Position numbers and translations under genes: made by a program
Notes under the pieces: model-generated
Told to the model about the DNA's origin: nothing
Database searches by the model: none
Seen by the model: the letters and a program-made list of their open reading frames with translations, nothing else
NCBI GenBank assembly: GCA_002418265.1
Contig: DIDS01000014.1
Span: forward strand, 72,588 to 136,587
Source: Acidimicrobiia bacterium UBA5794
Lineage (GTDB): Bacteria > Actinomycetota > Acidimicrobiia > Spongiisociales > UBA5794
DNA length: 64,000 nucleotides
Direction: 5' to 3'
Shown here: positions 1 to 64,000 of the stretch, piece by piece
How positions within the stretch are numbered: position 1 is the first letter of the stretch
How the letters are laid out: the number at the start of each line of letters is the position of its first letter

Positions 1-156
1 GAACCGGTGTCCGCGTGTGTCGGTCACCCACATGACCGAGTCCTTGCCCTTGACCGCTTTCTCGAACGCGGTCGCGATCGAATCAGCGTCGTCCACGGTG
101 ATCTCGAGCTCTCTTGCTGAGGACAAACCGATGCGCACGGTTGTGATATCACTCAT
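1..156 (-). CDS. Partial small conserved protein (DUF3107-like), N-terminal part only, running off the window start
   Basis: Minus-strand reading gives MSDITTVRIGLSSARELEITVDDADSIATAFEKAVKGKDSVMWVTDTRGHRF..., which resembles the small actinobacterial DUF3107 family. A GGAGGA SD sits 6-7 nt upstream of the ATG. It is not in the ORF track because it is truncated by the window edge. Confidence 0.35.
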   Translation of the reverse strand, partial: MSDITTVRIGLSSARELEITVDDADSIATAFEKAVKGKDSVMWVTDTRGHRF

Positions 157-200
157 GTCTTTTCCTCCGGTCGATTTGTTGCATGGTCGTTTGTCGCTCG

Positions 201-1313
201 TCAGGAAATCACGAGTTCGGGATGGCTGCGAAGACGCGGCTTGCGAGCAACAAGCTCATCAGCGATCGCTGCAAATGCCTTGGTTGCTTCGCTATCGGGA
301 TCAGCGATGACAATGGGCTGACCGACGTCTCCGCCCTCGCGAAGCTCAGGGACAAACGGCACCTGTCCGAGAAATGGGACATCAAGATCCGATGCCAGCT
401 GCTCTCCCCCACCGGAGCCGAACAGCTCATACCTCGTACCATCATCTCCGGTGAACCACGACATGTTCTCAACGACACCGACGACTTCTTGGTTGACCTT
501 GGCTGCCATGAGCCCGGCCTTGACCGCGACACGTTGCGCAGCGGGCTGCGGTGTGGTCACGACGATGATCTCTGAGCGTGGCAGATACTGCGCAATCGAG
601 ATCGAAACATCGCCGGTCCCCGGCGGCATGTCGATGAGGAGGAAGTCGATGTCCCCCCAATAGACGTCGACGAGGAACTGCTCGAGAGCCTTGTGCAGCA
701 TGGGCCCCCTCCACACAACCGCCTGCTCGGGGTCGACGAAGAAGTCCATCGAGATCGTTGCAACACCGTGGGCGACCGGCGGGATCAGCATCTCCTCGAG
801 AACCGATGGGGCACGATCAACGCCCATCATTTTCGGTATCGAAAAGCCCCACACATCGGCGTCCATGATTCCGACGCTGTGGCCCTTCTCGGTGAGGGCA
901 AGAGCGAGGTTCACTGTTACCGAGGACTTACCGACGCCTCCCTTTCCCGATGCGATACCGATCACCCGGGTGCGTGAGCCTGGTCTTGCGAGCGCTATTT
1001 CACGCTCCCCGGAAGCCTGTCCGCGCATCTTGGAACCGAGAGCGGACCGCTCCTCTTCGGTCATGGCACGCATCTCCACCGAGATTTTCGATGCACCTGC
1101 ATTGGTGGCAGCAAGACGGATCCGGCTGAGGAGTTCTGTCTCCATCGGGTGGCCGCCAAGTGGCAGCGCAAGGCGAACGACGACCGGTCCTGTGTCTTCC
1201 TCGGCACTGGCCTGCTCGACGCTGTCGACCATGCCAAGGGAACCAATTGTCGATCGTAGTTCGGGGTCGACAACGGTCTCCACGGCTTCTCGAATGGGTG
1301 TTAGATCTGGCAT
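201..1313 (-). CDS. apbC: Fe-S cluster carrier ATPase Mrp/ApbC (NUBPL family) with N-terminal DUF59/MIP18 domain
   Basis: Walker A GKGGVGKSS, ParA/MinD-like deviant ATPase, CxxC-like motif, and N-terminal DUF59 (DPELRSTIGSLGMV). Start chosen at the second ATG (MPDLTPI...), which is preceded by a GGAG SD. Confidence 0.85.
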   Translation of the reverse strand: MPDLTPIREAVETVVDPELRSTIGSLGMVDSVEQASAEEDTGPVVVRLALPLGGHPMETELLSRIRLAATNAGASKISVEMRAMTEEERSALGSKMRGQASGEREIALARPGSRTRVIGIASGKGGVGKSSVTVNLALALTEKGHSVGIMDADVWGFSIPKMMGVDRAPSVLEEMLIPPVAHGVATISMDFFVDPEQAVVWRGPMLHKALEQFLVDVYWGDIDFLLIDMPPGTGDVSISIAQYLPRSEIIVVTTPQPAAQRVAVKAGLMAAKVNQEVVGVVENMSWFTGDDGTRYELFGSGGGEQLASDLDVPFLGQVPFVPELREGGDVGQPIVIADPDSEATKAFAAIADELVARKPRLRSHPELVIS

Positions 1314-1431
1314 TGGAATCTCCTGAAGTGCGTGCAAACGAGGCTAGTGGTCTGTCGCTCAGTCGATGTCATGGGGACCCGCGTCGGCGCGATCACCGCT
1401 TCGGACATACAATGGGGACGCGGAGGATGAC

Positions 1432-2097
1432 ATGGTTGACACAAGTTTCGATGAACAGATCGAAACCCTGACGGGCGCGCTCGGCGATGCGACCAGACGC
1501 GGGATCTATGTGATGATCCGCGAGTCGCACACGGCCGTTACCGCGAGCCAGATCGCCGCGAATTTCCAGATCCATCCCAACGTTGCTCGCCACCATCTGG
1601 ATCGTCTGGTGACTGATGGATTCATCCGAGTCTCGGATCGTCAGCAATCCAAGGCAACAGCCGGTCGACCTGCCAAGCACTACGAGGCGACAGACAAGGC
1701 TGTGTCGGTCCAGTACTCGTCGAGCAAATACGACGCCCTCGCCGAACTCCTCGTCGCAGTGATCGACCGTCTCGACGATGGAACAGCGGAAGAAATCGCC
1801 TCCTCGGTCGGCCACGACTACGGCGTACGGCTGGGTGCAGAGATCGGGGTTCCTGACGATGAGGGCTACGAGGTCGCGGCAATGGCGGTTGCGACATCAA
1901 TGATGAGGCAGGGGCTCGGTGCTTCGACCGTGGCATCTGAGAACCGCATCGTCGCTCGATTCTGTCCGCTTTCGGACCCCGATGCAGACGAGCCATCCGT
2001 GCTGCGGAGTCTTGACGAGGGGATCGTGCGGGGACTTCTCGAGAGCGCAGCCGCACGACCCGTCGTGGTCGAACTCGACCATCCATCAGCCTCATAA
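1432..2097 (+). CDS. Winged-helix (ArsR/MarR-like HTH) transcriptional regulator
   Basis: HTH-like segment RRGIYVMIRESHTAVTASQIAANFQIHPNVARHHLDRLVTDGFIRV. Start ATG at 1432 with a GGAGG SD 5 nt upstream. Confidence 0.55.
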   Translation: MVDTSFDEQIETLTGALGDATRRGIYVMIRESHTAVTASQIAANFQIHPNVARHHLDRLVTDGFIRVSDRQQSKATAGRPAKHYEATDKAVSVQYSSSKYDALAELLVAVIDRLDDGTAEEIASSVGHDYGVRLGAEIGVPDDEGYEVAAMAVATSMMRQGLGASTVASENRIVARFCPLSDPDADEPSVLRSLDEGIVRGLLESAAARPVVVELDHPSAS

Positions 2098-2489
2098 AAC
2101 CTGTTCCCCCTTCAGGGGGAACAGGCGAGTCTTCGAGCCATGGGTGCGTGCGAGCCTGCGAGCCCCGTCTCCCAGAGGGGAACAGGCGAGTCTCCGAGCC
2201 AAGGGACGGCCCCCCTGCGTCGCTAGCGCTCCGCGTCCCCCCGGCAGCCGGGGGGACGGGTAAGCACGCCAAGCCAAGGGGACGGGAAGAACCTCAACAC
2301 TGTTCCCCCTTCAGGGGGAACGGGCGAGTCTTCGAGCCATGGGGGCGTGCGAGCCTGCGAGCCCCGTCTCCCAGACGTCAGACGTCAGAAGCCCCCCTGC
2401 ACCTCGCTGCGCTCGGCGCGTCCCCCCGCAAGCGGGAGGACGGGAAGAAGAGCCCAACCCTGTTCCCCCTTCAGGGGGACGGTGTGGGC
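2098..2489. repeat. Roughly 200-bp unit tandemly duplicated (about 2.2 copies), carrying three perfect hairpins (CTGTTCCCCC-TTCA-GGGGGAACAG) and two copies of a GC-rich hairpin module; fills the convergent gap between the regulator and acnA
   Basis: Direct repeats at about 2103-2176 and about 2301-2376, with a third hairpin at about 2461-2484. Module variants lie at about 2211-2268 and 2391-2450. No coding potential. Confidence 0.8.
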
Positions 2490-5161
2490 TATTCGGCCAT
2501 TTGGCGGAGGACCATGTGGAGGATGCCGCCGTGGCGGAGGTAGTCGACCTCGATTGGGGTATCGCAGCGCGCTGTAGCGACGAACTCAATGACCGTTCCA
2601 TCTGGCTTGGTCGCGGTCACCGTGATCTCCTGGCGAGGTACCAGCGAATCATCCACGGCGATATCGAAGGTCTCGGTGCCGTCCAGACCGAGGGAATCGG
2701 CGCTCTCGCCTTCGGCAAAAGCCAACGGAAGCACACCCATCATCACGAGGTTGGATCGGTGAATCCGTTCATAGCTCTCAGCAATGACTGCCTTCACACC
2801 GAGGAGAAACGTTCCCTTGGCAGCCCAGTCGCGCGATGATCCCATGCCGTAGTCGACACCGGCGAGCACCACCAGCGGTGTTTGAGCCTCGGCATAGTTG
2901 ATGCTGGCGTCGTACACGGAACGGACCTCACCGTCGGTGAAGTCTGTGGTCCATCCTCCCTCGGTTCCGGGAGCGAGTTGGTTACGAACTCTGATGTTTG
3001 CGAATGTGCCTCGTGTCATGACGCGGTCGTTGCCGCGGCGCGATCCATACGAGTTGAACAGCCGTTGTTCGACTCCAGCATCGGTGAGGAACCGACCCGC
3101 TGGCGTGTCGAGGCCAATCGTTCCCGCGGGGCTGATGTGATCGGTCGTGATCGAATCACCAAGCTTGAGGAGAACCCTGGCTCCGGTGATCGGAAGGATC
3201 GGCACCGGATCCGGGCTGAGATCCTTGAAGAACGGCGGCTCCTGGATGTAGGTCGATTCGGGCTGCCAATCAAACAGTGCTCCACCGGTGACAGGGATCG
3301 CCCGCCATTGCGGAGATCCCTGAAAAACGGCCCCGTATTCGCGGGTGAATTGCTCAGTCTTGAGTGAGTCTTGGATCGTTGAGGCGATTTCTTCTTGCGC
3401 TGGCCAAATATCTCGCAGGTACACATCTTGACCGTGGTCATCGGTGCCGATGGGTTCGGTCGACAGGTCGATATCGACCGTTCCTGCAATGGCATACGCC
3501 ACAACGAGCGGTGGACTTGCCAGGTAGTTAGCCCGTACGTCGGGGCTGATACGTCCCTCGAAGTTTCGGTTTCCCGACAGAACCGAAACCGCCACAATGT
3601 CGTTGTCGTGGACCGCCTTGCTGATGGCCGGTGGAAGCGGACCCGAGTTGCCGATACAGGTCGTGCAACCATATCCGACGGTATAAAAGCCGAGGGCTTC
3701 GAGATCCTCCATCAAGCCCGACTTCGTGAGGTATTCGGTCACGACTTTCGAACCCGGTGCCAACGACGTCTTCACCCACGGTTTGCGGTGGAGGCCCCTC
3801 TCGCGAGCCTTTCGGGCAACGAGTCCCGCGCCAACCATGACCTCGGGGTTTGATGTGTTGGTGCAGGAGGTGATCGCAGCGATCACCACATCGCCGTCGG
3901 AGAGATCAAAGGTCGCACCCTCGCTCTCAACTCCGGTCGCCACACGGGGACCACCACCATCGGGGCGGAGCTGGCCATCAATGTCGACGTGCCACTGCTG
4001 TTTCATCCGTGTCAATTCGATCCGATCCTGCGGACGCTTGGGACCAGCGAGAGACGCCACGACCGTCGACATGTCGAGTTCGAGGCTCGAGCTGTAGGTG
4101 ATCTCACGAGAGTCCTCACGCCACATGCCCTGCATCTTGTAGTACTGCTCAACGGTCGCAATGAGTTCCTCTGACCGTCCTGACAAACGCATGTAGTCGA
4201 GCGTGCGTTCATCAACAGGGAAGAACCCGATCGTGGCGCCATACTCGGGTGCCATGTTCGCAATGGTTGCTCGATTCGCAACGGGCATCTCCGACAGACC
4301 AGGCCCGTAGAACTCGACGAACTTCCCGACCACACCGTGGGCGCGAAGCATCTCGGTGACAACGAGGACCAAGTCGGTCGCTGTCGTTCCATCGGGTAGG
4401 GCTCCCGTCAGTTTGAACCCGACCACTTCCGGAAGCAGCATGTAGATCGGCTGACCAACCATCACCGCTTCAGCTTCGATCCCCCCGACTCCCCATCCCA
4501 CGACACCAAGACCGTTGATCATGGTTGTGTGGCTGTCTGTTCCGACGAGTGAATCCGGGTACAGGGTTCCATTGCTGTCCCACACAACCTTGGCAAGGTA
4601 TTCGAGGTTGACCTGATGAACAATGCCGGTGGCTGGGGGAACAACCGAGAAGTTGTCGAATGCCGATTGTCCCCACTTGAGGAACTCGTAACGTTCACGG
4701 TTTCGTTCGAACTCGAGGTCAGAGTTGATACCGAGTGCATCAGGGGTGTTGAAGGCATCGACCTGGACCGAATGGTCTATCACCAGATCAACAGGCACCA
4801 GAGGGTTGACTTTGTCCGCAGCCGATTCGTCGCCAGTCATCTGAACGATTGCAGAGCGCATTGCAGCGAGATCCACGACGGATGGGACACCTGTGAAGTC
4901 CTGAAGGACGACTCGTCCAGGCTTGAAGGCGATCTCGTTGATCCCAACCTTCGAGGCGTCATATTGGGCAACTGCGGTGACGTCTTCATCACGAACCACG
5001 CGTCCGTCGTGGTTGCGAAGAACGGATTCGAGCAGCACCTTGATCGAGTACGGCAGGGCATCGATATCGCCCATGTCCTTGAGTGCATCGAGGCGATAGA
5101 TGGTTCGCTCACCGAGTGGTGTGTCGATGGTTGCTTTGGCTGAAAAAGGGTCGTGGCTCAC
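2489..5161 (-). CDS. acnA: Aconitate hydratase A
   Basis: About 890-aa aconitase with typical motifs ([20 protein letters not shown], Fe-S ligand region CTNTSNP). Start GTG at 5161 (VSHDPFSAK...) with a GGAAGAGGA SD. Confidence 0.9.
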
Positions 5162-5358
5162 TGTGTCCTCTTCCGGTTGTGTGTGCGGTGTGTGTTCAGC
5201 TTGTAAGACTAGGGGGCACTTGCGGACGAATTTGGGGGACAAGAAAACGCGATGTTTCGTCTTTCGCGAACTCTTGTGAACTTCCTTTCGACCTGGGGTT
5301 CGAAACAACGCAGGGCAAGTTGGTTTCCACCTATCCGGAGAGCGGTCCTACCGTTGCA

Positions 5359-5871
5359 ATGATGAGAGCTCGATCAATCCGGACCCTGCTGCTGCTCGCC
5401 GCTGTGGTTGTGATCGTGTCGGCATGCAACTCAAGTGTTGCTGACGAAACCAGCGATCTTGAGCTTGCTCCGGATTTCGTGGTACCTACGGCTGACGGCG
5501 GAATGTTCAGCGTTGACGATCACATCGCAACGGATGGTCGACCGATTTTCTTGAACCTGTGGGCATCGTGGTGCTTCCCGTGTAGGGAGGAGATGCCTGC
5601 AATCGATGAGGCATCAAAGCTCAATCCGGATGTCGCTTTTATCGGCGTTTCCGTCCAGGACAGGACTGCAGATGCGATCTCGTTCCTTGACGAAGTCCAG
5701 GTGTCGTACACGATTGGGTTCGATGAGGACGGGACCGTCGACGGCGAGTATCAACCACTCGGACTCCCGGCCTCGTACATCATCTCAAGTGAGGGCGTGA
5801 TCCTTGAACGGATCTTCGGAAAAGTCACCGTTGACGACATTGCAGAGAAGTTCTCAAACCACTTCGGGTAA
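5359..5871 (+). CDS. TlpA/ResA-like thiol-disulfide oxidoreductase (thioredoxin fold), lipoprotein
   Basis: Lipobox VIVSAC, redox motif WCFPC, and redoxin fold. Start MMRARS at 5359. Confidence 0.75.
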   Translation: MMRARSIRTLLLLAAVVVIVSACNSSVADETSDLELAPDFVVPTADGGMFSVDDHIATDGRPIFLNLWASWCFPCREEMPAIDEASKLNPDVAFIGVSVQDRTADAISFLDEVQVSYTIGFDEDGTVDGEYQPLGLPASYIISSEGVILERIFGKVTVDDIAEKFSNHFG

Positions 5872-5911
5872 TCGCTGACATCGGACGAGCGCGTCACCTC
5901 GTTGCGGTAGC

Positions 5912-6631
5912 GTGGTGAGTTCGAACGACAGGTGGGACCACGTGACAACGAAGGCGCGACCGACATGGAAGGATGGACTGCGAGATGTCTCCCCCGTCAT
6001 CATCGGTCTCGCCCCGTTTGGACTGATATTCGGGGTCACCGCCGCGGCCGCTGATGTGGACCAACTCGCTGCATGGGCATCTTCCTTCATCGTATTCGCC
6101 GGAGCGAGCCAGCTTGCGATTGTGGAGGTCATGGGCACCGGTGGTGCCGCGATCACTGCGCTGTTCACGGCCATCGTCATCAACTCGCGACACCTCATGT
6201 ACTCAGCAGATATGGGGAGATACACATCGGATCTGCCGATCGGGCTCCGGGCACGGATGGCCTACATCCTGACTGATCAGGCGTATGCCGTTACGGGCAC
6301 ACGGTTCCCCGATCCAAACCACACCGAAGGATTGCCTTCGTACTACTTCGGTGTTGCCCTCGGACTTTGGACGACGTGGCAGATCACAACGACGGCGGGG
6401 TTCCTTCTTGGACAAGCCATCCCTCCCGAATGGAGACTTGAATTCGCGGTCCCCATGGTGTTCCTTGCGCTGCTCGTCTTCTCCGTCAAATCAATTCCAG
6501 GCGTCCTTGCCGCCGTCGTCGGAGGAACTGTTGCGCTCGCAACGATGCATCTGGACTATCAACTTGGCCTTATGTGTGGCGCGGCAGCGGGTGTCCTCGC
6601 TGGCCTGATGTCGGAGCGTTGGTTCGTATGA
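5912..6631 (+). CDS. azlC: AzlC-family branched-chain amino acid exporter subunit
   Basis: Multi-TM protein with AzlC-like motifs (GLAPFGLIFGV..., NSRHLMYS). Confidence 0.7.
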   Translation: MVSSNDRWDHVTTKARPTWKDGLRDVSPVIIGLAPFGLIFGVTAAAADVDQLAAWASSFIVFAGASQLAIVEVMGTGGAAITALFTAIVINSRHLMYSADMGRYTSDLPIGLRARMAYILTDQAYAVTGTRFPDPNHTEGLPSYYFGVALGLWTTWQITTTAGFLLGQAIPPEWRLEFAVPMVFLALLVFSVKSIPGVLAAVVGGTVALATMHLDYQLGLMCGAAAGVLAGLMSERWFV

Positions 6632-6936
6632 CGATGTGGATCGTCGTCGTGCTCGCGGGCATCGCAACGTTTTCGATGCGGTTCGCCTTCATCGCGCTGT
6701 TTGGTCTCGTTGCTGTTCCCCCACTCCTCGAACGGGCCCTTCGCTATGTCGCCCCGGCAGTGTTGGCGGCACTCACGGTGCCGGCAATCATGGCACCCGA
6801 CAACGCCCTGGATCTGACCAACCCGTTCGTTCCTGCGGCAGTCATTGGCGGACTCGCTGCTTGGTTCACGAAGAGCATCGGTGCAGCGATCATCGTCGGG
6901 CTCCCTGCGCTTTGGCTGATCCTCTGGCTGACGTAG
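6628..6936 (+). CDS. azlD: AzlD-family small membrane protein, partner of AzlC
   Basis: About 100-aa hydrophobic protein immediately downstream with an ATGA overlap. Start at MTMWIVVV. Confidence 0.65.
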   Translation: MTMWIVVVLAGIATFSMRFAFIALFGLVAVPPLLERALRYVAPAVLAALTVPAIMAPDNALDLTNPFVPAAVIGGLAAWFTKSIGAAIIVGLPALWLILWLT

Positions 6937-6950
6937 TGCAAGAACACCGG

Positions 6951-7718
6951 TCAGCGGTGTTTCCATTGGGGGGTGCGCTTGGTGAGGAAGGCATCGACAC
7001 CCTCTGATGCGTCTTCGGTCATCGCTATTGCCGTCAGCCCAACGTGGAGGTGATCGAGTGCCGTATCGAAATCCATGTCGGCGGCGGCGTAGAAGGCCTC
7101 TTTCCCGAGGGCGAGCGCTGCAGAAGACTTGGACTTGAGGACCTCAACGACGGCGTCCACCTCGGCATCGAGCCTGTCGTCGGGCACCACGCGTGACACG
7201 ATGCCAAGTTCAACGGCTTCCTCGGCACTCACGATCCCACCCGTCAGCATCATCTCCAGAAGCGCCTTTTGGGGGACGATCGGTATCAGGACCGCCGAGA
7301 TCATCATCGGCCACAGTCCGAGGTCGATCTCGGGTGTACCGAACCTGGCACTCTCGGACGCGATGACGATGTCGCAGGCAGCTGCAACACCGAAACCGCC
7401 CCCGAGCGCGACTCCATTGATTCTGCCAACAATCGGTCTCGGATTGCGTCGCATCGCGCGAAATAGATCAGCGAGGGCACCGCGCTCTTGGTGATCCGAA
7501 AGGGGATCGTCGACGAACCCAGCATGGAGGTCGCCCCCGGCCGAGAAGGCACGGTCGCCTGCTCCTGTCATGACGACGACCTGCACCGAGGGATCCACAC
7601 CGGAACGGACGACGGCATCCGACAGCGAAATCATCTCTGCAATCGACAGTGGGTTGCGTCTCTCGGGATCGTCGATGGTGATCGTCGCAACACCATCGAC
7701 GACCTCATATCTGATCAC
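6951..7718 (-). CDS. Enoyl-CoA hydratase/isomerase (crotonase family)
   Basis: Crotonase motifs (VVMTGAGDRAFSAGGDL, GGGFGVAAACDIVIAS). Start likely GTG at 7718 (VIRYEVVDGVATITID), which has an AAGGAG SD 5 nt upstream. Confidence 0.8.
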   Translation of the reverse strand: MIRYEVVDGVATITIDDPERRNPLSIAEMISLSDAVVRSGVDPSVQVVVMTGAGDRAFSAGGDLHAGFVDDPLSDHQERGALADLFRAMRRNPRPIVGRINGVALGGGFGVAAACDIVIASESARFGTPEIDLGLWPMMISAVLIPIVPQKALLEMMLTGGIVSAEEAVELGIVSRVVPDDRLDAEVDAVVEVLKSKSSAALALGKEAFYAAADMDFDTALDHLHVGLTAIAMTEDASEGVDAFLTKRTPQWKHR

Positions 7719-7783
7719 ATTCGCTCCTTGGCTCGCCGTGCACAGCACGCTAGTCATTCATCGTCGGATCGAAGCGATGCAGA

Positions 7784-7812
7784 TGTCAGACGTCAGACGT
7801 CAGACGTCAGAT
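7784..7812. repeat. Heptamer tandem array (GTCAGAC)x4
   Basis: cagatgtcagacgtcagacgtcagacgtcagatc. Confidence 0.8.
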
Positions 7813-8372
7813 CACGAGTGTGTTGCTGAACCGGCGACGCCTTGAGCGCCGTGCGAGAAGAGGCTCGGTGGTTGTCGTATCTGGTCTTCGAGGAAGACGC
7901 CGATACCGATCGCCAGGAACACATCCCCGAGTGACAGCACAGCAGACGGCAGTGGGATCACATCCGCGAGAAACGGCAGCCGGGTCCCATTCGTGAGCAG
8001 TACGTGCTTGGCGTCAAGGGCCAGATCACCGGTATTCCCTGCGATCCCGGCCGCTTCGAGCAGCACCGGCATCCCACCGTTGAGGGCGATGACCGTGAAG
8101 TTCATGAGTATTCCGAGCCCGGCGAGCCAAAGGCCCGGCAGGTCACGGTTGAGCCAGATGAACAGGAGAAGCGGCAGATAGGAGATGAGCACAAGCGAGA
8201 CAGCGAGTTCGTTCTGGTCGGAGGAGACCCAACCCGATCCTGCAAGGATGATGAACCCGAGCGGAAGTAGCCACCACATGGTGACTCTGATCTCTGTCAG
8301 GTTTCGGAGCTTCCCTCCTCGCAGATACCCGACAGCGATCGATACGACCAATACGAGCGCCATCCACTGCAT
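7812..8372 (-). CDS. Polytopic membrane protein of unknown function
   Basis: 186-aa hydrophobic ORF with 5-6 predicted TM helices; no recognisable motif. Confidence 0.5.
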   Translation of the reverse strand: MQWMALVLVVSIAVGYLRGGKLRNLTEIRVTMWWLLPLGFIILAGSGWVSSDQNELAVSLVLISYLPLLLFIWLNRDLPGLWLAGLGILMNFTVIALNGGMPVLLEAAGIAGNTGDLALDAKHVLLTNGTRLPFLADVIPLPSAVLSLGDVFLAIGIGVFLEDQIRQPPSLFSHGAQGVAGSATHS

Positions 8373-8416
8373 GGCTTCACGTTAGCCGTGGCATCACGTT
8401 CGGTACTGAACGCCTT

Positions 8417-8439
8417 AGTCTGACGTCGGACGTCTGACT
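8417..8439. repeat. Palindromic heptamer element (TCTGACG/GACGTCT) containing the stop codon of the upstream HD-domain gene
   Basis: agtctgacgtcggacgtctgactag. Confidence 0.7.
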
Positions 8440-9676
8440 AGAAGGTGATTTCGCCCCGGAAGACGAGAACGCGGCGGAGGGACGATCCGATGTGTGGATC
8501 GTATTCGTAGGCAGAACCCTGGTGGATGCGTTCGAGAGACTCGATCGGCGAGAGTCCCATCTCGATTCGTGCATCGTCGTATGCGCTTGCAACCTTGATG
8601 ATCTTGGAAGCGATCGGGACGTCAGGATCCATCGCGACCCCCGGTGAACGGTATGGGCGATGCTGCTGAGCAACGAGGGTTGACACGTGCTCAAGGTACG
8701 GTGCCTCTGCGATGATCTGTGAGCCCCATCGAGCAATGTCCTCATCGGTGTAGCCAGCCTTGACGATCGCAGGCTCATTCAACGTGATGCGACCGACATC
8801 GTGCATCAACGCGGCGTACTCAAGCTCCATCACCTCATTGGGGTGAAGCCCCATCTCCTGTGCAATGGCTATCGCCAGATCAGCGGTTCTTGTTGAATGA
8901 CCCGACGGAGCAAGGCCCGCGACCTCGGGAATCTGGGCGAGAGCGCGAATCGTCTGTCCATAGGTGACGCGCGTTGAGTGGTACCGCTCGAAGGCGAGAT
9001 GACCGAAGGCATACGGCAGGATCGCAACGGCGAAGGCCCACGCCCCCATGAGGGGCCACGTGAGACCAAACAGAGCACCAGCCGCGAAGATGGAGACAAC
9101 GACGGCCCAATCCTCAAGAGCGAGGAGCCATAGGTACCGCCCCGCGAGATCACTCCGTTCCAGGCCCACGAGTGCTGCCACGAGTGCCCTGATGACAAAC
9201 CACACCGTCCCAGCCACGGCAACGCTTGCAACGATCGTCCACGACGGATCGAGTGTGAGTTGGACATCAAATGCCTCGAACACGAATCGATAGGAGAATG
9301 CGTAGGCAGCCATCCCGATGGCATCCGTTAGAAAATCGCCGTCGGATCGGCTGGTCGTCATCGAAAGGCCACGCTCGACCAACCCAGTGGCCGCCAGACC
9401 AAGACAGATGGCTGCGCCGAGCGCAGCATGGTCGGGCACGAGGATTGCGGCACCAACCGCTGCCCCGATGCCGAGACTCAGATGTGACCCCGACGGGGCC
9501 GGAACCGTGATGATCGACACGACGGTGATCGCCGTGGCCCACACCAAGACCGGTAAGAACCAATCGATGAAGCCCACAGCTGTCTGACTCACACCGGAGA
9601 TCGTGAAAGCTGCGGCGCCAACCAGCAATCCAGTCCACGCCGCGAAGGTCAGCGTTCGGAGTCTGAGCTCAGCCAC
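8438..9676 (-). CDS. Membrane-anchored HD-domain protein, HD-GYP-like with degenerate GYP motif
   Basis: About 250-aa polytopic N-terminal domain. HD domain has HDVGRITL but QQHRPYRSPG in place of HHExxDGxGYP. GTG start overlaps the stop of the upstream paralog by 8 nt. Confidence 0.65.
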   Translation of the reverse strand: MAELRLRTLTFAAWTGLLVGAAAFTISGVSQTAVGFIDWFLPVLVWATAITVVSIITVPAPSGSHLSLGIGAAVGAAILVPDHAALGAAICLGLAATGLVERGLSMTTSRSDGDFLTDAIGMAAYAFSYRFVFEAFDVQLTLDPSWTIVASVAVAGTVWFVIRALVAALVGLERSDLAGRYLWLLALEDWAVVVSIFAAGALFGLTWPLMGAWAFAVAILPYAFGHLAFERYHSTRVTYGQTIRALAQIPEVAGLAPSGHSTRTADLAIAIAQEMGLHPNEVMELEYAALMHDVGRITLNEPAIVKAGYTDEDIARWGSQIIAEAPYLEHVSTLVAQQHRPYRSPGVAMDPDVPIASKIIKVASAYDDARIEMGLSPIESLERIHQGSAYEYDPHIGSSLRRVLVFRGEITF

Positions 9677-11123
9677 GGTTCGCCTCCGGTTTGTCAGACT
9701 CGGCTGGTCGTTGGCGGGCGCTCTGTCTCAGCTCGTCGTACTTCATCCGGGCTCTGGCGGAAAGGTCACCGAAGCCGTGCTCGGCTCTGCGGCGGGCCTC
9801 GTCCTCAGAGATCTCAACCGGAGACCCGTACTGTTCGCCCGACGCGGTCAGAACTTCAATGAACGCCTCGACAACCTCGGGGTCGAACTGTGTGCCTGCG
9901 AACCTTCGCAGTTCGGCAAACGCATAGACCTGCGACATCGCCACTCGGTACGAGCGGGTTGAGGTCATGGCGTCGAAGGAATCGGCGACGGCAAGAATCC
10001 GTGCCTCCAAGGACGGCGTTTCTCCCTTGTCACCGGTCGATCCGTGGTAGCCCTTTCCGTCGAAGTGTGCGTGGTGGTTGGATGCGATCTCGACCATCGG
10101 TCTGAGGAACTCGACCTCACTCAGGAGATTCTCGACATGGTGGACGTGCCCCTGCATCTCTTTGTATTCGTCTTCGGTGAGTCGGGACTTCTTTCGGATG
10201 ACCTCGCGAGGAACAGCGAGCTTGCCGACATCGTGGATGAGCGCTGCCCACCGGAGACGCTCCAGCTGCGTCCCGTTGAAGCCGAGGTGCTGTCCGATCA
10301 TGTTTGAGAGGTAGGCAACGCGCTCGGTGTGTCCTCGCGTGTAGAGGTCCTTTGCCTCAAGCGCCTTGATGAACCCAGCAAGGGTGGAGAGCTGTGCCTC
10401 GCGCAACCCGGCGTATGACTCGAACGCCATGTATCCGGTGAAGAAGACAATGGCGATCAACGGCAACGATGCAGGCCCGATAAGCAGATAGGTCGTTCCA
10501 AGCAATCCGCCGAGGAAACCCATACCAATCAACGGGAGCACAATTGCCGGTACGTGGGACCAGGTGTTCATGCTTGCCCCGTAGACACGCCGGAAGATGA
10601 ATGAGACAAGGCCGAGATTGACGATCCCATAGATCGCGGCCGCCAATCCAGTCGCGATGGCTATGAGCCCGACCATCGACGTCGACACGGTCCATTCACC
10701 CGATTCGTCCCCGATCTGGACCATTAGAACGGCGAGCACTCCAGTCGAAACAGCTGTAGTAGCAACAAGCTGTCCGAGATTGGCCGCTGGCTGGAACCAG
10801 CGCCGCTCGCGGATATCTGCTGGTGTGGCCATGGCAAGCGCAGCCATCGCCGCTGTACCCAATACTGCCGATTCCGGACCAAAGGCCACAGCGGCCGTCA
10901 TCATCACCATGACGGAGGGACTCGCAAAGAGCTTGTCGTTGACCTCGACCGCATTCCACTCGAAAAAGACGGCAGCGGCGGCGAACGTCGCCCATGGCCA
11001 GAACGGCCGGGGAAAGCTCTGGGTAAAGAACAGAACAGCGAGGATCGCGACACCAAGCGCGGCGAAGACGATGGCGATTCGCTTCTTCTCACGCAGTTGG
11101 CGTGTCAGTTCGTCCTGGAACAT
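9669..11123 (-). CDS. Membrane-anchored HD-GYP domain phosphodiesterase (putative c-di-GMP PDE)
   Basis: HDVGK followed by HHAHFDGKGYH, a canonical HD-GYP signature, with a polytopic N-terminal membrane domain. Start at 11123 has a GAGGAA SD. Confidence 0.75.
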   Translation of the reverse strand: MFQDELTRQLREKKRIAIVFAALGVAILAVLFFTQSFPRPFWPWATFAAAAVFFEWNAVEVNDKLFASPSVMVMMTAAVAFGPESAVLGTAAMAALAMATPADIRERRWFQPAANLGQLVATTAVSTGVLAVLMVQIGDESGEWTVSTSMVGLIAIATGLAAAIYGIVNLGLVSFIFRRVYGASMNTWSHVPAIVLPLIGMGFLGGLLGTTYLLIGPASLPLIAIVFFTGYMAFESYAGLREAQLSTLAGFIKALEAKDLYTRGHTERVAYLSNMIGQHLGFNGTQLERLRWAALIHDVGKLAVPREVIRKKSRLTEDEYKEMQGHVHHVENLLSEVEFLRPMVEIASNHHAHFDGKGYHGSTGDKGETPSLEARILAVADSFDAMTSTRSYRVAMSQVYAFAELRRFAGTQFDPEVVEAFIEVLTASGEQYGSPVEISEDEARRRAEHGFGDLSARARMKYDELRQSARQRPAESDKPEANRG

Positions 11124-11689
11124 GGTGTTCCTCGGTCAGGGAACGAGAGGCGGCGGCGGACCCGGGAATCTCAGCTAGCCAATCCGGAGTGAGGCCGCGC
11201 CAGCCAGTAAGGCTGCCGCAAGTGTTCCAACGGTCAATGCAAGCTTGATCAATGTGCTCTTCACGAGGGTTGCTCCAGTGGTTTCGTTCCTCTTCACCGA
11301 CATCGTTCGTCAGATCAGGGACTTCCATCGCTTCGCTGGAGTTGTTTCGTTTATGAGCTTCCCAGGCTGTGCCACCACCTCCATCGCCCAGTCGACGTGT
11401 CGCCCAGGCAAATCGTTCATGTCGTTCGGTTCTACGAACATTCCCGTACCGAGAGGCGCCTGATCGTCAACGACGAACACACGTCCCGGACTCCGCCAAG
11501 AGTCCCCGCCGCCTTAGCGCAGGCGGCGGACTGTCAACTTAATGCTCATATCACCCTGTCGCAAGACTTATCGGTCGATTCACCCACTGTGTTGAGCTTT
11601 GCGCGTCAACTCGTGGCTTGTCGCGAACAACCACCGAGAGTCACCTTTGTGCCACACGTGGGGCCATCCATCGACTACTCTCGCTGATC

Positions 11690-12322
11690 ATGTCAGTGAA
11701 CTTTCGTGAACTTGAAGAGGGTCTGGCCCGTCTCGATTCTGTCGATGCGGCAAGAGTCATCAACCAGGGCGACAAGATCACCGAAATCCATGTGATAGCG
11801 GCCTCCGACAAACCGACCAAGCAAGTCGCCCGCGATGTCCAAAGCCTCGCCATGGCCAGGTTCGGGCTTCCCATCGATCATCGCGTGATCTCGGTCGTCC
11901 AGATCAGTCCGCACCATCTCGATCTCTCGTCGGTGGCACGAGCAGCACTCATGGGTGTCTCCGAGTCCCCGAACGGTGTTCGCACGACGATCGAAGTGAC
12001 CCTCCGCCACGAAGATGAGGAGCATGTTGGGACGGCAACCGGTCCAGCGGTCGCCTCGGCGCGACTTCGACTCGTCGGCGAGGCGACGATCGATGCGGTC
12101 GAGAAAACCTTTGATTCCGTACCTCCGATTGCCCTCGACTCGATCGCAAAGACCCACGTCGGTACCCGGGATGTGATCGTTGCGGTGGTTGTGGCAGCCG
12201 CCGAGCGGGGTGGAGAGGATCTCAGTGTCGGCTCGGCGATCTCACTGTCATCCGACGACGATGCCGGTGTTCGGGCCGTGCTCAATGCACTCAATCGTAG
12301 GCTTTCGTCACTGAGCGATTGA
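11690..12322 (+). CDS. Hypothetical cytoplasmic protein
   Basis: 211-aa ORF with good high-GC codon usage and two internally similar halves; no recognisable motif. Confidence 0.45.
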   Translation: MSVNFRELEEGLARLDSVDAARVINQGDKITEIHVIAASDKPTKQVARDVQSLAMARFGLPIDHRVISVVQISPHHLDLSSVARAALMGVSESPNGVRTTIEVTLRHEDEEHVGTATGPAVASARLRLVGEATIDAVEKTFDSVPPIALDSIAKTHVGTRDVIVAVVVAAAERGGEDLSVGSAISLSSDDDAGVRAVLNALNRRLSSLSD

Positions 12323-12524
12323 TCCCAGTCGATCAACCAGAGGGTGCCGAGACCCGTATCGCGCCACCAGAGCTTCCATTTGTTTCCAGTCATTCGGTTG
12401 CTGTTGGGGGCAAACGCCGATACCCTGACCCTGTTGGTCGGCGATGCGCCGCGACCACCAAACCTGATCGGGCGGAATCCGGAACGGGTTGGTTCAGGAC
12501 ATAGAAGCGAGCACACGGAGTCAC

Positions 12525-13601
12525 GTGCGACCGCGAATACCACTTGCATACGCTGGACTGCTGATCATTGCTCTTGTCAGTATTGTCGGGTTTGCTGCGT
12601 TCTCACCAGCGTCATCGGATGGAACATCCGATCAAAGTCAGCCGTCCGTCGAGGCTGCCGTTGTCCCCGTATCCGCACGGGTTGCATCGGCGATCTTGGC
12701 ATTACGTGTGTCTGACGCTGACGCACGCTTGACCGAATCACCCTCAACCTCTGGCACATCATCCCCGGCTGCCGAGTCATCCGACCCCGCGACGCCAAGC
12801 ACCGTGGGAGACGAGTTGGTTGAGGGACCCACAACGTCGGCCGTCGAACCGGTAACCACCGTGCCTGAGGCAACGACGACGCCGCCGAAACCGAAGGACA
12901 CGACCCCACCACCTCTGAAGATCACCTCACCATCGGACGGGGCAACGGTCAACGACCGCGTCGTGACCTTTGAGGGCACATCCGAGTCAGGGGCATCGGT
13001 GACTTCGGGTCCCTATGAAGCGCACGTCGATGATGACGGAGACTGGTTCATCAAGCTCGTTGTTTCCTCTGAGGGGTCAAAGGCGACGATCACCGCAAAG
13101 GACAAGGCCGGGAACACGACAACCGAGTCGATCACCGTGACCTACGAGCCCCCGACGGTCGCGACCACAACAACCACCACGAAAGCTTCTTCTCCCCCTC
13201 CAGCCCCACCGCCCGAGCCGAAGTGGTCACCACAGTGGCCAGCCGATCCTGGCGGTCGACAGAGCCTTGAACACTGGAGGCCGCTCGTTGAGAAGTACTG
13301 GCCGGCGAATCTCGCAAACTGTGCTCTCAACATCCTCTACTTTGAATCCTTTGGTAATGCCAGGGCATACAACTCCAGCGGACCCGGCTTTGAGGGTTTG
13401 TTCCAACACCACAGTGGCTACTGGAAGGGCAGAGCCGCAGCCGCTGGGTTCCGAGACAGCGACGGCCTGTATGCAAGCCCCTACAGCGCTGAAGCAAACA
13501 TCGCCGTCGCGTGGTATCTCGCAAAGAACTCAACGCCGTGGAATCGACACTGGTCGGTTGATCCACACCACCCCAACGCTCCGCTCGAGTGCACGGAGTA
13601 G
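12525..13601 (+). CDS. Secreted or anchored protein with Thr/Pro-rich linkers, an Ig-like middle domain and a C-terminal SLT/lysozyme-like (lytic transglycosylase-like) domain
   Basis: C-terminal motifs ILYFESFGNARAYNSSG and GLFQHHSGYW resemble the E-S / GLMQ motifs of SLT domains. N-terminal signal anchor. Start uncertain; GTG at 12525 has a GGAG SD, and the longer ORF begins at TTG 12489. Confidence 0.6.
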   Translation: MRPRIPLAYAGLLIIALVSIVGFAAFSPASSDGTSDQSQPSVEAAVVPVSARVASAILALRVSDADARLTESPSTSGTSSPAAESSDPATPSTVGDELVEGPTTSAVEPVTTVPEATTTPPKPKDTTPPPLKITSPSDGATVNDRVVTFEGTSESGASVTSGPYEAHVDDDGDWFIKLVVSSEGSKATITAKDKAGNTTTESITVTYEPPTVATTTTTTKASSPPPAPPPEPKWSPQWPADPGGRQSLEHWRPLVEKYWPANLANCALNILYFESFGNARAYNSSGPGFEGLFQHHSGYWKGRAAAAGFRDSDGLYASPYSAEANIAVAWYLAKNSTPWNRHWSVDPHHPNAPLECTE

Positions 13602-13623
13602 ATTCGCCTATCATCGGATCACG

Positions 13624-13950
13624 ATGAACCACACGATGAAGAACGCAATCAGGGTCGCTGGCGTCATCGCTGGCTTGGCGGCCGCAGCTTGGGCACTACG
13701 AGACCGCATGCTTCCCGATCCTGCACCACCCACCGACTCGCCTCCCAGATTCCGCACGGGTGGAACCGGTGGAGACGACCTCACAGAGATCAAGGGGATT
13801 GGACCAGCGTTTGCCCAGCGTCTGAAAGACTCCGGCATCACAACCTTTTCGACGCTGGCTGGTGAGGATGCTGCCACCGTGGCTGAGATCGCCAACACCA
13901 CGGAGACGGCCGCTCAACGCTGGATCGACAGCGCCGCATCACACGTGTGA
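13624..13950 (+). CDS. Small membrane-anchored helix-hairpin-helix (HhH) protein (DUF4332-like)
   Basis: N-terminal TM segment plus LTEIKGIGPAFAQRLKDSGITTFSTLA, an HhH motif. Confidence 0.5.
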   Translation: MNHTMKNAIRVAGVIAGLAAAAWALRDRMLPDPAPPTDSPPRFRTGGTGGDDLTEIKGIGPAFAQRLKDSGITTFSTLAGEDAATVAEIANTTETAAQRWIDSAASHV

Positions 13951-13953
13951 TGC

Positions 13954-15039
13954 ATGGTTTATCTTGCTGAGCCCGAACATCTCGGTGATCTCCTCCCCAA
14001 CGAGCCCCGCTACCGCACGGACCAACTGACGGAATGGCTGTACCGACATCCGGTGCTCGATGCCTCCGCAATGACCAACCTCCCGGCATCGGTGCGCGAG
14101 TCCATCAGTTCCGATCTCTGGCCGTTCGAGCTCGTCATCGACCAGGTTGGTGACGGAGGAGAAACTCGGAAATGGCTGTTTCGATGTCACGACGGTTCCC
14201 AAATCGAGACGGTCCTGATGGGGTACTCGTCGAGAACGACGCTCTGTATCTCCTCCCAAGTTGGGTGCGCCATGGGGTGTACGTTCTGTGCGACCGGACA
14301 ATTCGGATTCGACCGGCATCTTTCGGCAGGCGAGATCGTCGCGCAGGTCGCGTACGCAAACGCGTACCTGGCGGCCACGCCGCTCCCCCGCAGCCCCGAA
14401 CGAGTCACGAATGTCGTGTTCATGGGCATGGGCGAGCCCCTCGCGAACTACACCCACACACGCGAATCGATCAGGCGAATGATTGAGATCATGGGAATGT
14501 CAGCGCGGTCGATCACCGTATCGACGGTGGGTTTCGTGCCGGGGATGAGAAGGCTGATCGAGGAGCCATGGCCGATGAACCTGGCCGTCAGTCTGCACTC
14601 GACCATCCCTTCCGAACGAACGAAGCTGGTACCCATCAACAAGCGCTATCCGATCGACGATGTCGTGGAGGCCGCCCACGACTACTACAAGGCAAAGGGA
14701 CGGCGCGTGTCGCTCGAATGGACGCTCATCGCAGGTGAGAACGATTCCGACGAAGAGGCGATTGGGCTTGCGCGCATCGCCAGAGAGATCCACGCCCACG
14801 TGAACGTGATCGCTTTGAACCCAACACCACTGAGCACCGATCGCCCACCCGATCGGGACCACGTCAGACGCTTTCTCGCAACACTTGCGCGAGAAGGCGC
14901 AAACGTGACGCTCCGAGACACCCGCGGCCAAGACATCGACGCCGCCTGCGGCCAACTCAGACTCCGAAACTCGCGTACCCAGGGTATGAACCCACCCTCA
15001 CGGTCGTTGTCAGCCCAAAGAACGGGCGAACTACGCTGA
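13954..15039 (+). CDS. rlmN: 23S rRNA (adenine2503-C2)/tRNA methyltransferase RlmN (radical SAM)
   Basis: CAMGCTFCATG radical-SAM motif, VFMGMGEPLANY, and a C-terminal ACGQL. The last roughly 22 codons are encoded by a half-copy of the palindromic repeat found at 32764-32818. Confidence 0.9.
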   Translation: MVYLAEPEHLGDLLPNEPRYRTDQLTEWLYRHPVLDASAMTNLPASVRESISSDLWPFELVIDQVGDGGETRKWLFRCHDGSQIETVLMGYSSRTTLCISSQVGCAMGCTFCATGQFGFDRHLSAGEIVAQVAYANAYLAATPLPRSPERVTNVVFMGMGEPLANYTHTRESIRRMIEIMGMSARSITVSTVGFVPGMRRLIEEPWPMNLAVSLHSTIPSERTKLVPINKRYPIDDVVEAAHDYYKAKGRRVSLEWTLIAGENDSDEEAIGLARIAREIHAHVNVIALNPTPLSTDRPPDRDHVRRFLATLAREGANVTLRDTRGQDIDAACGQLRLRNSRTQGMNPPSRSLSAQRTGELR

Positions 15040-15083
15040 GCATTCCCGTCACACATTCCCGTCACCAACAAGCGAGGTATCTG

Positions 15084-15545
15084 ATGCAACTTGAGACAGG
15101 GCAGAAGGCTCCGGCGTTCACAGCTGAGGACCAGACAGGCACCGTCCGGACTTCGGACGAGTTCGCCGGATCAAAACTGATCATCTACTTCTACCCGGAC
15201 GCGTTCACACCGGGCTGCACGACGGAGTCCTGCGACTTTCGCGACCGGCACGAGTTCCTCGCTGCACAGGGGTATCAGATCCTCGGTGTTTCACCAAATC
15301 ATCCTGACAAGCTGCAAAAGTTCAAGGACGAGTACAAGCTTCCGTTCGATCTGCTCTCAGATCCAGACAACACCATGTCTGCATCCTTCGGGGCATACGG
15401 CCTCAAGAAGAACTACGGCCGCGAGTACATGGGCATCATCCGCTCGACATTCCTGATCGACGCCGACGGTGTCATCGAAGATGCCTTCTACAACGTCCAG
15501 GCCACAGGTCACGCTGAACGCATCACGAAGTCGATCGAGGGCTGA
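15084..15545 (+). CDS. bcp: Thioredoxin-dependent peroxiredoxin Bcp
   Basis: FTPGCTTESC peroxidatic Cys motif, 153 aa. Confidence 0.85.
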   Translation: MQLETGQKAPAFTAEDQTGTVRTSDEFAGSKLIIYFYPDAFTPGCTTESCDFRDRHEFLAAQGYQILGVSPNHPDKLQKFKDEYKLPFDLLSDPDNTMSASFGAYGLKKNYGREYMGIIRSTFLIDADGVIEDAFYNVQATGHAERITKSIEG

Positions 15546-16408
15546 TGTCAATCAAAACTGCCGTCTTTCCCGTCGCTGGCCTTGGCACCCGGTTTCTTCC
15601 CGCCACGAAGGCCCTCCCAAAAGAAATGCTGCCGGTCGTTGACACGCCCCTCATCCAATATGCCGTCGATGAGGCCATCGAGGCAGGGATCGAAAACCTG
15701 GTCTTCGTGACCGGTCGCGGCAAAACCGCCATCGAGGACCATTTCGACATCTCGTACGAGCTCGAAGCCACCCTGGCCTCACGCGATGAGGTCGAGACGC
15801 TCGCAATGCTGCAAGAGATCCGACCACATCCCGGCCAGTTCGTGTATGTACGACAGATGGAGCCGCTCGGTCTCGGACATGCTGTGTGGTGTGCACGCCA
15901 CCTCATTTCAGATGAACCGTTCGCCGTCATCCTTGCCGACGATCTCCTCCACCCCACCGGTGATGCCCTCAAGGCGATGATCGCCGAACACGAAGCGACG
16001 GGCGCAAACATCGTCCTCGTCGAAGACGTCGATCCTTCCCACACTGATCGATATGGGATCATCACGCCTGGCGAGTCCACCGACACAGCCACCGAGGTGA
16101 TTGGCATCGTTGAAAAGCCAGCTCCCGCGGTGGCACCTTCGCACCTCGGAGTCATCGGAAGGTACGTTCTCAATCCGTCGATCATGACCAGGCTCGCCTC
16201 AACCAGGCCCGGAAGTGTCGGAGAGATCCAACTCACCGATGCCATCGCCGAATCCCTCGCAACCGAGCGCGTACATGCCGTGACCAATCCCGGTGTCCGA
16301 TTCGACTGCGGAACCAAGATCGGAATGATCGAAGCAACCATCACCGTCGGGCTGGAACGCGACGACCTCGGTCCTGAGGTTCGGTCGCTGCTCGAGCGTC
16401 TTGGATAG
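15545..16408 (+). CDS. galU: UTP--glucose-1-phosphate uridylyltransferase
   Basis: FPVAGLGTRFLPATKALPKEMLPVVD nucleotidyltransferase motif, with VRQMEPLGLGHAV. Confidence 0.9.
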   Translation: MSIKTAVFPVAGLGTRFLPATKALPKEMLPVVDTPLIQYAVDEAIEAGIENLVFVTGRGKTAIEDHFDISYELEATLASRDEVETLAMLQEIRPHPGQFVYVRQMEPLGLGHAVWCARHLISDEPFAVILADDLLHPTGDALKAMIAEHEATGANIVLVEDVDPSHTDRYGIITPGESTDTATEVIGIVEKPAPAVAPSHLGVIGRYVLNPSIMTRLASTRPGSVGEIQLTDAIAESLATERVHAVTNPGVRFDCGTKIGMIEATITVGLERDDLGPEVRSLLERLG

Positions 16409-16465
16409 CGGGCCAAGCATCCTCCGTATCCTGTGGACATCGCACAAACGAATCAAGGTGAGACC

Positions 16466-17551
16466 ATGACAAAGCTCGAGCTGCTCCATCAACACGGACA
16501 ATCCATCTGGTACGACTTCATCCGCCGAGACATGCTGACCGGCGAAGGTTTGGCAGATCTCGTATCCGATGGCATCAGAGGTGTCACTTCCAACCCATCC
16601 ATCTTCGAATCGGCGATCGCCAAAACCGATCTTTATGACAACCAGATCACTTCGCTCGGCGACGTTTCCCCCGAAGCCGCCTTCGAAGCTCTCGCGATCG
16701 ACGACATCCGCGCCGCTGCCGACATTCTCGCCTCGGTGTACGACGAGTCCGACGGAGAGGACGGCTATGTCAGCCTTGAGGTCTCTCCACGGCTTGCCAA
16801 TGACACATCGGGAACGATCTCGGATGCGATGCGTCTGTGGGATGCCGTTGATCGACGCAATCTGATGGTGAAGGTGCCAGCCACGCCTGCTGGTATCCCT
16901 GCAATCGAGGAGCTCACGGCAGCAGGCATCAACGTCAACGCCACGTTGATGTTCTCCCTCACTGACTACGAAGGTGTTGCCAACGCATTCGTACGGGGGG
17001 CGCGGCGAGCTTCTGATCCCGCCATTCTCGCATCGGTCGCATCGTTCTTCGTTTCGCGAGTCGACGCGTCGACGGATGCAGCACTTGAAAAAGTCGGCAC
17101 CGCCCACGCAGCCTCACTGCTGGGAAAGGCAGCGATCGCAAACGCAAAGCTTGCCTACCGCCGCTATCAGGAGATCTTTGAAGGGGACGACTTTGCAACC
17201 CTCGAAGCAATCGGGTGTCGCCCTCAGCGTGTGCTTTGGGCCTCGACATCCACAAAGAACCCGGCATACAACGACGTGATGTACATCGAAGAGTTGATCG
17301 GACCGAGAACGGTCAACACCGCCCCACCCCACACCATCGAGGCCTTCCTTGACCACGGTGAGATCAAAGGAGGATCCCTTCTTGAGGACGTCACCGGCGC
17401 CGCAGCTCTGATCAACGATCTCCCAACGATCGGTGTGGACTTTGATGCCATCACCCAGCAGCTCCAGGTCGACGGTGTCGCGTCGTTTGCAAACGCATAT
17501 GAGTCGCTGCTCAAAGCCATCGCCACCAAACAGCAACAAGTCGTTGCATGA
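16466..17551 (+). CDS. tal: Transaldolase (actinobacterial long type)
   Basis: SIWYDFIRRD...VTSNPSIFE motifs. Start at MTKLELL. Confidence 0.85.
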   Translation: MTKLELLHQHGQSIWYDFIRRDMLTGEGLADLVSDGIRGVTSNPSIFESAIAKTDLYDNQITSLGDVSPEAAFEALAIDDIRAAADILASVYDESDGEDGYVSLEVSPRLANDTSGTISDAMRLWDAVDRRNLMVKVPATPAGIPAIEELTAAGINVNATLMFSLTDYEGVANAFVRGARRASDPAILASVASFFVSRVDASTDAALEKVGTAHAASLLGKAAIANAKLAYRRYQEIFEGDDFATLEAIGCRPQRVLWASTSTKNPAYNDVMYIEELIGPRTVNTAPPHTIEAFLDHGEIKGGSLLEDVTGAAALINDLPTIGVDFDAITQQLQVDGVASFANAYESLLKAIATKQQQVVA

Positions 17552-17585
17552 GGATCGGACTCGCGAACACGAGGCGGATACCTAC

Positions 17586-19016
17586 ATGACAGAGGCGGTC
17601 ACGTTCGTCATCTTCGGTGCAACCGGGCACCTCTCACGAACCAAACTGCTTCCCTCGCTCGCCAAAGTCATCGATCACGAAGACCTCAGCGGACATGCCG
17701 TCGTCGGCGTCGGAAGCCGAGACCGATCAACCGAGGACTTTGTGACGTTCGTACGTGAGAGCCTCACATCGGCACAGGTCGATCCCCGAGTGTCCGAGCG
17801 ATTCCTATCGGGTACCTTCAGTTATCACGCTGTATCGGATGAAGCATCGTACAAAGATCTCGCCGCGCACGTGGAGCGCATCGAGGCGGCCAATTCCATG
17901 CCTGCCAATCGACTCTTGTACCTGGCCGTTCCGCCATCGAAACTTGACGCAACCATCGGCGGAATCGCTGCATCCGGTCTCGATTCAGGCGCAGGCTGGA
18001 CACGCCTCGTGGTCGAGAAACCCTTCGGATCAGATCTTGCATCCGCAGTGCGATCGAACGAGATCATCCATGCCTCCTTTTCCGAAGAGCAGGTCTACCG
18101 GATCGATCACTTCCTCGGAAAGGAGACGGTTCGAAACCTCCTCGTGTTCCGATTCACCAACAGCCTCTTTGAACAGACATGGAATCGGCGCCACATTGAG
18201 TCGGTCGAGATCACGGTCGCCGAAAGCACGGGCGTAGATGGACGGTCCGCCTATTTCGACGAGAGCGGAACAGTGCGCGACATGGTTCAGAATCACCTCA
18301 CCCAGATCCTCACGCTGACGGCGATGGAGCCACCCGTGGTCATGGATGCAGCGTCGATCCATGCCGAGAAGGTGAAGGTTCTCTCCGCCGTTCGACCGAT
18401 CGATCCCGCTGACGTCGTACTCGGCAGATACGGGGCAGGATGGATCGGTGATGAGCCAGTTGTCGGATACCTTGATGAACCAGACGTATCGGACGATTCG
18501 ATCACACCAACCTTCGCTGCTCTACGAATCAACGTCGACAACTGGCGATGGCATGGTGTGCCGTTCTATCTACGTACAGGGAAACGGATGGCGAAACGAA
18601 CCTCTCTGGTCACCGTCAGGTATCTCCGACCGCCCATTTGCCTCTTCCACGCGGCAGGCACCTGTCGGGGACACCAAAACGTGTTGACACTGCGGCTCCA
18701 GCCCGACGAAGGCTTCGAGCTACTCATCGACGTCAAGCAACCCGGCCCCGATTCGATGATCGGCCAAATACCGCTGTCTGTGAGCTACGACGAAATTCTC
18801 GAATCGGCGCCCGATGCATACGAAACCCTGCTCGCTGATGTTATCTGGGGAGACCAGACCCTGTTCGTCAGGTCAGATGAGGTCGAAGCAGCCTGGAAGC
18901 TGTACGAACCGCTACTGGATCGCGCCGACATCCACGCCTATCCGGCTGGATCCCATGGACCCGAAAGCGCCGAGCGGCTGATCGTGACCGAGCCCGGCAT
19001 CTGGACCAGGATCTGA
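17586..19016 (+). CDS. zwf: Glucose-6-phosphate 1-dehydrogenase
   Basis: FVIFGATGHLSRTKLLP dinucleotide-binding site, RIDHFLGKE substrate motif, and a C-terminal ...YPAGSHGP...WTRI. No opcA or pgl follows. Confidence 0.85.
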   Translation: MTEAVTFVIFGATGHLSRTKLLPSLAKVIDHEDLSGHAVVGVGSRDRSTEDFVTFVRESLTSAQVDPRVSERFLSGTFSYHAVSDEASYKDLAAHVERIEAANSMPANRLLYLAVPPSKLDATIGGIAASGLDSGAGWTRLVVEKPFGSDLASAVRSNEIIHASFSEEQVYRIDHFLGKETVRNLLVFRFTNSLFEQTWNRRHIESVEITVAESTGVDGRSAYFDESGTVRDMVQNHLTQILTLTAMEPPVVMDAASIHAEKVKVLSAVRPIDPADVVLGRYGAGWIGDEPVVGYLDEPDVSDDSITPTFAALRINVDNWRWHGVPFYLRTGKRMAKRTSLVTVRYLRPPICLFHAAGTCRGHQNVLTLRLQPDEGFELLIDVKQPGPDSMIGQIPLSVSYDEILESAPDAYETLLADVIWGDQTLFVRSDEVEAAWKLYEPLLDRADIHAYPAGSHGPESAERLIVTEPGIWTRI

Positions 19017-21470
19017 CTCGTCGACCGATGATGGCAGTTCGAGCCGGAAGACGGACGCGCCGTCATAGTGATAGGTGAGGCTTCCACGCATGAGCTCGGC
19101 AAGTGTCCGCGACACCGCCAGACCGAGCCCAACTGACCCCGGGCGGCCAGCCGTTTCATGTGCCCGTTCGTACGGTTCAAAAATGCGTTCGCGATCTTCT
19201 TCCGCGATCGGGGCACCGTTGTCGCGCACTTCGATCACACAGACACCCGCTATCACCTCACCGACCACCTCAATCTCACTCCCTCCGTAGCGAATCGCGT
19301 TCGAAACGAGGTTTCGCAGAATCTGACGAAGACGAATCGGATCGGCATCGATCGTGGCCCTGGGAACGTCGGCCTCAATCACGCGAGAGGTGTGGGACTC
19401 GAAACCTGCGAGCACCCCCGAAACCTCAGCGGCAACGTCGACAGGAATGATCTGGACCGAAACGTTGCCGATGTTCGCACGAGCCGCCACAAGCAGGTCC
19501 TCGATCAAGTCCGCCATGTCTTGACTCTGACCGACAAGCATGGATGTGAACTCATCCATCTCCTCATCCGACAGCGACATCCATCGCTGCCTCAGTTCGT
19601 GTGCAAGGCCACTGACAACCGTCAATGGTGTGCGTAGTTCGTGCGACACGCTCGCGACGAATGCATCCTTGGACTTGACGAGCGCCTCTAATTTGGCGTT
19701 CACCCCAGCCCGGTCAACGGCCGCCGCCAGAACGTTCGTAACGGAGTACAGGAAGTTGAGATCGTCCGCTGTGAAGACGCGTTCGTTTCGTGACAAGACG
19801 ACGAGCGTTCCGAAATCAATCTCCTTTCCGGGAACCATCAACGCGATGCACGACTTGTATCCCGCCTCCAGAAGGGCTGGCGCAGCGAACCGCACTTCGG
19901 CAGCAGTTCGGAGAAAAACAGGTGATGCGGCCATGTGTGTCCGATCGGCGACTCCAGAAAGGACGGATGCCTCCACTCCAATGTTTCGGTTGGAACCGAC
20001 GGTTTGGAAGAACCCCTTCGAATCGCGTCGCAAGACCGCGACGCTGTCGGTCGCGAGCACCTCGGAAACCACATCCGACAGCGCATCGCACAACAACGCA
20101 ACATCCTCACACTCAAGTGCCAACTGCCCGATTGATGCCGCAGCCTCTTGCTGGACCGCGCGAACCCACAGTTCGTCTTCGACGTTGCGCCGGGCGGTCA
20201 CATCCACCATTGCCCCCTCGTAGTACGGCCCCGTCGGTGATTCGATCAACCGTGATGTGTCGCGTATCCAGCGGAGGGAGCCGTCGTGCGTCTTGACCCG
20301 CCACTCGTATCCTGCAACGACCCCCTCCTTGTTGAGGAGTTCGGTGAGCTGGTCGCGGTCAGCTTCATCGGCGTAATAGCTGCGCGCATTCCTTCCAAGG
20401 ATCTCCTCCTTGGTGGTGGCTCCGAGCAGCTCAACAAGGGCGTCGTTGACATGAGAGATACTCCCATCGGGGTGTGTTCGATACAGCGCAACAGGAATCC
20501 GCTCAAAGAAGGCCCGATAGTCGACGCGTGTCCGCCTGAGCTTCTCTTCTGCTATTGCTTGACCGGATCGGTCGTGAAACATGAGTTGCATCGCATGGTC
20601 ATGCCCATAGTCAACTGAATTGGCAGATAGATCGACCCAGACGACGTTGCCGTCGGCATCACGGAACTGGACCTGCTGACTCTCGACGGTTTCCCACAGG
20701 TTGAGAACTCGACCTCGGAGCTCCTTGAAGAGCCGCATGGAGTCTTTGTCGACGTAGTTTGTCATCTTGGTTCCTGCGATCGACACACCTCCCGAACCAA
20801 GCATCGTGTTGGCGGCTTCGTTGGCGTAGAGGATGAGGTTCTCAACAACGACAATGAAACCAATCGGAGCGGTGTCCATCAATTTGCGATATCGCTCCTC
20901 CCCTGTCTCGGCAGCGTCGTTGACGGCGGAGAAGTACCGATCGATCAGGGTGAACGCAACATACGATCCGATAAGACCTGCCGTTGCGCCGAGGAGAAGT
21001 AATGGACTCACGTCGGCCGCTGCGTTGACGGGCAATTCGGCAAGTGCCGAGTCTGCAAAGGAGACGACAACCAGCTTCGACAGCTGGAGGGCTATGGCGA
21101 GCCCGGCAACGAAACGTCCTTCTCGCGATGACCCCAGGAGTACGGCGTAGCCGATGGCCCACATGGTGAGCATGAGCGAAAGCCCGCTGACTTCGGGAGC
21201 GAAAAGCCAAAGTCCATACGCGATGACAAGGTCCCAAGCGGCAGCTGCCTTCACACCGGTTCCTTCTCGTGACTGACGCACCACAAATGGCGTGATGGTT
21301 GCTATCACAATCACCAAGACACCGAACACGACCGTTACCGATCTTGTCGACGTTGCGGTCGGTATGAACAGCGCAGGAATACCAGCAGCGAGGTAGACAA
21401 CGGCGCGGACGCGTAGAAGGGTCACGATCAAGTGCCCTCTCTCCTCGCGCACGGTCATGCCAGAAGACAT
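18912..21470 (-). CDS. Membrane sensor histidine kinase with polytopic N-terminal domain, two PAS domains, a GAF domain, HisKA and HATPase_c
   Basis: H-box SHELRTPLTVVSGLAHEL, N/G-box RNLVSNAIRYGG...DNGAPI...GLGLAVS. Start uncertain (M at 21470 or 21458). The 3' end overlaps the zwf 3' end convergently by 105 nt. Confidence 0.8.
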   Translation of the reverse strand: MSSGMTVREERGHLIVTLLRVRAVVYLAAGIPALFIPTATSTRSVTVVFGVLVIVIATITPFVVRQSREGTGVKAAAAWDLVIAYGLWLFAPEVSGLSLMLTMWAIGYAVLLGSSREGRFVAGLAIALQLSKLVVVSFADSALAELPVNAAADVSPLLLLGATAGLIGSYVAFTLIDRYFSAVNDAAETGEERYRKLMDTAPIGFIVVVENLILYANEAANTMLGSGGVSIAGTKMTNYVDKDSMRLFKELRGRVLNLWETVESQQVQFRDADGNVVWVDLSANSVDYGHDHAMQLMFHDRSGQAIAEEKLRRTRVDYRAFFERIPVALYRTHPDGSISHVNDALVELLGATTKEEILGRNARSYYADEADRDQLTELLNKEGVVAGYEWRVKTHDGSLRWIRDTSRLIESPTGPYYEGAMVDVTARRNVEDELWVRAVQQEAAASIGQLALECEDVALLCDALSDVVSEVLATDSVAVLRRDSKGFFQTVGSNRNIGVEASVLSGVADRTHMAASPVFLRTAAEVRFAAPALLEAGYKSCIALMVPGKEIDFGTLVVLSRNERVFTADDLNFLYSVTNVLAAAVDRAGVNAKLEALVKSKDAFVASVSHELRTPLTVVSGLAHELRQRWMSLSDEEMDEFTSMLVGQSQDMADLIEDLLVAARANIGNVSVQIIPVDVAAEVSGVLAGFESHTSRVIEADVPRATIDADPIRLRQILRNLVSNAIRYGGSEIEVVGEVIAGVCVIEVRDNGAPIAEEDRERIFEPYERAHETAGRPGSVGLGLAVSRTLAELMRGSLTYHYDGASVFRLELPSSVDESDPGPDAGLGHDQPLGAFGSMGSSRIGVDVGAIQ

Positions 21471-21545
21471 GGGTTTGCATCGGCACGTCGGTGGCTTCCC
21501 TTGAAGGAAGGCAGAAAGCGGACAACGGTCCTCAGATCTCAATGC

Positions 21546-21896
21546 TCAGATTGCCTGACCGACGATGAGACCAAGAGCTGCTGCTGCGACGCCCGAGATG
21601 AGAGGAACCACGGTCGCGGCGATCTTGGGTTTCGGGTCTCGTTCGTCATCGATCTCGACCATCCACGTGGAGAATGTCGTCAAACCACCGAGCACACCCA
21701 CAGTCAGTGGTTGGGTGTCGAATGTGGCGATGGAGATGTGTAACCCGTACGCGACGCCAAGTATGAATGCGCCCGTGATGTTCACGACGGTGGTTCCGAT
21801 CGGAAATCCCGTATCCGTGGTGCCGAGCCACAGGGTCGTGAGCCATCTGACAACGGCTCCGACCCCACCGCCAATGACGATCAAGGCGACGATCAC
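21546..21896 (-). CDS. crcB: Fluoride ion channel CrcB/FluC, subunit 2
   Basis: Hydrophobic 116-aa protein with GTTVVNITGAFILG and GGLTTFSTW motifs. GTG start overlaps the stop of the upstream crcB (GTGA). Confidence 0.75.
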   Translation of the reverse strand: MIVALIVIGGGVGAVVRWLTTLWLGTTDTGFPIGTTVVNITGAFILGVAYGLHISIATFDTQPLTVGVLGGLTTFSTWMVEIDDERDPKPKIAATVVPLISGVAAAALGLIVGQAI

Positions 21897-22285
21897 CAGC
21901 GAGTTCCATTCGATCGCCCGGTCGCCACACGTCCGCCAACCAGTCGTCCGGCAACGGCTGCCACAACACCAAGCGACACTGAGACAGCAATCCATGCAGC
22001 CGAGCCGACCCAGATTCCGGCATCGGCGAGGAGCACTGACTCCAGGGCAAACGCCGAAAACGTCGTAAACGATCCCAGGAACCCGACAGCGAAGAAACGG
22101 TTGACGTGGACGTGATGGGATGACGCCCTTGCGAGAAACCATCCGAGGATGAAAGCCCCAACCACGTTGACGAACATCAGTGAGCCACGGCCCCCATCAC
22201 CAATAATGTTGACGACAACGCGCATCGCCGTGCCTGCCGCACCACCGGCAAAGACAAAGATGAGTTCACGAACATGTTTGGGCAT
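21893..22285 (-). CDS. crcB: Fluoride ion channel CrcB/FluC, subunit 1
   Basis: VNVVGAFILGW and GFLGSFTTFSAF motifs; 130 aa. Confidence 0.8.
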   Translation of the reverse strand: MPKHVRELIFVFAGGAAGTAMRVVVNIIGDGGRGSLMFVNVVGAFILGWFLARASSHHVHVNRFFAVGFLGSFTTFSAFALESVLLADAGIWVGSAAWIAVSVSLGVVAAVAGRLVGGRVATGRSNGTRW

Positions 22286-22315
22286 CTGGACGAAGTTACA
22301 CGCACCGCGTTGCCA

Positions 22316-24010
22316 CTAGGCGTCGCACTCACTCGATTCGCCGTCAGCATCCGCCCGAATCCCCGCGTCCTGATCCCGGATCACGGAGGCAACCTTGCCC
22401 CGTATCCGTTGAAGATCGGGGATGGGATGACCAATGGTGTCCCAACCTGGCGCGTAGTAGCCGGGGTTGAATCCCACCGTTTCGATGTCCGAGAAATCAA
22501 GCCTCGCGGTCATCTCAAGCATGTCTGCTGCAAAGGTCACGGGCAGATCCGTCACCATCGAACCATCCAGGGCATCGACAATTCCCCCAAGTCCGCGAAG
22601 CAAGGTGAACGGTGTCGACTTGGCGGCGACAGCACGCAACATGCAGCGCTGGCGTTGCATACGGACATAGTCACTCGATCCCTTCCGTGCCCGGACATAG
22701 GCCAACGCCTCAAGACCGTCGAGACGGTGCCACCCGACATCAACATCCACCGTTGCCCACGGATCACCCTCACGGGGAGGTGAGACCTCGGACTGCAATG
22801 GCTCCTGCACATAGACGTCGACACCGCCGATCGCCTCAACGAGGTCCACGAACGCTGCCATGTCCACCAGGACGTAGTAGTCAATCTTGAGACCGGTTGC
22901 GTTCGACAGCACATCGCGTAGTGCCGCCATGCCGGGATCTGCTTCGTTGGGATACGTCTTGGTCCACTTGCGTGTGAACGGATACAGCGCGTTGAGTTGT
23001 TCTGGGAAGCACCGACACGAGGTGAAGCTGTCCACGGTGGTCTGTGTCTCACCCTCAGCCTCGCCCTCAGCCTCGCCCTCGGCCTCGCCCTCAGGTGCTG
23101 TGGCAGTCCTCGCAAGAATCTTTCTCTCAAGACTGGCGAATGCTCCACCCCAACCGGAGGGAAGCGGCATACTTCCCAGATTCCTCGGGAATCCGAACAG
23201 GGCGGCCTTCCCCGTTTGGGGATTGATCGTCGCAACCATCATCGTATCGGTTCGCAATCCACCTCTTCCGGGTCCGCCGTCGCCACCGGCAAGGAGAATC
23301 GTGATCCGGTCCGAACCGACACGTTCCTCGAATGGCAGCAGAGGGACGCCAGCCACCTCGTTCTGCCTTGATGCGAGATCGTTCTCCAACGCCTCGATCG
23401 CATCCGGATCCCCAAATCCCTCCTCAAAGATTCGGCTCCGCACAATCATTTCCGACGTTGCCTCGTGGTGATAGACCGTCACGACCGGATCGGCGACGAT
23501 GTCAGCGTCAGAGCCGACAGGGATCACCGGGGTGTCGGGCGGATCGTTGTCCCCTGCAAAGACGATGTCGAGAAGGCGCATGGCGTCAACGGTCGTCGTT
23601 GCGACGAACACATGTGGCACTACAACGAATGCCACAAGAACGGTTCCGCCCACGATCACCGCTGGCCGCGCCCACTCCCGTTTCGGCGCTTGAGCAAGGA
23701 GATAGGCGTCGACCGCACTCGCCAATCGCCATATCGCGGCAACCACATTTCCAGCAAAAAGGGTCCACAGCGCCGGCTTGGAGAGCGCTGCCCCAACGAG
23801 ATCGAACTTGTCGACATCCAACACGACATAACCAACGAGGACGATCGCGATCGGTGACGCCCACACAGCCGCCCGGAAATAGCGACGAAGGTACAGGTGT
23901 CCGGCACCGGGGATGAGGACGCTCAATCCAGCAGCAATCCAGGGCCGGTGCGGGGCGGGATTGCTGGCACTATCGACATCTTTTGTTCCGAGGGCATCGT
24001 TGTGCGTCAT
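22316..24010 (-). CDS. LytR-CpsA-Psr (LCP) family cell-envelope phosphotransferase, paralog 1
   Basis: N-terminal TM anchor and LCP core (ITILLAGGDGGPGRGGLRTDTMMVATINPQTGKAALFGFPRNL). Contains an (AEGE)x4 in-frame tandem repeat. Confidence 0.85.
   Translation of the reverse strand: MTHNDALGTKDVDSASNPAPHRPWIAAGLSVLIPGAGHLYLRRYFRAAVWASPIAIVLVGYVVLDVDKFDLVGAALSKPALWTLFAGNVVAAIWRLASAVDAYLLAQAPKREWARPAVIVGGTVLVAFVVVPHVFVATTTVDAMRLLDIVFAGDNDPPDTPVIPVGSDADIVADPVVTVYHHEATSEMIVRSRIFEEGFGDPDAIEALENDLASRQNEVAGVPLLPFEERVGSDRITILLAGGDGGPGRGGLRTDTMMVATINPQTGKAALFGFPRNLGSMPLPSGWGGAFASLERKILARTATAPEGEAEGEAEGEAEGETQTTVDSFTSCRCFPEQLNALYPFTRKWTKTYPNEADPGMAALRDVLSNATGLKIDYYVLVDMAAFVDLVEAIGGVDVYVQEPLQSEVSPPREGDPWATVDVDVGWHRLDGLEALAYVRARKGSSDYVRMQRQRCMLRAVAAKSTPFTLLRGLGGIVDALDGSMVTDLPVTFAADMLEMTARLDFSDIETVGFNPGYYAPGWDTIGHPIPDLQRIRGKVASVIRDQDAGIRADADGESSECDA
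23044..23100. repeat. In-frame 12-nt tandem repeat (4 copies) inside LCP paralog 1, encoding (AEGE)4
   Basis: ctcagcctcgccctcagcctcgccctcggcctcgccctc on the plus strand. Confidence 0.8.
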
Positions 24011-24091
24011 GCATCACCTCCTCGCACATGCGTACTGCACGGAAACGTACTCGGAACACCGTGTATCGGTGTCAACAGACGGTGTTCAGAA

Positions 24092-25681
24092 TCAGACACG
24101 GCATTCAGAATCCTCGCCTGAGTCAAATGACGTCGTTTCCGTGGCGTTGAACGCCACCTTCACCATTGCTTGGATTCGAGCAAGATCGGGGGTCGGCTTC
24201 CCTCGAAAATCGAGAACGGGTGTGTAGAACGGAGGCACAAACCCCACCGTTGCGATGTCATCAAAGTCCAGTGACGCCGTGTTCTCAAGAAGAGTCGGGA
24301 GATAGCTGAGCGGGATGTCCGTCTTGACACTGCTCGCCATTGCTTTTGAGAGATTGGAGAATCGGGTCAGGATCGTCGATGGCGTGGCCTTTGCCGCCAC
24401 AGCCTTGAGGAGACACCGTTGTCGCTCCATCCGGACATAGTCGTTGCTCGATCGGCGTTCCCTGACATACCCGAGGGCGTCAAGGCCGTTGAGGTGACGC
24501 CAGCCGGGCCCTACCTGGACCGTATGCCAAGGGTCGCCCTCCCTGGTCGGGGACATCTCGATCGACACATATCGCTTGACATACACATCAACACCCCCAA
24601 GGGCGTTGACGACGTTCACGAACCCCCGCATGTTCACAAACGCGTAGTAATCGATCTCGAATCCAAGCATGATCTCGAGCGTGTCACGCAGCGCGGCCAA
24701 ACCGGGTTCGCGCTCATTCGGATAGGTCTCAGTCCACGTGCGGGTGAAGGGATAGATCGCATTGATCTGGTCGGGAAAACAATGGCACGGAACGAATTGA
24801 TCCGGCTCTCCGTCACCATCATCGTCGGTCCACGCGCGACGCTCTTTCCATGGTGTCAATTGCTTCTCAAGATCCACGAATGCGGTGGACCAGCGATTGG
24901 GAAGCGGGACATGGGTCATGTTGCGAGGTATGCCGAAGATCGCAGCCTTCCCTGTGTTGACATCAAAAGTCGCGACGTTGATCGAATCAGTCCGAGAGCC
25001 TGACCGTCCCGGCCCTCCGTCTCCGCCTGCCAGAAGGATTGCGATCCGACCGTCACCGTCGGCCTGGTGATCAAAGGAGTCGCCCCGCTCCCTATCTCGG
25101 GTCGGTACAAATGCAATGTCATCGGTCGCGTCTTCCGCACCCATGAGGCTCGGGTCGAAACGCTCGACACCGGGCACAAACGCCGGTTCAACAACAACCG
25201 GGTCAGGGACCGTCGGGAGAGCTTTCTCGTCGAGATGAGGGTCGTAATCCTCAAATACGAAGGGCTCCGGTTCGGCGTTGACATCAGCAACGAAGACTTC
25301 GTCGAGAGCGTGGGCCGCATCGAGGGTGTATTGGGCAACGACGAGATGGGGAAGCGCAACCGCCACAGAGAGTCCAGCCACAATGGCGATCTTCCACCAT
25401 GCCCGTGATCCCGCTCCCAAAGAGAAGGCATCGGTCACGGCAAGGATTCGCCAGATGACAACAAGGAGGTTGACGATCAGGATCGACTTGAGCACCGTGG
25501 GACGCACGGCATATCCGATGAGATCGAATGTCGAAAGGTCAAGGATGAACAAGCTTGCGACCACACCGACGACGATCGGCAACGCATAGAGCGCGGCGCG
25601 GCGCCATCGACCCATGTAGCCCTGTCCGAGACCCGGGATCAAAGCCGACAGAAAAGCGGCGATCACACCGTTGTTCTTCAC
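24092..25681 (-). CDS. LytR-CpsA-Psr (LCP) family cell-envelope phosphotransferase, paralog 2
   Basis: RIAILLAGGDGGPGRSGSRTDSINVATFDVNTGKAAIFGIPRNM, with the same architecture as paralog 1. GTG start with a GGAGGA SD. Confidence 0.85.
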   Translation of the reverse strand: MKNNGVIAAFLSALIPGLGQGYMGRWRRAALYALPIVVGVVASLFILDLSTFDLIGYAVRPTVLKSILIVNLLVVIWRILAVTDAFSLGAGSRAWWKIAIVAGLSVAVALPHLVVAQYTLDAAHALDEVFVADVNAEPEPFVFEDYDPHLDEKALPTVPDPVVVEPAFVPGVERFDPSLMGAEDATDDIAFVPTRDRERGDSFDHQADGDGRIAILLAGGDGGPGRSGSRTDSINVATFDVNTGKAAIFGIPRNMTHVPLPNRWSTAFVDLEKQLTPWKERRAWTDDDGDGEPDQFVPCHCFPDQINAIYPFTRTWTETYPNEREPGLAALRDTLEIMLGFEIDYYAFVNMRGFVNVVNALGGVDVYVKRYVSIEMSPTREGDPWHTVQVGPGWRHLNGLDALGYVRERRSSNDYVRMERQRCLLKAVAAKATPSTILTRFSNLSKAMASSVKTDIPLSYLPTLLENTASLDFDDIATVGFVPPFYTPVLDFRGKPTPDLARIQAMVKVAFNATETTSFDSGEDSECRV

Positions 25682-25735
25682 ACCGTTCTCGTTCCTCCGC
25701 TACCTCAAGCCTACGCAGCCCGCCAACTTGTGCGA

Positions 25736-25836
25736 GTCAGACGTCAGACGTCAGAGAGCCCCCCTGCCCCTCGCTGCGCTCGGCGCGTCCCCCCGCAAGC
25801 GGGAGGACGGGAAGAAGAAGTCAGACGTCAGAAACC
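25736..25836. repeat. Composite intergenic repeat: (GTCAGAC)x3, GC-rich hairpin module, (GTCAGAC)x2
   Basis: gtcagacgtcagacgtcagagAGCCCCCCTGCCCCTCGCTGCGCTCGGCGCGTCCCCCCGCAAGCGGGAGGACGGGAAGAAGaagtcagacgtcagaa; sits in the divergent LCP/typA promoter region. Confidence 0.8.
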
Positions 25837-25873
25837 AGCGAGCGAAGTGAGCTCTCCGCTCTACCCTCGCACC

Positions 25874-27694
25874 ATGCCTCACGAATCTCTCCGTAATGTC
25901 GCGCTCATCGCTCATGTTGATCACGGCAAGACCACCCTCGTTGATGGGCTGCTTCGGGCTGCGGGTGTCTTCGCAGACCATGAGAAGCCGGTCGAACGCA
26001 TCATGGACTCCAACGACCAGGAGCGGGAACGAGGGATCACGATCCTCGCCAAAGCGGCGTCGATCGTCTGGCGTGGCGTCAAGATCAATCTGGTTGATAC
26101 CCCTGGACACGCCGATTTCGGCGGCGAAGTTGAGCGAGCCCTCGCCCTTGTCGACGGTGTGTTGCTCCTCGTTGATGCCGCCGAGGGACCGATGCCGCAA
26201 ACCCGTTACGTACTTTCCAAGGCGCTCGCCCTCTCTCTGCCCGTCGTGGTCGTTGTGAACAAGGTGGATCGACCCGACGCTCGACCGGCTGCGGTCGTGG
26301 ATGAGATTTACGAACTGTTCTTCGACCTCGACGCGAAGGAGGATCAGATCGAGTTTCCCATCGTGTCGGCCGTCGCTCGCAATGGGATCTCAGTCCGAGG
26401 TATCGGCATGCCGGATGATGACGCGACTCTGGCGCCAATCCTCGATGCGATCATCGAGACCATTCCCGAGCCGGAAGGCGATTCCTCCGCTCCGGTGCAA
26501 GCGATCGTCACCAATCTGGATGCAAGCGACTATCTGGGCAGACTGGCGATCGGTCGAGTGATACGAGGAACGATGGTCGCCGGCACACCGATCGCCCTCC
26601 TGCAAGACAACGGCGCCCCTCCCATCAAGCGCAAACTTGGACAATTGATGGGGTTCGTCGATCTCGGGCGCATCGATGTGACCGAGCGAATTGCGGGCGA
26701 TCTCTTCGTTGTCGCAGGATTCCCTGAGGTACAGATCGGTGACACATTCTCAGATCCTGAGACCATCGAAGCTCTGCCGAGGCTCGAGGTCGACGAACCC
26801 GTGCTCACGATGACATTTGGTGTCAACACGTCGCCGCTCGCTGGTACGGAGGGCACCTATCTCACGTCGCGACAGATCAAGGAACGCCTCGACAAAGAAG
26901 TCCTTGGCAACGTCTCGATCCGAATCGGCGAAACTGCCTCACCTGAAGTGATTGAAGTCGCCGGTCGCGGTGAACTCCAGCTCGCGGTTCTGATTGAATC
27001 GATGCGCCGCGAGGGCTATGAGCTACAGGTCTCACGACCCGAGGTCATCGTCAAGGTGATTGACGGTAAGGAACACGAACCCCTCGAGACAGTCACCGTT
27101 GACGTCCCAGACGAATATGTCGGTACTGTCACACAGGCGATCGCACCCCGCAAGGGTCGCATCACCCGGCTCAATCCGGGCGAGCATGGCAGAACGATCA
27201 TCGCGTTCACTGCCCCTTCGCGGGGACTCCTTGGATTGCGTTCTCATCTGATGACAACGACTCGTGGTACTGCTCTCGTCCACATGCACCACGAAGGTTG
27301 GGTGCCCTGGGTTGGCGAACTCCCCCACCGCCATGGAGGCGCAATGGTCGCCGACCGTCGTGGAACCTCGACCGGGTTTGCGCTCGACAATCTCCAAAAG
27401 CGTGGCGAGTTGTTCATCGATGCTGGTGTTGAGGTGTACGAGGGCATGGTCGTCGGGGAGGCTTCGCGACCAGAGAACATGGTCGTCAACGTCACAAAGG
27501 GAAAGCAACTCACCAACATTCGCACGCACTCCACCGATGATGCCATCAATCTCAAGCCGCCACGCGACATGGGTCTGGAACCGGCAATTGAGTGGATCGC
27601 TGCCGACGAACTGGTTGAGATCACACCTCAGTCGATACGGATACGCAAGAAGCTCCTCACCGAACCCGAGCGGAAGAGGGCAAAGACGAAATAG
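25874..27694 (+). CDS. typA: Ribosome-associated translational GTPase TypA/BipA
   Basis: G1 [11 protein letters not shown]3 DTPGHADF, G4 NKVD; 606 aa. Confidence 0.9.
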
Positions 27695-27706
27695 CCGCGC
27701 GACATC

Positions 27707-27812
27707 CGATGACCGATGACCGTACTCCGATGACCGTACTCTGAAATCAAGAGTCCAGCTCGTTGGACTCCACGTATCGGTTATCGGTAATCGGTAATCG
27801 GTAGTCGGACTT
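27707..27812. repeat. Long imperfect palindrome built from heptamer arrays (CCGATGA/CCGTACT on the left, ATCGGTT/ATCGGTA on the right) around a central hairpin; likely bidirectional terminator between typA and ppiC
   Basis: ccgatgaccgatgaccgtactccgatgaccgtactc...gagtccagctcgttggactc...tatcggttatcggtaatcggtaatcggtagtcgg. Confidence 0.7.
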
Positions 27813-28718
27813 CTACGTCGCGGGGAGGACCTGGGGGGATGGGTCTGTCACCCAAACGCCGACACTGTCTGGCACGACAACGTTTGCTGCCTCGACCGAC
27901 GCCATGAACCATGCGTCCACTGCTCCATACTTGGCAGTTGAGTCGAGATATTCGAGAACCGTGTCTTCGTCAGGTGTCGTGCGGGAGGACACCAAGATGA
28001 TGTGATATCCGTACTCAGACTCGACCGGGTCGGTTGGTGTACCGATCTCGGCGTTCATGGCAGCCTCGGCGAACTCGGGAACGAACCCGGAAGGTGCGAC
28101 GCAACCGAGGTCACCAGCGTTGGCACCGGACTGGGTGTCGATCGACAGCTCGGTGGCAAGCTCACCGAAATCCTCGCCGGCTTCGAGCCGTGCTTCCACC
28201 GCCTCAGCCTCGTCGAGGGTTGCAAGGAGGATGTGTGCTGAACACACCTCGGTCCAGTCGAGTGGGAATTCGGCCAGTTCGGCCGCAGCGTCCTCAAGCG
28301 TTGGCTTGGTGTAGTCATCGGCGAGCTCATCCTCGATTGCTTGCTGGATGATCAGCTGACGGGCATAGAGACGAATCCCCGCTTCTGAGGCGTTTGCCTT
28401 CTCGAGGTATTCGTCGAGGGTTGCTGTGGGCGAATAGTCAGCGACAAGTTCGTTGACTCGTGCATCGACCTCTTCATCCGTCGGATCGATGGAGAATTCC
28501 TCAGCGGCCGCCTGCTCGACAGCCTCCCATTGGATTGCGACTCCGAGAAAGCGCAAGAAGTCGGCGTCGTTGATACCTTCATCGGTGTTTCGAACCATGT
28601 TCTCAACATCTGCTCGCGTGATATCTGCATCACCGACGGATGCAACCACTGATGGGGAGCTTGAGCATGCGGCAGCCGTGATTGTGACGGCACCGACGAC
28701 GAGCATGAGGCGTTTCAT
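27813..28718 (-). CDS. PpiC/parvulin-type peptidyl-prolyl cis-trans isomerase lipoprotein (SurA/PrsA-like)
   Basis: Lipobox TAAAC, and parvulin domain (CSAHILLATL...GDLGCVAPSGFVPEFAEAAM...YGYHIILV). Confidence 0.75.
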   Translation of the reverse strand: MKRLMLVVGAVTITAAACSSSPSVVASVGDADITRADVENMVRNTDEGINDADFLRFLGVAIQWEAVEQAAAEEFSIDPTDEEVDARVNELVADYSPTATLDEYLEKANASEAGIRLYARQLIIQQAIEDELADDYTKPTLEDAAAELAEFPLDWTEVCSAHILLATLDEAEAVEARLEAGEDFGELATELSIDTQSGANAGDLGCVAPSGFVPEFAEAAMNAEIGTPTDPVESEYGYHIILVSSRTTPDEDTVLEYLDSTAKYGAVDAWFMASVEAANVVVPDSVGVWVTDPSPQVLPAT

Positions 28719-28861
28719 TTTCTCAAAGACCTTTCAAACGTGTGCAGGCAAGGCTATGGAGATCAGCTTGTTAGGGCATGGATCGCAGATGAGAATTTCA
28801 TGAACCTGTCAGTGCTCCACATTGGTTGTCATTCGATAGGCTCGCCCCAAGAGGAGGCCCT

Positions 28862-30259
28862 TTGATCCCACTGGCACGCACGACCGCGGCATCCGGTGCC
28901 ACGATTCCCGGATCCGCCGAAGTCGTCGTCTGTGGCGCGGGCATCGCCGGGATATCAACTGCTTTCCACCTGACGCGACTCGGTGTCCACGATGTCGTTG
29001 TGGTGGATCCGCGACCGCCACTGACCTTGACCTCGGACAAATCCACCGAGTGCTATCGCAACTGGTGGCCGACGCCACATATGGTTGCGCTGATGTCGCG
29101 CTCGATCGATCTCCTCGAGGCATACGCGGATGAATCGAACGACCGTTTCTCACTCACGAGGCGCGGTTACTTGTATGTCACGGCAGACGGCACCGAATTG
29201 GACCGCATGACGTCGGATGCCCACCTCATTGCTTCCCTCGGGGCTGGATCGGTACGAACACACACCAAGGCGTCTGGTGTGTACCAACCGGCGGACCTTG
29301 GCGGATACTCCTCCGACCTCACCGGAGCCGATGTCTTTTCAAGCGGAGACACGCTGCGCAACGCCTTCCCGTTCATCGGTGACCAGGCTGTTGGTGGAAT
29401 CCATGTCAGGCGGGCGGGATGGCTTTCTGCCCAACAGCTTGGTGCTTGGATGCTGGAGGAGGCGATCACTGCTGGCGCGGAATGCCTCACAGGTGAGATC
29501 ACCAGTGTGCAGTCGGACAAGAACGGAATCACCTCCGTGGTCGTTGACGGTCAAGCGACGGTTACCTGCAAGAGCTTTGTCAACGCTGGGGGTCCACTCG
29601 CCAAAGCGGTGGGACGCCTCGTGGGCGTCGAAGTACCGGTGCACAGCGAGATCCATCAGAAGGTGTCGTTCAAGGACCACAAGGCAGGATTCCATCGGTC
29701 CGCACCAGTGGTGATCTGGAGCGATCCCCAACGCATTTCCTGGTCACCCGATGAGCACGATTTTCTCGTCGAGACCGGAAACGAATCATTCCTCGGAGAG
29801 CTTCCACGGTTCGTCCACGGCAGACCCGAGGGTGGGACGGAGTCACCGTGGGCACTCGGACTGTGGGATCTCATACCCAAGGTCACTGCCACGCCCGAGT
29901 GGCCGATTGAAGTCGATTCGCTCTACCCCGAACTGGTCATGCGTGGGCTGACCGCCATGCTCCCCGCGATGTCTGCCTACTGTGACGGCCTCCCGGAACA
30001 CACCGTCGACGGGGGCTATTACACCAAAACGATCGACAACATCCCACTCATTGGACCCATCGGGCCCGCTGGGTCCTACCTGTGTGCGGCGTTGTCCGGG
30101 TACGGGATCATGGCGGCGTGTGCGGCGGGTGAACTCACCGCACTCCATGTCGCAGATGGGCCACTCCCCCCTCATGCCGACGCCTTCCGGATCGAACGCT
30201 TCGACGACCCCACCTATCTGCGGGCCATCACCGCCTCAGCTTCCGCCGGCCAGATCTGA
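28862..30259 (+). CDS. FAD-dependent oxidoreductase (DAO/GlpA-like)
   Basis: Rossmann dinucleotide motif VVVCGAGIAGISTAF. TTG start at 28862 has an AAGAGGAGG SD. Confidence 0.7.
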   Translation: MIPLARTTAASGATIPGSAEVVVCGAGIAGISTAFHLTRLGVHDVVVVDPRPPLTLTSDKSTECYRNWWPTPHMVALMSRSIDLLEAYADESNDRFSLTRRGYLYVTADGTELDRMTSDAHLIASLGAGSVRTHTKASGVYQPADLGGYSSDLTGADVFSSGDTLRNAFPFIGDQAVGGIHVRRAGWLSAQQLGAWMLEEAITAGAECLTGEITSVQSDKNGITSVVVDGQATVTCKSFVNAGGPLAKAVGRLVGVEVPVHSEIHQKVSFKDHKAGFHRSAPVVIWSDPQRISWSPDEHDFLVETGNESFLGELPRFVHGRPEGGTESPWALGLWDLIPKVTATPEWPIEVDSLYPELVMRGLTAMLPAMSAYCDGLPEHTVDGGYYTKTIDNIPLIGPIGPAGSYLCAALSGYGIMAACAAGELTALHVADGPLPPHADAFRIERFDDPTYLRAITASASAGQI

Positions 30260-30261
30260 CC

Positions 30262-31305
30262 TCAGTGTGAGGCACCGATGAGATCTTTGAGTTCACCGAT
30301 CTCTTGTGCGTGGTCATCGAGGAAATCAGTTCTCCGCTCCCCGCTACGGAGTTGTTCGCGTGTCTCGAACAGATCCCGTCCACACTCTGCATAGAGCTTC
30401 CCAAATTTCTCATCGATTGCACGCATCTCGGCGTAATCGTCGATGTCACCTGCTGTCATCAGAAGGGAATCGACATAGCCGAGGTAGCGTTCGAGCGAAG
30501 TTGTGTACTGGGCTGGAATGTCGTTGTCGACAAGGCAAGCGCTGAAACCTGCGAGCTCCATCTGAACCTCCGCAGAGTTGTCAATATCGGTGAGTACGCG
30601 TTCCCACGCACCGCGAAGATCTCCGTAGAGCTCTGACGCCCTCGTACGGTCACTGTCGAGATTCAAACTCGCCTCTTCCGTGGAACATGCGGCTGCGGCA
30701 GCGTCACGTGCCGGGTCTTCCACATAGTCGTTCGGAGACAATTCGTTCGGGCCAGCTGGTTCGCCCGGCAGGAAGACAAACCCGCTAGCAGCCAACAGAT
30801 CCGTTGGCGGGAACTGCCAGTTCGATATGAGGATCGGATCGTCGCGGCTGGGAAGCACAACTGGTTCGGGGCCGTCGAACCCTGCATCGGCCATGCACGC
30901 ACTGATATAGCTCAGCCGCTCACTCCAAACAGACTCGATACCGACTTCGAGAAGCACTGATTCGACGCTCGATTCGTGATCGAACGGGGCAACAGCGGCG
31001 CTGACGTCGATGGTTGACAGCTCCACGGGAGCAACGCTGCGGCTGGCCGGCAGCGGTTGCTGTGTGGTGGTTGTGGTCGCATCCGAAGGCGTGGATTGTG
31101 ACGCAAGCGGTTGGAACGAAGATCCACTGTCTGCAACAGCAGTGAGTCCAACGGCTGCGGTGACCGTGACCACAGCTGTCGAAGCGACTGCAAATCGCAT
31201 CATGTTGTGATGCCTGGCCACTGCAGCAATCGGCTTCGGTTCGCGCCCCCTCACGGCCCTGTGTATGTCGGTGGATGCTTGGTCGAGACGTTCATCAAGA
31301 TTCAT
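30262..31305 (-). CDS. Membrane-anchored putative anti-sigma factor with extracytoplasmic domain
   Basis: Start MNLDERLD with a GGAGGA SD; overlaps the ECF sigma stop by 11 nt. Single TM (FAVASTAVVTVTAAVGLTAVA), Thr-rich linker, and an about 270-aa C-terminal domain. Confidence 0.55.
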   Translation of the reverse strand: MNLDERLDQASTDIHRAVRGREPKPIAAVARHHNMMRFAVASTAVVTVTAAVGLTAVADSGSSFQPLASQSTPSDATTTTTQQPLPASRSVAPVELSTIDVSAAVAPFDHESSVESVLLEVGIESVWSERLSYISACMADAGFDGPEPVVLPSRDDPILISNWQFPPTDLLAASGFVFLPGEPAGPNELSPNDYVEDPARDAAAAACSTEEASLNLDSDRTRASELYGDLRGAWERVLTDIDNSAEVQMELAGFSACLVDNDIPAQYTTSLERYLGYVDSLLMTAGDIDDYAEMRAIDEKFGKLYAECGRDLFETREQLRSGERRTDFLDDHAQEIGELKDLIGASH

Positions 31306-31858
31306 GGTTGTCCTCCAATGTCGCGAGACGACGAGTGAGTGATTTGCGGGCACGGCGAAGATGTGATCGAACGGTTTCGGCGGAAAGGTCCAGAATCTCG
31401 GCAACGTCGTCGAGTGCCAGGTCTTCGAGGTAGTGCAGCGCGACGACTTGGGCTTGCCGTTTGGGGAGCTTCCTGACTGCTCGCCAAAGATCGTGGGACT
31501 CTGCAGCCATTTCGGGAAGCAGCATGTCGGTTTGGAAGAGCTTGGGGAGCGCTTTGGCCTCAACGACACGACGACGTATGGCTGAGACCGACCGATTCGC
31601 CACGACGCGGCGCACCCAGGCGCCGGGGTTCTCATAATTTCCAACTTCGTCCCATCGGCGATAGGCCGCCAGGAACGCCTCTTGCGCAATGTCCTCCGAT
31701 GCAAGACGGCTACCCGAAAGGGCATATGCCAAGCCGGATACTGCCTGGAACTCGACGCGGTAGAAGGTCTCGAAGCGTGGGGTTGCACGAACGACCGGCA
31801 GGTCAAATTCGCTCGTGTCATCAGACGGCACCATCGTCACGTTCATTCCGTTCGCCAT
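31295..31858 (-). CDS. ECF (sigma-70 family group IV) RNA polymerase sigma factor
   Basis: Region 2 (IAQEAFLAAYRRWDEV) and region 4 (QVVALHYLEDLALDDVAEILDLSAETVRSHLRRAR). Start ambiguous between 31834, 31846 and 31858. Confidence 0.8.
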   Translation of the reverse strand: MANGMNVTMVPSDDTSEFDLPVVRATPRFETFYRVEFQAVSGLAYALSGSRLASEDIAQEAFLAAYRRWDEVGNYENPGAWVRRVVANRSVSAIRRRVVEAKALPKLFQTDMLLPEMAAESHDLWRAVRKLPKRQAQVVALHYLEDLALDDVAEILDLSAETVRSHLRRARKSLTRRLATLEDNHES

Positions 31859-32001
31859 ACCTGTTACTCGCACAACGGCATGATCTGGGGTGAAGGAATC
31901 TTTGGGCACCGTGCAGCGGACCATAAACAATGTCGGAACCCGGCATGCAGCACCGTGCGTCATAACGTTGGTCAAGGATTCAACATGAGAAGGAGCACAC
32001 C

Positions 32002-32745
32002 TTGAAGAAGGCCACCATTGTCGTTGGGATTGCTGCGCTTGCGGTTGCCGTTTCTGCGTGCACACCGTCAGTCACCGTCGAATCGCCGAGCGCACCGTCC
32101 GAAGCGGCACCGTCTGGTATTTCCGTAAGCGGTATCGGGGAAGTCACGGGTACGCCGGACACGTTGACGATGTCCTTTGGGGTCTCCGTCATACGCGACT
32201 CCGTATCAGAAGCAGTAGCGATCGCCGCACAAAAGGCCGAAGCCGTCATCGAATCGCTGAAAGCAAACGGTTTGGCGGAAGAGGACATCCAAACGGCGAA
32301 CTACTCGGTGTATCCCCAGTACGACTGGAGCAACAACACCCAAAAGCTCATCGGCTACCAGGTGAACAACTCGGTGATTGCCAAGATCAGGGATCTCGAC
32401 ACTGCTGGAACCGTCATTGATGGCGCAACCGGCGCAGGTGGAGACGAGACAACGGTGAGCGGAGTGTCGTTCTCGATCGAGGACAACGACGCACTCATCG
32501 AGGCTGCCCGCGAGGCTGCGTGGAACGATGCCAAGCAGAAGGCCGAACAACTCGCATCGCTGTCTGGTGTGACCCTCGGAAGTCCGATATCTGTATCTGA
32601 GACGTTCGCGCCCTCTCCCCAGCCATTTGCCTACGACGAGATTGCCTATGCAATGGCCGATGGTGCCGAGGTCACCACACCGATCAATCCGGGTGAACAG
32701 CAAGTCGCGGTGTCACTCTCCGTTCAGTTCTCCATCCAGGATTGA
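32002..32745 (+). CDS. SIMPL-domain (DUF541, BP26/OMP28-like) lipoprotein
   Basis: Lipobox AVSAC plus a SIMPL-type repeat fold signature. Confidence 0.7.
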   Translation: MKKATIVVGIAALAVAVSACTPSVTVESPSAPSEAAPSGISVSGIGEVTGTPDTLTMSFGVSVIRDSVSEAVAIAAQKAEAVIESLKANGLAEEDIQTANYSVYPQYDWSNNTQKLIGYQVNNSVIAKIRDLDTAGTVIDGATGAGGDETTVSGVSFSIEDNDALIEAAREAAWNDAKQKAEQLASLSGVTLGSPISVSETFAPSPQPFAYDEIAYAMADGAEVTTPINPGEQQVAVSLSVQFSIQD

Positions 32746-32763
32746 CCAGAATCACCCTGCAAG

Positions 32764-32818
32764 CGCGTACCCAGGGTATGAACCCACCCTCACGGTCGGT
32801 TCATACCCTGGGTACGCG
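32764..32818. repeat. Perfect 20-bp-stem palindrome (loop 13 nt); a half-copy lies in the rlmN 3' end
   Basis: GCGTACCCAGGGTATGAACC-caccctcacggtc-GGTTCATACCCTGGGTACGC. The left arm plus loop recur at about 14973-15007. Confidence 0.85.
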
Positions 32819-32941
32819 AGATCGGTTTGGACCAGATGCGACGAACGGTGACCGCAGGTATGGTATGGCCAAGATCTGTATCGCTCTGGTCGTCAAAGCG
32901 GTACGACTCGGGAGCCGCCAGGTGGCGGAGCAGGGAGCGAT

Positions 32942-33502
32942 ATGAGACCCGTGAGGATGACCATTGCGGTCGGATTCCTGGCGCTCGTCGCTACGGGATG
33001 TAGCGGTGGAGAAACCGTTGCCAGCACAACCACCACGACCGTTCCCTTCACAACAACATCGGTTGCGGCAACAACGTCGACAACCACATCAACCACAACG
33101 ACCACCACCGTGCCGCCAAGCCTTGGGGCCACGTCGACCATTTTCCGCGTCCAGCAGGATTTGGCTGCACTCGGCTTCTTTGATGGCCAGATTGATGGGA
33201 TAGCGGGTGAGGAGACACAAAAAGCTCTCAAGGCCTTCCAGACACAACAGGGCTTGGAGGCCGACGGCGAGTTCGGGCCAAAGACGGATGCGGCCCTCTA
33301 CCCGCTCCTGATGAAGAACAAGGCCTATGTCGAGAGCCTCCAGGAAGATCTGACCGAGGCAGGCTTGTACACCGGCCCAATCGATGGCAGCTATGGCAAG
33401 GGAACCAAGGCCGCCGTTGAGAAGCTCCAGGAATCCTGTGACATCGAAAAGACAGGGAACATCGATATCGCGACACGGATATGTCTCGACGAAGCGATTT
33501 AG
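32942..33502 (+). CDS. Lipoprotein with Thr-rich linker and two peptidoglycan-binding (PG_binding_1) domains
   Basis: Lipobox ATGC, and two repeats of ...LGF/LY.G.IDG..G..T..A...FQ... Confidence 0.7.
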   Translation: MRPVRMTIAVGFLALVATGCSGGETVASTTTTTVPFTTTSVAATTSTTTSTTTTTTVPPSLGATSTIFRVQQDLAALGFFDGQIDGIAGEETQKALKAFQTQQGLEADGEFGPKTDAALYPLLMKNKAYVESLQEDLTEAGLYTGPIDGSYGKGTKAAVEKLQESCDIEKTGNIDIATRICLDEAI

Positions 33503-33505
33503 GAA

Positions 33506-33532
33506 TCTGACGTCTGACGTCTGAGATCAGAC
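33506..33532. repeat. Heptamer tandem array (TCTGACG)x3
   Basis: tctgacgtctgacgtctgagatcagac, immediately after the stop codon of the PG-binding lipoprotein. Confidence 0.8.
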
Positions 33533-33555
33533 TCGGTTAGGCGGTATGCATACTC

Positions 33556-34056
33556 ATGACCCTCACTGCGGAACTTATCAATGCGGTTACCTGGAAGATC
33601 CCGAACGCGCTTGCCCTTGTTGGTTCGCGATCAGATGACGAGTGGAATGGAATGACAACGTCTTGGATCACCCAGGTATCCCAAGACCCGATACTCATCG
33701 GAATCGGTGTCGATACTGTCGCAATCACGCACCGGCTCATCGCCGATGGAGGGAGCTTCACGGTCAACTTGTGGGATGCGGAAGATACGCGTCCGTTCGT
33801 GAAGTTCTCCAAGCCAGCGACAAAGGACGGAATGACACTCAACGGACTTGCGATCACCGAGGGGCAAACCGGGGCCCCGATCTTTGACGATGCCATTGCC
33901 TGGCTTGAATGCGTCGTGGTGAATCCGGTGCCTTGCGGCACCCATACGTTCTTCATCGGTGAGCTCGTCGCTGCCGGCATCAACGACGATGAGGCAAGAC
34001 CAGCCTCCATGGCAGACACTCGCATGAAGTACGGGGGGACGCGAAGAGGTCATTGA
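33556..34056 (+). CDS. Flavin reductase-like (FMN-binding split-barrel, RutF/HpaC family) protein
   Basis: Flavin_Reduct-like pattern (ALVGSRSDDEWNGMTTSWITQVSQDPILIGIGV...). Confidence 0.7.
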   Translation: MTLTAELINAVTWKIPNALALVGSRSDDEWNGMTTSWITQVSQDPILIGIGVDTVAITHRLIADGGSFTVNLWDAEDTRPFVKFSKPATKDGMTLNGLAITEGQTGAPIFDDAIAWLECVVVNPVPCGTHTFFIGELVAAGINDDEARPASMADTRMKYGGTRRGH

Positions 34057-34135
34057 TCAGAAGTCAGACGTCAGACGTCAGACGTCAGACGTCAGATGCT
34101 GTGAGCTGTGAGCCGTAAGCTGTGAGCAGCGAGTA
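34057..34135. repeat. Longest heptamer array: (GTCAGAC)x6 followed by (GCTGTGA/GCCGTAA)x5, upstream of aceE
   Basis: tcagaagtcagacgtcagacgtcagacgtcagacgtcagatgctgtgagctgtgagccgtaagctgtgagcagcgag. Confidence 0.85.
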
Positions 34136-34145
34136 AAGCGAGCCC

Positions 34146-36848
34146 ATGCCCCAACGCCCCATCTACATCGACGGATTCACCCATCAGCTCTTGGACGCCG
34201 ATCCTCCCGAGACCGACGAGTGGATCGCTGCCCTTGACGACATCATCTCGGTCGACGGTGAAACTCGTGCCCGCTACCTCATGGCACGCCTCACCGAGCA
34301 CAGCCGATTCCGCAACATCGGGGTACCCGGATCTGTCTCGACGCCGTACATCAACACCATCCCACCCGGAGCGGAGGCCAACTTCCCCGGTGATGCAGAT
34401 ATCGAGCGACGGATTCGGCGACTCATCCGGTGGAATGCCGCAGCCATGGTCATCAGGGCAAACAAGGCCGAAGACGGTATCGGAGGCCACCTGTCGACGT
34501 TCGCCTCCTCTGCAACGCTGTACGAGGTCGGTTTCAACCACTTCTTTCGCGGACACGCCGACGGCACTCCCGGTGACCACATCTATTTCCAGGGTCATGC
34601 CAACCCCGGTGTCTACGCCAGAGCCTTCCTTGAAGGACGTCTGAGCGAAGACCAGCTCGACCACTTCCGGCGTGAGATCAACGGAGGTATCTCAAGCTAT
34701 CCGCACCCGCGCCTGATGCCGGATTTCTGGGAATTCCCGACCGTCTCCATGGGATTGGGACCCATCAACTCGATCTACCACGCCCAGTTCCTCCGATACC
34801 TCGACAGTCGAGGTCTCGACGACACGAAGAAGTCCCGCGTGTGGGCGTTCCTCGGAGACGGCGAGACGGATGAGCCCGAAACACTCGGGTCGATCACCCT
34901 CGCCGGTATTGAAAAGCTCGACAACCTGACCTGGGTGGTCAACTGCAACCTCCAAAGACTTGACGGTCCCGTCCGGGGCAACGGGAAGATCATCCAGGAA
35001 CTCGAAGCGAACTTCCGCGGTGCGGGATGGAACGTCATCAAGGTCATCTGGGGTTCCGACTGGGACCCGATTCTCGCCCGTGACACCACGGGTGCACTCG
35101 TCGAGAAGATGAATGCAACGGTCGACGGTGAATACCAGCGGTTCAAGGCCGAATCGGGAGCGTACGTTCGTGAGAACTTCTTTGGGCCCGACCCCAGACT
35201 CCGGGCACTCGTCGAAGACATGACCGATGACGAGATCGGGGACCTCCGACGTGGTGGCCTCGACTACCGCAAGATCTACGCTGCATACCACTCGGCTACC
35301 GAGTTGCGGGGAGCACCAACCGTGATCCTCGCCAAGACCATCAAGGGCTGGACCCTGGGACCCGACATTGCTGGCAAGAACGCAACACATGCCATCAAGA
35401 AACTGACCGGAGAACAGCTCAAAGAACTGCGGGATCGGCTCATGCTCCACGATGAGATCCCTGACGAGGATCTCGAAGATGGGATCCCACCATTCGTCAT
35501 GTTCGAGGAGGGCTCTGTCGAGCAGCGGTACCTCATGGAGCGTCGGGAACACCTCAACGGACCCATACCGAAACGCGGTGTGCCGATCAGATCTCCCCTC
35601 GAGCTCCCGTCTCACGCCCCGTTCGCCGAATTCGAAAGCGGTTCGGGAGAGATCGAGATTTCCACCACCGGCGTATTCACTCGGCTCCTACGTAGCTTGA
35701 CCCGAGACAAGGCCTTCGGAAGCCGGGTCGTACCGATCATCCCCGATGAAGGACGCACCTTCGGTATGGATGCGTTGTTCAAAGAGATCAAGATCTACGC
35801 ACCCGAAGGGCAGCTCTACGAACCTGTCGACCACAACCTCATCCTGTCCTACAGAGAAGCCAAAGATGGCCAGATCCTTCAACAGGGCATCACCGAAGCT
35901 GGTGCGACCGCTTCGTGGATTGCTGCGGCAACTTCCTACTCAACGCGGGGAGTCCCCGTCGTTCCCTTCTTCTCGTTCTATTCGATGTTCGGTTTTCAGC
36001 GAGTTGGCGACTTGCTGTGGGGTGCTGCCGACGCTCGGGCCCGAGGGTTCCTTCTGGGAGCCACTGCAGGTCGCACGACACTTCTCGGTGAGGGACTCCA
36101 GCACCAGGACGGCCACAGCCATGTGCTTGCAAGCGTGGTTCCGACCTGTGAGGCATACGACCCGGCATTCGCATACGAAGTCGCAACGATCATTGAAAGC
36201 GGCCTGCATCGCATGTACGGCGACAACGACGACGTGTACTACTACCTCACGCTCTACAACGAGAACTACGTCCAGCCCGCCATGCCCGAGGGAAGCCGTC
36301 AGGGCATCATCGACGGGTTGTACCGCTTCGATGCCGGACCAGGTGGCGGTGACCATGCTGCGACGATCCTCTTCTCCGGTCCGAGCCAGGGTGCCGCTCG
36401 AGCGGCTCAGACAGAGCTTTCTGACCGGTTTGGCGTATCTGCCGAACTTTGGAGTGCCACCTCCTACAAGAAGTTGCGAGAGGAAGCTCTTGAGACCGAC
36501 CGATGGAATCGCCTCCACCCAACGCTTACACGGCGCGTCCCATTCGTGACCGAGCAGCTCAACACGTCCCGAGGTCCGATCGTTGCTGTCACCGACTACA
36601 TGCGCATCGTGCCTGATCAGATAGCACCGTATGTCCCAAGAACCTTCACGTCGTTGGGAACAGACGGCTTTGGACGAAGTGACACACGCGAGGCACTTCG
36701 GGATTTCTTCGAGACAGACATGCGCCACGTCGTCGTGGCAACACTGGCTTTGTTGGCCAAAGAGGACGCCATCTCTCCAAACGTTGTCTCTGAAGCGATC
36801 GCCGCATACGACATCGATCCGGACATCGCAGCACCCTGGACGCGGTAG
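34146..36848 (+). CDS. aceE: Pyruvate dehydrogenase E1 component (homodimeric AceE type)
   Basis: 900 aa with a ThDP-binding GDG...N motif region (FLGDGETDEPE) and AceE-type N-terminus. Confidence 0.9.
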   Translation: MPQRPIYIDGFTHQLLDADPPETDEWIAALDDIISVDGETRARYLMARLTEHSRFRNIGVPGSVSTPYINTIPPGAEANFPGDADIERRIRRLIRWNAAAMVIRANKAEDGIGGHLSTFASSATLYEVGFNHFFRGHADGTPGDHIYFQGHANPGVYARAFLEGRLSEDQLDHFRREINGGISSYPHPRLMPDFWEFPTVSMGLGPINSIYHAQFLRYLDSRGLDDTKKSRVWAFLGDGETDEPETLGSITLAGIEKLDNLTWVVNCNLQRLDGPVRGNGKIIQELEANFRGAGWNVIKVIWGSDWDPILARDTTGALVEKMNATVDGEYQRFKAESGAYVRENFFGPDPRLRALVEDMTDDEIGDLRRGGLDYRKIYAAYHSATELRGAPTVILAKTIKGWTLGPDIAGKNATHAIKKLTGEQLKELRDRLMLHDEIPDEDLEDGIPPFVMFEEGSVEQRYLMERREHLNGPIPKRGVPIRSPLELPSHAPFAEFESGSGEIEISTTGVFTRLLRSLTRDKAFGSRVVPIIPDEGRTFGMDALFKEIKIYAPEGQLYEPVDHNLILSYREAKDGQILQQGITEAGATASWIAAATSYSTRGVPVVPFFSFYSMFGFQRVGDLLWGAADARARGFLLGATAGRTTLLGEGLQHQDGHSHVLASVVPTCEAYDPAFAYEVATIIESGLHRMYGDNDDVYYYLTLYNENYVQPAMPEGSRQGIIDGLYRFDAGPGGGDHAATILFSGPSQGAARAAQTELSDRFGVSAELWSATSYKKLREEALETDRWNRLHPTLTRRVPFVTEQLNTSRGPIVAVTDYMRIVPDQIAPYVPRTFTSLGTDGFGRSDTREALRDFFETDMRHVVVATLALLAKEDAISPNVVSEAIAAYDIDPDIAAPWTR

Positions 36849-36855
36849 AAACGGA

Positions 36856-36890
36856 GCTCACAGCTAACAGCTGACAGCTTTCGGCTCCTT
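36856..36890. repeat. Heptamer tandem array (GCTCACA/GCTAACA/GCTGACA...)x5
   Basis: gctcacagctaacagctgacagctttcggctcctt. Confidence 0.7.
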
Positions 36891-37029
36891 GCCTTCCACT
36901 CTTTGAACCGTGAACTGTGAGCTTCTTTGTGCCGATTCTGTGGTACAAGCAGCCCCCATTCCGCTACCGTGCCTCCATGGGACGAACCTCGTTCGTCCAT
37001 TCCCATGCAAACTAAGGAGGAACAAGACG

Positions 37030-38745
37030 ATGAGACGTAAGAATCTCTGGTTCTTGGCCGTTGTCGTGCTCGCACTCGTTGCAAGCGCATGTAGCAGCAG
37101 CAGTGATGAAACAACCACCACTGCTGCGCCCGAAGCTACGACAACCACACAAGCAGAAACAACCACCACCGCAGTACCGAGCCCAGACTTTGAAGGCAAG
37201 GTGCTCGATTCCGGTGGATGCGACACAGACGGATACAGTGGACGCGTCGACACCATCACGGCGATCGATGAATACACCGTCGAGTTCAAACTGTGCAACC
37301 CACACCCAGCATTCCTGGCTCAGATCGCATTCGGCGTGTTCGGCATCCAGCCCGAGGAGCACCTTGAGGCCACGGGTGGCGCACCGCTCGCCAACCCGGT
37401 CGGGACCGGTCCATTCGCAGTGAAGGAATGGCTGCGCGGCGACTCGGTCGTCTTCACCCGCAATGACGACTATTACGGCCAAGTAGCTCCCCAGGAGACC
37501 CTGGTCTTGAAGTGGTCAACGGAAAGTGCCGGACGTCTCCTTGAACTCCAATCAGGTAATGCTGACGGCATGACCTTCCCGGGTGTTCAGGATTATCCGA
37601 CCATTGAGGCCGATCCGAACCTGCAGCTGCTCAACAAGCCCGAACCGAACATCTTCTACATGGGCTTCACGAACACGTTCGCCCCATGGGACAACGTGGA
37701 TGTTCGCAAGGCTGTGGCGATGGGTATCGATCGTCAGCGAATTGTTGACACGTTCTACCCACCAGGGTCAGAGACGGCATCCCACTTCACCCCATGCTCG
37801 GTGCAGTTCGGTTGCGAAGGCGACAGCTGGTATGACTTCGATGCAGAAGCAGCCAAGACCCTGCTCGCTGATGCAGGATTCCCTGACGGCTTCGACACGA
37901 CCATCTACTACCGCGATGTAACGCGTGGCTACCTGCCGACGCCTGGTGACGTTGCAGCTGACATCCAGGCTCAGCTCAAGGAGAACCTGAACATCAACGC
38001 AGAGATCGTCGTCATGGAGTCCGGAGAGTTCATCCAGACATCGTCAGCTGGAGGCCTTGACGGCATTCACCTGCTCGGTTGGACCGGTGACTATCCGCAC
38101 ATCACGAACTTCTTGGACTTCCACTTTGCGGAGACCAACTTGCAGTTCGGTAATCCCTATCCAGAAATCTACGAGCCATTGAAGACGGCAAGCCAGACAG
38201 CAGATGCTGCAACAGCTCAGCCACTCTATGAGGAAGCGAACAACGCCATCAAGGAATTCGTTCCGATGGTCCCAATCGCACACGGCGGTGCTGCTTATGT
38301 GGCGACGTCAGCCGTGCAAGGTGCCTATGCACCACCTTGGGGTGATGTGACGTTCAACCTCTGGGACAATGGAGGGGACACAATCGTGTTCGTCCAGGGC
38401 AACGAGCCCATCTCGCTCTACTGCGCAGATGAGACCGACGGCGAATCGCTTCGTGCGTGCGCTCAGGTCGTTGAAGCCCTGTACTCATACGACAAGGACG
38501 GAAACGTGCAGCCACAACTCGCAACCGAGTGTGTGCCGAACGACGACTTGTCAGTATGGACATGCTCGCTCCGCCAAGGAGTGGTCTTCCACGATGGTTC
38601 GACCTTCGACGCAAATGACGTCGTTGTGTCGTACACGGCAGGGCTCGACGCAGCATCTCCGCTCCATACGGGGAACAGCGGCGTGTTCGAGTACTACGAC
38701 TACCTGTGGAACGGACTGATCAACGCTCCAGCAGCTGAGGGCTAA
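37030..38745 (+). CDS. ABC transporter substrate-binding lipoprotein, family 5 (peptide/nickel/opine type)
   Basis: Lipobox VASAC, Thr-rich linker, and SBP_bac_5 features. AAGGAGGA SD. Confidence 0.8.
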   Translation: MRRKNLWFLAVVVLALVASACSSSSDETTTTAAPEATTTTQAETTTTAVPSPDFEGKVLDSGGCDTDGYSGRVDTITAIDEYTVEFKLCNPHPAFLAQIAFGVFGIQPEEHLEATGGAPLANPVGTGPFAVKEWLRGDSVVFTRNDDYYGQVAPQETLVLKWSTESAGRLLELQSGNADGMTFPGVQDYPTIEADPNLQLLNKPEPNIFYMGFTNTFAPWDNVDVRKAVAMGIDRQRIVDTFYPPGSETASHFTPCSVQFGCEGDSWYDFDAEAAKTLLADAGFPDGFDTTIYYRDVTRGYLPTPGDVAADIQAQLKENLNINAEIVVMESGEFIQTSSAGGLDGIHLLGWTGDYPHITNFLDFHFAETNLQFGNPYPEIYEPLKTASQTADAATAQPLYEEANNAIKEFVPMVPIAHGGAAYVATSAVQGAYAPPWGDVTFNLWDNGGDTIVFVQGNEPISLYCADETDGESLRACAQVVEALYSYDKDGNVQPQLATECVPNDDLSVWTCSLRQGVVFHDGSTFDANDVVVSYTAGLDAASPLHTGNSGVFEYYDYLWNGLINAPAAEG

Positions 38746-38770
38746 GCCCCGGTCGGTTACGTGAGGAAAC

Positions 38771-38792
38771 GGGGGAGGCACATGCCTCCCCC
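38771..38792 (+). terminator. Intra-operon hairpin (9-bp G/C stem, 4-nt loop) between the SBP and permease genes; probable attenuator or mRNA-stabilising stem-loop
   Basis: GGGGGAGGC-acat-GCCTCCCCC. Confidence 0.5.
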
Positions 38793-38839
38793 GTCCTCTA
38801 TGCTCACCCTCCACCGACCGAAGGCATCGCTGCTTCACC

Positions 38840-39925
38840 ATGCTCGGATTCATCACACGACGCACCTTGCTTGCAATCCCCGTCCTGCTCGGAATCATGG
38901 TCGTTGTGTTCTTCCTCATCAGAGCGATCCCTGGCGATCCATGCACCTCACTCCTTGGTGAACGAGCCACCGCCGAAGCATGCGAACGCTTCAACGAAGC
39001 CAATGGTCTCAATGACCCGATATGGGTTCAACTCGGCATCTACATGAAGAACGTCGTCACGTTCAACCTCGGAGAGTCAATTCGGTTCTCGCGACCGGTC
39101 AATCAGATCCTGATTGAACGACTCCCACTCACGATCGAGCTTGCCACTTCTGCCTTGATCCTGGCGATTGGCATTGGTGTTCCCATGGGCATCATCGCCG
39201 CCAGGCGGCACAACTCGGCGGTCGACACCGCGACAATGGCCATTGCAAACATTGGTGTGTCGATGCCCGTGTTCTGGCTCGGGTTGATGCTTGCCTATCT
39301 CTTCGCCATCATCTTGAAAGGAACGATCTTCCAGTTACCCCCGACGGGTCGACTTTCGGCGGGTGTGTTCCCGATTCCGTATTACGAGGTGTGGGGATGG
39401 GAAATCACGCCGGACACCACCTGGGCAAACCTCAACGAATTCATTGCGAACTTCTACATCTTCAACAGCTTCATCACGTTCCAGTGGGACGTCTTTTGGG
39501 ATGCCGTCAAGCACATGATCCTGCCAGCCGTCGCCCTCGCAACCATTCCGCTTGCGATCATCGCCCGAATCACACGAAGCTCGCTGCTTGAGGTGATGAA
39601 CAAGGACTACATTCGTACCGCCCGGGCAAAGGGGACACGAGAGTCTCGAGTTGTGCGGAGCCATGCAATGCGCAACTCGCTTCTGCCCGTCGTCACGATC
39701 ATTGGTCTCCAACTGGGCGCTCTCCTTGGTGGAGCGGTCCTCACGGAGACCGTCTTCAATCTTGCCGGCGTTGGGCGCGCGCTGTACGACGCCATCACCG
39801 GCCGAGACTACGCGGTGGTACAAGGGATCACCGTCGTGATCGCTCTTGGATACGTGATCGTGAACCTGTTGGTCGACCTGTCCTATGGCTACCTCGATCC
39901 ACGAATCAGGGTCGGTGGCGAATGA
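38840..39925 (+). CDS. ABC transporter permease (DppB/OppB-like)
   Basis: BPD_transp_1 signature region EVMNKDYIRTARAKG. Confidence 0.85.
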   Translation: MLGFITRRTLLAIPVLLGIMVVVFFLIRAIPGDPCTSLLGERATAEACERFNEANGLNDPIWVQLGIYMKNVVTFNLGESIRFSRPVNQILIERLPLTIELATSALILAIGIGVPMGIIAARRHNSAVDTATMAIANIGVSMPVFWLGLMLAYLFAIILKGTIFQLPPTGRLSAGVFPIPYYEVWGWEITPDTTWANLNEFIANFYIFNSFITFQWDVFWDAVKHMILPAVALATIPLAIIARITRSSLLEVMNKDYIRTARAKGTRESRVVRSHAMRNSLLPVVTIIGLQLGALLGGAVLTETVFNLAGVGRALYDAITGRDYAVVQGITVVIALGYVIVNLLVDLSYGYLDPRIRVGGE

Positions 39926-40875
39926 TCTCGCGCCAGAAGTCCATCGAGATCCTTGAAGCCCAATCGGCCCAACACGATCTGCTTGACAAGCCGCTGAGCC
40001 AATGGCGACTCACCCTCCGTCGCTTCCGGGGCCGAAGATCAGGCATGGTCGGATTGGGGATTGTTGTCTTCTTGATCCTCATGGCGATCTTTGCCCCGGT
40101 GATTGCGCCGTATCCACCGAACGAGGTGCTGATCGGCAAGGAAGATGTTGGTCCAAGGGAAAAACCGTGTATCCACATCCTTGGCTGTGACGAGAACAAA
40201 CCCCAACACATCATGGGAACGGACGGAAACGTGAGAGACGAGTTCTCTCGAATCATCTACGGCGCTCGCATCAGCCTCACACTCGGGTTCTTCACCGTCA
40301 CGATTGCCCTCCTCGTTGGAGGTTTCTTCGGGGCTATCGCCGGATACGTCGGCGGATGGTTCGACAACATCGTCATGCGGATCATGGACGTGATTCTTGG
40401 CTTCCCGTCCCTGCTGCTTGCCATTGCGATCGTCGCAGTGCTCGGCCCGGGGCTCCAGAACGCCCTCATCGCGATCGCCATCGTCGCCATCCCAGCCTAT
40501 GCACGCGTCATGCGCGCCCAAGTGCTTGCCATCAAGGAATCCGACTTTGTCCAGGCATCGGTTGCTCTCGGTTCCTCAAGCCGACAGCTGCTGCTTCGCC
40601 GCGTCATCCCCAATGCTCTGACTCCGCTCGTCGTCCTCGCCACATTGGGGGTTGCGACCGCTATCCTCGAAGCAGCAGGACTCTCATTCCTCGGCCTCGG
40701 AGCGCAGCCACCAAACCCCGAGTGGGGATCGATGCTCGCCCAGGAACGAAACAACCTTTTCACGTCGCCTCTTCTTGTCTTTTTTCCGGGCTTTGCAATC
40801 ATGCTGACCGTGCTCGGCTTCAACCTCATGGGTGACGGACTACGCGACGCCCTCGACCCGGCCCTGAATCGATGA
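39922..40875 (+). CDS. ABC transporter permease (DppC/OppC-like)
   Basis: OppC N-terminal domain plus permease core; ATGA overlap with the upstream gene. Confidence 0.85.
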   Translation: MISRQKSIEILEAQSAQHDLLDKPLSQWRLTLRRFRGRRSGMVGLGIVVFLILMAIFAPVIAPYPPNEVLIGKEDVGPREKPCIHILGCDENKPQHIMGTDGNVRDEFSRIIYGARISLTLGFFTVTIALLVGGFFGAIAGYVGGWFDNIVMRIMDVILGFPSLLLAIAIVAVLGPGLQNALIAIAIVAIPAYARVMRAQVLAIKESDFVQASVALGSSSRQLLLRRVIPNALTPLVVLATLGVATAILEAAGLSFLGLGAQPPNPEWGSMLAQERNNLFTSPLLVFFPGFAIMLTVLGFNLMGDGLRDALDPALNR

Positions 40876-41999
40876 AAAAGCCACGAACTCCCAATCAGAA
40901 TTCCGTGATCGCGATGGACCCACCCCTCATCGAGATGTCGGAACATCTTCTCGAGATCAAGGGACTCAAGACACACTTCGACACCCGCGACGGAGTCGTC
41001 AAGGCAGTCGATGGGGTTTCGTTGAAGGTCAAGCGAGGCGAGGTTCTCGGCATCGTCGGAGAATCCGGATGTGGTAAATCAGTGACGGCGCTGTCGATCA
41101 TGGGTCTGATCCCACACCCAGGAAAAGTCGTGGCGGGTGAAATCCTGTTCAACGGGCAGGACATCGCACAAATGAATCCCGACGACGTTCGCAAGCTACG
41201 CGGCGAACACATTTCGATGATCTTCCAACAACCCGGAAGTGCGCTCAACCCGGTCCAGAGAGTCGGTGTCCAGATCAAGGAAGTGTTCAAGCTCCATCGC
41301 GACTGGGACGACGATCTTGAGGACGAGAAGGTCATTGAGATGCTTGCCAAGGTTGGCATCCCGGATCCGAAGTCACGTGCCCGCGCCTACCCCCACGAGC
41401 TCTCCGGTGGCATGGCCCAACGGGTCATGATCGCAATGGCGCTGGCCTGTGAGCCCGAGCTGTTGATCGCTGACGAACCGACAACCGCGCTCGATGTCAC
41501 GATTCAGGCCCAGATCCTCGATCTGATCCGAGACCTCCAGGAGACGTCCAGGACCGCTGTTCTCCTGATCACCCACGATCTCGGCGTTGTTGCCGAGATG
41601 GCTGATCGTATTGCGGTGATGTATGCCGGTGAGGTTGTCGAAGAGACCGATGTCAGCACCCTGTTCAAGTACCCGAAGCATCCCTACACCCAGGGTCTGA
41701 TCGCATCGATCCCCGTCCTCGGATCGATCGTCGACACCCTTGAGACCATCCCAGGCGTCGTCCCGAACCTGATCGATCTGCCACCGGGATGTCGGTTTGC
41801 CTCACGATGTGTCTCACGGATCCAGCACGAACTCGAGATCTGTACACAGAAAAGGCCCGAGCTGCGCGAAATCGCACCCGGACACCACGTGCGCTGCTTC
41901 CTTTACGAGGAGGAATATGTGTCCCAAGCAGATCGTGAAGCCGTAGCAGAATTCAACGTGGCGTCGGCCCCGGTCGACAGTGTGATCGACGATGAGTGA
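40872..41999 (+). CDS. ABC transporter ATP-binding protein (DppD/OppD-like)
   Basis: Walker A GESGCGKS, signature LSGGMAQR, and a C-terminal oligopeptide/dipeptide transporter extension. Confidence 0.85.
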
Positions 42000-42990
42000 C
42001 CAGCCGCTCATTGAGCTGACCGATCTGGTCAAGCAGTTCCCGGTCAGGGGTGGGGTCCTCCAGCGACAGGTCGCGACGGTCAATGCCGTCGCTGGTGTGA
42101 GCATGACGATCTCGCGCGGCGAGACCGTTGGGCTCGTCGGTGAGTCGGGATGCGGCAAATCCACCCTTGGCCGTTTGCTGACACGGCTGCTTGAACCGAC
42201 GTCAGGGAAAATCATCTTCGACGGCGCCGACATCACACACCTCCAAGGCAAGCAGCTCAAGCCGTTCCGGAAACGTGTCCAGATCATCTTCCAAGATCCG
42301 TACTCCTCCCTTGATCCACGGACCCAGGTCGGGAACTCGATCTCAGAGGGTCTCAAGCTCCACGGCATCGGGGACAAGGATGAACGGCGCGACCGAGTCA
42401 CCAAGATGCTCGAACTCGTGGGGCTTGAGGCACATCATGCGAGCCGATTCCCACACGAATTCTCTGGAGGACAACGTCAGCGGATCGGCATCGCGCGAGC
42501 TCTCATCCTCGAGCCCGATTTCGTTGTTGCTGACGAACCCGTGTCGGCGCTCGATGTCTCCGTCCAAGCCCAAGTCCTCAACCTGTTGAAGGAGTTACAG
42601 TCGGAGCTGGATCTGACACTGTTGTTCATCGCGCACAACCTCGCGGTGGTCGAGCACATCTCGGACCGTGTCGCCGTCATGTATCTGGGCAGAATTGCAG
42701 AAATCACCGACCGCGAGAGCCTCTACAAGAACCCGCTCCATCCCTACACCGAAGCATTGCTCTCTGCGATCCCGATCCCCGACCCCGATCGTCCCCGGAA
42801 TCGCACGATTCTCCAGGGCGAGGTGCCCTCCCCGATCGACCCACCATCGGGGTGCTTCTTCCATCCGCGGTGCCCGATCGCTGTCGAAGGTGTGTGCGAT
42901 GTCGAGGTACCCCAACTCGAGCAATCGACGACGAGCGCTGATCACCTCGCGGCCTGCCACGTCCGAACGGGCCGCCTGAGCCGGCTGTGA
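41992..42990 (+). CDS. ABC transporter ATP-binding protein (DppF/OppF-like)
   Basis: Walker [10 protein letters not shown], signature FSGGQRQR. The stop codon lies inside the first unit of the downstream heptamer array. Confidence 0.85.
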
Positions 42991-43020
42991 GCCGAAAGCT
43001 GTGAGCCGAAAGCTGAAATA
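42984..43020. repeat. 14-mer (two-heptamer) tandem array, (GCTGTGAGCCGAAA)x2 plus GCTGAAA
   Basis: gctgtgagccgaaagctgtgagccgaaagctgaaata. Confidence 0.8.
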
Positions 43021-43040
43021 GTTGGGCGCAGAGCGTCCGA

Positions 43041-43754
43041 CTATTTCTTCAATACGAGTCGAATCGCCACAATCGCGGCTTCATACAAGATGTAGAGCGG
43101 CACGGCGAGCATCATCAGGGTGAGTGGATCCCCGCTGGGGGTGATGACGGCTGCGGCAATGAGGATCAAGACAATGGCCCACCGGCGGTTGGAGCGAAGG
43201 GTCTTGCTCGTCAGCATGCCGAATGCGGCGGCGGCGAAGAGGAACACCGGGAACTGGAATGCAATCCCGAACGCGAGAAGGAACCGCATTGCAAATTTCA
43301 GGTAGTAGTCGGCACCGATGACAGGAACAAGGGCGTCCCCTCCAAAGCCAAGGAGAAAAACCAGTCCACGCTCGAGCGCCAGATACCCCACGAACACGCC
43401 AAGAAGAAAGAGAAACGCAAGGACAGCGACGATCGGAATGACCCAGCGTTTTTCACGCTTCGACAACGCAGGTTCGACGAACCGCCACACCTGATAGGTG
43501 ATGACAGGGCTCGCAAGGATTGCCCCTCCCCACAGCGAGAGACGCATCACGACGCTGAACGCTTCGGTCACCTTGAATGTTGCAAGGGCAGCATCGGGAT
43601 CGAGCTTGCGATACGGTTCGACGAGCAAGTCGAGAATCTGCTCATTGAAGATGAAAGCGATCACCGTTCCGATGCCGAGAGCGATGACGGACTTGATGAG
43701 CCGCTGGCGCAGCTCCACGAGATGTTCGGAGAACGGCATCGTCGTCGCCGTCAT
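43041..43754 (-). CDS. tatC: Twin-arginine translocase subunit TatC
   Basis: Six-TM TatC with EHLVELRQRL near the N-terminus. Confidence 0.9.
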   Translation of the reverse strand: MTATTMPFSEHLVELRQRLIKSVIALGIGTVIAFIFNEQILDLLVEPYRKLDPDAALATFKVTEAFSVVMRLSLWGGAILASPVITYQVWRFVEPALSKREKRWVIPIVAVLAFLFLLGVFVGYLALERGLVFLLGFGGDALVPVIGADYYLKFAMRFLLAFGIAFQFPVFLFAAAAFGMLTSKTLRSNRRWAIVLILIAAAVITPSGDPLTLMMLAVPLYILYEAAIVAIRLVLKK

Positions 43755-44116
43755 GACTCGGCCTCTCCGTCTTCCTCATCCTGAGATGGAACTTCGGCGA
43801 CTGGTTCAGCCGTCCCGAAACCGACACGATTTGGATCTGAACCGCTCAGGTTGGTGTCCAACATCTCGGTAAAGCTGTTGCCGGCCTGTTTCAGATCATC
43901 CTTGATTCCCTGAAGATCATCTCTGGCGGTCTTGATCGGATCGGCTGCATCGTGCCACTCGCCGGAGATCTCCTCGACAAACTGGGAGGTTGCCTGACGA
44001 GCCTTGGAGAGCAGCTCCCCCATCTTGCGCGCAAACTCCGGCAGTCGGTCGGGTCCAAAGATGATCAGGATCACAACCACGATGGTCACGATCTCTGCGA
44101 AAGAAAGACTGCCCAT
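43751..44116 (-). CDS. tatA: Twin-arginine translocase subunit TatA/TatB family
   Basis: TM segment followed by an amphipathic helix (IVTIVVVILIIFGPDRLPEFARKMGELL). ATGA overlap with tatC. Confidence 0.75.
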   Translation of the reverse strand: MGSLSFAEIVTIVVVILIIFGPDRLPEFARKMGELLSKARQATSQFVEEISGEWHDAADPIKTARDDLQGIKDDLKQAGNSFTEMLDTNLSGSDPNRVGFGTAEPVAEVPSQDEEDGEAES

Positions 44117-44141
44117 TTGTGGAACGCTACAACGTTCCACG

Positions 44142-44275
44142 ACCTTCAGGGAGGCGTGCGAGCCAGCGAACCCCGTCAGTCCGACGTCGGAAAGCCCCCC
44201 TGCACCTCGCTGCGCTCGGCGCGTCCCCCCGCAAGCGGGAGGACGGATATGGGAGAAAGCTGAAAGCTCTCTAAC
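44142..44275. repeat. Composite repeat: GCGTGCGAGCC...CCCCGTC box, short GACGTC element, GC-rich hairpin module, (AGCTGAA)x2
   Basis: ggaggcgtgcgagccagcgaaccccgtcagtccgacgtcggaaAGCCCCCCTGCACCTCGCTGCGCTCGGCGCGTCCCCCCGCAAGCGGGAGGACGGatatgggagaaagctgaaagctctc. This is nearly the same arrangement as 2341-2452. Confidence 0.8.
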
Positions 44276-44840
44276 CCTTCGGAGCCCATCGTGGGTAGTC
44301 GATTCCAGCGGTACGGTTGATGACAAATCCCTGCACGGTGAGCAATACGACTGCAAGCATCAGCACCGCAAGGTCGCGCGGGGTTGTGAGAATCCCGAGC
44401 GAAACGATCAGCGTGGTGGCACCGGCAGGGGGATGGGGCACCCTGAACCACACCATCAACCCTGATGTCAGCCCGAGCGACAGAGCGGCAGCCCCGACAC
44501 GGGCAAGAGTCACTTCAGTGGCGAGCGCGGGAGCTGCGTCAGTCAGACCGAATATCACCAGCGACAGGTAACCGGCGCCCGCTCCGATCCCGTGGCCCAG
44601 GATAGCGTTCCTTGGTGAGGCCGCCGGGTTCGTCGGAGTGTAGAAGAACAGAAATGCAGTGGGGCCAAGCGACGGAAAAACGAACGGGCTTCCGGTCAAC
44701 AAGGCCGCCATCGACATGATTCCGATTGACAACACGCCGTTGGCGAATGCGAACAGGCCCATCACCGTCGTCGAAGAGTGGCGCTTCACGAGATACGGGA
44801 TCTGCATCCGGCTTGCAAGGCCAAACACGATTGCATTCAT
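44271..44840 (-). CDS. HPP-family membrane protein (family includes nitrite transporters)
   Basis: HPPAGATTLIVSLG motif with four or more TM helices. Start at MNAIVFG with a GGGGGA SD. Confidence 0.7.
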   Translation of the reverse strand: MNAIVFGLASRMQIPYLVKRHSSTTVMGLFAFANGVLSIGIMSMAALLTGSPFVFPSLGPTAFLFFYTPTNPAASPRNAILGHGIGAGAGYLSLVIFGLTDAAPALATEVTLARVGAAALSLGLTSGLMVWFRVPHPPAGATTLIVSLGILTTPRDLAVLMLAVVLLTVQGFVINRTAGIDYPRWAPKG

Positions 44841-44883
44841 CTGTCCCCCGATGGGACCCGTTGAATCGCGTTTGAACTCCGGT

Positions 44884-45087
44884 TCAGTCACGTCGCGGCA
44901 GCACCCTGTAGAACAACACGGCGCAGATCGCCAAGCCGGTGGAAACGGCCGCGGCGGTCCAGCCGAGCTGCGGATCATGCGTCATGTACGCCTCAGCCGC
45001 GATCACGAGAAGGAACAGTTGGAGACTGACGATCAACACGACGAGAGCAAGGAGCGCAGTGCTTCCAGCCGACTTTCGTTTGGCCAT
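44884..45087 (-). CDS. Small two-TM membrane protein, unknown function
   Basis: 67-aa ORF whose ATG overlaps the Rieske gene stop (ATGA). Hydrophobic: LLALVVLIVSLQLFLLVIAAEAY. Confidence 0.35.
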   Translation of the reverse strand: MAKRKSAGSTALLALVVLIVSLQLFLLVIAAEAYMTHDPQLGWTAAAVSTGLAICAVLFYRVLPRRD

Positions 45088-45605
45088 CAGTGACTGCCTC
45101 CCGAAATGCCGACCGCCCATACCTCGCGGTCCCGAATGACCGTGTCGATACGGGTCAGCGGTCGTTCGGGTGGACCCGCTATCGCTTCACCCGCAACGCT
45201 GAAGAACCCTTCATGACAAGGACATTCGAACTCGAAGGTCTCGATGTCCCAGAACACCACACATCCGAGGTGCGTGCATTTCTGGCTGAAAGCAACGACC
45301 TCGTTGAGTTCGGTCCGGACGATGATTGCGGGATCCTTGTCCGTCGGGTACCGGAACAGTTTGCTTCGGCCCGGCGGGATGTCATCGATGGACATGATCA
45401 GTCTTTCAGGTCCGACGTTGGCCGGTCGAAGTGATGCTGCGAGAGCCATCAGTCCACCGCTTCCTGCAAGGGCAATGGACGCGTACGCCAAAAACCGCGT
45501 GAACTCTCGACGCGTGACCTCGTCTTCGCCCGCACTTTCATACGGAAAGTCCTTCTTCCATTGTGGATCGTCCACCGGTTGATCGGCTGTCGGCTGATCG
45601 GTCAC
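45087..45605 (-). CDS. Rieske [2Fe-2S] protein with twin-arginine signal / membrane anchor
   Basis: Box I CTHLGC and box II CPCHEG. Tat motif TRREFTRFLAY followed by a hydrophobic stretch. Best start is GTG at 45605 (GGAGGTGAT SD, 1 nt after the ferredoxin stop); the alternative ATGs at 45632 and 45656 overlap the ferredoxin gene. Confidence 0.8.
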   Translation of the reverse strand: MTDQPTADQPVDDPQWKKDFPYESAGEDEVTRREFTRFLAYASIALAGSGGLMALAASLRPANVGPERLIMSIDDIPPGRSKLFRYPTDKDPAIIVRTELNEVVAFSQKCTHLGCVVFWDIETFEFECPCHEGFFSVAGEAIAGPPERPLTRIDTVIRDREVWAVGISGGSH

Positions 45606-45606
45606 A

Positions 45607-46224
45607 TCACCTCCCAAGTCCGAAAGGATCATCTTGCCACTGGGTCGGTTTCTCACCGATCGTGATCATGACCGGTCCAGGCTCGCTGACCACGGCTGCA
45701 ACCTTTGTGCGTACGGTCTGGCGTCCGAATTGCCAATTCCGTACCAGCGTGCCAGTGCGCTTTGCTGAGAACTCCTCGTCGGATCCGTACCACAACGCCT
45801 CCGATGGACAGACGGACGCACACATCGGTTTCAACCCTTCGGAGGTGCGGTCGTAGCACATGTCGCATTTCATCATCTGGTCGAACGACGCAACGTACTT
45901 CGGGATGCCGAAAGGGCAGGCGTACACGCAGTTTGAGCACCCGATACATCGAGGCTTGAGGGAGGACTGGACGACACCAGACTCGTTCTGTTTGATTGCG
46001 TCAGCTGGGCACACCTCAGCACAGGTCGGGTCTTCACAATGCATGCACACGAGCGGGACGGTCTGTGTCGAAATCGCCCGATCAATCGTATCCAACTGGA
46101 TCAGGGAGACTCCGCGGTGGGTGTCACACTCGGCACAGGCAGCAACACAGGCACGACAGCCGATGCACCGGCTCTGATCGATGGCAAACACCGCCGTTGC
46201 CGGGTCATAGCCGCTTTGGATCAT
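45607..46224 (-). CDS. 4x[4Fe-4S] ferredoxin-type electron-transfer subunit (NrfC/HybA/DmsB-like)
   Basis: Four Cys clusters: [40 protein letters not shown] and CDMCYDR...CASVCP. No Tat signal and no TM segment. Confidence 0.85.
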
Positions 46225-48449
46225 TGGTCACCCTGCAACGTGAGGTCGCGGTCGTCGAGCAGGTCGCGGCGACCTGTGCCCTTCGCCACCTTGACGGCGC
46301 TGACCTTGTATTCCGGAATACCCGAGATCGGATCGATGGCACGTTGCGTCAGAAGATTTGCCGACTTGTCACTTGGCCAGTGATACGGGATGAAAACGGT
46401 ATCTGGTCGAATCGTCTCGACAACCTTTGCCGGAGCCACCATGGTTCCACGCCGCGAGGTGATGCGCACGATGTCGCCGTCGGTAACACCCAAATTGGTC
46501 GCAAGTAGGGGGTGCATCTCGCACAGGGGTTCGGGATACTGATCAACCAGTGCTCCGATCCTTCGAGTCTGTGTTCCCGACAGGTACTGGCTCACCACGC
46601 GCCCGGTCGTAAGGTACAGCGGGTAGTCCGAGTCAGGAACCTCGGCCGATTCGCGCCAAGGGGTCGGGATGAACTTCGCCCGCCCGTCCGGGTGGAAGAA
46701 CTTTCCTCCCTCATAGAGCCGTGGTGTTCCTGGATGTCCGATCTCGGGTGCAGGCCAGAACACACCCTGCTCCTTGACGACGCGATCCCACGTGATGCCG
46801 TAGTAGTCGGCAGTCCCGCCACGGGAGGCTCTCCTGAGTTCGTTGAAGATGTCTTCGGTTGTCTCGTAGTCAAAATACTGTTTGGCCCCCAGCCGATCGG
46901 CGATGTCGCAGATGATCTCCCAGTCCCGGCGAGCGTTGCCAGGCGGACTGACCGCAGCATTGATCTTGACGACCCGACCCTCAAGGGTCGTGACCGTACC
47001 TTCATCCTCCTCATGAAGCGAGCCCGGCAACACGACATCTGCGTGTTGGGCGGTCTCGGAGAGGAAGAAGTCGATGTTGACGTAGTAGTCGAGTTTCCCG
47101 AGCGCTTCTCGTGTGAAGTTGGCGTCGGGGAGCGAAACGAGCGGGTTGAAGCAGATCGACAGCAGACCCTTGATCCGACCCGCATGAATCTCATTCATGA
47201 TCTCCTGGGCCGTGAGACCCTTGCCGGGGAGCTGTGACTCTTCGATACCCCATACGTCGGCGATGAAGGCACGATCGTCCGGGTTCTCAATGTTGCGGTT
47301 GCCTGGCAACTGGTCGCATTTGTGGCCGTGCTCACGTCCACCCTGGCCATTGCCCTGTCCGGTGATCGTGCTCACGCCCGAGCCGGGTTTTCCATACTTG
47401 CCGGTCGCCAAGCCGAGATTGATGCATGCAAGAACGTTGTCGACACCCTTCGTGTGGTGTTCAATCCCACGTGCGTGCAGCAGCATCCCCGTCGCTGAGG
47501 TTCCCCAGATCTCGGCTGCTTCTTCGATTCTCGAAGCTGGCACCCCGGACACCCGCGCAGCCCAGTCAAGCGTTGCGCCCGACACGGCTGCTGCGGCCTC
47601 TTCGAAGCCGTTCGTATGGTTGTCGATGAAATCGTGATCGAGCCAATCGCGTTCAATGATGAGGTTGAACATGGCCGACAACACTGCGAGATCGGTACCC
47701 GGTCGGACGCCGAGAAATACGTCGGCGGTACGTGCGGCCGGGGTGACCCGGGGGTCCATGTAGATGAGCTTTGCGCCGTTGTCACGCGCACGCCAGATGT
47801 AGCTGGTTGTGATCGGTGCACATTCCGCGATGTTCGCCCCTGCCACGAACACGACATCGGTGAGAGGGATGTCTGACCAAGGGTTGGCAGCACGATCGAC
47901 GCCGAGCGCCTTCTTTCCAGCCGCACCCGCCGAGACCATGCACAAACGGCCGTTGTAGTCGAGGTTGGCCGTTCCGACGGCGACTCGTGCGAACTTGCCC
48001 ATGAGATACGATTTCTCGTTCGTGAGCGACACACCCGAAAGGACGGCGAAGGAGTCAGCCCCATGTTCGGCCTGGATCCGTTTGATCTCGGACGCGGTGC
48101 GGTCGAGTGCCGTTTCCCAGTTGATCTTCCTGAAGCCCCCAACCGCCGATTCGTCCCGCGCCAGTGGCTCGGTGAGTCGATCGGGATGGCTTCCTTGGAG
48201 ATACCTCTTCACCCCCTTGGGGCACAACTTGCCCTCGTTGAATGGGAAGTCGTATCGCGGTTCGAAACCGACGACCTTGTTGCCTGACACCTTCAACTTG
48301 ATGCCGCATTGCTGACCGCAGAAACAGCAATGCGTATCAACGACCTTGTCGATCTCGATCCCGGCGTCCCATCCCCCCGGTGGTGTACGGTTGAGATTCG
48401 GCCCATACGTGGCAATGAGCTGCTCTTCTGTGACGGGTGTCATCGCCAT
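46221..48449 (-). CDS. Molybdopterin (bis-MGD) oxidoreductase catalytic subunit, Nas/Nap-type nitrate-reductase-like, cytoplasmic
   Basis: N-terminal [4Fe-4S] motif [10 protein letters not shown]...GKLCPKG, Mo-ligand region [13 protein letters not shown], and [15 protein letters not shown]. The C-terminal MoCo-binding domain has [10 protein letters not shown]...IPYHW. No Tat signal. Start at MAMTPV (ATG 48449). Confidence 0.85.
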
Positions 48450-49498
48450 CAGCCGAACCCCCCAACCCGTGCCACTTGTGCCAATCCGACAACCCGACGC
48501 CTGCATTTGGGGCACACATCCTGATAGTGCTCTCCTGACTCGAACGAGTAGTCGAAGCCAACAGCAGGAAGCACCGCTTTGAGATCCTCCATCTGGAGAA
48601 CGCTTGCAAACCCTTCCCCGCATTGAATGCAGGTCTGCTCCCCGGTTGCCTCCGCAGCCTCCTTGTAGAACGACACCCCGATGTTTGCTGGTCGCTGGAA
48701 GATGTGGAAGAGCTTTCCGAACGGGATGTAGAGCAGCCCCAAAATGACCGTGAGGGCGTGCAGGTTCGTGATGAACGCGTAGAACTGTCCTCCCATCCAC
48801 AAACTGGATGCCGTCAGCATGAGCCCGGTGATCGATACCGCGAACAATCCGACCAAAGGTGCAAAGTCGGATGCCCGTTCGAGTGCAATAGCGCCGCGGT
48901 CACGCATCCGTCTGATCAAGAAAATCGCCACACCGGCGATGACGAGAAAGGCTGCGATGTTGAGCAGGTGGAACACCATGAAGCCGAAGAAGCCGCGCGA
49001 ATCGAATTGGATCGTTGCAAAGGGTCCGAGAAATGCTTCGTAGAGCCGTCCGCTCTCGTCCGCCGATTCGAAGTGGAGCCAACCGAACGTCAGGGGAAAC
49101 GTCACGAGCGCGGCGAGGACGCACCCCCAGAAAAGCAACTGGTGCGCAACCCACCTGACCTTGCTCCTCCCCGCGATGAAACGCTGCAGGAGGATGTTGT
49201 TGACCAGCTTTCCGACGAGGCCCACGGCATTTGACCCCCGTCGGCCTTTGGCCCGCATCGCCTCCCACCCGCGGCTGTTCAACATTGCCGTGGGAGGACG
49301 TCGAAGCCACACGATGTAGCGATACGCGGTCGCGAACACCGCAAGTACCGTTCCGAACAGATACGGGGCAAGTGCCGGATCGAACCATTGCAGACCACTC
49401 GAACCGATGTACACGCCAATGAGAACGAGGACCACCAGAATCGACCCAACGACGACCCCCCGTCGGTCGACTCTCGATGGTGTGGATGCAATCCCCAT
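48449..49498 (-). CDS. NarI-like (nitrate reductase gamma fold) membrane cytochrome b fused to a C-terminal CxxC...CxxC zinc-ribbon
   Basis: Five TM helices with conserved His residues, and C-terminal CIQCGEG...CPKCRRR. The stop overlaps the Mo-subunit start (TGATG). Start uncertain: ATG 49498, or GTG 49567, which would use the end of the repeat module as its SD. Confidence 0.7.
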
Positions 49499-49569
49499 GG
49501 AGAGAACCCTAGCTCTCAGCACCCAGCTCCCAAGCGGGAGTTGGTCCCCTTGTCCTTTGTCTCCCACAC

Positions 49570-49660
49570 CCGTCCTCCCGCTTGCGGGGGGACGCGAGGA
49601 GCGAAGCGACGATGCAGGGGGGGGCAGTCCGACTTCTGACTTCTGACTTCTGACTTCTGG
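49570..49660. repeat. GC-rich hairpin module (inverted orientation) plus (GACTTCT)x4 heptamer array
   Basis: ccgtcctcccgcttgcggggggacgcgaggagcgaagcgacgatgcaggggggggcagtccgacttctgacttctgacttctgacttctgg. Confidence 0.8.
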
Positions 49661-49661
49661 C

Positions 49662-51029
49662 TTACAGGCCTCGCATCAAGAACGCGGCAGCTTGTTCCCG
49701 TGTCAAGGTTTCGGTCGCTCCAAAGCTCCCATCCTCGTGGCCGAGGGCGATCCCGAGCTCGTGGGCAAGTTCAATCTTGCCCACAAGGGGATGATCGGGA
49801 CCGATGTCGGTGAAGTAGCCCTGATACTGGGGATAGTTGGTCTTGCCAAGGGCATCCATCAGCACCGAAACAAGGAAGCCCCGTTCCCCTGGCGAGCCGC
49901 CATCAAATGGGCCTCCAGCGCGAAGCGCTCCAATTTCAACAAGGTACTCGACCGATCCGACAAACCAGGCGTCTGAGGACACGTCGTTGAAGTACGCCCG
50001 ATACGACGGGTAACTCTTCTCGCCGCCGACGGCTCTGGCAATCATCGTCGCTGCCTGTGCGCGCGTAACCGTAGCCGCGGGACAGTATGAGTTCCAGGTG
50101 CATCCAATCGTTATTCCCCGCGCTGCCATCTGTTCGATCTGTGCTTCGGCGTACGAGCCGTCGTCGTCAACGAATGTGCCCTCATAGGTGCCAACACGCG
50201 ACGTATCCGATACCACGCCGTGAGGACCGAAATCGACCACCACATCATGGATTCCCGGTTCGGTGTTCCCATCCCACCAGACAGCCTCGGTGCCGGATCC
50301 GGTGTGCGTCCAAACGACCTTTCCGGACCCCTGGCGAATCTGGATCGTCCAGTTCACGATCGCATCGGCTTCAATGTTGAGCGTCCCACCTTGGGGGGCC
50401 GCGACCGTTTTGAACGATCCGAAGTCGACCGAGAATTGTGCATCGATCTGTTCGGCGGGAACCGCGGCGAGGAGGTAGGGATTCGGGTCCACGGGCGTGC
50501 CGTCGGGCTGGTGATACTCGAAGTGAAGATGAGAGCCAACGTTCTCGGCGTTGCCGGAGTCGCCGACCCAGCCAATGAGTTGTCCTGCCGAAACGCGGAC
50601 TCCGGGCGCAATGCCTTCGGCGATTCCCCAACCCGCACCGTCGTCGGTTCCGGGTGTGTCGTTGTTGAGGTGGATGTACCACGACTCCCAGCCATCGTCG
50701 TGTGTGAGAGCAATCGTGCAGCAACGATCGGGGTTCAGGTTGCCGGGATCCGAACTCCAATTGACGTACCGGATGACACCATTGGCTGCGGCGACAACCG
50801 GAGTCATCTTGGCTGCCATCAGATCGTCGCCTTCGTGGTAGCGGCTACAACCGGCCCGACATGCGCCAAAGTTGTCCGTGTTGTTGACCTTGCCGACGAC
50901 CGGGAAGACGAGGGGAAGATCCTGGGTAACTGCCTTGGCCGGTGGTGGAGCCAAGACGATGATGGTGGCAAGGGCTGTCAGCGCAACAATGGCCGCCACA
51001 GCCCCGAATTGCCTCTGGGAGCGGGCCAT
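49662..51029 (-). CDS. Secreted M23-family metallopeptidase with C-terminal S-layer-homology (SLH) domains
   Basis: Signal peptide, M23 motifs (HEGDDLMAA...HLHFEYH), and two or three SLH-like repeats (FNDVSSDAWFVGSVEYLVEIGAL; FTDIGPDHPLVGKIELAHELGIALG). Confidence 0.8.
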   Translation of the reverse strand: MARSQRQFGAVAAIVALTALATIIVLAPPPAKAVTQDLPLVFPVVGKVNNTDNFGACRAGCSRYHEGDDLMAAKMTPVVAAANGVIRYVNWSSDPGNLNPDRCCTIALTHDDGWESWYIHLNNDTPGTDDGAGWGIAEGIAPGVRVSAGQLIGWVGDSGNAENVGSHLHFEYHQPDGTPVDPNPYLLAAVPAEQIDAQFSVDFGSFKTVAAPQGGTLNIEADAIVNWTIQIRQGSGKVVWTHTGSGTEAVWWDGNTEPGIHDVVVDFGPHGVVSDTSRVGTYEGTFVDDDGSYAEAQIEQMAARGITIGCTWNSYCPAATVTRAQAATMIARAVGGEKSYPSYRAYFNDVSSDAWFVGSVEYLVEIGALRAGGPFDGGSPGERGFLVSVLMDALGKTNYPQYQGYFTDIGPDHPLVGKIELAHELGIALGHEDGSFGATETLTREQAAAFLMRGL

Positions 51030-51132
51030 GTCCCTCCTTCGGCAAAATCGGGACGATCCTTGAGCATCTCCCGCTGTGAACCACCGCTGTCAACTGTGCT
51101 ATCCGTCTGTGTGCTGGGCTGTGAGTCAGCGG

Positions 51133-52218
51133 CTATTGGACGGAGACCGCTTGGACGTCCAGTTCTGTTGCCTTGATCGAGACCCACACGGCAACACCCG
51201 GCACCAGTTCGAGAGAACGCGCCGACTCAGTTGTTACCTCGGCTATGAGAGCGAGGGGCGACGAAGTCGCAACCCGCGCGGTGTCCCCAAGCGGCTCAAT
51301 GTGGGCGATCGTCGTCTTCCACGTGTTCCTCGGACTGCCTTCGGGTTTGACGCGATGGAGCGCAACAGCCCTCGGGTGAAAAGTGACGATGACCTTGCCC
51401 GATACATCGTGGGCCGGCATGTAGAGGTCGTGACCGTCAACGTCGACGACTCCGTCCGCAGCTGTTCCCTCAAAGAGGTTCATGCCAGCGAGGTCAGCGG
51501 CATAGCGCGACTGGGGATTGAGCCGAATGTCGGCTGCCGTACCAGACTGACTGACCAGCCCTTCTTCAAGGATGCAAATTTCGTCCCCGAGCAAGAACGC
51601 CTCGGTCGGATCATGGGTGATCACGAGAGCCGGACCGTTGTACGAATTGAGGAACTCGGCGATGGTTCTTCTGGCGTGCGCCTTGGTTGTGACATCGAGC
51701 GATCCGAGAGGCTCATCAAGAATGAGAAGTCGTGGATCAGTCACCACGGCGCGAGCAAGGGCGACCCGCTGAGCCTCACCGCCCGACAGCTCGGCTGGTC
51801 TGCGTTCAGCCAGATCCGTGAGCCCGAGGCGATCCATCCACACATCCGTGCGCGATGCTGCATCGCCCTTCGAGATGCCAGTGCTCCGCAGCCCGAAAGC
51901 GATGTTGTCCCTTACGCTGAGATGTGGAAACAACAGACCGTCCTGGAACATGACACCGATGCCGCGTTGTGCCGGAGGAACGAACACACCTTGGTCTGTG
52001 TCTTCAAGGACCACTCCGCCAAGTTCAACCCTCCCTTCATCAATCGGTGAAAGCCCAACAAGGGCAGCGACGAGCGTCGACTTTCCTGCACCATTCGGGC
52101 CGAGAACGGCCAGAGTGGATCCGGAGGCGATCTCGATGGCCACATCGAGCCCGAACCCCTCGCTGCGAGCCACCTTGATGTCGGCCGAGAGTCCTTCGTT
52201 CTTCACGACACCCCCCAC
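51133..52218 (-). CDS. modC: Molybdate ABC transporter ATP-binding protein with C-terminal TOBE domain
   Basis: Walker A GPNGAGKST, signature LSGGEAQRVALARA, C-terminal Mop/TOBE domain. Confidence 0.85.
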   Translation of the reverse strand: MGGVVKNEGLSADIKVARSEGFGLDVAIEIASGSTLAVLGPNGAGKSTLVAALVGLSPIDEGRVELGGVVLEDTDQGVFVPPAQRGIGVMFQDGLLFPHLSVRDNIAFGLRSTGISKGDAASRTDVWMDRLGLTDLAERRPAELSGGEAQRVALARAVVTDPRLLILDEPLGSLDVTTKAHARRTIAEFLNSYNGPALVITHDPTEAFLLGDEICILEEGLVSQSGTAADIRLNPQSRYAADLAGMNLFEGTAADGVVDVDGHDLYMPAHDVSGKVIVTFHPRAVALHRVKPEGSPRNTWKTTIAHIEPLGDTARVATSSPLALIAEVTTESARSLELVPGVAVWVSIKATELDVQAVSVQ

Positions 52219-53009
52219 CAGCGATCACGAAGAAGAACCAGCACCGCGAGCGAAACGGCAACCATGACGAGGCTCATTGCGATCGCGGCGTTGCGGTTCG
52301 ATTCAAGTGCAACAAACACCGCGAGGGGCATCGTCTGGGTACGCCCTTGAACGTTGCCAGCAAAGGTCAGCGTTGCCCCGAACTCACCGAATGCCCGCGC
52401 CCAGGTAAGCGCCAATCCGGAAGCGAGCGACGGCATGATCAGGGGAATGGTCACACGCCGAAGAACCGTCCATCGTCCGGCACCAAGTGATTCGGCAGCT
52501 CCTTCGTACCTCCCGTCAATACTCCGCAGACCCGCTTCGACGGTGATCACGACAAAGGGCATCGCGACGAACGTGACCGCAACGATGACACCCCATATCG
52601 AGAATGGCAGGACGATACCGGTAGCGTCATACAGCGGCCCACCAACCACGCCTCTCCTTCCAAGGGCGAACAGCAGGGCGGCACCGCCGACCACCGGGGG
52701 CAGAACGATCGGGAGGAGTACCAGTGCACGAACGAGACTTTTGCCACGGAAGTCCGTCCTTGCCAGCAAGAACGCGATCGGGACACCGATGCAAAAAGAA
52801 ATCAAGGTTGCGGCAACCGATGCGACAAGCGAAATCTGAAGGGCATCAAGCACAACATCGTCAGCGAGAAGTGAACCGAGGTCACTCCATGGCGTTCGGA
52901 TCAGGAGACCAATGATCGGTAGGGCAAGGAACATGACGCCAACAACCCCAAGAGCCATGATCACGATCGGTGGGCGTTCGGTCCGATTCCAGCGTTGACG
53001 TCGGTTCAT
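52203..53009 (-). CDS. modB: Molybdate ABC transporter permease
   Basis: ModB/CysT-type permease core (LLPIVLPPVVGG...). Confidence 0.85.
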   Translation of the reverse strand: MNRRQRWNRTERPPIVIMALGVVGVMFLALPIIGLLIRTPWSDLGSLLADDVVLDALQISLVASVAATLISFCIGVPIAFLLARTDFRGKSLVRALVLLPIVLPPVVGGAALLFALGRRGVVGGPLYDATGIVLPFSIWGVIVAVTFVAMPFVVITVEAGLRSIDGRYEGAAESLGAGRWTVLRRVTIPLIMPSLASGLALTWARAFGEFGATLTFAGNVQGRTQTMPLAVFVALESNRNAAIAMSLVMVAVSLAVLVLLRDRWWGVS

Positions 53010-53022
53010 GATTGCTGCGGTG

Positions 53023-53799
53023 TCATGGGAGCTCGAATCCGAACGAGGCGAGAATCTCACGGCCGTCATCTGACATCACGAATGCAACGAACGCGGCAGC
53101 CACACCGGATTCGTCGGCTGAAACGACAGCAATCGGGTAGCGCACATCCACATTGTGCTCGTCGGGAATCAGAATCGAGTCAACCGAACCGGCCGCCGCA
53201 ACCACATCGGAGGTGTAGACGATCCCTGCATCAATCTCTCCCGATTCAATCTTGAGCGTCAGGGACCGGACGTTTGGTTCCTCGGTGTCCACCGACGCCA
53301 CAACACCGGCTGATGCGAGAGATTCGCGCGCATATGACCCACAGGGCACGGCTGGAAGGCATAGGCCTATGAAGAGGTTTTCGTTCCCGAAATCCTCAAG
53401 CCCTGAGACGGAGGCAGGGTTGCCGGGAGGGACGGCGATCACGACACTGTTGAGGGCAAACGTCTGGACCGGACCGGTAGCAGCATGCCAGTACAACACA
53501 TCTTCCATGGCTTCGCTGTTGGCCGATGCGAACACATCCACCGGTGCACCCTCGATGATCTGTGCAGCGAGACTGTTCGATCCGCCCGAGTTGATGTCGA
53601 CCACGACACCTGGCACTTGGGTTTCAAAGTCGGACGCAATCTCCTGAAAGGCCGGTTCGAGCGATGCGGCAACGGAGACCAACAATGTTGAGGTTTCCTT
53701 GTTGGTTGAGCATCCTGCAACGATTGCTGCGCACAGCGCAAGGACAACGGCGACGCGGGCGACTCCGGTTGCGGTCGCGGTTGGTCGGGCTCGGTGCAT
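53023..53799 (-). CDS. modA: Molybdate-binding periplasmic lipoprotein
   Basis: Lipobox VAGCS, and ModA-type SBP motifs (SLEPAF, GAPVDVFASA). Confidence 0.85.
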   Translation of the reverse strand: MHRARPTATATGVARVAVVLALCAAIVAGCSTNKETSTLLVSVAASLEPAFQEIASDFETQVPGVVVDINSGGSNSLAAQIIEGAPVDVFASANSEAMEDVLYWHAATGPVQTFALNSVVIAVPPGNPASVSGLEDFGNENLFIGLCLPAVPCGSYARESLASAGVVASVDTEEPNVRSLTLKIESGEIDAGIVYTSDVVAAAGSVDSILIPDEHNVDVRYPIAVVSADESGVAAAFVAFVMSDDGREILASFGFELP

Positions 53800-53827
53800 C
53801 GTATGAGGCTATCACCGCGTCCCGACG

Positions 53828-54160
53828 TCAGACGTAGGCGAGGCCGATCATCACGGCAAAGGCGCCAAGGGGGACAAGCAGGAGTATGACCAGGCGGATG
53901 ACGGTCTGATCGAAGACCAACGCGAGAAACACCGATCCAATGATTCCGGCAAACCACAACGCCGTCATCATCAGGACCACGAAGCGCAGAAGGCCACCCC
54001 AATCGGGGTCATCGGACTGGACAAGGCCAACAACCCCGAAGGTCCCAGCCACCACAACCTGGACGATGACTGCGGCTTTTTCGAGACGCGACAACGGGCG
54101 ACGAGACTTCTCAGGATTGACCATATGGCGCAGAAGATACTGTGTGGATGGATCCTGCAA
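53828..54160 (-). CDS. Small 3-TM membrane protein, unknown function; possibly first gene of the mod operon
   Basis: 110-aa hydrophobic ORF 28 nt upstream of modA. Confidence 0.4.
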   Translation of the reverse strand: MQDPSTQYLLRHMVNPEKSRRPLSRLEKAAVIVQVVVAGTFGVVGLVQSDDPDWGGLLRFVVLMMTALWFAGIIGSVFLALVFDQTVIRLVILLLVPLGAFAVMIGLAYV

Positions 54161-54218
54161 GTGGCATGGTCAGCGAGGACGCAGATCTCTCGTTGATCAC
54201 GATGGGGGACGGTGCGGA

Positions 54219-54256
54219 TGTCAGAAGTCAGAAGCTGAAAGCTGTGAGCTGAAAGC
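54219..54256. repeat. Heptamer array (GTCAGAA)x2 and (GCTGAAA/GCTGTGA)x3
   Basis: gtcagaagtcagaagctgaaagctgtgagctgaaagcc. Confidence 0.8.
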
Positions 54257-54272
54257 CGGGGTCGAAGACCCC

Positions 54273-54292
54273 CTGAGTGAGTGCTCACTCAG
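54273..54292. promoter_or_regulatory. Perfect 9-2-9 inverted repeat, candidate TetR operator, about 20 nt upstream of the TetR gene
   Basis: CTGAGTGAG-tg-CTCACTCAG, preceded by a small hairpin GGGGTC-gaa-GACCCC. Confidence 0.4.
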
Positions 54293-54310
54293 TGGTATGC
54301 TTGATTGGTT

Positions 54311-54928
54311 ATGGTCAAACAGACTCGTGCGAAACCCATGTCCACTGAGGATCGCCAGCAGGCAATCCTCGATGCTGTCACACCGCTGATCGTTGAGCGG
54401 GGGTCCAAGGTCACGACGTCGGAGATGGCCAAGGCCGCGGGCGTTGCTGAGGGAACCATCTACTCGGTGTTCCCGGACAAGCACTCACTGATCATTGCTG
54501 CAGTGCGGGCTTCCCTCGATCCTGCTGCGGTGCAGGCGGCTGTTGGCAACATCGATCGCACCCAATCCCTTCAGATGCAGCTCCAGGATGCTGCGACGAT
54601 TCTTGCGGATCGTATCGAACGAGTGATGGCGCTCTTTGATGCGCTCCGTTCGCTTCCCAATCACAGCCATCACGATGGCAAACACGCCAGACGCTTCATC
54701 GCCCAAACAGAGGCGGCAGTCACCGAGACCCTCACGGAGCTGTTGGAAGCACACCGGGACGACCTTGCGATCGAGCCAGTCCGTGCCGCGTCAGCCCTTC
54801 GCGGTCTCATCTTTGCGATCCGCCATCCGATGCTCCCCCCTGACCAACGCCTCACCGTCGAAGAAGCCGTGACAATTCTGATCTCGGGGATCGCCAGCCG
54901 ACACACCACGACGAAGACAGGCTCGTAG
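54311..54928 (+). CDS. TetR-family transcriptional regulator
   Basis: HTH TSEMAKAAGVAEGTIYSVF. Start ambiguous among TTG 54305, ATG 54311 and ATG 54338. Confidence 0.8.
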   Translation: MVKQTRAKPMSTEDRQQAILDAVTPLIVERGSKVTTSEMAKAAGVAEGTIYSVFPDKHSLIIAAVRASLDPAAVQAAVGNIDRTQSLQMQLQDAATILADRIERVMALFDALRSLPNHSHHDGKHARRFIAQTEAAVTETLTELLEAHRDDLAIEPVRAASALRGLIFAIRHPMLPPDQRLTVEEAVTILISGIASRHTTTKTGS

Positions 54929-54937
54929 GGGATTCCG

Positions 54938-56671
54938 ATGCTGATCCGTCTGCTCAGGAGCCACCTTGCACCGTACAAGCGCTGGATCATGATCATCGTT
55001 GCACTCCAGTTCGTTGCGACCGTGGCATCACTCCTGCTCCCGAGCCTCAACGCCGACATCATCGACAAGGGTGTTGTCACCGGTGATACCGACTACATCC
55101 TGCGCATCGGTTCGATCATGCTCGCCGTGTCTGCGCTTCAAGTCATCGCGTCAATCTCCGCTGTGTACTTCGGGGCAAAGACGGCGATGGCATTCGGCAG
55201 AGACCTCAGGAGCTCAATCTTCCGCAAGGTTGCGTCCTTTTCGACACGTGAGATGTCCCACTTCGGTGCCCCGTCGCTGATCACCCGCAACACGAACGAT
55301 GTCCAGCAGGTCCAGATGCTCGCCATGATGACATTCACGCTCATGGTGATGGCACCCATCATGATGGTTGGAGGCATCATCATGGCACTGCGTGAAGATG
55401 TCGGACTGTCATGGCTTGTGGCAGTCGCCGTTCCGCTGCTCGCCGCCATCCTTGCGATCGTGATCTCGCAGATGATCCCGGCTTATCGCAAGATGCAGAT
55501 TCGGATCGACACGGTGAACCGGGTGCTCCGGGAGCAGCTGAGCGGAATCCGGGTGCTTCGCGCTTTCGTTCGTGAGCCATACGAGACCGATCGATTCGAA
55601 AAGGCCAACCAAGAGCTCACGGACGTGTCGCTCACGGTCGGACGGTGGATGGCAGCAATGTTCCCCATCGTGATGCTCATCCTGAACCTGACGAGCGTTG
55701 CCGTGTTGTGGTTCGGCGGACACCGAGTCGACGCAGGGACAATGGAGATCGGTGCGCTTACCGCATACCTCACCTACCTCATCCAGATCCTGATGTCGGT
55801 CATGATGGCCACGTTCACGTTCGTGATGGTTCCGAGGGCGGCAGCGAGCGCCGATCGCATCGGCGAGGTCCTTGACACCGAATCGTCCGTCGTACCACCG
55901 GAATCGGGGATCACCGCGGTCGATCGACATGGTGAGGTTCAATTTCTCGATGTCGAGTTCACCTATCCGGGGGCGAGTGATCCGGTTCTTCGTGACATCA
56001 ACCTCACCGCACGAGCCGGTCAGACAACCGCAATCGTTGGATCCACCGGGGCAGGCAAGACAACCCTGATGAATCTGATACCGAGGCTCTTCGACGCAAC
56101 CTCGGGAACGGTGCTCGTCAATGGTGTGGATGTCCGAAACCTTGATCCCGACTTCCTCTGGAGTCGGATCGGGCTGATCCCCCAGAATCCATACCTGTTC
56201 ACCGGCACAGTTGCATCGAACCTGCGATACGGCAAACCGGATGCCACCGAAGCCGAGATGTGGCGAGCGCTCGAGATTGCCCAGGCGCGAGGCTTCGTCG
56301 AGGACATGCCCGAAGGCCTTGACGCACCGATCGCACAGGGTGGTACCAATGTTTCGGGCGGCCAACGACAGCGTCTTTCGATTGCCCGAGCACTGATCCG
56401 CTCCCCCGAGATCTACCTGTTCGATGACTCGTTTTCTGCGCTCGATCTTGCAACCGACGCTCGGCTTCGTGCCGCCCTCACCGCGGTGACGACGCAAGCA
56501 ACCGTCATCATCGTCGCGCAGCGGATCTCGTCGATCAAAAGCGCAGACCAGATTGTCGTGCTCGACGATGGCGCCATCGTGGGAATCGGAACACACGGTG
56601 AACTGCTCGAATCGTGCCAGACCTACGCCGAGATTGTCGAGTCGCAACAGATGGCCGAGGTGCCGCGATGA
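54938..56671 (+). CDS. ABC exporter, fused permease/ATPase (type I exporter, half-transporter 1)
   Basis: Six-TM domain followed by an NBD with Walker A GSTGAGKTTL and signature VSGGQRQR. Confidence 0.85.
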   Translation: MLIRLLRSHLAPYKRWIMIIVALQFVATVASLLLPSLNADIIDKGVVTGDTDYILRIGSIMLAVSALQVIASISAVYFGAKTAMAFGRDLRSSIFRKVASFSTREMSHFGAPSLITRNTNDVQQVQMLAMMTFTLMVMAPIMMVGGIIMALREDVGLSWLVAVAVPLLAAILAIVISQMIPAYRKMQIRIDTVNRVLREQLSGIRVLRAFVREPYETDRFEKANQELTDVSLTVGRWMAAMFPIVMLILNLTSVAVLWFGGHRVDAGTMEIGALTAYLTYLIQILMSVMMATFTFVMVPRAAASADRIGEVLDTESSVVPPESGITAVDRHGEVQFLDVEFTYPGASDPVLRDINLTARAGQTTAIVGSTGAGKTTLMNLIPRLFDATSGTVLVNGVDVRNLDPDFLWSRIGLIPQNPYLFTGTVASNLRYGKPDATEAEMWRALEIAQARGFVEDMPEGLDAPIAQGGTNVSGGQRQRLSIARALIRSPEIYLFDDSFSALDLATDARLRAALTAVTTQATVIIVAQRISSIKSADQIVVLDDGAIVGIGTHGELLESCQTYAEIVESQQMAEVPR

Positions 56672-58635
56672 CCAGCAGCGGCAAGAACGGGGAGCTCAAA
56701 ACAACCGAGCGTGTGGTGGCACAGGGAGGCCCCGGGCGTGGAATGGGCGGCGGACAGATCGCCCAGAAACCGTTGGCATTCAAGGAGTCAGGGAAGCGGC
56801 TGCTGAACAGGCTCAGACCGCAAGGGCTGAAGGTGGCCTTTGTGTTGCTCGCAGCCATTGTGAGCGTCGGCCTCGCATCCCTTGGTCCACGCGTCCTCGG
56901 ACGTGCGACCGACCTGATCTTCGCCGGTGCCATCGGGGGCCAGCTGCCTGCGGGAATGACGAAGCAACAAGTGATTGATTCCGCAACAGCTTCGGGTAAT
57001 CACAAGCTGGCGGACATGCTCTCAGGCATCGACATTGTGCCGGGCACCGGCATCGACTTTCGAGCGGTCGGCACCGTTCTTCTCATCGTCATTGTCCTCT
57101 ACGTCGGATCAGCATTGCTGTCCTTCCTCCAGGGGTACCTCCTCAACGACGTCGTTCAGGACACAGTCATGAAACTTCGCGCTGAAGTTGAGGACAAGAT
57201 CCACAAACTGCCGCTCAGCTACTTCGACCGCCAACCCCGTGGTGAACTCCTCTCGCGGGTGACCAACGACATCGACAATGTGTCCCAAAGTCTTCAGCAG
57301 ACAATGAGTCAGCTCCTCACGTCGCTCCTCACCGTCGTCTTCGTGGTGATAATGATGGTTTTGATCTCCCCTGTCCTTGCTCTGATTGCTCTGATCACCA
57401 TCCCGGTAACCATGGTCATTGCTGCCCTGATCATGACGCGGTCCCAGAAACAGTTCGTGACCCAGTGGAGACGGACCGGGACGGTCAACGCCCAGGTCGA
57501 GGAGGCATTCACCGGGCATTCGCTGATCAAGGTGTTTGGACGCCAGGACGAAGTGCAAGACGTGTTCGAGTCCGAGAACGAGCAGCTCTATGAGGCAAGC
57601 TTCTCGGCCCAGTTCCTCTCCGGCCTGATCATGCCGATCATGATGTTCATTGGGAATTTGAACTATGTGATCATCGCGGTCATCGGGGGACTGCGGGTCG
57701 CGAGCGGAACGATGAGTCTCGGGGATGTGCAGGCGTTCATCCAATACTCGCGTCAGTTCACCCAGCCCGTCACCCAGATTGCCTCAATGGTGAACCTGCT
57801 CCAATCAGGGGTCGCATCAGCAGAACGCGTCTTCGAACTCCTCGACGCCGAGGAAGAAGAGCCAACCGACCATCATCCACGAATGGTCGACAACCCTCGT
57901 GGTCGCGTGGTGTTTGAGGACGTCTCGTTCCGCTACGAGCCGGACCAGCCCCTGATCGAGGATCTGTCGATGGTGGTCGAGCCCGGACAGACGGTTGCCA
58001 TCGTTGGACCCACCGGCGCCGGCAAGACGACGCTCGTGAACCTGATCATGCGCTTCTACGAACTCGACGGCGGTCGTATCACCCTCGATGGTGTCGACAC
58101 CTCGCTCATGCCGCGTGCTGACCTGCGATCCCGGATCGGGATGGTGCTCCAGGACACGTGGTTGTTCAAGGGAACGATCCGCGACAACATCGCGTACGGC
58201 AATCCCGATGCCACCGAAGACGAGCTCCTTGAAGCCGCGAAGGCAACGTTCGTGGACCGCTTCGTCCACAGCCTTCCCGACGGCTATGACACCGTCATCG
58301 ACGACGAGGGGACAAACATCTCATCTGGTGAAAAACAGCTCATCACCATCGCGAGAGCCTTCGTCGCGCAGCCAGCACTCCTGATTCTGGATGAAGCAAC
58401 GAGCTCTGTTGACACGCGCACCGAACTGCTCGTACAGCACGCCATGGCAGCGCTCCGATCCGATCGAACGAGCTTTGTCATTGCTCACCGGCTGTCAACG
58501 ATCCGGGACGCCGATCTCATCCTTGTGATGGAGGAGGGACGCATCGTCGAGCGGGGGACCCATGGGGAACTCCTCGATCGCAATGGAGCCTATGCGTCGC
58601 TGTACAACTCGCAATTCGGCATGTCTGACGTCTGA
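56668..58635 (+). CDS. ABC exporter, fused permease/ATPase (half-transporter 2; heterodimer partner)
   Basis: Walker A GPTGAGKTTL and signature SSGEKQL. ATGA overlap with the upstream gene. The last four codons (MSDV-stop) lie inside the palindromic heptamer array. Confidence 0.85.
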   Translation: MTSSGKNGELKTTERVVAQGGPGRGMGGGQIAQKPLAFKESGKRLLNRLRPQGLKVAFVLLAAIVSVGLASLGPRVLGRATDLIFAGAIGGQLPAGMTKQQVIDSATASGNHKLADMLSGIDIVPGTGIDFRAVGTVLLIVIVLYVGSALLSFLQGYLLNDVVQDTVMKLRAEVEDKIHKLPLSYFDRQPRGELLSRVTNDIDNVSQSLQQTMSQLLTSLLTVVFVVIMMVLISPVLALIALITIPVTMVIAALIMTRSQKQFVTQWRRTGTVNAQVEEAFTGHSLIKVFGRQDEVQDVFESENEQLYEASFSAQFLSGLIMPIMMFIGNLNYVIIAVIGGLRVASGTMSLGDVQAFIQYSRQFTQPVTQIASMVNLLQSGVASAERVFELLDAEEEEPTDHHPRMVDNPRGRVVFEDVSFRYEPDQPLIEDLSMVVEPGQTVAIVGPTGAGKTTLVNLIMRFYELDGGRITLDGVDTSLMPRADLRSRIGMVLQDTWLFKGTIRDNIAYGNPDATEDELLEAAKATFVDRFVHSLPDGYDTVIDDEGTNISSGEKQLITIARAFVAQPALLILDEATSSVDTRTELLVQHAMAALRSDRTSFVIAHRLSTIRDADLILVMEEGRIVERGTHGELLDRNGAYASLYNSQFGMSDV

Positions 58636-58662
58636 CGTCTGACGTCGGAGGTCGGACGTCAG
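58623..58662. repeat. Palindromic heptamer array (TCTGACG)x3-ggaggtcg-GACGTCAG that supplies the stop codons of both convergent genes (ABC exporter on +, mobB on -)
   Basis: gtctgacgtctgacgtctgacgtcggaggtcggacgtcagtg. Confidence 0.8.
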
Positions 58663-59228
58663 TGGGCGGCGCTTGCGGTGGGGTGCGTGCAGGCGAGCCC
58701 CGCGATGAATCCGGCGATTGCCGACACGGCAGTGGGATCGAGTACGGGAACACTGACCGACCAACTCGCATCACTCACGATCGCAGAAAGCTCGGTCGGG
58801 TCGCATAGAAGATCGTTGCTGTTGTCGGCTCTGTGTACCTCGATCTTGGGGTAGGTCGATGACCGTCCTCCCTCGATGAGCACAAGGTCAGCGTCGGCCA
58901 TGTGTGCACAAACAACCGCGTCGATGTCGGGTGAGCGGCTCGGCGCCCGAAACACTGCGACCTGTACCGGACTCATCCCGACCACAACTTCGGCACCGGA
59001 ACGAGAGAAGCGATCGGTGTCCTTGTCTGCCAGGTCAAACGCACTGCTGCGATGGTGGTGCTTGATCACCCCAACTCGGAAACCGCGGTGCGCGAGATTC
59101 GGAACCAGTGCCTCGATCAAGGTTGTTTTTCCCGATCCCGACCGGCCAACGATGGCAACGACGGCCGGTGATGTTTCGCCGTACCCGCCGAACAAAGGAA
59201 AGATATCGCTCTGGCCATTTGACATCAT
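58659..59228 (-). CDS. mobB: Molybdopterin-guanine dinucleotide biosynthesis adapter protein MobB
   Basis: P-loop VAIVGRSGSGKTTL and MobB-type VIKHHH. Start at MMSNGQ with an AAGGAGG SD. Confidence 0.8.
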   Translation of the reverse strand: MMSNGQSDIFPLFGGYGETSPAVVAIVGRSGSGKTTLIEALVPNLAHRGFRVGVIKHHHRSSAFDLADKDTDRFSRSGAEVVVGMSPVQVAVFRAPSRSPDIDAVVCAHMADADLVLIEGGRSSTYPKIEVHRADNSNDLLCDPTELSAIVSDASWSVSVPVLDPTAVSAIAGFIAGLACTHPTASAAH

Positions 59229-59353
59229 TCCGCCTCCTTGGTCGTGGGCCGTAGCCTGCGAGTCCACACAGTAGCCATCGAGAATCTATTTATGAGTTGG
59301 AATCATATGAACTACGAAACTGTGCTAACGTACCACAGCGAACGGAGGCCCAT

Positions 59354-62300
59354 GTGAAAAAAGTTACAAGGCGTAAGTTTCTCAAAGGATCAGCCGTCGC
59401 TGCTGCTGGGGCATACGTCGCCACACAAGCATTTGACTCGGCCTTCACCTTTTTTCAGGCGGCACCCGGTATCGACAATCCCCTGGTGTTCTACCCGACC
59501 CGGGATTGGGAATCGATCTACCGCGACCAATACGCCTACGACGGATCCTTCCCGGTCGTGTGTGCTCCAAACGACACTCACATGTGCCGTCTTCGCGCTT
59601 TCACACGAAACGGTGTCGTCATCAGGCTTGAGCAGAACTACGACGGCGGTAACTACAAAGACCCCGCAGGTAACTCCTCAACGGTCGCCTGGAACCCCCG
59701 CGGCTGCCTCAAGGGTTACACGCTCCATCGCAGGGTCTACGGACCGTACCGACTCAGAACCCCGATGCTACGCGCCGGATGGAAGCAGTGGGCGGACGAC
59801 GGCTTCCCATCCCTTTCGGACAATCCAGAGTTGCGGATTCAGTATCGCTTCGACAGCCGCTCCGAGGACGAATTCATTCCGATGGAGACCGCCGAAATCG
59901 ATGACTACGTCGCGCGGGGTCTCGAAGCGATCGCAGCAACCTACTCCGGTGAGGAGGGCAGACGCCGGCTGATCGATGAAGACGGCTACGAGCCTGAGAT
60001 GCTCGAGTTCTGGGAAGAGTCAGGCGTCCGGACGATGAAGTTCGGATCGTCCCTGCCCATCCACGGTGTTGCCGGAAAGTTCGGTCTCGGCAGATTCGCA
60101 AACATGCTCTCCCTTCTCGATGCCAGGGTGCGTGGTGTGGGTGAGGATGAGGCTGTTGGAGCCAGGGAGTGGTCCGAGTACACGTGGCGAGGCGACCAGG
60201 CACCCGGCTTCCCGTTTGTGCACGGTGTTCAGGCCGCCGAAACCGACATGTCAGATCTCCGTCAGTCGAGGCTGCTCATCCAGGTGGGCAAGAACCTCGT
60301 TGAGAACAAGATGCCAGAGAGCCACTTCTTTCAGGAGATCATCGAGCGCGGCGGCAAGGTCGTGTCCATCGTTCCCGAGTATGGGCCCCAGGCATCCAAA
60401 GCCGACTACTGGATCCCAGTCCGAGCCGGACTCTCTGACACCGCTTTGTTCCTCGGTATTGCCAAGGCGCTGATCGATCGGCGGCTCTACGACACCGACT
60501 TCCTCAAGCGTTTCACCGACTTCCCACTCCTGGTTCGTCTCGATACGCTTCAGCGACTCCGAGCCGATGAAGTGTTTGCCGGATATACACCCAAGCTCGG
60601 TTCTGGCGCGGTGAGTTTCACGGTCCACGGCATGACAGCGGAGCAGTACGCACAAATCGGTGACCGGGTCGTCATGTCAGAACAAGGTGAACTGGTTGCC
60701 ATCACACGTGAGGACATTGGCAACCGGATGTCTGCCGCGGGGGTCGACCCCACGCTCGACTTCCGCGGCGAAGTCACGCTCGCCGACGGATCGACTGTTG
60801 AGGTTGCGACGGTGCTTTCGATGTACCGCGATCACCTCAAGGACTACGACCTCGACACCGTGATCGAAATCACCGGTTCGCCGAGGGATCTCGTTGAACG
60901 GCTCATTGAGGACATCGCCACGATCAAGCCGATGGGTATCCACGTCGGTGAGGGCATCAACCACTACTTCCACGCAACACTCCACAACCGAGCCGTCTAC
61001 ATGGTGTCGATGCTCACCGGCAACATCGGGGTCCCGGGTTCGGGCGTCAGCACCTGGGCCGGTAACTACAAGGGCGGTATCTTCCAAGCCGCCCCATGGT
61101 TCGGGCCGGGGGTCGGTGGCTACGTCAATGAGGATCCGTTCCACCCTCTTCTCAACGTGGACGATCGTTACACCGCCGAGACGACCAAACACAGGGTCCA
61201 TGGTGAGGAGACCTCGTATTGGGGATACGGCGACAAGCCGCTTGTCGTTGACACGCCAAGTGAAGGCCGCAAGGTCTTCACCGGAACGACCCACCTCCCC
61301 ACACCGACAAAGGTGATGTGGTACAACAACGCCAACCTGATCAATCAGGCGAAATGGGCGTATGAGCTCGTCCACAACGTGAATCCGAAGGTTGACATGA
61401 TCGTCGACCAACAGATCGAATGGACCGCCTCGGCGGAGAACGCCGACGTCATCTTCCCCGTCAACAGCTGGATGGAGTTCGAGACACTCGAAATGGCGGG
61501 CTCGTGCTCAAATCCATTCCTCCAGCTCTGGAAGGGAGGCATCGAACCCCTCTACGACAGCCGTGACGACATCGCCGTCTTTGCCGGTGTTGCCGGGGCG
61601 CTCACCGCCCACACCGGTGAACAGTTGTTCGCGGACTACTTCACATTCGCAACCGAGGGTCGACCCGAGGTGTACCTCGACCGCGTTCTTGCAGCCTCGT
61701 TCACCACCGAGGGTTACACCGTGGACGACATCATGAACGGGAACTACGGCGAACCCGGCGGTGCGCTGATGCTGTACCGCACGCTGCCTCGAATTCCTTT
61801 CTTCGAACAGGTACACGACGACGAGCCGTTCTCCACCGATACCGGCCGGATGCATGCCTATGTCGATACGCCCGAAGCCATCGAGTATGGCGAGAACATG
61901 ATCGTCCATAGGGAAGCGATCGAGGCAACAGCGTATCTTCCCAACGTCATCGTGTCGACAAGCCCATACCTGCGACCCCAGTCCTACGGCATAGCCCTTG
62001 ACGACATTGATGCGGGTCGGCGCCAGGTGAGAAACGTGATGATGCCGTGGAGCGAGGTCAAGGCGACACGCAATCCGCTCTTCGAGAGCGGCTATCAGTT
62101 CCTGTGCCTGACACCCAAATCGCGTCACTCGGTGCACTCGTCATGGGCAGTGACGGATTGGCACTGGATCTGGAACTCAAACTTCTCCGACCCGTACCGT
62201 GAGGACAAACGTCTCCCAGGCGTCGGCGATACCCAACTCCACATGAATCCTGACGATGCCAGAGCTCTCGGGATCGACAACGGCGACTATGTCTGGGTGG

Positions 62301-62824
62301 ATGCCAACCCTGCCGACCGACCCTTCACCGGATGGTCCGCAGACCATGAATATTCAGACGTGGCACGCCTGATGGCTCGGGTGTCGTACAACTTGGCGTA
62401 CCCCGCAGGGGTAACCATGCTCAAGCACGCCTTTTACATGGCAACACCCCTGACGGTCAAGGCCCAGAAGGAACGCCCGGACGGTCGAGCACTGTCACCG
62501 AATGGATACCAAGCGAGCTTCCGGCACGGTTCCCAGCAGAGCATCACCCGAGGCTGGGCTCCCCCGATGCACCAGACGGACAGCCTGTTCCACAAGAAGG
62601 CGGGAGGGATGACGTTCATCTTCGGCTTTGACGTCGACAACCACGCCATCAACACCTGTCCGAAGGAAACGCTCGTCAAGATCACCAAGGCAGAGTCCGG
62701 TGGGCTCAACGGGCAGGGTGCATGGGAACCGGGAACCACGGGTGAGAGCCCTGGGTCTGAGAACGCCGCGATGCAGCGCTACATCATGGGCGACTTCACC
62801 ACGGTGCAGGGAGGTACGCCATGA
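59354..62824 (+). CDS. Tat-exported NarG/NxrA-like molybdopterin oxidoreductase alpha subunit (periplasmic-Nar/Nxr/type-II DMSO-reductase lineage), 1157 aa
   Basis: Twin-arginine signal VTRRKFLKGSAVAAAGAYVATQAF. N-terminal NarG-like block ...CAPNDTHMCRLRAFTRNGVVIRLEQ...NPRGCLKGYTLHRRVYGPYRL aligns to NarG ([25 protein letters not shown]...PRGCPRGASYSWY). Size and collinearity with NarG. GTG start with a GGAGG SD. Confidence 0.8.
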   Translation: MKKVTRRKFLKGSAVAAAGAYVATQAFDSAFTFFQAAPGIDNPLVFYPTRDWESIYRDQYAYDGSFPVVCAPNDTHMCRLRAFTRNGVVIRLEQNYDGGNYKDPAGNSSTVAWNPRGCLKGYTLHRRVYGPYRLRTPMLRAGWKQWADDGFPSLSDNPELRIQYRFDSRSEDEFIPMETAEIDDYVARGLEAIAATYSGEEGRRRLIDEDGYEPEMLEFWEESGVRTMKFGSSLPIHGVAGKFGLGRFANMLSLLDARVRGVGEDEAVGAREWSEYTWRGDQAPGFPFVHGVQAAETDMSDLRQSRLLIQVGKNLVENKMPESHFFQEIIERGGKVVSIVPEYGPQASKADYWIPVRAGLSDTALFLGIAKALIDRRLYDTDFLKRFTDFPLLVRLDTLQRLRADEVFAGYTPKLGSGAVSFTVHGMTAEQYAQIGDRVVMSEQGELVAITREDIGNRMSAAGVDPTLDFRGEVTLADGSTVEVATVLSMYRDHLKDYDLDTVIEITGSPRDLVERLIEDIATIKPMGIHVGEGINHYFHATLHNRAVYMVSMLTGNIGVPGSGVSTWAGNYKGGIFQAAPWFGPGVGGYVNEDPFHPLLNVDDRYTAETTKHRVHGEETSYWGYGDKPLVVDTPSEGRKVFTGTTHLPTPTKVMWYNNANLINQAKWAYELVHNVNPKVDMIVDQQIEWTASAENADVIFPVNSWMEFETLEMAGSCSNPFLQLWKGGIEPLYDSRDDIAVFAGVAGALTAHTGEQLFADYFTFATEGRPEVYLDRVLAASFTTEGYTVDDIMNGNYGEPGGALMLYRTLPRIPFFEQVHDDEPFSTDTGRMHAYVDTPEAIEYGENMIVHREAIEATAYLPNVIVSTSPYLRPQSYGIALDDIDAGRRQVRNVMMPWSEVKATRNPLFESGYQFLCLTPKSRHSVHSSWAVTDWHWIWNSNFSDPYREDKRLPGVGDTQLHMNPDDARALGIDNGDYVWVDANPADRPFTGWSADHEYSDVARLMARVSYNLAYPAGVTMLKHAFYMATPLTVKAQKERPDGRALSPNGYQASFRHGSQQSITRGWAPPMHQTDSLFHKKAGGMTFIFGFDVDNHAINTCPKETLVKITKAESGGLNGQGAWEPGTTGESPGSENAAMQRYIMGDFTTVQGGTP

Positions 62825-63141
62825 CCGCCACCTGGGAACCGGTACGCCTCCTTGACGTTCGACCAGAGATCGACCCGGCCTTCAAGGTCGAAAAGGATGT
62901 TGAGGCCGAGGATCCCCTGGAGCTCGTCGGTGTCACATACCCCACCGATCGGGAGGCAGACACGATTGCCGCCCGGTGCTTCGTCGAGGAATATGCGATG
63001 ATCGGATGGCGTGCCGATGACATCGCCGCCCTCTTCACATCACCCGAGTATGCAGCGCTGTACCGCATGTTTTCGGCATACGGATTCGGCTTCGTCCATG
63101 AGGCCATTGCCTCCGTCTTTCCAGATCAGAGGAGAGCCTGA
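62821..63141 (+). CDS. Hypothetical 106-aa acidic protein inserted between the alpha and beta subunit genes, translationally coupled on both sides
   Basis: ATGA overlap with the alpha-subunit stop and TGATG overlap with the beta-subunit start; no recognisable motif. Confidence 0.5.
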   Translation: MTATWEPVRLLDVRPEIDPAFKVEKDVEAEDPLELVGVTYPTDREADTIAARCFVEEYAMIGWRADDIAALFTSPEYAALYRMFSAYGFGFVHEAIASVFPDQRRA

Positions 63142-64000
63142 TGGCACAGGTACACAACTGGCATCTCGGTCGTGACATGGAGTACCCGTACACCGGTGGC
63201 ACGTATGACCGGCAGTTCGCCGCCGTATTCAACATCAACCGATGCATTGCGTGTCAGACATGCACGATGTCGTGCAAATCCACATGGACCCACTCCCCCG
63301 GTCAGGAGCTCATGTGGTGGAACAATGTCGAAACCAAACCCTACGGTGGCTATCCGACCCATTGGGATTCACGATTGCTCTCCATGCTCGAGACGGCAAA
63401 CCCCGGTGGCCAGACCTGGACCAAGGAACCGGGCCCAACATCTGCCCCGTATGGCCAATTTAGTGGGCAGACCATTTTTGAGGCCGCAGACCTCGGTCAA
63501 CGCGTCCTCGGCTACATCCCAGAAGAGAACGATTGGAAGGCACCAAACCGCTTTGAGGACCACGCAACCGGCGCCCCAAGGACCGGTGCATCGCTCCCCG
63601 AGCATGAAGGCTGGTTCTTCTATCTGGCAAGGATCTGCAACCACTGCACCTACCCCGGATGTCTCGCGGCGTGCCCGCGAAACGCCATCTACAAGCGCCC
63701 CGAGGACGGCATCGTGCTCATCGATCAGGAACGCTGCCGTGGCTATCAGAAGTGCGTCGAAGGTTGTCCGTACAAGAAATCGATGTATCGCCCGACAACG
63801 CGAACCTCAGAAAAGTGCATTGCGTGCTACCCCCGAATCGAGGGAAGCGATCCCCTCACCGGCGGTGACCCCATGGAGACCCGATGCATGACAGCCTGCG
63901 TTGGCAAGATTCGGATGCAGGGTCTCGTCAACGTGAACACCGACGGCACCTGGATGAACGAGCCGTCGCACCCCCTGTACTACATGGTGCATGAAGAGAA
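63141..64000 (+). CDS. NarH/NxrB-like Fe-S beta subunit (partial, runs off the window end)
   Basis: N-terminus MAQVHNWHLGRDMEYPY...FNINRCIACQTCTMSCKSTWT...WWNNVETKPYGGYP matches NarH (MKIRSQVGMVLNLDKCIGCHTCSVTCKNVWT...FNNVETKP). Later Cys clusters: CNHCTYPGCLAACP, CRGYQKCVEGCP and CIACYPRIE. The frame stays open to position 64000. It is not in the ORF track because it is truncated. Confidence 0.75.
   Translation, partial: MAQVHNWHLGRDMEYPYTGGTYDRQFAAVFNINRCIACQTCTMSCKSTWTHSPGQELMWWNNVETKPYGGYPTHWDSRLLSMLETANPGGQTWTKEPGPTSAPYGQFSGQTIFEAADLGQRVLGYIPEENDWKAPNRFEDHATGAPRTGASLPEHEGWFFYLARICNHCTYPGCLAACPRNAIYKRPEDGIVLIDQERCRGYQKCVEGCPYKKSMYRPTTRTSEKCIACYPRIEGSDPLTGGDPMETRCMTACVGKIRMQGLVNVNTDGTWMNEPSHPLYYMVHEE

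What the first reader, a model, noticed from the sequence alone, without database searches (positions are those of the whole stretch)
59354..64000. Tat-exported NarG/NxrA-like enzyme with non-canonical FS0 ligand set (C-x3-D-x3-C) and an unknown ORF wedged between alpha and beta subunits
The 1157-aa alpha subunit aligns block-for-block with the NarG N-terminus. The canonical His-x3-Cys-x3-Cys FS0 ligands are replaced by Cys-x3-Asp-x3-Cys (CAPNDTHMC), and the distal Cys is conserved (NPRGCLKG).
- A twin-arginine signal places the enzyme on the outer face of the membrane, like periplasmic Nar, Nitrospira/anammox-type Nxr and type-II DMSO-reductase enzymes.
- From memory, an Asp-for-Cys substitution in this cluster has been reported for the periplasmic NXR lineage. 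The additional His-to-Cys change is something I have not seen described.
- A 106-aa acidic ORF sits between alpha and beta with start/stop overlaps on both sides. Known narGH, nxrAB and type-II ABDC operons place A and B adjacent.
- The gamma/chaperone genes would lie beyond the window.
Basis: partly seen in the sequence, partly recalled or inferred. Interest (0 to 1): 0.75.

Follow-up and report, generated by a model that had tools for sequence, protein, structure and literature searches.

The report
Periplasmic nitrite-oxidoreductase-type operon with extra gene
This is an actinobacterial operon for an outward-facing molybdenum enzyme of the nitrite-oxidoreductase type: its "odd" iron-sulfur ligands are the published norm for that enzyme type, but the small gene between its two main subunits is real, widely conserved and still unnamed.

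Summary
The sequence features are all present. There is a Tat-signal NarG-like alpha subunit (59354-62824, 1156 aa), a C70-x3-D74-x3-C78...C118 motif, and a 106-aa acidic ORF (62821-63141) that overlaps the alpha stop and the beta start.

The alpha subunit is a full-length homologue (1471 bits, about 55-57% identity) of Kuenenia NxrA (PDB 7B04). That crystal structure has the same FS0 ligands (C67, D71, C75, C115), and its paper states that the NarG/EbdA histidine corresponds to Cys67. The "non-canonical FS0" is therefore already described and is the clade norm.

The same genome continues with nxrB, a NarJ-type chaperone, a haem-b NxrC with Met/Lys ligands, and an unknown membrane protein.

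The 106-aa ORF ("X") is a real gene:
- Ka/Ks is 0.09.
- The AlphaFold model is a confident four-helix domain.
- The family has at least 334 clusters at 50% identity.
- It has no Pfam, NCBIfam, PDB or fold match.
- It lies between A and B in 127 of 128 A-then-B loci from many phyla.
- It is absent from anammox loci and is not annotated in Nitrospira.

I found no description of it in the literature I searched. The enzyme is ordinary. X is a modest, genuine lead. Its function (probably assembly of the A-B pair before Tat export) and the enzyme's direction in vivo are inferred only.

The parts
59354..62824 (+). nxrA-type catalytic alpha subunit (1156 aa), Mo-bis-MGD plus FS0, Tat-exported
   Evidence: ORF and start. 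1471 bits, full length, to Kuenenia NxrA 7b04_B, against 180 bits to PcrA, 139 to EbdA and 99 to NarG. Pfam Molybdopterin. Gene callers give the same 1156-aa product.
59354..59434 (+). Twin-arginine signal peptide region (MKKVTRRKFLKGSAVAAAGAYVATQAF)
   Evidence: TIGR01409 scores 18.8 against a cut-off of 16.7. Pfam TAT_signal E=2.9e-4. R6 and R7 are invariant in alignment A2. The cleavage site was not determined.
59561..59587 (+). FS0 ligand motif C70-A-P-N73-D74-T-H-M-C78 (3Cys/1Asp set; N73 is the substrate-coordinating Asn)
   Evidence: Translation. Same residues as KsNXR-A C67, N70, D71 and C75.
59705..59707 (+). Distal FS0 cysteine C118 (NPRGC)
   Evidence: Equivalent to KsNXR-A C115.
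60194..60196 (+). Predicted molybdenum ligand Asp281 (WRGDQAPG)
   Evidence: Aligned with Kuenenia WHGDQAPG, where Asp275 coordinates Mo. The motif is present in 153 of 166 loci.
62821..63141 (+). X: 106-aa acidic, cytoplasmic-type small protein of an unnamed conserved family, translationally coupled to nxrA and nxrB
   Evidence: Overlaps and SD sites. Family of at least 334 clusters at 50% identity. Between A and B in 127 of 128 loci. Ka/Ks 0.086. AF2 pLDDT 85.7 with four helices. No Pfam, NCBIfam, PDB or fold match.
63141..64000 (+). nxrB-type Fe-S beta subunit, first 286 of 408 codons (runs off the window)
   Evidence: Translation. Fer4_11 and TIGR03478 hits. Full 408-aa gene in the identical contigs L001 and L002.
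58659..59267 (-). mobB (molybdopterin-guanine dinucleotide biosynthesis protein B), divergent from nxrA
   Evidence: Pfam MobB E=2e-33. TIGR00176 scores 121.9 against a cut-off of 76.2.
51133..53799 (-). modCBA molybdate ABC transporter
   Evidence: TIGR01256 modA, TIGR02141 modB and TIGR01581 are above their cut-offs. The ATPase matches modC (212 bits against a cut-off of 285) and tungstate WtpC (224 against 440), both below cut-off, so it is modC-like only.

Best explanation
The region is the 5' part of an operon nxrA-X-nxrB-nxrD-nxrC-U in an Acidimicrobiia genome. It encodes a Nitrospira/anammox-type, periplasm-facing nitrite:nitrate oxidoreductase.

How it works (inferred from the Kuenenia structure):
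- NxrA receives Mo-bis-MGD and FS0 in the cytoplasm with help from the NarJ/TorD-type NxrD.
- NxrA pairs with the signal-less Fe-S subunit NxrB, and the pair is exported through Tat.
- Outside the membrane the pair docks on NxrC, a haem-b protein with Met/Lys ligation held by a C-terminal membrane helix.
- Electrons pass Mo - FS0 (C70/D74/C78/C118) - FS1 to FS4 - haem b.

The 3Cys/1Asp FS0, with Cys where NarG has His, is the normal and structurally documented ligand set of this clade.

The reaction is nitrite/nitrate interconversion. The direction in vivo cannot be read from sequence. For this apparently heterotrophic organism I lean slightly (about 55:45) towards outward-facing nitrate reduction.

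X is a genuine small cytoplasmic-type protein made together with A and B. My preferred role, at about 0.45, is an assembly or escort factor for forming the A-B pair before Tat export. This is inference only.
For: Shown:
- Full-length match to KsNXR-A, 1471 bits, against at most 180 bits for PcrA, EbdA and NarG. About 55-57% identity to Kuenenia-type NxrA, the same range the Kuenenia paper gives for NOB NxrA.
- Tat motif.
- FS0, Asn and Mo-Asp residues identical to the crystal-structure ligands.
- The window is identical to contigs L001 and L002 over 11,180 nt. Those contigs continue with NxrB (408 aa), a Nitrate_red_del/TIGR03482-type chaperone, an EB_dh protein and a 322-aa membrane protein.
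- NxrC aligns with KsNXR-C with Met and Lys at the haem-ligand positions. It has N- and C-terminal hydrophobic segments.
- mobB, modABC and tatA/tatC are nearby.
- No terminator-like site between A, X and B.

X as a real gene tied to this enzyme:
- Ka/Ks 0.086, against 0.076 for A, 0.097 for D and 0.080 for C.
- D31, P32 and E57 invariant across 144 sequences.
- pLDDT 85.7.
- Found in 127 of 128 A-then-B loci.
- All five family members looked up through X itself lie between a Molybdopterin gene and a Fer4_11 gene.

Lean towards nitrate reduction:
- Oligopeptide transporter and PDH genes in the window.
- NarX/NarL-like or Crp/Fnr-like regulators upstream of related loci.
- KsNXR is bidirectional in vitro.
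Against: - No biochemical or expression data exist for this enzyme or for X.
- The alpha subunit scores far below the curated cut-offs of the type II DMSO reductase model (316 against 985) and the NarG model (124 against 1084). No curated model names it, so the assignment rests on the PDB homologue.
- The characterised close relatives (Kuenenia, Nitrospira, Nitrospina) oxidise nitrite in vivo, which argues against my lean towards nitrate reduction.
- Kuenenia NXR assembles without any X. X therefore cannot be universally required.
- A dedicated NarJ-type chaperone is already present, which weakens the chaperone idea for X.
- X has no detectable similarity to any known chaperone.
Confidence: 0.8

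Rival explanations
1. The complex works in vivo as a nitrite oxidoreductase. Nitrite is oxidised outside the membrane and electrons go through NxrC into the aerobic respiratory chain, either for supplementary energy (mixotrophy) or for nitrite detoxification.
For: The closest characterised homologues are nitrite-oxidising enzymes. The 3Cys/1Asp FS0 and the Met/Lys high-potential haem b are conserved. MAG surveys label such genes nxrA in Chloroflexota, Marinisomatota and Planctomycetota.
Against: There are no cytochrome c, cupredoxin or bd-like oxidase genes in the 20 kb around the operon. The gene content looks heterotrophic. Related loci carry NarXL-like or Crp/Fnr-like regulators, which in my general knowledge are typical of anaerobic respiration. 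The enzyme type is reversible. No authors have experimental evidence for either direction in such non-NOB homologues.
Confidence: 0.4
2. X is a small structural (fourth) subunit that is co-exported with NxrAB by hitchhiking and remains in the mature complex.
For: It is translationally coupled between A and B. It is near-universal in this operon type. It evolves at the same rate as the structural NxrC. Kuenenia has its own lineage-specific extra subunit, NXR-T.
Against: The crystallised Kuenenia ABC complex is complete and active without it. X also evolves at the rate of the chaperone NxrD. There is no way here to model a complex.
Confidence: 0.25
3. The enzyme acts on a different substrate, as other type II DMSO reductases do (chlorate, perchlorate, selenate, DMS, or hydrocarbon hydroxylation).
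For: The best NCBIfam hit is the generic type II DMSO reductase alpha model. One NxrB cluster-mate of a related locus is auto-annotated 'chlorate reductase subunit beta'.
Against: Only 139-180 bits to EbdA and PcrA against 1471 to NxrA. Asn73 is conserved, whereas the Kuenenia paper notes Ile at this position in EbdA. The FS0 ligand type matches NXR and not Pcr or Ebd.
Confidence: 0.05
4. The 106-aa ORF is a chance ORF in a GC-rich intergenic or overlapping region and is not a gene.
For: High-GC genomes throw up many spurious ORFs (see the ORF list). X matches no Pfam or NCBIfam family.
Against: Ka/Ks is 0.086 at Ks about 1. Homologues down to about 30% identity occur in many phyla at the same position. 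There are invariant residues, a strong SD, a confident fold prediction, and independent gene calls on 14 contigs.
Confidence: 0.02

Closest known systems
Kuenenia stuttgartiensis NXR (NxrABC, PDB 7B04; Chicano et al. 2021, PMC8387239)
   Same: Full-length homologous alpha subunit (1471 bits, about 55-57% identity). Tat signal. Identical FS0 ligand set (3Cys/1Asp with Cys at the NarG-His position), Asn and Mo-Asp. Homologous NxrB. EB_dh-type NxrC with Met/Lys haem-b ligands. NarJ-type chaperone in the cluster.
   Different: The anammox gene order is nxrC-B-D-(321-aa Cys-rich protein)-A, with no X even at permissive thresholds. Kuenenia NxrC is shorter (322 aa). The NxrC here has a predicted C-terminal membrane helix. 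Kuenenia adds NXR-T and forms tubules. There is no U-type membrane protein in the anammox loci.
Nitrospira / Nitrospina periplasmic NXR
   Same: Same clade by the identity tiers reported in PMC8387239 (about 60% to Kuenenia). Tat export of A with hitchhiking B. Asp in FS0 was noted earlier for this lineage.
   Different: In N. moscoviensis, nxrA and nxrB carry consecutive locus tags, and nxrC and the TorD-like chaperone lie elsewhere. N. gracilis is described as nxrABC with the chaperone elsewhere. No X is annotated, but I could not fetch these genomes to test this directly.
Nitrobacter nxrA-nxrX-nxrB-narJ-narI
   Same: A gene sits between the alpha and beta genes of a nitrite oxidoreductase operon.
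   Different: The Nitrobacter enzyme is the cytoplasm-facing NarG type. From my own knowledge, not tested here, its NxrX is a peptidyl-prolyl isomerase-like protein. None of 144 X-family members hits a PPIase Pfam family, so the two 'X' genes are analogous in position only.
Type II DMSO reductases (EbdABCD, PcrABCD, SerABDC, DdhABDC, ClrABDC)
   Same: Tat-exported alpha, four-cluster beta, EB_dh haem-b gamma and NarJ-like delta. The B-D-C order here matches the 'ABDC' type.
   Different: Only 139-180 bits to EbdA and PcrA. These have a His-x3-Cys-x3-Cys FS0 (alignment). The alpha scores below the TIGR03479 cut-off (316 against 985). No X is described for them.
E. coli NarGHJI
   Same: Distant homology of alpha and beta (99 bits to NarG; narH 176 bits) and the same cofactor logic.
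   Different: Cytoplasm-facing with no functional Tat export. FS0 is 3Cys/1His. The gamma is the dihaem membrane protein NarI rather than EB_dh. narG and narH are adjacent.

Membership tests
Nitrospira/anammox-type periplasmic NXR (alpha subunit NxrA) | Full-length, high-scoring homology to a structurally and biochemically characterised NxrA | tested here: met
   7b04_B, 1471 bits, residues 3-1151 of 1156. About 55-57% identity to Kuenenia-type loci.
Nitrospira/anammox-type periplasmic NXR (alpha subunit NxrA) | N-terminal twin-arginine signal (periplasmic orientation) | tested here: met
   TRRKFLKG. TIGR01409 is above its cut-off and Pfam TAT_signal is just below. tatA and tatC are in the window.
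Nitrospira/anammox-type periplasmic NXR (alpha subunit NxrA) | FS0 ligands Cys-x3-Asp-x3-Cys...Cys (3Cys/1Asp), substrate Asn, Mo-ligand Asp | tested here: met
   C70, N73, D74, C78, C118 and D281, against KsNXR C67, N70, D71, C75, C115 and D275.
Nitrospira/anammox-type periplasmic NXR (alpha subunit NxrA) | Partner subunits: four-cluster NxrB without signal peptide; EB_dh-type haem-b NxrC with Met/Lys ligands | tested here: met
   Fer4_11 and TIGR03478-like NxrB. NxrC matches 7b04_C with Met and Lys aligned. The individual Cys ligands of FS1 to FS4 were not checked.
Nitrospira/anammox-type periplasmic NXR (alpha subunit NxrA) | Catalyses nitrite oxidation (and nitrate reduction) | not testable with these tools
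   No activity or expression data. Authors of related MAG work state that no experimental evidence exists for such homologues.
Nitrospira/anammox-type periplasmic NXR (alpha subunit NxrA) | Placement inside the clade in a phylogeny with Nitrospira, Nitrospina, Nitrotoga and Hydrogenobaculum references | not tested
Only identity tiers were compared.
Type II DMSO reductase alpha (NCBIfam TIGR03479) | Score at or above the curated cut-off | tested here: not met
   316.1 bits against a cut-off of 984.75. Homologous, but not a member as that model defines the family.
Respiratory nitrate reductase NarG (TIGR01580) | Curated cut-off; His-x3-Cys-x3-Cys FS0; cytoplasmic orientation | tested here: not met
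   124.3 bits against a cut-off of 1084. Cys and Asp replace His and Cys. A Tat signal is present.
NarJ/TorD-type redox-enzyme maturation proteins (candidate family for X) | Sequence or profile similarity to Nitrate_red_del / TorD | tested here: not met
   No Pfam hit for X or for 144 family members. hhalign of X against the operon's own NarJ-like proteins gives probability 0.2%.
Nitrobacter NxrX (candidate family for X) | Homology to the protein encoded between nxrA and nxrB of Nitrobacter | tested here: inconclusive
   No Nitrobacter NxrX sequence was available for direct comparison. Indirectly, no PPIase Pfam family is hit by any of 144 X members. That NxrX is PPIase-like is my recollection.
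X family (unnamed; this work) | About 80-residue core with invariant D-P and E-E motifs (D31, P32, E56/E57), encoded between NxrA- and NxrB-type genes | tested here: met
   Alignment A3. Profile hits. Position in 127 of 128 loci.

The most novel reading that the evidence does not exclude
X is a previously unrecognised, dedicated component of most periplasmic NXR/NAR-type enzymes outside the anammox and Nitrospira lineages. It would be an assembly or escort factor, or a small subunit, required to build or export the NxrA-NxrB pair. Its presence or absence would mark a functional split within the clade, for example between facultative nitrate/nitrite interconverters and specialised nitrite oxidisers.
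Probability: 0.3. Interest if true: 0.6.

Novelty: new variant of a known kind. Interest (0 to 1): 0.38.

Why it matters
Periplasmic NXR-type genes are counted as "nxrA" or "narG" in many metagenome surveys of organisms that are not known nitrite oxidisers. Nobody knows which direction these enzymes run in.

The headline claim of the finding, a new FS0 ligand set, adds nothing, because it is the published ligand set of the Kuenenia structure.

What is useful is a conserved, unnamed small gene that sits between the alpha and beta genes in this operon type across Acidimicrobiia, Chloroflexota, Proteobacteria, Acidobacteriota, Planctomycetota, NC10-like and Marinimicrobia-like loci. The two best-studied systems lack it or do not annotate it. 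It could serve in three ways:
- as a cheap marker for sub-classifying these enzymes;
- as a missing accessory factor to include when anyone tries heterologous expression of an NXR;
- as a candidate for a new Pfam family.

The all-Cys FS0 variant seen in passing may matter for the redox tuning discussed in the Kuenenia paper.

Tried and rejected
- kustd1701 and kustd1702, which lie between nxrA and nxrB in Kuenenia numbering, looked like possible X homologues. I rejected this. Anammox-type loci read nxrC-B-(269-aa NarJ-like)-(321-aa Cys-rich)-A. The X profile finds nothing there even with --max and E up to 10. hhalign of X against the 321-aa family gives probability 0.6%.
- X as a NarJ/TorD relative was rejected.
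- The AlphaFold-database fold search (afdb50) was not available.
- A Pfam scan of 144 family members found only scattered chance hits.
- A literature search for Nitrospira defluvii locus tags found nothing. Searches for a gene 'between nxrA and nxrB' or 'nxrX' found only the Nitrobacter case. A search for Acidimicrobiia nxr found nothing relevant.
- I could not fetch Nitrospira or Nitrospina loci. The single genome-collection scan returned only the 80 loci closest to the query.
- Rfam found no family in the window, including no Moco riboswitch. The promoter/terminator scan found nothing in 58600-64000.
- I considered a substrate other than nitrite/nitrate and rate it unlikely (see the rival explanations).

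Full report
1. OBSERVATION

The ORF list and the raw sequence show three tightly packed genes on the + strand.
- The alpha gene starts at GTG 59354, with GGAGG 5 nt upstream, and ends at TGA 62822-62824. It has 1156 residues.
- The 106-aa ORF, here called X, starts at ATG 62821, so ATGA overlaps the alpha stop. It is preceded by GGGAGG and ends at TGA 63139-63141.
- The beta gene starts at ATG 63141 (TGATG overlap, AGGAG upstream) and runs off the window.
- X has a calculated pI of 4.4.
- The motif CAPNDTHMC is at 59561-59587 and NPRGC is at 59693-59707.
- Residue numbers are C70, N73, D74, C78 and C118, and the predicted Mo ligand is D281 in WRGDQAPG.
- The Tat motif TRRKFLKG passes TIGR01409 and narrowly misses the Pfam cut-off.
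- The HMMER alignment to perchlorate reductase PcrA places its His, Cys and Cys opposite C70, D74 and C78.

2. WHAT THE ENZYME IS

Curated family models do not name the alpha subunit. It scores 316 bits on the type II DMSO reductase model (cut-off 985) and 124 bits on NarG (cut-off 1084).

Against solved structures the picture is clear. It scores 1471 bits over the full length to chain B of 7B04, the Kuenenia stuttgartiensis nitrite oxidoreductase subunit A. By comparison it scores 180 bits to PcrA, 139 to EbdA and 99 to E. coli NarG. Identity to Kuenenia-type NxrA over gap-poor columns is about 55-57%. The Kuenenia paper reports about 60% between Kuenenia NxrA and the NxrA of Nitrospira and Nitrospina, about 40% to Nitrotoga and Hydrogenobaculum, and about 20% to the Nitrobacter type, NAR and EbdA. 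The protein therefore sits in the Nitrospira/anammox tier of periplasmic NXR.

Closest database relatives are unnamed 'molybdopterin-dependent oxidoreductases' of Acidimicrobiia MAGs (73-93% identity), followed by Chloroflexota and Proteobacteria.

3. THE FS0 CLAIM

The Kuenenia structure paper (PMC8387239) makes three relevant statements:
- An Asp at this position had been noted previously.
[quoted passage not shown] The ligands are listed as C67, D71, C75 and C115.

Kuenenia reads CSPNDTHAC and the window reads CAPNDTHMC.

I fetched 166 related loci. The motif was readable in 142 of them. Of these, 104 have C-x3-D-x3-C, 38 have C-x3-C-x3-C and none has His. This part of the finding is already known.

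4. THE REST OF THE OPERON

The exact X protein is encoded on 14 public contigs. Two of them, a JGI contig and the 2.73-Mb contig JAOSJN010000001.1 of GCA_027494075.1, are identical to the window over all 11,180 shared bases.

Downstream of X they carry:
- NxrB (408 aa, Fer4_11);
- a 244-aa NarJ-type chaperone (Pfam Nitrate_red_del; TIGR03482 'DMSO reductase type II chaperone' 75 bits);
- a 332-aa EB_dh protein;
- a 322-aa polytopic membrane protein with no family, here called U.

The EB_dh protein matches Kuenenia NxrC (7b04_C) and EbdC. Met and Lys sit at the positions of the Kuenenia haem-b ligands M155 and K305. It has an N-terminal hydrophobic segment and a C-terminal hydrophobic helix at residues 294-321.

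Upstream lie mobB (divergent), two ABC exporter genes with a TetR regulator, and modABC. Further up there is a second molybdoenzyme cluster with tatA and tatC. No terminator-like site separates A, X and B.

5. THE SMALL ORF X

Word-based search found only five close relatives. An exhaustive HMMER search with their alignment found 334 clusters at 50% identity with E up to 1e-3, and 67 with E up to 1e-10. Members are 61-195 aa long with a median of 103. A second profile search found 701 clusters at 90% identity. Every named one is 'hypothetical protein' and none has a Pfam domain.

Across 144 diverse members the core is about 80 residues. D31, P32 and E57 are invariant. E56, G62, F72, P75 and G88 are nearly so.

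X is under purifying selection. Against the 88%-identical locus L007:

| Gene | Ka/Ks |
|---|---|
| X | 0.086 |
| A | 0.076 |
| B | 0.042 |
| D | 0.097 |
| C | 0.080 |

Ks is about 1.0. In more distant pairs X diverges about as fast as D and C.

AlphaFold2 with this alignment gives mean pLDDT 85.7 and 96-98 over residues 41-100. The model has four helices (44-60, 65-72, 78-87, 89-99) after an extended acidic N-terminal segment. X has no hydrophobic segment, and I see no signal-peptide-like N-terminus by eye in its sequence.

Nothing known resembles it:
- Pfam and NCBIfam give no hit.
- Pfam on all 144 members gives only chance hits.
- PDB by profile gives none.
- Foldseek against PDB gives a best E of 2.4.

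6. WHERE X OCCURS

In 80 loci from one-genome-per-species GTDB contigs, X lies between A and B wherever the sequence extends far enough. These loci come from Acidimicrobiia, Chloroflexota/Dehalococcoidia, Alpha-, Beta- and Gammaproteobacteria, Acidobacteriota, Planctomycetota and Elusimicrobia.

Over all fetched loci, 128 have A followed by B, and 127 of those have X in between. The median distance from the A stop to the B start is 278 nt. The single exception is L044, 'bacterium UCB2'. Six of the 128 are copies of the window sequence.

Five family members looked up starting from X itself all sit between a Molybdopterin gene and a Fer4_11 gene, followed by Nitrate_red_del and EB_dh genes.

Loci fetched with Kuenenia NxrA peptides split in two:
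- 24 anammox-type loci (82-97% identical to Kuenenia) show the order nxrC-nxrB-chaperone-(321-aa Cys-rich protein)-nxrA wherever more than nxrA is present (17 loci). None has X, even at permissive thresholds.
- The remaining loci all have A-X-B where B is present.

The Kuenenia genes kustd1701 and kustd1702 ('unknown' and 'hypothetical') are therefore the Cys-rich protein and the chaperone. They are not X.

For Nitrospira I could only use the literature. In N. moscoviensis, nxrA and nxrB have consecutive MicroScope and RefSeq locus tags, and the chaperone and nxrC are elsewhere. N. gracilis is described as nxrABC.

Organism names attached to NxrB cluster-mates suggest that other X-bearing lineages are NC10-like, 'bacterium HR11' and Marinimicrobia. 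A five-gene 'Nar' cluster of the NC10 relative CSP1-5, whose alpha groups with Nitrospira and anammox NxrA, has been reported without comment on the extra gene.

Nitrobacter has nxrA-nxrX-nxrB. It belongs to the cytoplasmic NarG-type lineage, and by my recollection its NxrX is PPIase-like. No X member hits a PPIase family.

7. HOW IT PROBABLY WORKS

By homology with the Kuenenia structure (inferred):
- Cytoplasmic maturation of NxrA uses NxrD.
- NxrA pairs with the signal-less NxrB and the pair is exported through Tat.
- The pair docks on membrane-tethered NxrC.
- Electrons are transferred Mo - FS0 - FS1 to FS4 - haem b.

Direction is open. The Kuenenia enzyme runs both ways in vitro. Authors dealing with non-NOB homologues say there is no experimental evidence either way.

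I lean slightly towards nitrate reduction here for three reasons:
- The window looks heterotrophic, with Opp-type peptide transporter and PDH E1 genes.
- No cytochrome c or terminal oxidase genes accompany the operon.
- Related loci carry NarX/NarL-like or Crp/Fnr-like regulators.

For X, I considered these facts:
- It is translationally coupled between A and B.
- It is cytoplasmic-type and acidic.
- It evolves at the rate of a chaperone or gamma subunit.
- It is dispensable in Kuenenia, where the gene order differs and B is made before A.

From these I prefer an assembly or escort factor for forming the A-B pair before Tat export (about 0.45). A small co-exported subunit is next (about 0.25), and anything else takes the remainder. 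None of this is shown.

8. COMPARISON, NOVELTY AND VERDICT

The enzyme is a new member of a known kind, periplasmic NXR/NAR of the Nitrospira/anammox type. Homologues in non-nitrifiers are already reported in surveys.

The FS0 ligand set is already known.

The architecture A-X-B-D-C(-U), with a conserved unnamed X, is a variant that I could not find described in the searchable literature. That literature is incomplete, and NOB genomes could not be checked directly.

Interest is modest. A specialist would not be surprised by the enzyme, but might want X named, modelled with NxrA and NxrB, and included in expression constructs.

Noticed in passing
Loci L111, L121-L126, L129-L135, L137-L139, L141-L143, L145-L147, L149-L152, L155-L161, L163-L166: 38 related NxrA-type genes carry an all-cysteine FS0 motif CSPNCTHEC (C-x3-C-x3-C) instead of the Asp form. 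The Kuenenia paper mentions only 3Cys/1Asp or 3Cys/1His. One marine sub-cluster (order C-A-X-B-D, about 90% identical within the cluster) has NxrB cluster-mates named Marinimicrobia.
   Followed up: partly
window 43041-48800 (- strand): A second molybdoenzyme cluster. It holds a NasC/Fdh-alpha-like protein (817 bits on the NasC model, below its cut-off of 1100; the real start is probably the Met of '[10 protein letters not shown]' near 48450, with no Tat motif). It is followed by a 4Fe-4S protein (45607-46224), a Rieske protein (45087-45656), an HPP-family membrane protein (44271-44978), TatA/B (43751-44356) and TatC (43041-43754).
   Followed up: partly
L002 13284-14252 (just beyond the window's 3' end, same genome): U is a 322-aa polytopic membrane protein directly after nxrC with no Pfam or NCBIfam family. 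Homologues were found only in the Acidimicrobiia/Chloroflexota sub-clade of loci. Conserved residues are E29, R34, R38 and H42-I-P-G45. It could be the membrane partner of the complex.
   Followed up: partly
L088 2839-10362 and other anammox-type loci L087-L110: Anammox nxr loci read nxrC-nxrB-chaperone-(321-aa Cys-rich protein)-nxrA. Kuenenia's kustd1701 and kustd1702 are therefore the Cys-rich protein and the chaperone. Homologues of the 321-aa protein also occur in several non-anammox loci (L078, L111-L164 subset, L169).
   Followed up: partly
L167 1-1647; L169 1-2682; L172 599-2008; L173 880-2478: Related loci carry NarX-like sensor kinases (PilJ-HAMP-GAF-HisKA_3) with NarL-type regulators, or Crp/Fnr-type regulators, upstream of nxrA. 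One has NxrC fused to two cytochrome c domains.
   Followed up: no
L044 (QEVS01000008.1, 'bacterium isolate UCB2') 11450-11515: This is the only one of 128 A-then-B loci without X. nxrB starts about 65 nt after nxrA.
   Followed up: no
window 63141-63170 and NxrB N-termini of other loci: The window's NxrB begins MAQVHNWHLGR, like anammox NxrB (MTLVHNWHLGR). The NxrB N-termini inspected from a sample of the other X-bearing lineages begin M..V(Y/F)NWQ(L/I).
   Followed up: no
L002 17036-20321 (downstream, same genome): A TetR regulator, two HGD-D (2-hydroxyacyl-CoA dehydratase-type) genes and a BcrAD/BadFG-type activator lie a few kb after the nxr operon. These are hallmarks of an anaerobic radical dehydratase or reductase system.
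   Followed up: no
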